From the NCBI GenBank assembly GCA_965649765.1, contig OZ287760.1:868001-932000 (forward strand): a stretch of 64,000 nt of DNA, given 5' to 3'. Position numbers and translations under genes: made by a program. The stretch is from Bispira polyomma. Taxonomy: Eukaryota. A model generated the notes under the pieces. The model was not told the origin of the DNA. It saw only the letters and a program-made list of their open reading frames with translations, and ran no database searches. Shown here in pieces: positions 1 through 64,000 of the stretch (its first letter is position 1; the number at the start of each line of letters is the position of its first letter).

Positions 1-544
1 TATAATGTTTCGTGTAGGTATGTGAATGTTTACTATAATAAACACCAGAAAATGGGGAAACATTAATAATTTTAGAGAGATTTCGCACCCAACCTGTTTC
101 GTATACATTACAAGGTATAAGCACAGATGTAGCTTTGAAAATTGCCGTCTGTAAAAATGTTACAATAATGTGTATTTTATGTGGATGGTTTACACACTAG
201 TCATACTGTAAAACGATAAACAATTTCTATATATACCCCAATATAAGTATATATATATATATATATATACAACTATATATAACATCTGCCGTTTTAAAAA
301 AGTGACCCAGCAGTTATTGCCACATAATTTAGAAGGAAATTGCTTGCTTTTCAGCGTTATGGTCGTGGGAAATTCCAAATTTGGATGGTTGGCTTTCCAT
401 TTTGACGTACGTGCGGGATTGATTAAACAAAAAAGTTCATGGGAAATCTCTAAAATACACGAGTGTGGTTTCTCCAGACTAAAATCCCCAAAGTCTGTTT
501 TTTTTTTAAGATTTTGAGATCTGGTGGTGGCAGACCAGCCCAGG

Positions 545-985
545 GTCAAATTGAAACCATCCTTTAAAATGCTAACCAACGAACGTGTAACGACAAATCT
601 ACTAAACAGTAAACAAACAACTGTGGGTAAATGGAAACCATTGGTTCCATCTAAAACATACACCAAGCTTTTAAATGTCTTGTACACATAGTTATTGATC
701 CATCTAGTGTGTAACAAGAAAATATGTGTATGACATATCTGGAACTTTGAAGTATACTTCAAACACAATGCACTCCTGTACATCTCCCAACAAATAATAT
801 CGCAGATATTTAATATAGGTGCACTGGCAAATAAAGAGAGGAACCCACCACATTTATATTGATTTTTGCGGTTGGGTTATATTGAACACAGAAGTCAACA
901 TGCATTCCTTAATTACCATTTACATGCTTTTAGAAGTTTTTACTGTTGTCTAAGTCTTTATTGAAATATTGGTGAATATGTTGCA
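545..985 (+). repeat. Dispersed repeat of unknown family (second, interrupted copy at ~25300-26610)
   Basis: Collinear matches, e.g. aacgaacgtgtaacgacaaa...ctgtgggtaaat.gaaa.cattggtt and ttgatccat.tagtg...aaacacaatg.actc..gtacatctcc, occur in both places. Confidence 0.8.
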
Positions 986-1458
986 TAACTGATGCCTATC
1001 AACAGGGTCAATTTAGGGTTGGGTGGGAGGGGGGCGTACAGACAAAATGAATTGACAGACAATTATAAGGAAGGTTTCTATTTACCCAATATTTTAAACT
1101 TAGACTTAACCAAGACTTTGTGTGTCCATTGCCACAACGAAAGTTCAGATTTACAGTACTCTAGTATAGTTGAGTAGTAGAATGATCTGTGGTGGCAGAC
1201 CAATTCACATCTGAGTACCAATCAATGCCCACCCAGATTGAAACCGTGAACTAATTATCTCTTGGTAGGAATATTATATTTTGAATGAAATGGTTGTTGA
1301 AGCAGTTGTACTTATAACATCCTAACTGATATGACAGATAATTCTTTGCGCTTATATTTTATTGTTAAAAGTTGTATTTGCAATCTTTTTTAAAAGAGCG
1401 GGCGTAGATCTTGTTACACAGGTGTGAACTGAGCCATCTGCCATTCACTACCATATTA

Positions 1459-1660
1459 CACGGGTGGTCACAATTATGTCTGGGTCATAATTGTATCCAT
1501 TTTTCTTTGATTATTTTCATAAATTTGAACACAGAATATTATCTTTTGATAGGCTTCAATCAATAATTTCATTGCTGTAATTTGAAAACATTGACAGCAG
1601 CATTTACCTATCCTATCTAAAAACTGGTTCCAAAAAAGGACACAATTGTGACCACCTGTG
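1459..1660. mobile_element. Tc1/mariner-like MITE
   Basis: TIRs cacgggtggtcacaattatgtc / gacacaattgtgaccacctgtg, flanked by TA on both sides. Confidence 0.85.
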
Positions 1661-2659
1661 TAACCATGTCACAATATGTGTACACAGTCGCAGGATTTAT
1701 ATAATCCAAAGACACATTGTCGCCGTATTATTAAATGATGGTTCTTTTTGAAAATATCAACTCTGGTCCACTAGCTTGGCTATAGCAATTCTGGGCGCCA
1801 CTGGATTTTCAATTGCAAACAATAGGTGACATCGTTCTGTGTCTTAGATGATTTGATTGACATTGTAATTTAGATTGATCTGCCGTTGTAACCCTTTTTA
1901 GTTCTACGTACCAGCAACCAACAGCATTTGTTACATCCCAGAACCTAGCTATGTTTGTCGGCACAACCCCAAAAATCTTGGAAGTAATATGCGAGGCGGG
2001 TGTTGAATATCAGAAGTGGTATGGTGCTGGAAGTACCTTTTCAGCAAATTTGAATTACCATTTGTAGTTTTTAAAGTAGTAAGAATGTGGAGTGTTATAT
2101 ACTGCATGGTATAAACCTCTTTAATCTTTTCCTTTAGTTTTTCATTTTTAGGTGGCAGTTGATGGGTCCAGATTTAGTTTTTTTCCGTGTGGATATACAT
2201 CATTTATTCACACCTGCCACTATAAATATTTAACAACTAGAATTTTGTTTGTATCAAAGCCTCTTGATTTTTTAAAAAAATCTGTGCTTTTGCATTAATT
2301 AAAGGGCAAATAATCTTAATATTCCAACAACCAATATATACGTAAATATCTAAATTTGTTTCATAAATGTTTTCAACATCAAGATTTAACTCTTTGTCTA
2401 CAAATTTTCAATCATGAAAAGTCTAATGTCTATAGATACAGCAAATTAGGTTTTTATCCTGTTTCTAAGTAAGTTATCGCACCAAAAAGGTGCATTAAGG
2501 ATCGTGGTGTTTGGAAGTAGCTACTTTTGTACTCCACCCTTTGTCCAAGCACACACATACATACACGCACTGTATACAGCAAAAAGGCCTCACCACAGCT
2601 CTGAAAAACCCCTTAGACAAACTCCTTGATGGGGGGGAAGAGATCATGTGACATCCACT

Positions 2660-2933
2660 CAGTTAGCAGCTAACTCCACAAAGAAAGGAAAACCAACGCT
2701 CAACCTCCACCACTACCTGCTACAAGCTACGTATTCACTGATGACAAATTGTTGGCGAAGTGTACACGTCTCATCAGCTCTACATACAGTCATTGAAAAG
2801 ATTGAGGACTCCTGACTGGCTGACTCGCGCCACACACACACACGATGGAGGACTGTTGACTGGCTGACTGGCGCCACACACACACACGATGGACAACTCC
2901 TTACTGACTGACTGGCAATCAAGAGAGATTCAG
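2660..2933 (+). other. Candidate first (non-coding) exon
   Basis: GC-richer island. TCATGTGAC E-box (2644) and Inr-like TCAGTT (2659) lie at its start; it ends in CAG|GTATTT. Internal ~45-bp duplication (gactggctgact.gcgccacacacacacacgatgga). No transcript evidence. Confidence 0.3.
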
Positions 2934-3661
2934 GTATTTATTTTTGGGAGGGTAACGAAAGTTGTGATTTGTTGGTTGAACTGAAAATCGTTTAATAAGC
3001 CAGTGTACACAGTGAAAATAAGTGGCCGCCAGTGTGTGGCCTAGCAAGTGGTTTTGTCATGTACTTGCTGTATGTAACTGATGTACACTAGTTGCTTCAG
3101 TCGCTGGCTTTTTTTTCACCACTAAACACTGGCCGTCGTCACATGTGACTTATAAGCTGTCAAAAGCGACGTATGAAATGCCCGAACTAATTTTGAATTC
3201 ATAGAGAATTTTTTTTTTTATGAGACAATTTAATATTACATTTTCCTAAATTGTTGGATGAAATTTGTTTGTGATATATGGTTTTGTTTTTTTAATGCTG
3301 CTCAGTTTTACGTAATGTTTTACTTAGATTTGGGCTATTCTCTCCAAGCTCAAGTTAACTGTTTTGAAAGTGGAAATTTTCACCAGAAGTTAAAAGTTTA
3401 GTTAATTTTTTTCAGCTATATGAAATAAATGGTTTAGCGAAATTGAATTTCCAGTGAAAACACTAATTATTTGAATATTTTAACTTTTAAAGAATATATC
3501 CGACAGTAATAATCAATTTCAATGAACTTCTCAAAGATTGGTAAATTAATATTTTCCTCCATGACTGAAAAATTCCACATCTAATTAATGTAATTAAAGT
3601 TTAGTACTTAGTACCAAGTTAATGAAAATGCTGTTAGTTTCTCAATTTGTGTGTCTATCTG

Positions 3662-3832
3662 CAGTGTTACCTCTATTATCCGACCATATTGGGAGAGTCA
3701 GATTTTGTTTGGATAATAGAAGGTATGTAAAATAGAAGGGGCATTTTAGTATGAAACGATAGCCAAAAATAGGTTTGGGAGAATGAAATTGAGTCCATAA
3801 AATTGAATAGTCGGATAATAGAGGTTCTACTG
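3662..3832. mobile_element. pogo/Tigger-like MITE
   Basis: TIRs cagtgttacctctattatccgac / gtcggataatagaggttctactg; right end followed by TA. Confidence 0.8.
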
Positions 3833-5109
3833 TATCTGCAGTGTAACGTCTATAATCCAAACATTTTTCGCGAAATCAAGATTTTGTTCAGATAAAAGAA
3901 TGTTAATAAAATTTTTGATCAGGTGACCGTCAGATGACCAGCCAAATAGGGCCAGTGCTATGGATGGGTGGACACACACAACCAACCAGAAATAGTAGAT
4001 CTGCTACACTTATTAAAGATCCGTGTGGCTCTGAGATGGCGGCACTAGTCCGATGACCTCTCCCTCTTTGGACACACTGTCTGCTGTGTAAAGAAACCAA
4101 CATGTCGTTCTGTTTGACAATAGAAGTAAATGAGCATCCAACTGACAAGTGACAGGTAGGGGGTTTGATTTTCTTGTGATTACAGTAAAGAATTTAAAAT
4201 TTGCCAGGAATCTACTCGAAACAATTAGCCACCCTCTTAAAATTTAAGCCAAATCAAGAACTAGCCCAAAAATAACTGGAATTTATGTAAGGCAAAATTA
4301 TTAGTCACAAAAATCTCAATTTCAGCAAATATTAGCGATAATTCTACCCAAAACCCAATAATTTTGATGGCGAATTTTAGATTTCTTCATCTAAAATGAA
4401 TACTGAAGCTTTTTAATGTGGAACGACGAGTGATGAAGTTTAGCGTTTTGTCTTCCTTGAAAAACACGCGTGGCGTGCAGTTGTTCAGTGTCTGGGGCCG
4501 TATTCACAAAAGGACTTGGTCCTAACCTTGTGGACCCCTAGTTTGTCGGCAAGAAGCCGATAGAAGTCCTGTCACTTCCAAAACATAATGAACATCTTCC
4601 CCCCCCCCCACCCACCACCCCCCCCCCCCAAAAAAAAAAAATTGCATGCGGCAAGTAGCCTGTAGTGTGTATTTTAGTGGGACTCTAGCTAGCTGTAACC
4701 TATTCACAACCCCCCAAAAATCCACCAGAATTTTCTCTTTAGGGTCGAAAGGGTTTGAACTGTAAATTGTTGGGGGGAAAAGCAAGATTTGGCTCGGATA
4801 ACAGCTTGTTCATAAAATAAAGGATACATTTCTGTATATTAAGAACAATAGAAAAACCTGTCTTTGGGGAGGGAATGGACATGCATTTTTAGATTTCTGG
4901 TTAATATACAGTGTCAGATTATCAGGTTTATCCAACAGTCTTAGGGGCCATTTACTTTGTTTTCAATTTTTACAAGGGTATCGAAATGACGAGACAAAAC
5001 AAAGGTCAGTATGGTATAACCAGTCATTAATTCATGAAAAGATTGTGGTTCGTATTTTATTGTTGGCATGTTAATGTCTATAACTAATTCTACAAATGTA
5101 TACATGTAA

Positions 5110-5530
5110 AGTAAATGACTTAAGGTCACCTTACTAATTTTAAATTACATGAAATGGTGGAGAGTTTAGGTCACTACAAAGTAGCTAAAAGTTAACATAA
5201 AATGTAAGCTTGACTTATGTCACCTTACAATGAATAACATATTCAACTAATATAGTTTCTTACTTTAAAGTGAAGTTAAATTCAAGGCAGGGTCACCTTA
5301 CCGTACCATCAACTAAGTGTTACTTTAAGGTTAAGTTTAACTCAAGTTAGGGTCACCTTTAAGGTTCATTTAAGGTGCTAATTTAAGGTTAAGCTAAACT
5401 CAAGTTAGGGTAACCATTAAGGTTGTTACTTGAAGGTTAAGTTATACTGAAGTTAGGGTGACCTTACCATACCAGCAACTGGGGCCAAGGTAGGGTGACC
5501 TTTAATTGAAAGTTAAGGTTACCTTTTTGT
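5110..5530. repeat. Degenerate short repeats (aagttagggtcacctt / ttaaggttaag), probably a MITE interior
   Basis: Motif agggt(c/g/a)acctt recurs about 8 times; Harbinger-like caactggggcc near 5476-5486. Confidence 0.5.
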
Positions 5531-6728
5531 TATAACAAGAATATACTATTTAATGTGTTCAAACAGAGGGTGGTTCATGGGGTGTTCTTTAACTAAACTA
5601 TGTGAACAAAGAAATGATGCTGTAGCTTCAACCCTAAAACTAAAAACCCAATAAATCAAATGCATTTGTTTCAGCATGAGAAAAGCCACTTAATTAAAAA
5701 CACAAGCATAACCATTTTTATGGACGTTGTTTACAACGTAGATTAGGCTAGGACAAAATTTCAATTTTTAGGACAGCACTTTTTACCATCTCCTAATGAT
5801 TTTTACTTTATTTTTCGTACTTAATACTGTTTGGTACTTAGGACGAGGACCATCCTATAATATATCTATTTTTTCAAAATTTGATTGTTGAATGCGTTTA
5901 GTACTTTGGTCTTGTAATTACCACATTTTTTTCTGATATCTTTTCTTGCTTCAATGGACATTTCAACAAAGTTAAATATACAAGGAAAAGCATGGGTGTG
6001 CAAATATATATATGTACACCTATACCGGCGGGATATCTGATTTTCTATGTAATTTCTTGTAACTTGTGAGAACACACACCTTCTAACTTTGGTTTCGACC
6101 GCTAGACGGCGCCACACTACAGTCTTTTATTTGTGTACATGGAAGACCTCAAACAGGAGATTAAGTCAATTTTTTAAAACCTAAGTATGAGAAGTGGCGA
6201 AAAGAGAAGAAATTGCCTTTATTCAATAAAAACATATGAAACTTTGGCAAAATATTACCTCATATTCACATGTAGTTGCTTTAATCCATTGAAATTTCTC
6301 TAGTTTGCGAGACTTTGATAGCTTCCGAAACTGCCATCTTTGTTGTATATAAATACCTTGTAAACAGATGATCACAATATAGCGACTGACCTAATCAAAT
6401 CACGCGAGATGGTGATTGGCTGAAAATCTGGGCAATTTCCAATGCGCGTGAATGTCAGAGGTGAGACCTCTTAAACAATAACTAATTTATTAATCTGCCA
6501 ATCGGGAAGTAGCCCCATCTGAGACCCTACTTTTTACTTGAAAGTGATGCCAAGTACATCAAGTATGAGGTTTATCTATCTGTGTACTTTAATGGCGATA
6601 TTCTAGAATATATACAAGGAAGAAACGTAATGAATATAAAATTATATAAAAGCAAGTCTTTTTTCTGGACACAAGTAAGATTACTCTTTATTTTGTCATA
6701 GATATAGCATTTCTAAAATTTACCTGTA

Positions 6729-6964
6729 CTGCCTCTGGTTATAATTCGGCCGTCAGTTGTAAATCGGCCGTCGCATTTTAAACGGTAATTATTGACAATC
6801 TTGGTACAAAATTGACCATAGGATTCAAGTAAAACAATTACAATAATAATATTTAAGGAGGTATAATATTGTTAGGCCAATACATTAAATTAATTTGAAG
6901 TTATAAAACATTTATTGTATGGTGGCCGATTTGTAACAGGCGGCCGATTTATGACCACAAGCAG
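6729..6964. mobile_element. TA-flanked palindromic MITE (copy 1)
   Basis: TA|ctgcctctggttataattcggccg ... cggccgatttatgaccacaagcag|TA with subterminal aatcggcc repeats; inverted copy at 39937-40168. Confidence 0.85.
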
Positions 6965-7696
6965 TATATTAATCCCTTCAATTTGCTTTTTAAACGAAAA
7001 CGTATGTCAGAAATATTTGAGTGAAGTATATCTGTTTATATAACCACAGCCTTTATTGAAACAGCAACAATGATCAAGGAGATTAAAATACCAACTTCCA
7101 TATAAGGATATCAAACTGTCGATATACACCAGCAGTACATACAAATGGGCCGTTACAAAGGCCGACTAATTGTATGCTATAAATATCTATATTATAATCC
7201 TCCAAGGACACAACTTCAGTAACTGCGAATATAAACAGATTTGAAGATATTTGCAAAGTATATGTATGAAAGAATATATATATATTGTTTTGTAACAATT
7301 TATTTTTTAATATAATAAACTAAATAACCCTGCCTCATTGTACACCATTTCTATGCTTCATTTATTCTTATCCTTCAAATATCATACACTTATACATTTT
7401 CCCCAGTCAAAGATCAGAACAATGGGAAAAAGATAAATTTGGGAGAGTTCAAATGAGTTCATCAAATTGAATACTAGGTGGATAATAGATGTTCAGATAA
7501 TAGAGGTTCTACTGTATTTTGATAATCTTGTATACACTATGACGTTTTCTATCCTAACCATATTTTTTTCTAATTTTCTGCACTTTCGACAACGGATTGA
7601 AATCAGTCCTTCAGTTTTACAAACAAAGAAGTAAAACTTGCCTTAATACAGCCAGTCAAAAAAGTGACTGAAGTGAGCGAGTATTTGACTTAACAG

Positions 7697-7855
7697 GTCT
7701 GTCGCGGCAACTACCAACAGAGGACATTGAAGAACCCATACTAGAGGGAGACCATGAGGGGTTGATTAAAGGATGTGGATTGGAAGGTGATCAAACTATG
7801 GATGTGATTACAATGGACGGAGTATGATGCTGTAGGGCGAAAAACAAACAAAAAG
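7697..7855 (+). other. Candidate internal exon
   Basis: ttaacag| acceptor and AAAG|GTAACC donor bracket a GC-richer segment; weak pyrimidine tract; no long ORF. Confidence 0.25.
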
Positions 7856-7919
7856 GTAACCAGATTTTTCAGTATTTTGTGTATCATTTCATGGATTTCA
7901 TGGTCGTAATCTTGTTTTG

Positions 7920-8080
7920 TGCATTCAAATGTTGAAGTAAGTTTTTGTCTGGTACACTTACCTGTGGGCTGTGGTTTACAGTGCCGCTTCAGCACTGGGT
8001 TTCTGCCACCATTGAGTTTGTCCATCATGATATAACATCTAAGCTGTTGAAAGCGACATAAAACCTGACTAAATTCAATA
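7920..8080 (+). mobile_element. SINE 3' half (V-domain-like family)
   Basis: gtggtttacag...gggtttctgccacca...gatataac...gctgttgaaagcgacataaaacc, shared with other SINE copies in the window. Confidence 0.7.
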
Positions 8081-8091
8081 TCAGATTCATG

Positions 8092-8270
8092 CGGCTGTGT
8101 GGCCTTAAGTGGGTAAACACACTGGCTTGCAAACACAACAGGACCTTGGTTCGATCCCACTCTGTCATGTGACCAGCTACAATGTGTAGACAGATACGAA
8201 GTGACACTCTGTGACACCACTGTAAAATGGCAGTAGAGCCGCCAGTGTTTGTCCTGGCTAAGGTTCTTTG
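8092..8270 (+). mobile_element. tRNA-derived SINE (second family)
   Basis: A-box-like tggccttaagtggg and B-box ggttcgatccc at tRNA-like spacing; body differs from the main family. Confidence 0.6.
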
Positions 8271-9768
8271 GTGGTGTCATCCTCGAGCCTGTGTCTTCAG
8301 TTTGGTGGTAATGGTGATTACCGGTGCTGGTTGGCAGTACTTGGGACATCTAAAGGTACTGGCAAATGCATAGAAATTCGAACAAATACATAATTTCATT
8401 GTCAACGGTTTATTGTCATAAGGGTGCTGCAATTTGCAGTGTAATTTTTTTCTTTTTCTCTTCAATAAATAAAACCAGTAATTGTGTGTAAACTATAAAT
8501 AACGAATGGTTTTTAACCCTTTAGAGCCCTATGTTGTCAAATAGCAGGTGATAGCCTTTGTTACAACCTGAACCTCTATCTAACAGCAAGCAGTTGACGC
8601 CCCACTAACATTATTTTAGTTTTCTTCAGTTTGTCGTCATAGGAAATTGTTGGTACAGCAGAGACTTCTCTGTTTAAAAATGATACGTTAGGTTGTTAAT
8701 AAATAGTGGGAGTAGTTTGTGGTGTGTTTTTGAAGTGACTTCAGCTCTCTAACCTATTGCCCCCCCAGTTCTTAGCAGTAGCATTTAGGTTAAAGAATTA
8801 GTAAAAAAGCTTTGTAAACTATAGGTAGCAGATTGTTTATGAACCGTGTCTGTTGTTAAGGCTTTAGTAAAGTAAACACACAAATACGTCGCCGATAAAT
8901 CACACTACTAGTGCGCAAGTTCATTTTCATCTAGACCAAGTGATGTAAATTCGCCGGTGGATGTGAATTCGCCGATTTCTTCTTTAGTCTAGTTACGGAG
9001 ATTTAAAAGTTTGACACTTCAAATTTTTCATAGAAATCATAACTACTCACGCTAATACATGTATCCAAAAGTCATTGATTTTGTATTTACTGATATTTTG
9101 CTGTCAAACTATTTCAAGTGATAAAATAATGACTTTTGGGCGATAATTACATATTTTACTGTATCATGACTATACGGCAAATATAAATAAAAGTAACCTC
9201 TATTGTTGTCTTAAAGACTTCTATTTTATCGATACAGAAAACACAAATTTATGAGAATAGTTTAATATTAATTTATTTTGAAAATATACTTTTAATAATT
9301 TTTTTTTTTGAAAATGAGTTGTTTATACAGGAGAGTATTAATTATTTCAAGTAGAAAATTTATATAAAGTACTGTTTAGTTATAATTAATGTGAAAACTC
9401 TGTATGTGGTCTTTTCGGACAATTAGTATCACAAATTATGTATTCTATATATATATATATATGGGACAAAATAATATCTGATTCACTATGATTGATGTTT
9501 CATATAAATTAACTGTGCATGACTGTATTTATGTTGTAAATAAGTTTTAACCAATAAAAGCAATAAATTCCAGGTTACCATGATACTCCTCTTTAGGAAT
9601 TTTATAGAAACTTAAAAATGTTTGGTTTTGTGTTTGGTGTAGTCAAAATGGAAATCATACGATAACACTGAACCTTGATGAAAAACTAAATAAAAAGTTA
9701 AAAAATATTTGGGCTTGGGCATAATATGAGAAAGTAATGATTTTAAAAACACTTGTGAGTCAAATAAT

Positions 9769-10338
9769 TGTTACGCGCTGTTTCAACACCAGGGGCTGAT
9801 TTGAATCGGCACCCTTAAAAGGGGTGCCGTTTCGACACCCAACCCCAGTGCTTACTTGGCGTGGCCGTTTTGACACCCAAAGAATAAATGTTTAAGATGT
9901 ATTCTAATAAAATTACTATTTCTTGCTTGATTTTGACCAATAAGGTATTATTTTAAAGTGTACAACACAAGGAACTGAAATCTGCCATAGTTGCAACTAA
10001 TGGATTGAACAAGTTCACATAAAATCACAATTAAAATGAATTCAATGAAATTAAAATTTTTTAACTGGTTAATAACAATAATTTAATAGCGATTTACTGG
10101 ATAACCCAGCTACAATTTTTGTAATATTGAAATCACTTTGCTGTAAGCTTTAAAATGATATCTTATTTGTCAAAATCAAGCAAAAAATACTGATTTTATT
10201 AAATAAATCTTAAATAATTATTGTTGTTGGTGTCAAAACGGCCACGCCAACTAGACACCAATACAAATATATGAGGGTGTCAAAACGGCCCCCTAGCCGA
10301 TTCGAAACGGCGAGGGTGTTGAAATGGCCCCATACATA
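9769..10338. mobile_element. Palindromic (foldback) MITE nested in the 5-kb element
   Basis: Left arm ttggcgtggccgttttgacacc mirrors right arm ggtgtcaaaacggccacgccaa; repeated gtttcgacacc motifs; mirrored AT-rich interior. Confidence 0.8.
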
Positions 10339-10849
10339 ATCAACATATGTGCTTTGATTTATGTACCAGATTATTTCATGAAAAAAGTAGATGCCCTATT
10401 TTTCGAATTATTAGTAGTAAAAGAGAAGATTAAAAGTAAAGAATGATGAAGCTACAGTGACAGTAATTGTGAAATTAATATAAAATATTAAAAAAAATGG
10501 TAATCCCACTAAAAGCAGTTAGTGAAAGGTTAGAAATTTGGGTAGAAAGCTTGCTTTTGTAAAACCAGTATAATCTATATTAAGCAAAATAGAAAGATCC
10601 CGTCATTTTTAGTGCTGAAATTATTGTTCAAAACATGTTACTGAAGCATTATATGAGGGCAGACTTGTGAGCCAGTCTAGCGTAAGTAGCTTTAGTAATT
10701 TGGTGACAAACAATAGGGTTGAAACAAAAGTTTAAACTGAGGAATAATTTGATTGTAAATATCAGTTCTACAATGCCATCTTTTCTGCAATTCATCCTTT
10801 AGTAAGTTAGTGGAGAACTAAAGTAAATCTAACTTTTTTAGTGCTTATC

Positions 10850-11495
10850 TACATGCTAGCGGATTCCAAGGCGCGGCAGACAGGAAAATCATTTTCATAA
10901 TTTTGTAATGCCACTGGAGATACAAATCATTCCAAAGCCTTATCATTCCTATTACGCCTTGTTTTAAGGTGACATTCATAGAGAGACAAGTAAGGACTGA
11001 AATACAGAGAGAGATCTTAACTGAGGTTTTTAAAGACTAAGGTAGCAGTTTCAAAATTGCCCTATATTCGATGAGCAACCACTGAAGGGTTTCCAAAACA
11101 CGAGTAATGTGACTAAACTGAGACTTTCTCATTACTATCCGAGCCAAACTGTTTTGGACATCCTGCAATTTGTGCAGGTCAGTTGTGGCCTGACCTCTGA
11201 AAGAGAGTTACAATAATCAAAGTGATTGCTGACCAGGGCATTTTCGACCATGGTTGCAGTGCCGATAGATAGGTCTCACTGGTCTTAGATCTCTCAACTG
11301 GATAAAACAAGCCATACAAACTGATTGGACATGTTTAGCAAATTTATCAGCCAAACGCTTAGGTTGTAACTTGTAGCCAAACAGAATGAATTTTGTTTTA
11401 TCCGGGTTAAGTTTCAACTTATTGTCAAACATCAACTGGTTGCATTTCTACTTGATGAATGAATATACAGCTGTGAATCATCAGCATATAAATTA
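10850..11495 (-). pseudogene. Decayed L2/CR1-group LINE ORF2 3' fragment (reverse transcriptase)
   Basis: Minus strand gives NLYADDSQLY (11463-11494), NKLKLNPDKTKFILFG, KLQDVQNSLARIV...HITRVLETLQWL and RLWNDL, with frameshifts and deletions. Confidence 0.9.
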
Positions 11496-12323
11496 TACTG
11501 CTGAAGTGTAGTAATGCTTGAAGTATAATCTCTACTTTTTGGCAATCTTGCTGTTAACCTCTGCGATCTCATCTATGTCCTGAAGGTTAATTGATACATC
11601 TCCATTACCCTGGTATAAGTACAAGGATTTTTCCATATACAGACTTGTAAACGTATGTGAGGCTGAAAGCAATCCTCTCTTGAATTGGGAGCTAGCGAAG
11701 CTCTTGTCTGACTTTACTTATGTTGTCAAATTTTTCAGTTTCTTGATGAAACGACAGCAGAATTTTGTACAACCTGTAGCCTTTTAAAAACAACACTAGA
11801 AAGCTCTTATTTATTTTGTCATCAGTTTACGAATTTCAATTAAATATATGGTTATGAAGATGTTGGTACTAAAGTTGGACTGCATACTCAAAATTGTTTA
11901 AAAAAAACTATATGACAAATGTGATGGTAGGATCAGATTGAATTTGAGAAAAAAAAATATTTGGATCAGCCAGATAAAACATTTGATCTTCAGTATTATC
12001 TGCAAGTCAACATTATCGGCATTATTAACTTACAGTGTTAATGTCAAGTTTTGAACTCCAGACATTGTTTTTTTTTTTTTCTTTCTACGATACAAGTTGT
12101 GTACTGTATAGCTATGTATAAAATTAAAATAAACTATTGTTTTTAAAAACGGCTGTGTAGAGTACTTGGGTATGTTTAATTAGAGATACCTTCACGTAAT
12201 ACTATTAAAGAAGAGCTTGATGTAATGTGGATTAAAGGTTTACTTTATCTGTACTTCAAGTTGGATTTAAATTGAGGCAGTTGACTGTTGCAGTCAGGAA
12301 AGGGTTAATTGGCGCTCTGAATA

Positions 12324-12480
12324 CCAGAGGAAGGTAGATATATGTGCCGAGTATAAAATCTGATTACAATTATTACATGATTAAAAATGTTACTGGTCCC
12401 ACTTCCTTCCTTACGACTTTGCAATGTCCATGGAGTTGATGATTGGACCAATGATTCTGCTGTTGCGCTTTGGAAGATGC
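12324..12480 (+). pseudogene. Helitron Rep/helicase fragment
   Basis: Broken frames give PEEGRYMCRV...KNVTGPTSF...LCNVHGV, resembling the Helitron RepHel linker motif GE.YYLRLLL..V.GPTSF..L.TV.G (recalled, not searched). Confidence 0.55.
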
Positions 12481-14992
12481 CTAGCATCAATAAAGCACGT
12501 TTAAAATTTATAATAATAATAATATAATACTGGTGAAATAATTAGTTACTTCATTGCAGGAAACACAACATTTGTTCGTAAACAAAGCAGAAAATTGTTT
12601 TATTTTACAAAGAATGAAATTAGTTCAACTGTTTTGGATGTTAAGTTTATATTACAGCAAAAGTAGTGTTTAAATATTTTGTTATACAGGTGGCTTTTTA
12701 ACTGAATAAAATGTTATATTTTATTTACTTTCTTGTACAGAAATTCTGTCCAAAGATATCACATTTCTGGTAATGCCTCTTCTTTCCAGATTTGATTTTC
12801 TTGAAAAATTTTAAACAAACTTTAATTTCAAAATGGAATATTTGAGTCAATCTTGAATATATATATTTATTTTTGAAAAAAAAATACCAAGAACAATTAA
12901 ACTAGATTATTTTGTCTTAAATATCATATGTTGTGTCTTTCAGCTATATAGTTTCCGAGAAAAAATATTAAATCAATTTTCTTCCTCAAAATATTGTGAA
13001 TTATTCCAATTTCTGAAGTAGTGCTTGCTTCCAACTTCAGCTTTCTCAGCTATTATACAATATATTTTTATTTTGTAAAAAGTATCAGAAAGCCTATTCA
13101 TCTGGCTTCACGGATATATATTCTGAAAGTCTGTAGCATCTATACTTACTGTGATATGAGCATTGATTCAATAACCTCCACTCTAAAAACTAATATGTTT
13201 AACAATTTTGCATATATAATCAAATTTTGGCTAACAATATCTTCATAATTATTTTATTTAAAATAAAATTGTTTAAACCTATCACAAGTTACATAATAAG
13301 AGGTTTCTAGTGATACCAAAACGACCATTTTAGGTGAAGTATTCATATAGATATAGCCATTTAATCAATTAAAATTTTCGGGAAAACTGCATAAAATAAG
13401 ACGTTTTGCACGAATGTCGAATCGGCACGCCTATTGAATCCAACTCAATACCTGGTTAAAATTAGCATTCAGTTCATTCCAACTTAACTAATGATCTGCA
13501 TATTATTAGCTTTCCAATGATATATAACTTGGAGAAATCGGTCAAAAAATACCAACTTAAAAGCAAAAATATCTTCTGAATACAAGTATTTTATAATCAC
13601 CTTAACTTCTGTATACTAATGTTTCAGTTGGCATTGGTTGTGCTATTTATGATGCCTCATATATTGAAATCTATGTTTTGAATAGCATAATACATATTAT
13701 TTATAAAATTGATAAAAATTATGAAGAAATAAATGTAACTACAGTCAAATCAGCATATTTTAGAAGTGGCGAATTTAAATCCATTTACTTCAGATGCTAC
13801 TTTAATTTGGTGAAATAATAACAGCTCCCTGTTAAAGTACAGGTCAAGGTTGTCAAAATTTATTTCGCATTACTGGAAACGCGTGCTTTTTAGATATAAA
13901 TAACAACAAAACCTGTTGAAAATTTTTTGTCACTCTGAAGTTATATAAGGAAATATAGCAAAAAGTGGCGGATTTACATCACTTGGTCTATATGCACACT
14001 ATGGCAGCCTTATAATTATTCTTTAGTGATATTTTTAAACTATTTTATTGATGCCTACACAATATAAAATTTGAGTAGTTTGTCACAATGTGATTAAAAA
14101 GCCCTATAACAATTTTTGTGTTGTGACGTCACACAATTTGAAATCTATGGAGGAACGTCATATTTGTAAACAATTCTCGCAGAGAGCTCAGTCTATTGTG
14201 ACACAATACGAGTATTGATTCAACACATATGCAGACAATATATTTGCTAAACAACTTTAAAAAACATGTATATTGTTTCTAATGATTTAGATTTTTTTAA
14301 TATCTTTTCTTATTTTCTAAAAACGAAGAACACCAACATCTTTCTGTTTAGAATAGTGTCGCTTTAATGCTATTGTAAAATTATCCCCATTTTTGTGCTT
14401 TTATTGAAAAGCTAATTCATTCAAAATAATGCTGATGTTTTCCTTTTTCTAGTCATGTACGTTACTTCAGTACTAATCCCTTTTTGGTATATAAATTGTG
14501 TCACATTTGTGAAGCATGTACTTTGAAAATATTAGCAATTTTAGTTACAATTTTACACACTGCTATATGTACTGTATGTCTCAAGATACCTATTAAAATG
14601 ATACCTAAAATGTATGAATTAGTATATATTTTAAATATATGCCATTCTTAATTATTTCTACTCATGTAAATGTAAATATGTCATTCATAAATCAAGTTTA
14701 AGGCCACAAAAAAAAAGTTGTGCAGTTTCTGAGAAGCTCGAGCACACATAACGTGTTTATCGACAAACGTTTTTGTGTTTACGTTACTAAAGCCTTAAGA
14801 ACCTTACAGACCGCCGATTGCACGACAAAAAATAGAAATAAGATCATATAGTGATTATTTACCCCGGTCCTTGCACGACACTACACCACACGACACTGCA
14901 ATTTAACTTGGGAGAAATGTCTTAAAAACGTATGTGTAATAGAACCTATCTTTACAGTTGTACACGAGTTGATCTTTTATATAAACCAATTA

Positions 14993-15180
14993 CAGTGGAA
15001 CCTCTATTATCCAAACTTCTTATCCAAATATTTGATTTGATGAACTCATTGCCACTAATCCTAATTTACATTTCCCTATGGTTATACAGAAATTCTGAAT
15101 CTATTTTTTGTGACTTCTATTATCCAAACCAAATCTGTCTGCTTTCTCCCAACCTGTTTGGACAGTAGAGGTTCTTACTG
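14993..15180. mobile_element. pogo/Tigger-like MITE
   Basis: TA|cagtggaacctctattatcc ... ggacagtagaggttcttactg. Confidence 0.7.
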
Positions 15181-15287
15181 AGCTGCCTTAGACTTATTCA
15201 AACCCAGGGATTATTGTCTTAAATGATTAGAAAGCCACACAAACACACCACGTGAAAAACAGTTTATTTTAATTTCTCGTATCTTTC

Positions 15288-16010
15288 TGTGTGTGGCCCT
15301 CTGACAGGGATGCTGTGTCTGGTCATCTGACAGGGATGCTGTGTGTGTGGTCACCTGACAGGGATACTGTGTGTGTGGTCACCTGGCAGGGATGCTGTGT
15401 GTGTGGTCACCTGACAGGGATGCTGTGTGTGTGTGGTCACCTGACAGGGATGCTGTGTGTGTGGTCACCTGACAGGGATGCTGTGTGTGTGGTCACCTGA
15501 CAGGGATGCTGTGTGTGTGGTCACCTGACAGGGATGCTGTGTGTGTGGTCACCTGACAGGGATGCTGTGTGTGTGGTCACCTGACAGGGATGCTGTGTGT
15601 GTGGTCACCTGACAGGGATGCTGTGTGTGTGGTCACCTGACAGGGATGCTGTGTGTGTGGTCACCTGACAGGGATGCTGTGTGTGTGGTCACCTGACAGG
15701 GATGCTGTGTGTGTGGTCACCTGACAGGGATGCTGTGTGTGTGGTCACCTGACAGGGATGCTGTGTGTGTGGTCACCTGACAGGGATGCTGTGTGTGTGG
15801 TCACCTGACAGGGATGCTGTGTGTGTGGTCACCTGACAGGGATGCTGTGTGTGTGGTCACCTGACAGGGATGCTGTGTGTGTGGTCACCTGACAGGGATG
15901 CTGTGTGTGTGGTCACCTGACAGGGATGCTGTGTGTGTGGTCACCTGACAGGGATGCTGTGTGTGTGGTCACCTGACAGAGATGCTGTGTGTGGTCATCT
16001 GACAGGGATG
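15288..16010. repeat. 28-bp minisatellite, ~25 copies
   Basis: Unit gtggtcacctgacagggatgctgtgtgt, near-perfect in the core. Confidence 0.97.
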
Positions 16011-16169
16011 TGGTATTGTTTGGCTACAGTAGTGTGACCATTACAACTGATGATGAAGCGTACTAGTGAGCTGTGGTTTGACGTGTACCAGACTGGTGTC
16101 CTGAAGAGAACAAGGCCTCGTGTGTGTGTGTCTAGATAGAAACTGCTTGGTACGATTCGAGAGATTTCT

Positions 16170-16345
16170 ATTTACAGTGAATATTCGCCCCTCACCAATG
16201 TGTGGGTTTGAATCCTGTTCATTCCTTTGTGTGGTGAAAGTTTGGTCAGGTTCTTGACCTAGGGTGGTGGTTTACACAGCTGCAGTGCGCCTGTGGAGAA
16301 AGAGTTTTTGCCTGAAGTGTCGGGTGGTTCACAGAAAAGAAACCT
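16170..16345 (+). mobile_element. SINE (V-domain-like family), partial
   Basis: cccctcaccaatgtgtgggtttgaatcctgttc (B-box)...gaaagtttggtcag...gtggtttacacag. Confidence 0.7.
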
Positions 16346-17020
16346 AATATGCCAGTATTTTTTGTCGATTGTCTGAGTCCACTCCAGAATGTATTGTAAA
16401 CTGTAGTGGGTCTGCTTAATGTTATACCTGTACTAGAATCTTGACTAACTAGTAGAATACACAAATTTCATCCAAGTTCATGTTGAACCCAAAATCAAAT
16501 CAAATCATACTATTACAGAAAATGAATGTCACAATTTGGTTGTACGGCTTAGGTTTGCTGTGTAAGACCTAATTCTCCTCCCCGGATCCACCCAGTAGTT
16601 GTTGAGGACATTTACAGCTTCTCACAGCAGGGCAGTGTATTGTCACACTAGATTCATCAATTAGAAAACAAATAAATAGTAGTGATTGCAATGTTTAAAG
16701 TTTTGTGCAGTTATGGTCAATTAGAACCTATTTAGTCCAAACTTCTATATGATCCCACTCTTCGGTTTTCATCGATGTTTTCCCCTGTTTTGTATACTAA
16801 AAATGCCTCCTGTACTTCATGAACCCTTTTTATTATCCAAAGAAAATCTTGCTCTCCCAACTTGTTCAGAAACTAGAGGTTTTATTGATAATTTCAATGG
16901 TCACTTTCAAGGATATGGACTGGAGTTTAGAGGCTGAATATATATATATACATGTCATTAACCATACACAATGTATGAAAACAAAGGTTGTTTACAGTAT
17001 TATGTATTGGTGTAGTTAAC

Positions 17021-17215
17021 CCCTTTCAATCCCCCAGAGAAAACTATGACCCGAAACTAAAGGAAATTTTCCTGTAATAGGTAGCAGATAGCTGGAGTCA
17101 CTACAACACACGCCAGACTACTCCTGGCATTCAATAGCGGCCTCGCAGGCCATAGTTGGTGTAATGTACTAGGAATTTCCTTTTGCGTGGAACTAAAGGA
17201 AAATTAAAAAATAAT
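17021..17215. mobile_element. piggyBac-like MITE fragment
   Basis: Starts after ttaac with ccctttcaa; reverse-complement similarity to 46740-46850 and to the 36517 family. Confidence 0.55.
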
Positions 17216-17384
17216 TTGAGTCTTGACTTCTGGCTGTCAGACATAAGATTTGCGCGTAACAGTGCTGTCCGATGTCTGCCAACAAAATAAAGAGGTCAAA
17301 AGGTTCAAATAAAACGCATTTTATATTATGCAGACTAATGCCCCATATTATCTTTAGTATCACTTGGTTTGTTTATTTTTATAG

Positions 17385-17952
17385 ATTTCGTTGGCAGTCA
17401 GGCAAGTGTGTGCGAGACAGTCAGGCATCCAAACCAAAAACATCCAAGCTGTCGGCCAAGTGTGTCAGAAAGTCAGGCATCAAATGTACAAAAATCCTAG
17501 TTATCAGGCAAGTGTGTGTGAGACACTCAGGCATCCAAAGCCCAAACATCACAGTTGTCGTTGGGCAACTGTGTGAGACAGACGAGCATCAAAACCACAA
17601 TCATCCCAGGTGTCAGGCAAGTGTGACAAAGTCGCGCATCAAAACCACAATCATCCTAGGAGTCGGGCAAGTGTGACAAAGTCGCGCATCAAAACCACAA
17701 TCATCCCAGGTGTCAGGCAAGTGCGAGAGAGTCTCGCATCAAAACCACAAAAATCACAGGTGTCGGGCAAGTGTGTGTGAGACAGACGGGCATCAAAACC
17801 AGTGTGCCGACAGTCGGCCGGTGAGGGCAAGTGTGTGTATGGTCGTTATGAAAACAACAAAAAGCTGATGGTTCAGAGACAGTCAGAGACAGGACAGGAA
17901 CCATCAGAATGTGACGAATTGATTTGAAGACGGTGCAACCAAGTGGAAACAG
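17385..17952 (+). other. Candidate non-coding exon built from ~8 diverged 55-62-bp repeats
   Basis: Strong acceptor tttgtttatttttatag|, donor CAG|GTAGGG, sharp GC shift at both borders; repeat unit gtc(a/g)ggcaagtgtg...gcatcaaaaccacaatcatcc. Confidence 0.45.
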
Positions 17953-18679
17953 GTAGGGGCATTAATTGATAGTATTATGGATAGCAGGCCTCATAACGTT
18001 CCTAATTTTCCAATGTTTTTGAAGCCTTCCTATATTTTGTTTTGTTAAAATCTCCCTATATCTCCTTGTGTTTTTTCTGAAATGATGTCATAGTTTTGCT
18101 CAAAAGCAAGTGACAGTGGCATCGTTTTTGGTTTAATCTATTAAAAGCCGGCTTGTTCTCAAATTGGGGTTAGGAATATTGAATGTCACTGCACGTCCGC
18201 ACATGGTCTGGTAACATTAGCTGAAGTGATGACACTTTTTGAACAGCGGCACCAGTAAGTGTATGTGGAAACAAAACGGTTACATAGGAAGGCTTCACAT
18301 TCTTTTTTTTTGTTATCGAAACTTCTTTAAATGTCCACTATATATATTGATTTTCCTGTATTTTTCCGATTTTTTTTTGCGAGATTTCTATAAATAATCT
18401 TCTGTATTTTGTCCTAGATTTTGTGTTATGAGACCTGGGATAGATTTTATTTTGCTGCTACATATGGGTGGTCAAAATTGTTTTTTTTTTAGTTTTTTTG
18501 TTGACTATTTTTATTAATTTTAAACCCCAAATTATATTGTCAATTAAAAGTAACTTCGACCTTAGTCAATATTTTCCATACTGTTGTAAGGTTTTAATAT
18601 CAATACAGACACACCTACTATCTCACTACATAACCTATAAAGAACAGACTCTTAAACAAAAGAGCACAAAATTATGAAC

Positions 18680-18957
18680 CGGGACCTTATTCACTTATGC
18701 GTGGAAAATTTTTCCAAGCTTAAGAATTTTCTTATTCTTATTCTTAGAATAAGAATTTTCCTAGCTTAAAATTTGTAAATAGAAATACATAATCTTTTTT
18801 TAAACTTAACTGAGGTCTTGACCATTCTTAGAATCAAAGCTCATTCTTGGAATTTGTATGTATTCTTGAAAATTTTTCTAAGTATAAGAAAATTCCTGAG
18901 AATAATTCTAAGTATAGGAATTATTCTAAGTATAAGAACTTTAGTAAATACGGCCTG
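18680..18957. mobile_element. PIF/Harbinger-like MITE
   Basis: Imperfect TIRs gggaccttattcact / agtaaatacggcctg; internal taagaa/ttctta repeats. Confidence 0.55.
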
Positions 18958-19437
18958 TGGTCCCCAATTTCTCGTCATGCACGATTTTTATTATGTTGAT
19001 TTTTTTTTTTCCAAACATTTTAATTTCCACTAATAAAGGAGGGATGTTGTTCCTTTGCCTCTCTATTCTAGTAGTGTGTGTATAAATCATTTGCATGGTA
19101 AAAATGTTGTATTGTTGTAAGAAGTTTTAGGGTGCAAGGTCTGTTTGCAAATTTGGAATGTCAGAAGTAAAGTCTAGTGTGTGTTTGAGTGATTTCAGCT
19201 ATCATTTGTTTAAATAATTGTACGTTGCACTGTGAATATATGCTGGAAGTACAGTCTGTAATGCCTGTTTTATTGACTTCGCTATCTGTAACCTTTTGCA
19301 TGAAAACCTCCTTTGGTTCCCGCCGATAGTTTTCGTTTGGTATCAAAAGCTTTAATGTAATGATCCAAAATTCCAGTGGAGTATCTGTACACACGTCGGG
19401 AGACTTAAGTATTCCATTCAGATAATAAAATGGGGTT

Positions 19438-19590
19438 GTGAGAAGTGGCAGGTCAGTATACACGTATAGAACAGTGGGATTATAGTAAGAAGTGGCAGGT
19501 CAGTTTACACGTATAAAACAGTGGGATTATAGTGAGAAGTGGCAGGTCAGTTTACACGTATAGAATAGTGGGATTATAGTGAGAAGTGCC
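19438..19590. repeat. 47-bp tandem repeat, ~3.3 copies
   Basis: Unit gtgagaagtggcaggtcagtttacacgtatagaacagtgggattata. Confidence 0.9.
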
Positions 19591-19682
19591 CAAAAGACTG
19601 CATGTTTGGATAAACTAGAATTTCAGATAATACAGGTTCTACTCTATAGTTAAACCCCTTTAAGTTGAACCTATACGGACTA

Positions 19683-20748
19683 GGGGTGGTATTTACAAAA
19701 ACGTCTTGGCTTCTAGTATTTTGGTCTTGGCTAAGATTTGTCTTATGCCGTGGTCACACTGGGCTTGCGCTTCAATTACGCACAAAAAATGGCTAAAAAT
19801 AGCACATGTAAGGTGAAGCATAAGTACATGTATTTGTGTAGAGGACGTAGTCTGCCTAAGTAAATGTAAGCATGTGCGAGTAAGATGGTCCCCTAATCTC
19901 ATAATTTCGTGCTGCACATAATGTAAGTCCATTTGGGGCGCTTTTCTAAAACAGTTGGTGTGTTTATGGAAACGTATGACACTTCTTAGATCCTATATGA
20001 CTTAAAGGATGGAAGTAAGATGTACTATACATCCAAATAAGAACTAGATACGTGAACGATATAGATAAAGCAAATGCAACCTATTTAAGACGAGATCGAC
20101 ATTGAGATTAAAATGTATTTTAAGACCTGGGTAATGTACCTTAAAACATGGCGAACGTATTTCAAAACATGGCACAAACATAACTGCACAAACATAATTG
20201 AAACGGCTATTAAAACATGTTGAATGTGTGTTCAAATGTGTACGAAATGGCCCATACATTGAATTTTTTGTTACGTTTCCCGTATTTCACTTTGTTTATT
20301 TCCGTTTGCATATATTTAAAACGAATCAAAAGTAAACACGAACGTGCTCAGTGTGACCACAGCATTAAATTGGTATTCACAAAGCTAGTTTTGGCCAAGA
20401 TATTTGCCTAGTTTTGACTTGGTCTTGAGCATTCTACTATGAGATTATCAATAACCACTGTGGTTATCACTCTACTCACGTGATACAAGATGTAAACAAT
20501 AAGTTGTCTGTTACTTATATTATTAAATCGATACTTGACAAGTTGTTCATCAGACAGGATGTCAAGTGGATTACTTTCATCGCGAAATACCTAATTTTTC
20601 CCAAAATGCTTTCATTTCTTCGGTCAGAATCTAAGAATCTGTCTGGCAGCCATATTTAAGACAGGTCTTAATTATTTAAGACTGTTTTGTGTTGGTCTTG
20701 AGGTTGAAGACTTAAGTTCAGACTGAGACCTTTTGTGCATACCGCCCC
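19683..20748. mobile_element. PIF/Harbinger-like MITE (middle layer of nest)
   Basis: TIRs ggggtggtatttacaaaa / ttttgtgcataccgcccc; TSD imperfect. Confidence 0.7.
19746..20364. mobile_element. PIF/Harbinger-like MITE (innermost)
   Basis: TTA|tgccgtggtcacactgggc ... gctcagtgtgaccacagca|TTA; 3-bp TTA TSD. Confidence 0.85.
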
Positions 20749-20982
20749 AAGTAAAATAGCTCTACTTAAGTAGGATCTCCACTTAACAGGCTCGATTTTA
20801 AAGGGGAACACCTATGTGGAACTACTGATGTATTTCTCCACATAAAAGGTTAAATTGACTAAACAATTCTACTTTAAGGGGTTTTGACTGTGCGCTACCA
20901 CTCTGTGACCATATATACAATAGTCGGGACATGTTGTCTGCAATAAAGCACCCCCCTTCCCCTCCCCATCTCTGATTCTCTG

Positions 20983-21876
20983 ATTGTATCCACGGGAAAA
21001 CAAGATGGCCACCACAGGCATTTCTTTGAAAATAATCAGACTTTTGACGGTCTGTTTCTCGGCTGTAGATGGTTGAATCTCTTTATGGGTGATATGTTCA
21101 ACGGATGTACATGTCCTGTATAAGCATGTATACATTTGAGGTTGAATCTCCTAATTCAAGCTCATCGACAAAATGTTAAAGTAACCCAAATGACATATTT
21201 TGGGCCTCTTCAAGGTCAAACACGGATGGCCAAACTTAAAAGTGCCTTTATCGCACTTATTTTTGGTCAAACAGGTTTTGGATGTGAAACCAACCTATAG
21301 GAAATCATGGCCTGGGAATCTTTTTATGTATTTCGATTTCAGCTTGGGCCCCTCGTTTAAGGTCAAATGCGGATGGCCAAACTTCAAAGTGCCTATATAT
21401 CGCTTATCATTATTCCTAGAGGTTTGGAATATGAAACCAACCTGTAGAAAATCCAAGGCCTAGGAATCTTTTGATGTCTGATTTGACCTTGGGCCTCTCA
21501 TTCAAGATAGTCTTGGTAAAACTTAAAAGTTCCTATATCTCGCTCTTTATTGGTCGTAGAGGTTTGGGATGTAAAACCAACCTTTAGGAAATTGTGGGCT
21601 GGTAATCTTTTGCTGTGGTCAGATTTGACCTTGGACCCCTCATTCAAAGTCAAATGGGTAGGCTAAACTTTAAAGTGCCTATCTCACACTTATTATTGAT
21701 CCCACAGGTTTGCAATGTGAAACCCACTTGTGCCATTCAAAGCTTTAACATAAATGCCCTATAGGAAATCATAGGCTTCTAGCTTGGGTGCTACCTGGGG
21801 TGCTTGCTACCTAGGGTGTTTAGTCTTTCTGGTGGATACAAATATGGATCGGTTCTCAGATGCACTAGGTCTAGTT
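20983..21876 (+). mobile_element. Helentron-associated interspersed element (HINE), copy 1
   Basis: Sub-TIR attgtatcca / tggatacaaat, 3' hairpin, ctagtt end, ~147-bp internal core repeats; collinear with 52132-53129. Confidence 0.8.
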
Positions 21877-22005
21877 ATTTATGGACACCCCTCTCCCTAT
21901 CCAAATGCCGAATACTTCCGCAAGTACTACACTTGAATATTATGGGCAATTTGATAAATGCTTGCCTTCAGACAGTGTTTAGTATACATGTAGTTTATGG
22001 TGTAT

Positions 22006-22215
22006 GGAACTTTGACCACAGGGAACTTTGACCACAGGACCTTTGCCCACAGGGAACTTTGACCACAGGACCTTTGCCCACAGGGAACTTTGACCACAGG
22101 ACCTTTGCCCACAGGGAACTTTGACCACAGGACCTTTGCCCACAGGGAACTTTGACCACAGGACCTTTGCCCACAGGGAACTTTGACCACAGGACCTTTG
22201 CCCACAGGGAACTTT
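22006..22215. repeat. 31-bp tandem array (dimer of 15/16-bp subterminal motif)
   Basis: Unit ggaactttgaccacaggacctttgcccacag, ~6.5 copies. Confidence 0.95.
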
Positions 22216-22464
22216 GCTGACAACAATTTTTACATGGGAGGAACTTTGCCCACAATAATAATAAAATATTAAATAATAACCATAAGAATAAGTTATTATA
22301 TTATTGAATTTATTGAATAAAATGTAAACAGTATATAATATCTACATTATCAAAACAGTCGACAGCACTTTGTACAGACTTCAGAATCAGTCATTAGCAT
22401 TATAACATGTTTTTAGTTTAGTCTGATTGGGCACCAACAGACTTCAGAAATTCTTCTAGTGTTT

Positions 22465-22817
22465 TCTAGCAAGGTGACGTAGTCTAACTGGTGTAGCAAA
22501 ATCCATCATCCTGTTATTTGCTTATTTTCCACTGTCATGAAATTCTTCCCCCTAAATTAAGTCCACTTTTCTTCAAGCTCAAGCTCATGGAGGGATGATG
22601 GATCCTTAGGAAGTGCACTTTTCTTCTGTTCGTGGATTACTCGTTTTACAGATTCCATATTTGCAAGTGCAGCCCTGACTTTCACTGGCACATTATCTAC
22701 ATTGTCAGCAACAATCTGGGATGGTTCACTTCTGGTAGCTGTGGCATGATCCTTCATAGTAGTTTTGACTTTTAACTGCTTGCCCTTTGTTTTTATCACT
22801 ACTGTGGCTATGTTCAC
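22465..22817 (-). pseudogene. MULE transposase fragment (region following the FLYWCH domain)
   Basis: KVKTTMKDHATATRSEPSQIV...VRAALANMESVKRVIHEQK...PKDPSSLHELELEEKWT, then across a break HDSGK*ANNRMMDFAT...LRHLAR, as in animal FLYWCH-MULE transposases. Confidence 0.8.
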
Positions 22818-23905
22818 TTTTACTTATTACAATTATCTAAGGTGAATATTTGGAAGCAGGGAAGCTTTTGATGAAGGTCAATTAATGTTTGATCTCTTTT
22901 GAAACTATTATGCCCTAAGCAGTTATCGAACGTGAATAATAATTGCAATAAAAAAACAATGTCTTTATGGTGGGCAAAATTTATATTGTGGGCAGAAGTC
23001 CTACCCTGTAAAAATGGTTGTGGGCAAAGTTCCTGTGGGAAAAGTCCCTTGTGGGCAAAGTTCCTGTGGGCAAAGTTCCTGGATTCGTAGTTTATATAGT
23101 GACTTGTATTGTGGCTAGATGTATGCTAATGCAGAATGACATTTCTCATCTCCCAGATCCCCAGTCATGTTCTGTCGACAAGCAGTCGACACCCTAGAAA
23201 GATTATTGTTGTGCTATGCGTCCCAATGTCTGAGTTTGGTTTCTGCTCATTTAGATGAAAAGTATTACCAGTTTATCATATGTATAGCTTGCTTTGGGTT
23301 AATTTTGGGAGGGTTCTGAAAAACAGAAAGGCCACTTTTAATGTTGCACTAAAATTACTTTTTGAAAAATAACAGTGTATTACGGGTAATAAAATTACAG
23401 GTAATAAAAAAAGTCCCTTTGTACAGAAAATAAACTTTTTTTAAATATTTTGCCACACTTTTTTGACAGTTTATTACACTTATTAAACATTTAGAATAAG
23501 AATAAGCACTTGATAGTTCATTTTAAGCACATTATATGAATATATATATATATATATTAAATTTATAAATTAAAGAATTTCTGAAGATTAATCACTCTCT
23601 TATCCACTGTGGTATTGGTAAATTACAATTAACCGTTACTGAATGTTTCTTTTCAACTTTGTCTCACACGTAACAAAAGGAATCAACCAAAGGTGATTAA
23701 CTTTCCTAAGCAGTTACCTGAGAAAAGTAAAGAATTCAAAACCTCTTTGATAAACACTTTCCTGAGCAGTCATCTGAGAGAACTAAATCAAAGGCTCTTT
23801 CAGAAACAGTTACATTATCTTTGTAACTTACAACCAGTGTCTTCTCCACTTTGGTTAGCTAAAGGGATTACTTGTGATATATTCATCAAAGGAAATGTGA
23901 ATCCA

Positions 23906-24075
23906 GGAACTTTGCCCACACAGGAACTTTGCCCACACAGGAACTTTGCCCACACAGGAACTTTGCCCACACAGGAACTTTGCCCACACAGGAACTTTGC
24001 CCACACAGGAACTTTGCCCACACAGGAACTTTGCCCACACAGGAACTTTGCCCACACAGGAACTTTGCCCACAAG
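23906..24075. repeat. 17-bp tandem array, ~10 copies
   Basis: Unit ggaactttgcccacaca. Confidence 0.95.
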
Positions 24076-24517
24076 TGACTTTTCCCACAGGAACTTTGCC
24101 CACCACCATTTTCACAGGGTAGGACTTCTGCTCACAATATAATTTTGCCCACCACAAAGACATTTTCTTTATTTATTCCAATTAATATTCACCTTAGATA
24201 ACTGCTCAGGACATAATAGTTTCAAAAGAGATCAAAATTAATTGACTGTCACCAAAAGCTTCCCTGCTTCTTTAGATGTAATTTTCTTGTTACAATTAAT
24301 ACTTCCTTAGATAACTGATCAGGACAGTTATCTAATCAGGATCCTTTTAAAAGAGATGAAACATTAATTGCACTTCCCAAGTTGCACTATATAAAGTATA
24401 TAAGGTTGATCTTATTAGCATTTAATTCATTGTTTATAGATTTACATAGTATTGCATAATAGAAATTATAAAAAACACCAGAGGTGGTCAAAACCTGAGC
24501 TATGATTTATACATGTA

Positions 24518-24698
24518 CAGTTAAACCCCTTTAAGTAGAACTCTATTAATTCAATTTACCTTTTAAGTTGAGCAAAATTGATAGCCCCACGAAGGCCATT
24601 TTTATTCAAATCTACTATCATAATGTTAAGTGGAAATCCTGCTAAAGTAGAAGTATTTTTACTGGTCCCTTGAGGTTCGACTTAAACGGGTTCAACTG
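24518..24698. mobile_element. pogo/Tigger-like MITE inside MULE copy 2
   Basis: TA|cagttaaacccctttaagtagaac ... gttcgacttaaacgggttcaactg. Confidence 0.8.
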
Positions 24699-25299
24699 TC
24701 CTACATTATTTGGGAATGTTCTCAAAGAAGAGGACTTAGTTGTAAGGGTACATTAACCAGACATTTCTATTTGAATGAGATAAGTATAAGTGAACATAGC
24801 CATGGTTATTATTTCATATTTTATTATTATTGTGGGTATAGTTCCTCCCCTGTAAAAATTGTTATGGGCAAAGTTCCTTGTGGGCAAAGGTCCTGTGGGC
24901 AATGTTATTTGTAAGCAAATGTCCTGTGGGCAAAGTTCCGTACTCCAGGATATGTAACAACTTTAACTTTTTATCTACCAAAATATATTCTTTTAAAACA
25001 TTTTAACTTAAAAACACTTTTAAATTAAATATATACAAAAAGTATGGCAAAATCAAGGGGTAATAGGGCAAAATCATACCACCTATAAAAAGTGTGGCAA
25101 AATCATGTGTGGCAAAATTATAGAGAATCGTCATTTTTCTACCACATCTATGTCCTTTTACCAACAACCATTTCTGATGGCCGGTACTAAGTTTTGTCTT
25201 AAATTGACATGGGAAGGAAGGAATGAGGTGATTTACCGTCATCAGGAACCATTACCAAGTAGTTACCTCCGGTGAAAACAAAATGCATCAGGGCCCTGT

Positions 25300-25600
25300 A
25301 AATCAAAACCTTCGTTAAAATGTCGACTAACGAACGTGTAACGACAAAACTACCAGACAGAATCTAAACAACTCTGTGGGTAAATAGAAAACATTGGTTA
25401 GGTTTTTGTTTGTTGATCCTAAACAAAGGTCTAACTGATGTGGTTGTATGGCATCATATAGTGTGGTTATATGGCATCATATAGTGTGGTTATAGTAGAA
25501 ATGTAGAAATTAGGCCCGTTTCAATCAGGGTTGTTTGATTAATTTGAGATTTAAATCATGATTTTTTTTTAACTCAAAAAAATCAAATAAATCAAGGACT

Positions 25601-25640
<40 letters not shown>

Positions 25641-26610
25641 ACATCTTGATCTTTTCAGTGACTTTAATTTTCTAAAAAAAAAAAACGTTTACTTTCTTAA
25701 TAATTGACATTTCAGTTAATAGTGGTAATCAATTCATAAAGTATCATTTGTTTATGTTTGACTCATTAGTTATCCCTTCATAAACTATTAACTGCTTATG
25801 TTGGACTCAATAATGCTGCACTTAAACAATTATTACAGAACCCTTTTTGTGGTGGATGTCATCCTTCTTGTCACTTAATCCTTTCAGAGCACAACCTCAG
25901 CCACTCTTTTTCATACAAATAAACTAAAACTGATCAATAGCTTTTATAAACACACCCCCAGCTCAATGGCCAAGCTTATTAATCCTGTCTAAAAAGAATG
26001 ATCAGTCTTGCTAGTGGAGTATATAATATGTATAGGAAATAATTAAAATGGTCATTAAGCTATTTTTAAGTTCATTTTAAAGTGTCATTATTGCCAGCTG
26101 CTTGTATAAAGTTTTTGTTGTTGTTAATGTATTCAAACAAGATTCACAATAAACATGAAAAATAGTAGTTTTTCACGGCAACACATTATTGTATTGAAAG
26201 AATTAAATAAAATAAATAAATAAAAAAAATCTTTTTTTTTTTTTTTTTTAAAATCATGATTTTTTTTCAACCCTGGTTTCAATAAACACCAGTATTTTAG
26301 ATGTCTTACACAGAGTATTGATCCATTTAGTGCAACAATAAGTTATGGGTATCAAATATTTGAACTTTGAAATATAAGTAAAACACAATGTACTCAAGTA
26401 CATCTCCTGATAAATCTTGTGACCGATATCATGACAAATATGTATGAGTGCATTGGCAAAAACAGGAGAGGAACCAATATCATTTCTATTGATTTTTTTT
26501 ATGGGCTATATTGGATACAGAAGTCAAAATACATTGCATAATTACCATTTTCTTGCTGTTTAGACATTTTACTATTATTTTCATTGATTTTTTTTTATTT
26601 GTGAAAATAT
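25300..26610 (+). repeat. Second copy of the 545-985 dispersed repeat, interrupted by insertions
   Basis: 25300-25400 and 26284-26610 align to 545-650 and 655-985. Confidence 0.75.
25526..26275. mobile_element. hAT-type MITE
   Basis: TIRs cagggttg / caaccctg, perfect 8-bp TSD gtttcaat (25518-25525 / 26276-26283), subterminal aaatcatgatt repeats. Confidence 0.92.
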
Positions 26611-27846
26611 GGTCTAACGAACACCAAACGACAGGGTCTTAGTTGTCGTTCAATTTTGGGGGTTTTGAGGTAATGAGGGTTTCCATTTACAGCCCGTGTG
26701 CGACAGGTCCTGGTGTTCGTTCTCTTAAGTCTCTCGCAATAGGAAATTGTTAGCACAAGAGAATTCTCTGGTAAATGAAATTGTGAAGTTGTCATTAAAT
26801 GCCTAAAAGTAGTCTTTTATGTGTGGGTGTGTTTTAGTGACTTCAGCTATCTTTAAACAACCTATTCTGAAATAATTTCCATCTGTTCATGGAGATAGTG
26901 TGTTCTTTGTGTCGAAATCATTATTAATCTGTTACTGTCACTGTAGTGCGATTCACAATGGCCTATATTGAATGCTGGTCGTCCAATTGATATATGTCAT
27001 ATGTATTGCTTTTTAACTTTTAAAAGCAATTAGAGATAAGTTGAGGAAAACTTTAAATGACTTTAAGTAAACAATGTGCTGTAAAATTTAATAACTGAAA
27101 TGGGTATTGCTGGGTATCTAGTATCATATATTGATCTCTTCGGGAAAATGGATGTCAACGCCTTTATAATAATCTTTATACATTAATCTTATTATCTATT
27201 ATTATTTAATGTATTTACTGGGTATCTAGTATCTTATATTGATCTCTTCGGTTAAATTTATAATAGTTTAAAGAAGTGGTGGAAAATGAATTATGAAATG
27301 TAACTGGTGAAAAAAATCTGTGCTAAAACAATAGATGAAAGTGTTTTAAATCTAAGCTTAAATGCAACAGCAGGTGTCGCGCTAGTTTATCTTGTGAAAA
27401 AAAAAATAATGAACTTACCAATGTTATCAACCATTTATACATACACATATTTTCTGTAATAATCTAAGTAATTTATTGGTATCCTTTATTATCAGAGTTG
27501 ATCATACCACATCACATGTGATGTATTAGAAAATGTCATGCATATGAACAACTCTATTTCAAAAGTTATTTTCTGGGGGTAAATATTTTGAAGAGTAATT
27601 GTAACATTATTATTGGTGTAATAAATTGGATTGTAAGTATGACATACACTTAGGTTAGACAATATAGTATATCTGTAAATGTAATGTGCTTAAATAAAGT
27701 GACTTAAATATAGATAGATTCATTAAGAACTTGCAAAAAAGTAAAACTTACTGGACCTAAAATCCAATTTTAAAAGGATTATGCGTATTTACTGACCAAA
27801 TCAGTAAACATGCATATTTACTGTAACATATATATATATATATGTA

Positions 27847-28347
27847 TGTTGCACCTAATCCATGAAATTGCCCATTTTGTGAAATGGGCAAAGAATTCTC
27901 TTCTTATTTCACAATATTGCAAGTACAGTCGAGTCCCTTTTAGTCAAACCTCAAGGGACCCGAAACACGGTAAATTTCAAATGAAAAGGCCTTTTTGGGT
28001 CTAAAAAGTTGTTCCCATAACAGGGAAAATGACTTAACAGAGTTCTAAAAGGGGTTTGACTGTAAATGTACGAAATTTTAACTTTTCTACAGACAGTGAT
28101 TCAAATATGTGCCTGATGTTTTTTTTTAGACTTTATTTTATTTTTTTAACATTTCTATAACTTATACGTACAAAATAAAACTACTTCCACAACGTAAAGT
28201 AAACATTCCCTTGCATAAAAAGCATTCCTTTGCAGAAAAAACATTTTATTGTTACTTGAATAATTTTTTCCTCATAAGATTGCCTATTTTATGAAATGAG
28301 TAACGTAAAACTTACAAAATTGCCCATTTCACGAATTGGGTGTAACA
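27847..28347. mobile_element. TGT..ACA-ended MITE with nested pogo-like MITE (27926-28062)
   Basis: TA|tgttgcacctaatccatgaaat ... atttcacgaattgggtgtaaca|TA; nested TA|cagtcgagtcccttttag...ctaaaaggggtttgactg|TA. Confidence 0.75.
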
Positions 28348-30144
28348 TATATTTATGCACATAATAGTACTTGGCTACAGTACTGTACTCTTTATTTTTT
28401 TAGGTCTGTTGAAATGATCTGGCTGATCGCATCAAGAAACAAAGTGTCTGCTGAAGCAAGGTGTCACAAGTGGCTGACAAAAACAGGGGGGGGAGCGGCT
28501 GGGATGCACAGATATGGGACGTATATTATCAAGCACAAAAAGACCAAGAAAGCCGTTTGGGATCCTTTTAGCTACAAGCTGCATCAAAGCGAAGAAGAAA
28601 TTACAATTGGGATGGAAAACAACGTCTGGTAGGAGAGATATGATATACAGTGTGTCTGTGTGTGTACAGAAACAGTCGCCATATTTATCTAATGGCCTGG
28701 AGGTATTATCCAGGGTATAAGTGATATATGGAGGCCCTGGAGATCCAGTGGGTATGATGAACACATAACTCCCCACACAGACAACTGGCTGCACCTACTG
28801 ATGACAGAACTGTGTTTACTGTGTGTGTTCAAACCCTGGGGAGGGTTTTGGAGGAGGAACAATGAAGGGCCGTTGAGAGTTATTTTGCAGCAGTGTGGTG
28901 TGTGGGTGTGTGTGGGCTGGAGAAAGTGTACAACAATTCAACTGGCTTGCACCACTGAAATTTCGCTAGGCAACAGTAACAAAAAACAATAAATTTTGCA
29001 ATACATGTTAAAGACCATCAGTCAGTAAACTTCTATAAAAAATAGTGGTGTCATACGAATATATATATATTATGCCCAAAACAATACAAGCAAACACTGC
29101 TTCTCTATTCTAGTATGAGGATTGTTAGGATTACCATCCAAACTTTATTCTTTCCCTGTTTTTTCAAGCCTCATATTCATGGCTTTAAAGAGTTCAGTTT
29201 CAAGTCAAATATTTTAATGAAAAAACAAACTGATGTTCCCCTTTAGCAAAAAGAACCCAGTGTGATTAAAAACAAAATAACTATCTGGAACACTTTAAGC
29301 ACTTTTCAGTTACACTAAACCCTGGCTTTTCTACCGTTTTCCTAATTTGAGAACAACACACTATACTAGCACTAGTGCTGCTTCAGAAAGTAGATTGTGT
29401 ATCGCCTGAATTGTATAGCGTCTGATTCACTTTCTTTGTATTTCACAGATTCAAGCAGTATATTCTGCAGAAGGGGATGTTTGAGTGGATGTTATGTCTA
29501 ACATGTACTATAATACTATATCTAACACGTACTATAATAGTATAGAAAACCTCTATATTATCCAAACTTTTTCAGGGGCTGGTGTATCCTCAGAATACAC
29601 TCCTGCCTAAAAAAACTCGCACTCAAATATAGGTGTGTGTGTGTGGAAAGCCTCAGCAGCAACATGGAAATACAACTACACACTTGTGAAACCATTCTTT
29701 TTAATACAACTTTCAACAGTGAATTCCAATATGTAATCCCGTTTTTCAGAGATATATACGTGTCTTACTTGTACTCACCCCAAACTTGTTTGGATAACAG
29801 AGTTTTTCCTACTGTATACTTTGCGTGTGTGCGTCTCGTCACTCTTCCCTTTTTATTTCAAGAAACAAAAACTATATAAAATTCCTTTTGCCTTCTTGGT
29901 GGTGGTTGTTTTTTGTCATTTTCAGAAATCCGTGAAAGCTCCACACGTAGATCTATTTTGTAATAGTCTTTTTTTTTTTTTTTGTCGAGTCAATTCTATT
30001 CCTTTTATTCAATTCTATCTTTATTCTACCTTATATTTTCATGTTTTTCCTCATTTCATGTATAGTAAAACTCTCCTGCCATCTTGTTTTACCTGACACC
30101 ACTTTGTGTTTTGTTTTTCTCAGTATTGTAGATCTTTGACGACC

Positions 30145-30273
30145 ATGGCAGGTTTTATAACTTTTCTCACCCTTTTGCATTGGTACGATGCCAGCTTTGA
30201 CCAGGCGACTTTTGGCGGCAGCAGGTACCCGAGACGTTCCCCCTACAAGTCTCGATCCGCTCTCCTGGTGGAA
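30145..30273 (+). CDS. Coding exon 1 of orphan low-complexity protein (exon 30124-30273)
   Basis: Acceptor tgttttgtttttctcag| at 30123, strong Kozak gaccATGG, donor GAA|GTAAGT at 30274 (phase 0); encodes MAGFITFLTLLHWYD...SRSALLVE (43 aa). Confidence 0.75.
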
Positions 30274-30424
30274 GTAAGTACAGAGTATATGCCTGATGAG
30301 TCCCGCCCCACAGTCTCACACCCTCTATATAGAAGCCATCACATTGATCCCCCGATACAAAAACAGAAGGGACAGTATAAAATCTTTTGTTTTAGTATAT
30401 TTTCTGAGTCTCTATTAAATTTAT

Positions 30425-30978
30425 ACAATACCACAAGGGGGCCTGTTGTGGCCTGATGGTTAGTAGTAGTGTCTGGTTCACACTGTACAATACCACAAGG
30501 GGGCTTGTTGTGGCCTGATGGTTAGTAGTAGTGTCTGGTTCACACTGTACATTACCACAAGGGGGCCTGCTGTGGCCTGATGGTTGGTAGTAGTGTCTGC
30601 TTCACCCAATACAATACCACAAGGGGGCCTGTTGTGGCCTGATGGTTGGTAGTAGTGTCTGCTTCACCCAATACAATACCACAAGGGGGCCTGTTGTGGC
30701 CTGATGGTTAGTAGTAGTGTCTGTTTCACACTGTACAATACCACAAGGGGGCCTGTTGTGGCCTGATGGTTAGTAGTAGTGCCTGCTTCACACTGTACAA
30801 TGCCACAAGGGGGCTTGTTGTGGCCTGATGGTTAGTAGTAGTGTCTGCTTCACACTGTACAATACCACAAGGGGGCCTGTTGTGGCCTGATGGTTAGTAG
30901 TAGTGTCTGTTTCACACTGTACAATACCACAAGGGGGCCTGATGTGGACTGATGGTTTGTAGTAGTGTCCGCTTCACA
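30425..30978 (+). repeat. 62-bp minisatellite (~9 copies) made of flank plus SINE head
   Basis: Unit acaataccacaagggggcctgttgtggcctgatggttagtagtagtgtctgcttcacactgt; last copy runs into the SINE body. Confidence 0.95.
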
Positions 30979-31115
30979 CGATCACTGGCCTCTTGTCAAA
31001 ATATGTAGATTTTCAACATCCTATTCGTTCCTCCATGTGGGGAAAGTTTGTCATGTTAAAATGCCCGTCTTGACATGTGACCCTTAGCTGTAAATATAAA
31101 GTAAATAACTAAAAA
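30933..31115 (+). mobile_element. SINE (V-domain-like family), internally deleted
   Basis: atcactggcctc...ttcctccatgtggggaaagtttgtca...tgacccttagctgt. Confidence 0.75.
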
Positions 31116-31157
31116 TGAAATTTTCTTTAATAATTAATGTAGATATCTATATAAATA

Positions 31158-31334
31158 CAGTGGAACCCCATTTAAGTCAAACTAGAAGGTACTGTCGAAA
31201 TCTGTTCTATTTAACAATTCTACTTATCAGGTTAAATTATCAATTAGAAATATAGCTGTGGGATCTTAAAAGGTAACTTCTACTTAACAGGTAATTGCAT
31301 TATCATAGTTCCACTTTCAAAGGGGGTTTAACTG
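31158..31334. mobile_element. pogo/Tigger-like MITE
   Basis: TA|cagtggaaccccatttaag ... aaagggggtttaactg. Confidence 0.7.
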
Positions 31335-32552
31335 TTTCAGTTAATATCGAAGCTATGTTTTGGGTGTTTACATGAATTTATTTTTATATTATTACAGTGT
31401 TTATTATCATCCTAGTTGTTTGTAGCTTTTGGGTCTGCGTTATATGGGTAAACCCACGATTGTCTATATAAACCTCCCACCCTATAAAAGTGTAGTGACA
31501 AAATATTAATATGACTGACAAAATCGCCCAAATCAATGATCAAATCACTACTACTACTGGCTTGGCTTTTTGTAAAACTTTTTCTAAAAGCTTAGCCAAT
31601 CAGATTGTTTGAAACAAATGTTTCTAGCCAATCCAATTGATGGAAAATAAAATAAAACAGTAGGCATCCTTGAGAATACCAGCCCAGGGGATGTATTTTG
31701 ATATCAAGGCCTCCACTAAGCACATACACGTTTGCCTTTTACTACTGCGATCTGACCCAGACATTAATCATTCATTTTAATTAAAGTAGTAAATGAAGGT
31801 GTATAAGAAAAGTTTTAACAACCAATTTTCTTTGAACTCTAATATTTGTACCTAGAGACTGTTTTACATTTTTATAGTGCATTTGTATTAATGTTATTCT
31901 GTATTTTTACATTGTCGTGGAGAAATACTCTTGCAACTAGCAGCAAAGTATTTCACAGCAACATCATCATTACATATAGAAATGGCACGGCTTGGTATGA
32001 CATCGTCCTAAGTTATGTTTTCATGATGGTTCTCAAACGGTGCTGTATATTGTTGTTGCTCATCGCCTCTTAAATCTGTATTGTGTGGTCTGTGTAAAGT
32101 AGTGTGGAGTGTTATGTCTCTGTTCAGTTTGCGATATATAGCGGTCGACACACAATTCGGTACATTGCGCGCACAAGACATTTTAAGTGTTCGACGAAAC
32201 TTACGATATTTACCGAATATATTTCACCCGCAATACTTTTAAGATTTCTTTCTATAGTTCACTCCCTTGACTCCTGGGGCCAGTTTATTTCAGTAAGTAT
32301 AATTGTTGGCACTGCATGTGGTCTACATCCACACATAAAGGACTATAATCTGCTAACACATGGCTGTTTGTTCTTCTTGTTCTGTACAGATCCTCAAAAA
32401 GTCTTTCCAGGTGTATGGACTCGATCCAACGGTAAGTTTATTAGTTTTAGGAGCACTCTGAAAAATCAGGGCCATGGGGTGGTCTTTGAGGGAGGGGTGG
32501 GGTCTTTCAGTTGTGTAGTGGTAGTTACACTGACCTCCCACCTTGTTCGGGA

Positions 32553-32757
32553 CTGGCCGTGGTGGTGGCCTGGTAGTTAGAAGCATCTGCTTTTAACAAA
32601 TCACTGGTCTCTTACCTCTGTGGATCGAATCCCACATATTCCTCCATTTGAGAAAGTTTATCCGGTTTCCCCTACTGGTTTCCTCCACCACTCATCCTGG
32701 CCATCACCATATGACCAAAGATGTTGAAAACCAAGTAAAACCTAATAAATTCAAATT
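32553..32757 (+). mobile_element. tRNA-derived SINE, near full length (V-domain-like family)
   Basis: A-box tggcctggtagttag, B-box ggatcgaatccc, core gagaaagttt...ggtttcctccacca, tail catatgacc...tgttgaaaa; further partial copies follow at 32770-32910 and 32990-33090. Confidence 0.8.
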
Positions 32758-33411
32758 CCCACCTTGTTTTGTTACATCAAGTAGGAAAGTTTGTCGGGAG
32801 TTTGCCACAGGTCAGTGGTTTACAGTGGCTTCTGCACTGGTTTCTGCCATGATTAAATCTGGCCATAGCAGTATAACCTGAGCTGTTGACATCTGCTTAA
32901 AAACCTAACCTTGTTAGGTTGACATTGTGTATGTTCAGAAAAAGATTGCCAGTTGGGCTTGATGGTAGGCCGGTGAGTTTTGCACAGAGGACAAAAACTT
33001 TGACCAACCCTGTTTTCATTTCCTCCATTAGTAAAACAGTCCTGGCGCTTTCAACACAAAACATGTTGAAAATAGACAATAAACAAAGTTTTTTTTCTTA
33101 TAAACTATAAGTAATAAACCAGAATAAATAAGTATAGTTACAATTTTAATTTGAGCAACTGGGTTTTCTTATTTTATAAATTTAAAAAAAAATTACAATA
33201 TGTACAGCATAACCCTCTATTTTTTCCCAGAAGTTTGGATGATAAGAGATCATACTGCACATATCCTGATTGTATAAATACTATATATTACCTTGTGTAT
33301 ATTATTATATACTATTTTTTTGTTTTCATTTATTGCGCCACCCAAAAAATGGTTTGTGTGTGGTGGTATTGCGATGGCCTGTACTTAATGAATCTTTTGT
33401 TTCTTTTTCAG

Positions 33412-34575
33412 CTTCTCGCCAATGCGACGGCCCCTAGGCGCGGTCGAGGCGGAAATCGCCGTCCTCGCCGCAATGTCGCCGCTCCTCGCCGCAATGTCGC
33501 CGCTCGTGCCACGGCTGGTGCTGCGCCCCCAGTCCCGGTCCCAGCTCCAGTCCCAGTCCCACCCCCGGTCCCAGCTCCAGTCCCGGTCCCTGCTCCAGTC
33601 CCAGTGCCACCCCCGGTCCCAGTGCCACCCCCGGTCCCAGTGCCACCCCCGGTCCCAGTGCCACCCCCGGTCCCAGCTCCAGTCCCGGTCCCAGCTCCAG
33701 TCCCAGCTCCAGTCCCAGCTCCAGTCCCAGCTCCAGTCCCGGTCCCACCCCCAGTCGTGGCTCCAGTCGTGGCTCAACAACAACCTCAACATCAGGCAAA
33801 TTTATCTGGCAGTGAGGTAGCGAGGTTGGATAGGGAGGTTGTCCCCACTTCTCCTCCATCTCTCTCCCCCACTGCGTCTGTGTCAGATGCGGTATTCACT
33901 CCAGATACCTACCCACACCAACAGGAGTCACTGGATCAGTCGGTGTTCGAGGACTCCTCGTCATCGGATGGTTTAGTGGCTCGTGTTGGGTCTTCTCTGG
34001 CGTCCCCCCCTTCTTTACAAGTGGAGGAGACGGTGGAGGAGGACCAGGCTGCTCTGCAGGTGAAAGCAGTGACCAAGTCTCCCCCTAAGCCATCTCGTGT
34101 GGTATCGGGGTTGGAGGCGGGGTTGCTGTCTTCTTCTGTGGTGCGCCCTGGTGTGGTTGGGGAGCTGGTTGTGGATCAGCCGGATCTGTCCAGACCTGGA
34201 CCTTCTTGGCTTGGTTTGCATCAACTACCTTCCCCCAACTCCCCCTCATCTTCTAAGGGGTCAACATCATCACCCTCTAAAACAACTCCCAAAAAAAGGA
34301 AGAGGTCTTCCGAATTGGACAACCTGTTATCCAATGCGGAAGGCACTCCCTCCAAAGCTGCCAGGCTGAGCATGACCAGGGAAGAGCGTTCCCGTAAGTC
34401 ACCTGAACGTTATCAGGATCCCTATAGTCCATTCTGGTACAGGGTGAAAGATGTTATGGCAAACACAACACGTTTGGTGCAGAATAATACTGGAAGGCTC
34501 CGTTGGCATGATAAACGTCTTGAACGTTTGGAGGCGTATTGTAATTTAGATTATTTGCCTCGTTATAAATGCTAG
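33412..34575 (+). CDS. Coding exon 2 (terminal) of orphan Pro/Ser-rich protein, 387 aa
   Basis: Acceptor tcttttgtttctttttcag| in phase 0 with exon 1, abrupt GC rise exactly at 33412, long open frame continuing ~800 nt beyond the repeat to TAG; PKKRKR at 34288-34305. Confidence 0.82.
   Translation, partial: LLANATAPRRGRGGNRRPRRNVAAPRRNVAARATAGAAPPVPVPAPVPVPPPVPAPVPVPAPVPVPPPVPVPPPVPVPPPVPVPPPVPAPVPVPAPVPAPVPAPVPAPVPVPPPVVAPVVAQQQPQHQANLSGSEVARLDREVVPTSPPSLSPTASVSDAVFTPDTYPHQQESLDQSVFEDSSSSDGLVARVGSSLASPPSLQVEETVEEDQAALQVKAVTKSPPKPSRVVSGLEAGLLSSSVVRPGVVGELVVDQPDLSRPGPSWLGLHQLPSPNSPSSSKGSTSSPSKTTPKKRKRSSELDNLLSNAEGTPSKAARLSMTREERSRKSPERYQDPYSPFWYRVKDVMANTTRLVQNNTGRLRWHDKRLERLEAYCNLDYLPRYKC
33526..33772 (+). 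repeat. Coding tandem repeat (6/12/18-bp units) encoding (PV/PA/PP)n
   Basis: ccagctccagtc and ccagtgccacccccggtc units; all unit lengths are multiples of 3. Confidence 0.95.
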
Positions 34576-35386
34576 AGAAGTTTACATGCCATGTCAAGTG
34601 AATGGCCCGGAAGGGCTGTTTAACCCTCTTGACACTGTTCAGCCTGGCAGCACACAACCTGAACTGGGGGCTCTTTAAGAGTAGCCTTCTGTGATGTGAA
34701 ATATGATTTTGTTGTGACTTTGATATGTACGTATATATATTACACATTGCATTAACAAACAACAGAAGCACTTATTCTAGCTTGTCAGGGGTTCTTATAG
34801 TACAGACAACTACAGATATTAAATTACAGGTCACGTAAAAATTGATGTATCTACCTATTCTTAACATCTACTGTTTAACCTTTAAATGTTATGAAAACCT
34901 ACTGGTGAACCTTGTTATTTTGTTTTGATATTTATATGCATTTGTTTCAAAATGTCTGGAAAGGAATGTATATCTTTAAATCCGGTTTCTTGAACGTTTA
35001 TGCTCTCGGTTTTTTTTTTTAAAACAAACCGTTTTAGCGCCTTGGTATCTGAAATTTAATATTTAACGCCAACGAAATAACCCTAGACTTTTGTTTGAAT
35101 GTATTGTAGTGTTTTAATGTTTATTTGCGTCTTTGGAAAAAATAATTTTTTTGAATCACTTGATTTTTTTTTTTTTTGTTCATAACAGTTGCATGTGGTT
35201 TTGTTGTGACCACTTGTTATGTTGAAATGAAGACTGTGTACATGCCCCATTGTCCAGAACCCCTCAAACCAAGTCACCGCCCCCGGGAAAAGGTTATGTG
35301 AGTTTTTCTCCATTTACTTATATTTATAACCAAATGTTTTGTGTTCTGTGCAAAGAAAAGTGCAACTCAAGGGAAAAACCTAAGTA

Positions 35387-35542
35387 CAGTGAAAACCTCT
35401 TTTGAGTAGAAAGATTTACTTGTTTATAGGTGGAGAACAATTAGTAGTGTTGTCCCACAAAAGCCTTAGATTTCATATCTCGACCCTGTGTAAATCATGT
35501 CCAAGTAGAGCCTTGTCTGCTGGTCCTTTTGTGATTCGACTG
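35387..35542. mobile_element. Degenerate pogo/Tigger-like MITE
   Basis: TA|cagtgaaaacctc ... ttcgactg|TA. Confidence 0.5.
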
Positions 35543-35563
35543 TAAAGAACCACAGTCTCATGA

Positions 35564-35569
35564 AATAAA
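35564..35569 (+). promoter_or_regulatory. Possible polyadenylation signal of the orphan gene
   Basis: First AATAAA I find after the stop codon, followed by a T/GT-rich tract. Confidence 0.3.
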
Positions 35570-36283
35570 CCTTTTTCAGGTCTGTTGTTAAACGGTTATT
35601 TTAGACCGGTACCTTAGTTTAGTTTTTTCAAGTGTCTGCACATTTAATGAATCGTGTCCACAATGATCAGTGTTAGGTGAAAAGATTGTAGCAAATATTA
35701 GTGTGTGAAGTTTAAGGAAGATCCTCTTCAGAGTTTTAATAATTAATTAAATTTGCAATTAATAAGTTTAAAAAAAAATGTGTCTAAATTTAGTCCACTT
35801 TTTCAGCAATATTGATAGGACAAGTTCCCGTTGAATATTTTTACAAAAAAAAAATCCCTGAAAATTTCATTCAAGTTGTATGGACTGTGTCGATATGGTT
35901 AGGGTTCTGATATTGGTATACCGTGTTTTCCCCAATATATGAAAGGTCTGGTGTTACATAAAAAGTTTCTGTATACTGAATTGTTTCAGTGGGTTTTAAT
36001 GGCTGCTATACCTTTGCAGTAATCATAAGGCTCTCGAGCACTATTTCATCCTAGAATTGTTTAAACCTTTTTTTAACCCTTTCGACCTGTAGGTTGTTTA
36101 CTAGCAGCCAAGCACCCTAAAAATATTTTTTTATTAAATGTAAGTCTAATATTATTTTGTGTATTATTTTTTTTCACTTAGATCAATTTAATCAGGTTTA
36201 CTGCCCTGAAATGTTAGGTTTTATTGTCTGTGAAATTGGACACTTTTGTTGTGGGTCATGTACAGGATGTCATAAAAATATAT

Positions 36284-36380
36284 TTGGCCCCAAAGAATAC
36301 GTCTTAGGCTTAAATCAGTATACTTTTGTGCTAGATTTAAGCCTAAGACCTGGCTAGGTCCTTTCGTGAATATGGGCCCA
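36284..36380. mobile_element. Mini Harbinger-like hairpin element
   Basis: gtcttaggcttaaatc / gatttaagcctaagac inverted pair; end tttcgtgaatatgggccc. Confidence 0.55.
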
Positions 36381-36516
36381 GTCCTATATTAAATTTAGTT
36401 ACCATTTGACCTAGGTTTTTCAGTAACTTTTAATGTGCAACACTGTCGTCTTACTTTTACCTGATAAGTATATGATAATGCAGATCAGAACCTAAATTTT
36501 GTTCACCTATGGTTAA

Positions 36517-36779
36517 CCCTTTCAACCCCGAGGTTTTGACCCAGTGGCAATTGTTACTCCCAGATCCCATGTCTGTCGGCAGGCAGTCAACACCCCCAAA
36601 ATATTATTGTATTTTCCTTCAGTTCCTCGCAATAGGAAATTGTCAGTACAACAGACTTCCCACTGAATTCCAGAAGTTGTCAGCGGTGTGTGTTTTAGTG
36701 ACTCCAACTATCTCGTAACCCATAATCCCAAAAATTTCCTTCAGTTTCTAGCGATAGTTTTCTCCCAGTGGCAAAAGGG
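36517..36779. mobile_element. piggyBac-like MITE
   Basis: TTAA|cccttt ... aaaggg|TTAA; related fragments at ~8517-8790, 26640-26900, 46424-46850 and 47500-48020. Confidence 0.85.
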
Positions 36780-37090
36780 TTAAGGTTCCTGACATTGTAT
36801 GGACAGCTTAAATGTTTGACCCATATTATCTGGACTTTTTGGAACATCTCCAACATATCAAGATATTGTTTTCCTTGCTAATAGCCTGACTAATTTATTA
36901 TAGACATTACTGTTGGTCATTTGTAAAATAAGATTTAGAAACCTGGAGATCAATCAGTAGATATGACGTGATTCAATGGATATACAATGTATTAAATAAC
37001 ACTGATTATATTTTATCAGGGAATAGAAAACAGAAAATCATTCTGATCTTTAAAAATAATTGTCTTAAATTGCAGATACTTTGTGTGTAC

Positions 37091-37660
37091 ACAGTGAGTT
37101 TATTTCTCTTTGAGTAAGTTGAGGTGCTGTGGTGGCCTACTGGTTAGACAGTGAGTTTATTTCTCTTTGAGTAAGTTGAGGTACTGTGGTGGCCTACTGG
37201 TTAGACAGTGAGTTTATTTCTCTTTGAATAAGTTGAGGTACTGTGGTGGCCTACTGGTTAGACAGTGAGTTTATTTCTCTTTGAGTAAGTTGAGATGCTG
37301 TGGTGGCTTAGTGGTTAGACGGTGAGTTTATTTCTCTTTTAGTAATTTGAGGTGTTGTGGTGGCTCAGTGGTTAGACAGTGAGTTTATTTGTCTTTTAGT
37401 AATTTGAGGTGTTGTGGTGGCTCAGTGGTTAGACAGTGAGTTTATTTGTCTTTGAGTAAGTTGAGGTGTTGTGGTGGCTCAGTGGTTAGACAGTGAGTTT
37501 ATTTGTCTTTTAGTAATTTGAGGTGTTGTGGTGGCTCAGTGGTTAGACAGTGAGTTTATTTGTCTTTGAGTAAGTTGAGGTGTTGTGGTGGCTCAGTGGT
37601 TAGACAGTGAGTTTATTTGTCTTTGAGTAAGTTGAGGTGTTGTGGTGGCCTAGTGGTTAG
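37091..37660 (+). repeat. 57-bp minisatellite (10 copies) made of flank plus SINE A-box
   Basis: Unit acagtgagtttatttctctttgagtaagttgaggtgttgtggtggc(c/t)(t/c)agtggttag; last copy continues into the SINE. Confidence 0.95.
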
Positions 37661-37825
37661 AAGTGTTGGCTTCATAATCACTGGTCACTCAACAATATGG
37701 ATTTTAATTCTGTTTGTTCATGTGGAAAAGTTCGGTACTTGTCAGTAGTTTACACAGTTGTTTCTGCACGGATTTCTACCACCATTGATTCGAACATGTT
37801 AAAAGCCACATAAAACTCAAATAAT
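37634..37825 (+). mobile_element. SINE (V-domain-like family)
   Basis: gtggtggcctagtggttagaagtg...aatcactggtc...catgtggaaaagtt...gtagtttacacag...atttctaccacca...atgttaaaagc. Confidence 0.78.
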
Positions 37826-39936
37826 TATTAAAAATTATTTGAATAGTTTGGTCATTATTAAACATTAAGGATTAATTTGAAAGACTTTAAATGAGATAGA
37901 AGTGTCGTAAAAGTTTTAAATCTAATTGTGCTGAAATGTATGCTGTTCTTTTTTAAACTCCAGTGGCCCTGTGTTTCACTTTGTCCATACTTTAGGTATT
38001 TGCCGTTTTAACAGCCAGCTTTTTCATCGCAACTTTGAAATATTGGAATTAGATTCAACAATTTCTCAAGAAGGATTAGTTAACATATATCTTAAAAATA
38101 AATTTAGTGATCTGTGTAAATGATTTAACAGTATTTCCAAGGTATTAGAAACTCTAGTGTAAGTTTTTATGATAATTTCTTTGTGCAAAGTATCGGGAAC
38201 TAAAAACTGCTGTAACACTCTAATTGTTGACTGCTGTTCTACAATATACTTAAGTGATTAAAGTCATAATTTAATGTTGAAAATAGAAGGCCTTTTTAGG
38301 GCAACTTCTGCAATCATGATACAAGCTAAGCTGTAGCAAGTGACCGGATATCACCCAATTAAATTCCTCCCCAGAACAATACAATTTGAAAATGTCTGTG
38401 CGAAGTATCATGTCCTAAAGACTCTTTGAGCAGCCTGATTGTTTACTGCTGAACTGTAATGTCCTTGAGGGATCCAGATAATTAAAGGCCCTGAATCAGT
38501 AGCTGTAGAACATGTAGTTTGTGCATCGTTAGTTGACAATCTGAAGAGTAAGTGCTTTGAACATTGGTAGATTAAGAAGTCAAAAAATTCACTGTTCACA
38601 AGAACTAAATGAAACATGCACAAAAATGGTGTTTTACAGTAAATGTGTGTCCGTCTTTCCTAGGTGTAGTGATTTGGGTACTAGTACAATGTTTTGTTGG
38701 TTTTTAATCTTAAGTCTATACATAAAAAAGTGATCAATGAGTCAGGTTTTTTTTAAAAAAAAAACATGTACAATTGTGATGGAGTGTGAATATGCTTGAT
38801 AGAATTGCATACTATTTTAAATTGATAATATTACAGCATTAATATTTGTAATGGGTAAATATAACTAAAGAATGAATTTAAAACTTAACCAATTGAAGTA
38901 ATAGTATTTGTCTGGGTTTTTAATGGGAATTATCAACACACCAGACCGCTAAGTTAAAAGTGTTTACAGGTTAGGGGTTTTTCCTATAGTTTCTGGGTAT
39001 GGCGACTTCACACGTTGCTGTTTTAGCTTTTAAGGGTCATTTATAAACACAATTATATTTTTCCACTTTCTTACTGTGGGGCTAAATGGTCAACTAAAAA
39101 AGGTGAGGTGATTAATAGTTTGCAATTCTGCAAAAGTTCTATTAGTACACAGCTATGTGCAAGTGGGTACACTGCAGTGGCAGGTAAGTTGAATTCCTTA
39201 CAATTGTTAACTAGTTTGCACATTGTGCAAGTCTGCGCATGTGCACACTAGTTGATATCAGCGGTAGAAAGGTAGAAACATGGTAGAAAACGTGTCGACA
39301 GCCTAATCTCAGAACTGTTCGTGAACTGTGGTCTCAAATGTGCATCGAGTCTAGAGTTTGGACTCTTGTGCTCCGGTTTTCTTTTTGGGGTAGATTCTGA
39401 TAACGAATCCGCGAATATTTCTGTTATATTTTTTTGGTCAATTACATTAGTATCCCACGGCGGTGGCCTCGATTTCGAAATATTGTAGTTTATAGCTGTA
39501 CTTTATTTGCAGGGACGTCTTTAATGCGCAAGTGGGTGCGCTGTGTATAAAAGCATGGGGATTTCCCTGCAATAACCACAACTTTAAACCAAAGAAATAA
39601 AATGTAATTTAAAGAAATTGCATCAAATAATAAAGCCACAATCTTCAATGGTTTATAAAAAATGAGGTTTGCAAAGTTCTATTTTTTTTAAATATATTAT
39701 TACTACCGCAGATTTGAGTAATGGGTGATAATGGAAGTTCCTATGTATATGGATAGATCGTTTTCGGAATGCATTTCGACCGCCAAGTAGTGACTGGGTC
39801 ACTATTTTCGGAATCGACAGCAAACGTGCTGGTATGGCTAATCCTTGTATTTTCGGACTACCTCATATTTTCAGCCCATATCATGTTTTGGGTCTTAAAT
39901 AGAGGTTAAATTGTCTGTAAACGAACAGATACTTTA

Positions 39937-40168
39937 TTGCTTGGGGTCATAATTCGGCCACCTTTCATAAATCGGCTACCTGTCATAAATCGGCCACCAT
40001 ACAATAAATGTGTCGTAACTTTGAATTAACAATTCTGTACTTCCTTGAATATTGGTATTGTGTTCTATTTCAATCCTATTGTCTATTTTGTACCAAGATT
40101 AGGAAAAATTTCCATTTAAAATGTGGCGGCCAATTTACAACTGGCGGCCGAATTATAACCACAGGCAG
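39937..40168. mobile_element. TA-flanked palindromic MITE (copy 2, inverted relative to 6729-6964)
   Basis: Ends ggcggccgaattataaccacaggcag|TA; interior is the reverse complement of copy 1. Confidence 0.85.
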
Positions 40169-41589
40169 TAGTTAATGTTGGACTTATTCAAATGAACCAG
40201 CATCAGTTTATTTTGAAACTTAATTATAAAAAATAGCCTGAAAAGCAATTGAAACCTTGAGTGTTTAGTATTGGCGTGATAGGCTCAAAATAGGTGAACC
40301 TTCATACGTGGCCATTTGCCGCCTTTTTCTTGTTTGGTAAGTTGTTTCCGTTATTCAGCTCGATTAATCCCTTTTTCCCATGCTAAACTTAACCTTAAAG
40401 TCCAAAATTTGCTTTGAATAATGACTTCTGGGTAACTCAAATGATCGAGGATTAACTAAAGATTACAATTTTATAAACTGTTAGGGATTGAGTTCAGCTA
40501 CTTTTGAGTATTGTCCATTTGAGTTTGACCAAATCCACTGTAATTAGAAATGTAATGTTAATTATGTTAGGATTATATTGAAGGACTTTTGCAAAGTACA
40601 CGGCTGGCGTTTCTATTAATATAGTATGGCTACCTCTTGTTATAATGCCACCAGTCGAAAATGTGTCAAATGGTAGATTTTAATCATAATTAATCCATAT
40701 TTTAATTGTTTGCAAATTTTTGTTCTTTTTTCACTGTTTCATGGTAAATCTCAAACTTGATTATGCGGCCCAGAAATTGGACCTCAAGCAAGTGCATGGC
40801 CTCAGGCATGTGCATAGCAAACTAGTCAGCGGCCTACGGCTGCTCTTTTCTTGTTTTGCAAATGCCTCCAATTCTACAAACGTATAGTAGTACATATATG
40901 GAGAAATCACCAGGGTACCACAAGTTGACTGGTGAGTGGTGAAGCATGTTTTTGTGGGTGAGCACGGTTTCAGTCAAGTCTGTCAGTATATTTGAGATGT
41001 TCAATCAAACCCCCTACACCCCTATGCTGTTTCCACAGTGTACCAGTTTGTTACTGTGTAAACATTGCTAGATGAATCAGGTGTGTGGTTACACGACAAT
41101 GGTACACAAAACACCTCGCGTCACACCAGTCTGTAGACCTGGCTTTATAGTCGCCACCGTAGTCGTAATGCAATCGGCCAGTAGTTAAAATTCCAAAATA
41201 TACAGCGGTACTAGTTTGAATGAAAATTGATCTATATATTATCAAATTATGACCCGAGTGACCACGATTTTAGGGTGTTAGTGATGATAGATCGACCCAA
41301 AAGTGTACTCGTCCAACCATTGTCGAGCAGTATCTGAATAGAACTGCTATCACAAATTCTGAATTCTGTTGCTTCCATGTTGATCTAGAATTTTTTTTTC
41401 TAGTATGAGGCCCCATATATTGCTAAATGTTTTATGAACAATCTTTGCATGCATGCAGTTCTATAAAGTAGCCTACAGTAAAGCATTCACTAGAGTTACC
41501 TTTTGGAGAAGATATTGACTCCTAAAACAAACACCCAAGCTTTGAAAAGTGACGATAAACCCCCAAAACTTTACTTGACCTAATTTGAG

Positions 41590-41927
41590 GGAGAGAGAGC
41601 TTGATATATAAATGTATGTGTACATATCTACACCGACTTGTAGCGGGGTATAACAGAACTCAAGAGCGTGCAGTACACAAAGTATACACACATAGAGTAC
41701 TCATACTTTCCTCACAGTACACACACACACACTCTTCTTTATGACACCAGCACAAAAAGCAGTAACACAGACCAGCAGTTGGTCAAGTCTTACCCATTGA
41801 CCAGATCACGCCACCCCCCTAGTGGGGGGAGGGGAGGTGGGAGGGGGAGGTTGGGAGGGTGGGGGGGTTGGGAGGGTGGGGGGGTTCTACATGCACACTA
41901 CACATAGCACACACATGCACTACAAAG

Positions 41928-41961
<34 letters not shown>

Positions 41962-43280
41962 TGGAGCTACACACTTGTGTAGAAGGGATATAGGTCATTT
42001 AAAAAGGGTTCAAGATGCTACACAGTCCTACTGAAACGGTCTAAAAAAAGAAGGAATATGTCTATTCTACCCAATACCGTTTGATTTCCAAAAGGGTACA
42101 TATACATCTTATTGATTTATATACCTGGTGTTGGTTCTATTAACATAATAGAAACATAAACTGCACATACCATCCATTATTACTCATTAAAAATGCATAT
42201 TTTATACATACACATCTATATACATACAACAAATTAGATGATTATTACTAATATACAGAGCAAGCCATTTAAACAAAAAACTTGACATAATTTAAAAAAT
42301 AATCACAAAAATAATAATCAATACCAATAAAGACACAATATCAACCTAAAATACACAAAAGTTAAAAACACAATTGCAAACACTTGAGTCTATTTTATGT
42401 GTACTCTTTAACAGTTTTCATGAATTACTAAAAATCCTTTGTGGTTTATTGCATGTTAATTTTGTGTATATGTTGTTTTTTGGGGGGGGGGAATTAGACA
42501 GAACACTACTGTAATGCTTCATTAGGTCAAGTTTTCAAACTTCTCAATTTTGTAGTCCAAGTTTCATAGGTTCTTAAACTGATAGTTTTTAATGTTAAAA
42601 AAACCCAGAAATGTACAGTAGTGTTTCTGTTAGTAAACTGTACATTTGATTATTCCTAATACATGTAAATGTATCTTTTTGGGACAAATTCAACTATACT
42701 TCAAATCCTACAGTAGTGAGCCCTTTTTAATTGACCTGTGTGTATCTGTTCTGGAAGCATGAGTGTCTGCTGCTGCATGGTTGGGGGTCACTTCTGAGTG
42801 TGCATCTGTGAGAGACTATATAGGGTTGTGTGGTGCTAGTGGGTCGTTGCTGACTATGTATGGTTGTTTGCTGCTAGTGGGTCGTTGCTAAGTGTGAGAG
42901 GTCGTCTGACTATGTATGAATGTTTGTGGTTGTCTTTTGTCACTTTCTACCACAGGGTCCCTGGCTCAATGTATTTAATATAAGCAATGTAGCTGGTGTG
43001 TGTGTTAGTAGGTCTTGTAGACACCCCCTCCCCCCCTGACCCTCACAGGGTCTGGGTGGTCTGGCATGGGGGGATTTGGCGGCTGTTTGGGCTGTGTAAT
43101 CTGCTAGCACTGGTGCTGATGTTGTAAAGGGTGGGCGTGTGCTTGTGTGTGTATCTGTGAGGGATGTGTGTGTACTCTGCGTGTGTCTACATTGTATACT
43201 GTTCTCTTGAGTTCATCTTTTTATACCCCTACAGTCTGATCTAGGTGTAAAAATATATATATATATATTGGCTCTCCGAC
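41590..43280. repeat. Diverged inverted repeat pair (arms ~41590-41940 and ~42975-43280)
   Basis: Left gggtataa..gaactcaagag..cagtacacaaagtatacacacatagagtac..cctcacagtacacacac is mirrored on the minus strand of the right arm. Confidence 0.65.
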
Positions 43281-43359
43281 TAGACATAGCTAGTCCCCTC
43301 TTGACGTAGAAGTTAGAAAACCTTCTAGGCAACTTCTATGACTTGCCTGAACAAAACAA

Positions 43360-43590
43360 AGGGCTGTATGGGCCTAGTGCTGGAAAGTTCCACCTCACAA
43401 TCACTGGCCCCTCCCCAAATTGGGTTTGAATCCTGTTTGGACCTTTGTGTAGGAAAGTTTGTTGAGTATTTTCTGTAGGTTGGTTGTTTAGAGTGCTTCC
43501 GCACCTGGGTTTCGTCTACCATTAAATTTGACTGCCGTGATAATGACCTAAGCTGTTGAAACTGATGTAAAAAAAACACTTAAATTCAAA
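43360..43590 (+). mobile_element. SINE (V-domain-like family), near full length
   Basis: gggcctagtg...acaatcactggcccc...gggtttgaatcc...ggaaagtttg...gggtttcgtctacca...tgacctaagctgttgaaa. Confidence 0.8.
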
Positions 43591-44299
43591 TACATCGCTT
43601 TACATATAGTCAGTTCAAAATTGATAAGTGCACGATTTGACAGACATCTAAGCTTTTGTCGGTGCAAGAAAAACAGACTGTTGATTCGTCGGAAATTCGT
43701 TGGAGTCGATTATTTTGCCAAAATTATCGTAATAGTATAAATATACCAGATTATCCCAGAAATAAACAAACGTGCATGGAAACAAATGTTTATCCGTAAA
43801 AAAGATTTCAAATCCATGATCGGAATTGGTCAGAAATCTTCTCCAATAAATCATTTAAAAAAATAGAGCAATCTCTAATATCTAGTATAAACAGGTCTAT
43901 TTAGCTAGTGCAACTTACAGTGTGCCGATATGCGCTTGTGACTACACATACAATGCATATTGTCCTGATAACCTCTAGTACTGAAGTAACAGTAGCATTG
44001 TCCCCATACCTGCCAGTTATAAGGACTATAATCAGTGCTCACTTAAAATGCTTTGTGAATATTGCTCATTGTTAGTAAAAAAAAGGATGGACTGGTTCTG
44101 CTACAGGATACTACAGGTATGACAAGACTTTGGTAGTTTTTAATTATTCATTACTCTGATGTTTTCAGTTTAAATTAATAATGGCTACTTGTTTGGGCCA
44201 TTTTAGGACACAGATCACTGGGGTGAGTATAGTACAATAACAGTTTGTGTCTTTATACATTTTAAAGGTGAGATTTTAGTAGATATAAGGTATGTGATC

Positions 44300-44820
44300 A
44301 ACAATTAGACATTGCAGTGGGCTTTCTAACATTGCAGGGGGCTTTCTAACTTTGCAGTGGACTTTGACATTTGTTCATTTAACTTGCGTTTCTTCTTTAC
44401 AAAAGCTGTAGCAAATGTCGTTGCACAGCCGTGAATTTGTAAACCTTCCATACAATTTCCCTACATTCCTTTCAATTTCCTTACATTCCTTTCAATTTCC
44501 TTGCACATCAGTGAATTTTCTTGTATTAATTCCAATTTCCATACACTGCAGTGAATTTACATTCCTTGTAATTCCTTTCATTCCTTGTAATTTCCTTACA
44601 CTACAGTGAATTTCTTTACATTGCTTGTAATTGCCTTGCCCCGAGGTGGGCTTCCTTCAATTCATTTTCTTTCATTGTAGTCATTTTTCTTACCTTTTAG
44701 TGAATTTCCTCACATTCTTTGTAATTTCCTTACATTGCAGTAAATTGTCCTACACTGCAGTGAATTTCCTTACATTTCTTCCAATTTCCTTACACTGCAG
44801 TGAAATTCCTTGCATTCTTT
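44300..44820. repeat. Degenerate short repeats (aatttccttacattgcagtg)
   Basis: Motif recurs more than 15 times with variation. Confidence 0.75.
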
Positions 44821-45215
44821 GCCTTCCTTCCTTGCCCCGAGGCGGCCCTCCTTCCTTCCTTGCCCCGAGACAAGCTTCCTTCCTTCCTTGCCCCGAGACA
44901 AGCTTCCTTCCTTCCTTGCCCCGAGACAAGCTTCCTTCCTTCCTTGCCCCGAGACAAGCTTCCTTCCTTCCTTGCCCCGAGACAAGCTTCCTTCCTTCCT
45001 TGCCCCGAGACAAGCTTCCTTCCTTCCTTGCCCCGAGACAAGCTTCCTTCCTTCCTTGCCCCGAGACAAGCTTCCTTCCTTCCTTGCCCCGAGACAAGCT
45101 TCCTTCCTTCCTTGCCCCGAGACAAGCTTCCTTCCTTCCTTGCCCCGAGACAAGCTTCCTTCCTTCCTTGCCCCGAGACAAGCTTCCTTCCTTCCTTGCC
45201 CCGAGACAAGCTTCC
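44821..45215. repeat. 28-bp minisatellite, ~14 copies
   Basis: Unit cttccttccttccttgccccgagacaag; a diverged precursor copy sits at 44632-44658. Confidence 0.97.
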
Positions 45216-45889
45216 ATACACTGTACTGCACCTAACTCACAAACCAACAATTTTATACAGATCATACAAAATGTCCCTGCAAACAGACATTTATGCCCCC
45301 AGTATTGATATAATCTTATTTTGATATATAATATAAAAATCCTTCCAATGTTCAAAGCACCTATTCTTCAGATAGCCAAGTACCGACACACAAGGACATG
45401 TTCTGCAGCAAATGATTCAAGGAATTCATTTTCATGATCCCACAAGTATTAATTACAGAATGGTAGATAATAGTTTTAGGAAGACTTAAGAATAGCCATA
45501 TTACTTTTTGACATGACTTTTGACATATGTACTACAGCAGCTTTAAGATGATCAATATTTGCAATTTAATCTAAAGAAATTCAGTTGATGTTGTCCCTAA
45601 TGTTTTGATTTGTTGACCAATGTGATCTGTGATACAGCTTAAGGTTGCCACCGGAAGTTAAATGCATAATAATGTTTTTCATAATTATTGTCCTAGTCCC
45701 GAGATAAGTGTACTTGCTGTAGGTTCGTGATTTACAATGCATCAGCACTTGTTTCTTCCTCAATTGTAAGTGGCTGTCATGATATGAACCAAGCTGTCCA
45801 AAGCGACTACTGTTGATTAATGGGATCCATAATACAACTTAAGGTTACACATGGAGTAAAATGTTTAATGTGTTGGCAGTTGTTTACGT

Positions 45890-47100
45890 AATAAGTGTCC
45901 GAGTGCTTAGATAAATGACCTTGTTTTTGTCTGAACATATTTTTTGTAGGTCTTAATTACAATGATCAACTTGAGTTAAGAAGTAACATTTAAAGAGTGA
46001 CAATTAATATTCACTCCTGATCATGGGCTGTTTTGACCAGTTGTTGTGTACTTATGTACGATGTATGCTGGGTAAAATTCCAATGTTCTATTTTCAATAA
46101 TAACACAATAAAGTAGGAAGTAATCGTATTCTAATTTTTTTTGCGATTTTTATGTATTTTCTGTTATTTCCTGACAAAATAGAATCAGTGTCATTTAATG
46201 CAGTCTATATCCATTTTTTGACGTTATGTCAGTGATTATTTTGCAACTGCTGAAGCGTAATTGGCAATTGACTACAGTGTTATTGTACAGTAAACAGTCA
46301 TCGAGTATTTCAATTTTATAGTTTGGGTTTGTGCAAAATAGCCGGTGCCAACTTTCTAGGACTTGTTTATGAAACTGGGTCAGGTACATATCTACTGATT
46401 GATCTTCAGATTTCTTCTTTAACCCTTTTGCCACTTAGGTTGTCTACTGTCAGCTGATGACATTTGTTAATCCCAGTTCTTCATGAGGGGAAAATTCTTA
46501 GTGCAACAGTCTTTATTGTTTTAAACATTAGACGATAGTCTTTTTTTGAATGCCAGAAATAGTCTGTAGTGTGTGTTTTAGTGACTCCAGCTAGAACCTC
46601 TTTAACTAAAATTTCCTTCAGTCTCCTGCAATGATTTTGTGTTGGGAGTTGAAAGTGTCTATATATATATTTTTCCTCCGTTTCCTGTAATAGAAGGTTC
46701 TTAGAACAGCACACTTCAACTTAAAAAAAATTGTAGTCAAGGCCGTTACTGAAAGCCAAAAAAAGGTCTGGTGTTTCCGTGAGTTCAGCTTCATGTAACC
46801 TATACCCCCCAAAAATTCCCAGTGATAGTTTCCTGAAGGGGTTGAAGGGTTCATTTTACCTTGCTAGTTAGATGCCTACAAGTTTAAGTTCTAGTTGAGG
46901 CCTGAACATTTATGAAATTTTCGAAATTTGAGAATTACTAGTTCAATAGATTACATGTTGTTTGAGAAAGAGTAGTGTCATTGGCAAACATTGCAATTTT
47001 AAATCTGATGACAGCCATTTATATTCGGTCCTTTTATCTCCTCAGTTTTCAGTTCTAAATATACTGCCTCTATTTATGCAACTAGTATAAAAGTAAGGCC
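45890..47100 (-). pseudogene. Decayed Tx1/L1-clade LINE with inserted piggyBac-like MITEs (duplicate copy A)
   Basis: Minus strand FILVA, KIAMFANDTTL (~46970-47000), FHKCSGL, and C-terminal FHKQVLESW...EILDDCLLYN. Confidence 0.75.
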
Positions 47101-47199
47101 AAAATAAGGCATCCTTGTCTAATACTATGTGTTACTTTAAAGTAATTCGAATATTATGCCCATTATTTTTCTGCACAAGATAATTTATTATGTGTAATT

Positions 47200-48250
47200 A
47201 GTGTCCGAGTGCTTAGATAAAAAGCCTTTTTGTGTGAACATATTTTATTGTACATCTTATTAAAGTATCAACTCAAGTCAGAATGCAACTTTAAATATTT
47301 AGATATTGATAACAATTAATGGTCACTAATCTGATCAGAGGCTGTTCTGACCAGTTGTTGGTGATATTTTTACAACTGCTGAAGCGTTATTGGTCTTTGG
47401 GCTACACTGTTTTATAGTACAATAATCAGTCATTGACTATTTCAATTCTATCATTTGGGTTTGTTCAAAATACCCTGTGGCAACGTCCTAGCACTCTTTT
47501 GTTTCAAATATTAGACGTTAGGCCATTATTGAATGCCGGACATAGTCTGTGGTGTGTGTTTTAGCGACTCAAGCTATCTGTAACCTATTTACCCAAAATT
47601 TCCTTCAGTTCCCTGCGATTATATTCCTGAGGGGTTGAAAGGGTTAATATATTTTTTTTCTTTAGTTCCTCATAGGATATCGTTAGTCCAGCAGACTACC
47701 TTGTAAATATTATTCACAATGCAGTTATTGAACGCCAACCTAGTATGTGGTGTATTTTTAGTGGGGCATCCCGCGGTCTGTAATCAATTACTAAAATTTC
47801 CTTCAGTTCCCTGCTATCATTTTCTTTCTGGGTCGAAACGGATAAAAAATATTTTCCTTCAGTTTCTCGTAATAAGAAATTCTTACTAAGCACACTCACT
47901 TTAAAAAAAATGTACGCCAGGCCGTTATTGAATGCCAGAAGAGGTTTTGTGTTTTACCGACTCCAGTCATATGTAACTTATTATAGATTTGCCAGTGATA
48001 GTTAGGGTTTGAAGAGTTAGTCTTAACTTGTTAGTAAGACACCATAAGTTTGAAGTTCTAGTTAAGGCCCCAACATTTATGAAATATCTAAAACTTGAGA
48101 ATTACTAGTTCAATCAATTACATGTTTGTTTTAAAAAGAGTAGTGTCATCGGCAAACATTGAAATTTATATTCAGTCCTTTTATGCCATCAGTCCTTAGT
48201 CCATCAGTCCAATGTACTGCCATTATTTATGCAACTAGTATAAAAGTAAC
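47200..48250 (-). pseudogene. Decayed Tx1/L1-clade LINE with inserted MITEs (duplicate copy B)
   Basis: Minus strand ISMFADDTTLF (FADD at ~48145-48156) and FHKCWGL; collinear with copy A. Confidence 0.78.
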
Positions 48251-48720
48251 GCCACAACTTAAGAGCAACACTTGTCAAAATCTTTCCTAAAGTCCATTAA
48301 GATCATTCAACTTGTGAAGTATTATTATTTTGTGTCATTATGCCTGTGACAGTATACATATTTTTACCTAAATATATCTACCCGCTATGTGTCCTACTAG
48401 ATAATGGCTTATAGAACCAGTTTATGCTTATAGATATTTTGAATTCAAGAATTATTGTTTAGAAAATATCAAATGTATTTTCACGCAATGTTCATGTGAT
48501 ATTTAAATGTTTAATTTGTCACTAAAAAAAATGGCCAAGACTTTTTTTGGATGGTCTGTGTGACATGTACTCTCTCTCTGTACATAGCAATGTCCGCTAC
48601 TGACAACAGTGGTCTTCGGTTTTTTAGGCTTATATTTGTGGTTATTTAAATGTAGGCCTTAATTAAAATATCAATTCAACGTAGAATTCATGTAATTAAT
48701 TATTTACAATATTTATTTAA

Positions 48721-48957
48721 CCCCGTGACGACCCTGCCGTTTCTATTCACCAGTGCCCGTGTCTGTCGGCCAGCAGTCGGCCAAATATATAATATTATTT
48801 TATAGCTCCCTCAGCACAGGAATACTTTCTGCATGGTACAGTGCTTCTAACCTGCAACTGAATACATGTTCTAATTTCTGAGCCAATAAGTAGTAGCAAT
48901 AACGTCATGTATTATCCCTCAGTATAGTAGAATTACACTTCTTACGCGACGAAGGGG
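48721..48957. mobile_element. piggyBac-like MITE
   Basis: TTAA|ccccgtgacg ... cgacgaagggg|TTAA. Confidence 0.75.
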
Positions 48958-49089
48958 TTAATTAAATAATGTTTTACTGAACTTAATTACCATGCATAAG
49001 TACATTGGCAAATTCCCATGGTCCAGTAATAACAGTAATTACAATATAAAGCAACAAGCAGCAATTAGTTTTAGGAATACTGTATTTGA

Positions 49090-62960: not shown

Positions 62961-64000
62961 TTTAAATATAAGACCCAATGGGTATATTTTCGAATACACT
63001 TTTACAGTAGTCTTTAAGCAAAATTACAGTGTTTTGAGTTTAAGGACACTCCAATGACCCTGAAATTGCTAACAAATGGCTGATGGAATAGATATGTAAA
63101 AAACAAATAGCTATATAAACCTCTTAGTAAACTTCTTTGGTACTTCTTTATTGTAGGTACCTAGATGTCTTGGAGACGATGTTAAAAAAAAAAAAAAAAA
63201 AAAGTCTCCCAAGGTCATAGAGAATGACAGCCACGTATATTACTGGTAAGGACACTGGGTTGAAGGTAGACTAAACGTCCACTAAATAAAACTGTTTACT
63301 GCAACCTATGGTTGTGTATTATCCCAGAGGGTACCTCCCAAGTTTACACAGACATGCTGAAGAGAGACTTGTTTTTGTTCTTTTGGCAAAATAATGCTGA
63401 ACACAAGAATACCTCAACGGGGTGAATATTCTTGGAACCCCAGCCAAATTATTCATGTTATAAAGACGTGTGTTCACTAGAGGTATGCTGCACAATTCAC
63501 CAGTATCCTAATGGGTCTGAGAAAAAAGGTGTTTCACTTTCAGTGATTGTATTACTGTACTTAATCTTGTAGACTTTTAACTGAATTCTAATTCAAAATG
63601 CTTCAGCATTTTTAGCCAGACGTTTGTGCATACGCAAGCGTTGGTTTTCCTTATTGAAGTTCTGGAATCTTGGGTAGGAACAAGTAAACCTTGGAACCGG
63701 TAGGAATCTATGGTCTGAAATTTGCATCGATTCTAGAGTTGGGCTTCTTCTGCTCCGAGATTTTTTTTGAAATCGATTGTGAAAAGGGAAATATTTTATC
63801 TTGGAAGTTTTTTTTGAATTTGTGGCCATGTTTACCGTGAAATCGATTGGGATTAGCGCCTCGCTTTGGAAACAAAGTTCTAGAGTCCACATTTACAAAA
63901 TAATAGTATCCAAAATAATTCGAAACAACCACAAGAACGGAAATCTCACCGAGTTTACCGAAGTATGTTTCTAGCATATTCTACTGTGAACCATATTCTA

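Follow-up and report, generated by a model that had tools for sequence, protein, structure and literature searches.

SINE-derived minisatellites are already known as a kind, and several described systems resemble the arrays considered here. In the sSat arrays of squamates (PMC10702118) the units are shorter than the SINE and one extended terminal unit continues into it; the units are more alike than SINE copies are, their number varies between orthologous loci, and one gecko variant joins the 5' part of the SINE to ~30 nt of unknown origin. In the human genome 23% of minisatellites are derived from transposable elements, including Alu (PMC3389668), with seeding by slipped-strand mispairing or by short direct repeats in the flanks; in 136 cases a partial Alu is repeated 5' of a full Alu. 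The 'mirage' minisatellites of amphioxus (PMC3087553) consist of a tandemly copied boundary, so that a landmark motif occurs many times but just the terminal unit runs on; their length differs between haplotypes, and they are not known to have a function. In bivalves (PMC11481361), direct SINE arrays with units of at least 150 bp are enclosed by target-site duplications; the authors of that survey state that arrays of small SINE fragments would have escaped detection.

Two comparable arrays lie in a stretch of 64,000 nucleotides from Bispira polyomma, referred to below as the window, which has the following features:

281..63599, unstranded: segment of a dispersed repeat (>80 kb) containing both arrays and continuing past each end of the window
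30145..34575, forward strand: predicted three-exon, Pro/Val-rich orphan gene (30145-30273, 32390-32431 and 33412-34575; open reading frame, splice sites read from the sequence)
30424..30979, forward strand: array 1, a 62-bp minisatellite of 9 units within the first intron of the orphan gene (TRF and unit list; period 62, 9.0 copies, 94% matches)
30933..31110, forward strand: SINE copy 1, the last head plus a decayed, internally deleted body with a broken B-box (alignment, 3' limit approximate; profile match 30936-31056, model 2-109)
32550..32757, forward strand: SINE inserted separately, from a sister subfamily, with unamplified head and intact B-box (profile, alignment)
37091..37665, forward strand: array 2, a 57-bp minisatellite of 10 units, ~2.5 kb downstream of the orphan-gene stop codon (TRF and unit list; period 57, 10.1 copies, 95% matches)
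37636..37830, forward strand: SINE copy 2, the last head plus a nearly full-length decayed body with a broken B-box (alignment; profile match 37637-37830, model 2-226)
43360..43592, forward strand: separate full-length SINE insertion, head unamplified (profile, alignment)

The array 1 unit is composed of ~13-14 bp of flank and ~48 bp of decayed SINE head, that of array 2 of 32 bp of flank and 25 bp of SINE head. A preliminary description of this DNA had reported both arrays as spanning flank and SINE head, with only the last unit entering the SINE body; TRF and the unit lists bear this out, and the restriction to the last unit is the automatic outcome of any tandem duplication spanning a boundary. 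The last units align from model position 2 to a SINE profile built from 56 copies (E 2e-13 for array 1 and 3e-39 for array 2), which establishes the units as homologues of the SINE head, as had been claimed; the two separate origins proposed there also hold, given that flanks, periods and breakpoints all differ between the arrays. The array 1 flank had been called unique, however the entire region is repeated in multiple copies, so that neither flank is unique genome-wide; likewise, the heads at 32553 and 43360 had been taken for the unamplified state, however they belong to other insertions and are not the ancestral state of the array loci. Mean unit identity is 94% in array 1 (first 8 units) and 92% in array 2.

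Both arrays are minisatellites of variable number (VNTR), being made of head-to-tail units of 10-100 bp (62 x 9 and 57 x 10) whose count ranges across paralogues from 2 to 9 in array 1 and from 1 to 14 in array 2, a variability that the preliminary description had anticipated. As in sSat, the unit is part of a SINE and the terminal unit runs to the SINE end; unlike the squamate arrays as reported (PMC10702118), the window units measure 57-62 nt rather than ~70-290 nt, contain the A-box only, and were carried along by the spread of a large duplicated block instead of multiplying as a satellite family. SINE class and lineage set them apart from the human Alu minisatellites (PMC3389668), and here the paralogues supply 18 natural replicates; the landmark is a splice boundary in amphioxus (PMC3087553) and a SINE junction in the window.

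The SINE family is dispersed and of high copy number, ~200-260 bp long with a sharp 5' end; 26,899 exact head 15-mers occur genome-wide. It may resemble the HCD SINE superfamilies of molluscs (Meta, V, CORE, Deu and MD), which have a conserved central domain. The A-box motif is TRGCNNARYGG and the B-box motif GWTCRANNC; aligned family copies contain an A-box, TGGCCTAGTGG, and a B-box, GATCGAATC or GTTCGAATC. One form of the SINE A/B-box motifs is given in PMC3245943. ARAGORN detected 0 tRNA genes in the window, and Rfam returned no tRNA match in 30300-44000, where the SINE copies scanned are decayed ones. Target-site duplications of 7-16 bp were found at 6 of 20 young SINE copies examined; none was recognised by eye at the two array-bearing copies.

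Both arrays are variable-number minisatellites, likely generated by ordinary replication slippage or unequal exchange after SINE insertion and probably without function. That both involve SINE heads is most simply put down to chance, within a block and a genome that are each rich in tandem repeats. In both arrays the units share private mutations of their own SINE copy, which places amplification after insertion, in agreement with the preliminary description; the mutated A-box TGGCCTGATGG is present in 8/9 units of array 1, and the ninth carries a further change. As the units combine these private mutations with flank, an RNA template could not supply both together. Alignments show that two SINE copies inserted and then decayed, after which 57-62 bp across each 5' junction were probably duplicated once; in array 2 this duplication would likely have occurred between two short repeats that are visible in the sequence, TAGACAGTG in the flank and TAGA-AGTG in the SINE. 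The junction homology of array 2 comprises 4 exact bases (chance ~2%), or 8/9 with one gap, in most paralogues; counting against this account, array 1 has a junction homology of only 2 bp (chance 16-19%), and the window copy no longer preserves the upstream junction repeat of array 2 intact. The seed of array 1 predates the spread of the >80-kb block to 18 places, the paralogue tree suggests the same for array 2, and each block copy then gained or lost units independently.

The >80-kb repeat has 18 copies in the genome. Of the 17 copies other than that of the window (a count that excludes 2 of 19 regions, C12 31.3 Mb and C9 7.8 Mb, which match exon fragments only), 14 carry array 1 with 2-6 units and 3 lack it through deletion; array 2 has one unit in 4, 2-3 units in 12 and 14 units in one. 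Single-unit copies of array 2 are nested within multi-unit clades of the paralogue tree, and the 10- and 14-unit versions occupy separate tips (0.03 and 0.015 changes per site); expansion has occurred separately in different repeat copies, and some have shrunk back to a single unit. The 18 paralogues offer a ready record of how a minisatellite arises, expands and contracts, at two loci; the arrays themselves are ordinary. Public contigs covering 29900-31700 (two samples; three contig sets, all of one study) are fragmented, with paralogues mixed and none spanning array 1.

It is possible, though clearly less probable than the account above and compatible with it, that a tendency to tandem duplication is inherent in the >80-kb repeat, owing to its mode of spread or its location, the SINE heads being bystanders. 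The locus-level array rate of the window is 0.64%, against a background for any 15-mer at periods 30-60 of 0.23% (0.13-0.34%; 40 x 10 kb sample); TRF arrays cover 12% of the window and 7.6% of the sampled genome, and ~12 further minisatellites in the window, unrelated to SINE heads, also differ in length between repeat copies. However, this is a single window set against a wide spread among sampled stretches, and a search of the repeat for ends, terminal repeats or a mobilising enzyme found none, only nested retroelement ORFs; the boundaries differ between copies, and the breakpoints of the window copy show no inverted repeat.

It is improbable that the SINE 5' junction is a special breakage or fork-stalling site, bound for example by TFIIIC/Pol III, that repeatedly makes flank-plus-head arrays. 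Arrays occur at 2 of 4 heads in the window and at none of 31 heads in a 400-kb sample drawn at even spacing from the genome, and at least five other flank-plus-head arrays exist elsewhere in the genome; at head-array rates of 0.2-1%, however, ~1-19 such 64-kb windows are expected genome-wide, so that 2 of 4 is rare, yet reachable by a scan that picks coincidences. The genome-wide test used exact 15-mers and therefore leaves decayed heads such as those of arrays 1 and 2 uncounted; the sorting of loci into classes was done manually on 100 of the 110 matches listed. At periods 30-60, arrays are found at 8 of 6,751 older-type heads and 7 of 5,543 SINE central sites (ratio 0.94), and flank lies inside the unit in 5 of the 8 head arrays where 5.2 are expected; the hotspot proposed in the preliminary description thus fails for flank-plus-head units, and a hotspot stands only as a separate flank-free class discussed below; at periods 61-90 just 2 of 24 loci include flank. 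The promoters at the window arrays are, moreover, broken, and the units were copied after decay. Over all periods and head types, older-type heads do have 2.7x more arrays than the centre (23/6,751 versus 7/5,543, p=0.017) and 13x more than the SINE tail (1/3,915, p=0.0004); the excess over the centre sits in periods 15-28 (9 versus 0, p=0.005). Extra seed repeats in the head were rejected as the cause of this short-period excess (in the SINE consensus, 6 seeds of at least 3 bp versus 15 and 14, similar after allowing for fewer possible starts). The GC-matched background is lower, 0.11% for 8-9 GC (17 arrays), which counts against the reading of the two arrays as chance.

An origin with insertion itself, through nested SINE-in-SINE insertion or multiplication of the head during insertion, is very unlikely: both processes seem active elsewhere in the family, the head multiples lying within one target-site duplication, and the 13-14 bp flank of array 1 is of target-duplication size (6-18 bp in the bivalves surveyed; PMC11481361); however, the decay mutations private to the resident SINE copy recur in the units, the 32-bp flank of array 2 is too long, and the insertion-linked class of head multiples lacks flank. 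Subsequent homogenisation might nevertheless mask a seed that arose in this way.

The least credible reading makes the arrays tunable boundary or promoter elements of the orphan gene: it could draw on array 1 lying in the first intron, and array 2 beyond the end, of a gene with purifying selection on its last exon (open in 14/17 paralogues; pooled pN/pS 0.38 over 9 copies), on the A-box kept in 7/10 array 2 units and on array 1 never falling below 2 units where present. However, no forward-strand B-box lies within ~300 bp of either array, yeast TFIIIC barely binds DNA with an A-box only (PMC11724288), array 2 is single-unit in 4 copies in which the last exon is open, and one copy that likewise keeps this exon open (C8 47.7 Mb) has lost array 1. 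The degraded B-box noted earlier is confirmed in both array-bearing bodies (2 mismatches each to GWTCRANNC), and the 9-10 tandem A-boxes reported there are largely present in array 2 and absent from array 1, where 0/9 units match TRGCNNARYGG; with no intact B-box and every array 1 A-box mutated, the suggested TFIIIC-bound chromatin boundary is unlikely on these motifs. No Pfam match was obtained for the two orphan-gene exons scanned.

The analysis separates flank-plus-head arrays, which occur at background level, from stereotyped flank-free head multiples with fixed breakpoints. At periods 61-90, 22 of 24 loci repeat exactly SINE nt 1 to ~65, ending just before the B-box, without flank, and six of these multiples each lie within one target-site duplication; periods 61-90 were compared with the sampled background alone (0.135%, 0.08-0.19%). 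This class is a real hotspot at the SINE 5' end, distinct from the window arrays. We tentatively suggest that the SINE may multiply its promoter head on insertion, either by cDNA re-priming on the G-run before the B-box and recopying nt 1-65 or by retroposition of nested read-through transcripts, giving (A-box head)n plus an intact body within one target-site duplication at ~50 loci, with the window arrays as post-insertion bystanders. Template jumping by R2 has been confirmed in vitro (PMC11194090). Should head multiples form during retrotransposition, they would offer a genomic view of promoter-module duplication in SINEs and a route from single-headed to multi-headed SINEs and satellites, and would have implications for how dimeric SINEs and satellites derived from SINEs originated. 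Head-only multiples were not found described in the literature searched (subscription papers lay outside it), and the accessible parts of the bivalve survey, whose direct arrays within target-site duplications are otherwise alike, do not describe multiples of nt 1-65 (PMC11481361).

Many head multiples at periods 61-90 belong to the young subfamily; its more than 20-fold poverty in arrays (3/20,148 versus 23/6,751) is valid for periods 30-60 only and was rejected as a general statement. Targeted SINE-into-SINE insertion is not supported by number, the ~8 nested cases at periods 30-60 equalling the random upper expectation of 8.1, though their positions cluster.

Both minisatellites of interest in the window are built from the 5' part (head) of a tRNA-type SINE and the non-SINE DNA upstream of it (flank), as the preliminary description had proposed and as TRF and the unit lists confirm:

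30424-30979, array 1, 62 bp x 9.0 (TRF), in intron 1 of the predicted orphan gene
37091-37665, array 2, 57 bp x 10.1 (TRF), downstream of that gene
30145-34575 (+), predicted three-exon orphan gene

The array 1 unit consists of ~13-14 bp of flank and 48 bp of head, that of array 2 of 32 bp of flank and 25 bp of head; in both, the SINE body is reached by the last unit only, and the last units align from position 2 to a SINE profile built on 56 copies, which upholds their homology to the head. Members of the family are 200-260 bp long and carry A-box and B-box motifs; there are at least three subfamilies, and the head 15-mer has 26,899 exact copies genome-wide. Scored against consensus motifs, the A-box is intact in 7/10 units of array 2 and 0/9 of array 1, so that the claimed 9-10 tandem A-boxes hold for the former and not the latter; the B-box has 2 mismatches in each SINE body, degraded as described. 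Further minisatellites of the window (15288-16010, 22006-22216, 23904-24103, 44822-45215, 53798-54175, 62382-62930) are unrelated to SINE heads, and at least two differ in length among paralogues, the other copies of the dispersed repeat holding the window.

Of 17 paralogues, 14 carry array 1 with 2-6 units and 3 have lost it by deletion; for array 2, four show a single unit, 12 show 2-3 units and one shows 14 (units were counted twice, and a few copies differ by one between counts). In a paralogue tree from 1.7 kb of sequence outside the arrays, single-unit copies are nested among multi-unit copies and the 10-unit and 14-unit versions of array 2 sit on separate short tips: expansion and collapse are recurrent. 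The units of each array carry the mutations private to their own SINE copy; therefore amplification came after insertion, as originally suggested, and after decay. At the array 2 junction, flank TAGACAGTG lies upstream and the SINE reads on TAGA-AGTG in most paralogues, a homology of 4 exact bases (chance ~2%); the 2 bases at array 1 are too few to inform. The arrays are further cases of a known kind, probably neutral and slippage-born. Squamate SINE-derived satellites are built on the same plan: their terminal unit is extended, and one 5' variant carries ~30 extra nt (PMC10702118); 23% of human minisatellites are TE-derived, 136 of them repeating part of an Alu next to a complete one (PMC3389668); in amphioxus, mirages copy exon boundaries as SINE junctions are copied here (PMC3087553); and bivalve SINE arrays differ in having units of at least 150 bp (PMC11481361).

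The idea that the SINE 5' junction is a hotspot for tandem amplification fails for the architecture of arrays 1 and 2. At periods (unit lengths) of 30-60 bp the head 15-mer recurs in 110 matches genome-wide, with at least 34 loci among the 100 matches listed; 23 of the 34 were examined in sequence (one gave nothing) and the rest classed from the match listing, as flank-plus-head, head-internal short periods, or young SINEs nested in older heads. Young-subfamily heads number 20,148, leaving 6,751 of older type; a central 15-mer of the older subfamilies gave 8 loci (7 independent) of 5,543, and a tail 15-mer 1/3,915. Sampling 40 stretches of 10 kb at even spacing puts the background for any 15-mer at 0.23% (0.13-0.34%); the window rate is 0.64%. 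By exact 15-mers, which miss decayed heads, with classing by hand and one control word per region, the array ratio of all heads to centre is 0.9-1.1, and that of older heads is 2.7 to centre (p=0.017) and 13 to tail (p=0.0004). At periods >=30, older heads stand at 8/6,751 vs 7/5,543 for the centre (ratio 0.94, or 1.64 with p=0.38 when six heads from other SINE families are added), and flank is part of the unit in 5/8 loci vs 5.2 expected; at periods <30, heads give 9 and the centre 0 (p=0.005). Heads with an array number 0/31 in the genome sample vs 2/4 in the window, and 1-19 such windows are expected genome-wide.

The short-period (15-28 bp) arrays of the A-box region, nine vs none at the SINE centre, include an 18-bp unit that arose at two loci. 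A 42-bp SINE-head satellite lies on contig C2 at 2.24, 2.78 and 3.82 Mb; two of these loci hold at least 48-58 units and the remaining one a short copy. Young SINEs nested in older heads in the same orientation cluster near nt 40-50 and 64-66; their number equals random expectation.

A real class, separate from arrays 1 and 2 within the same family, is formed by head multiples from the SINE start to the G-run before the B-box (nt 1 to ~65). At periods 61-90 the head 15-mer gives 228 matches; the 100 listed span 41% of the genome and hold 24 loci after removal of multiples of shorter arrays, 22 in which the unit begins at SINE nt 1, ends at the G-run directly before the B-box and has almost no flank (19/21 of those listed after merging paralogues), at periods of 64-75 and 2-15 units. 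The hotspot at nt 1-65 is recognized because breakpoints are fixed (random duplication would begin at nt 1 ~1 in 10), rather than from overall rate, which at ~0.22% is a modest excess over 0.135% (0.08-0.19%), a sampled background being the sole comparison. At family level the 5' hotspot is thus partly borne out, in this flank-free class. Among 20 fetched loci (C1-C4), 6 have one target-site duplication enclosing 2-15 heads and one body, 3 are nested insertions behind which the remainder of the older SINE follows (2 recognized by script, 1 by eye), and 11 were assigned to neither; junction G-runs are 6-17 long, and SINE nt 1-13 resemble the sequence directly before the B-box. The head multiples could stem from re-priming in the course of reverse transcription, from retroposition of transcripts that read through nested copies, or from slippage at a later time; all three would fit. 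No description of head-only SINE multiples was found in the literature searched.

TFIIIC is recorded to form boundaries (PMC3245943), and yeast TFIIIC has nanomolar affinity for the B-box and micromolar for the A-box, A-box-only DNA being barely bound (PMC11724288). The suggested chromatin-boundary role is unlikely, because an intact B-box is lacking and units are freely lost in paralogues whose orphan-gene last exon stays open.

In the 1.035-Gb genome, searches with the SINE at 32545 and the orphan-gene last exon returned near-identical copies, flanks included; 17/19 fetched regions align colinearly with the window for kilobases, ~80-95% identical, and are spread over 11 contigs including the window's (C13). 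In five extended copies the match takes in almost all of the window; the stretch common to the window and the C4 copy runs from -2540 to 79474 in window coordinates, and other copy pairs reach further, with boundaries differing between pairs. Both arrays thus lie within a dispersed >80-kb block of 18 copies, which may be a giant mobile element or a segmental-duplication hub; neither ends nor a mobilising enzyme were found in the copies compared. The window's copy occupies C13 ~0.865-0.967 Mb, with 17 further places; pairwise spans suggest >100 kb, and four near-identical copies lie close to contig starts. At the equivalent of 8413, 3/5 extended copies (C1, C10, C14) carry an insertion of 8 kb that the window lacks; it holds a putative tyrosine-recombinase-like ORF fragment. 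The predicted orphan gene travels within the repeat; a Pfam search with two of its exons gave no match. Its last exon is open in 14/17 paralogues with a pooled pN/pS of 0.38, and it has a variable Pro/Val repeat and a C-terminus of two alternative types.
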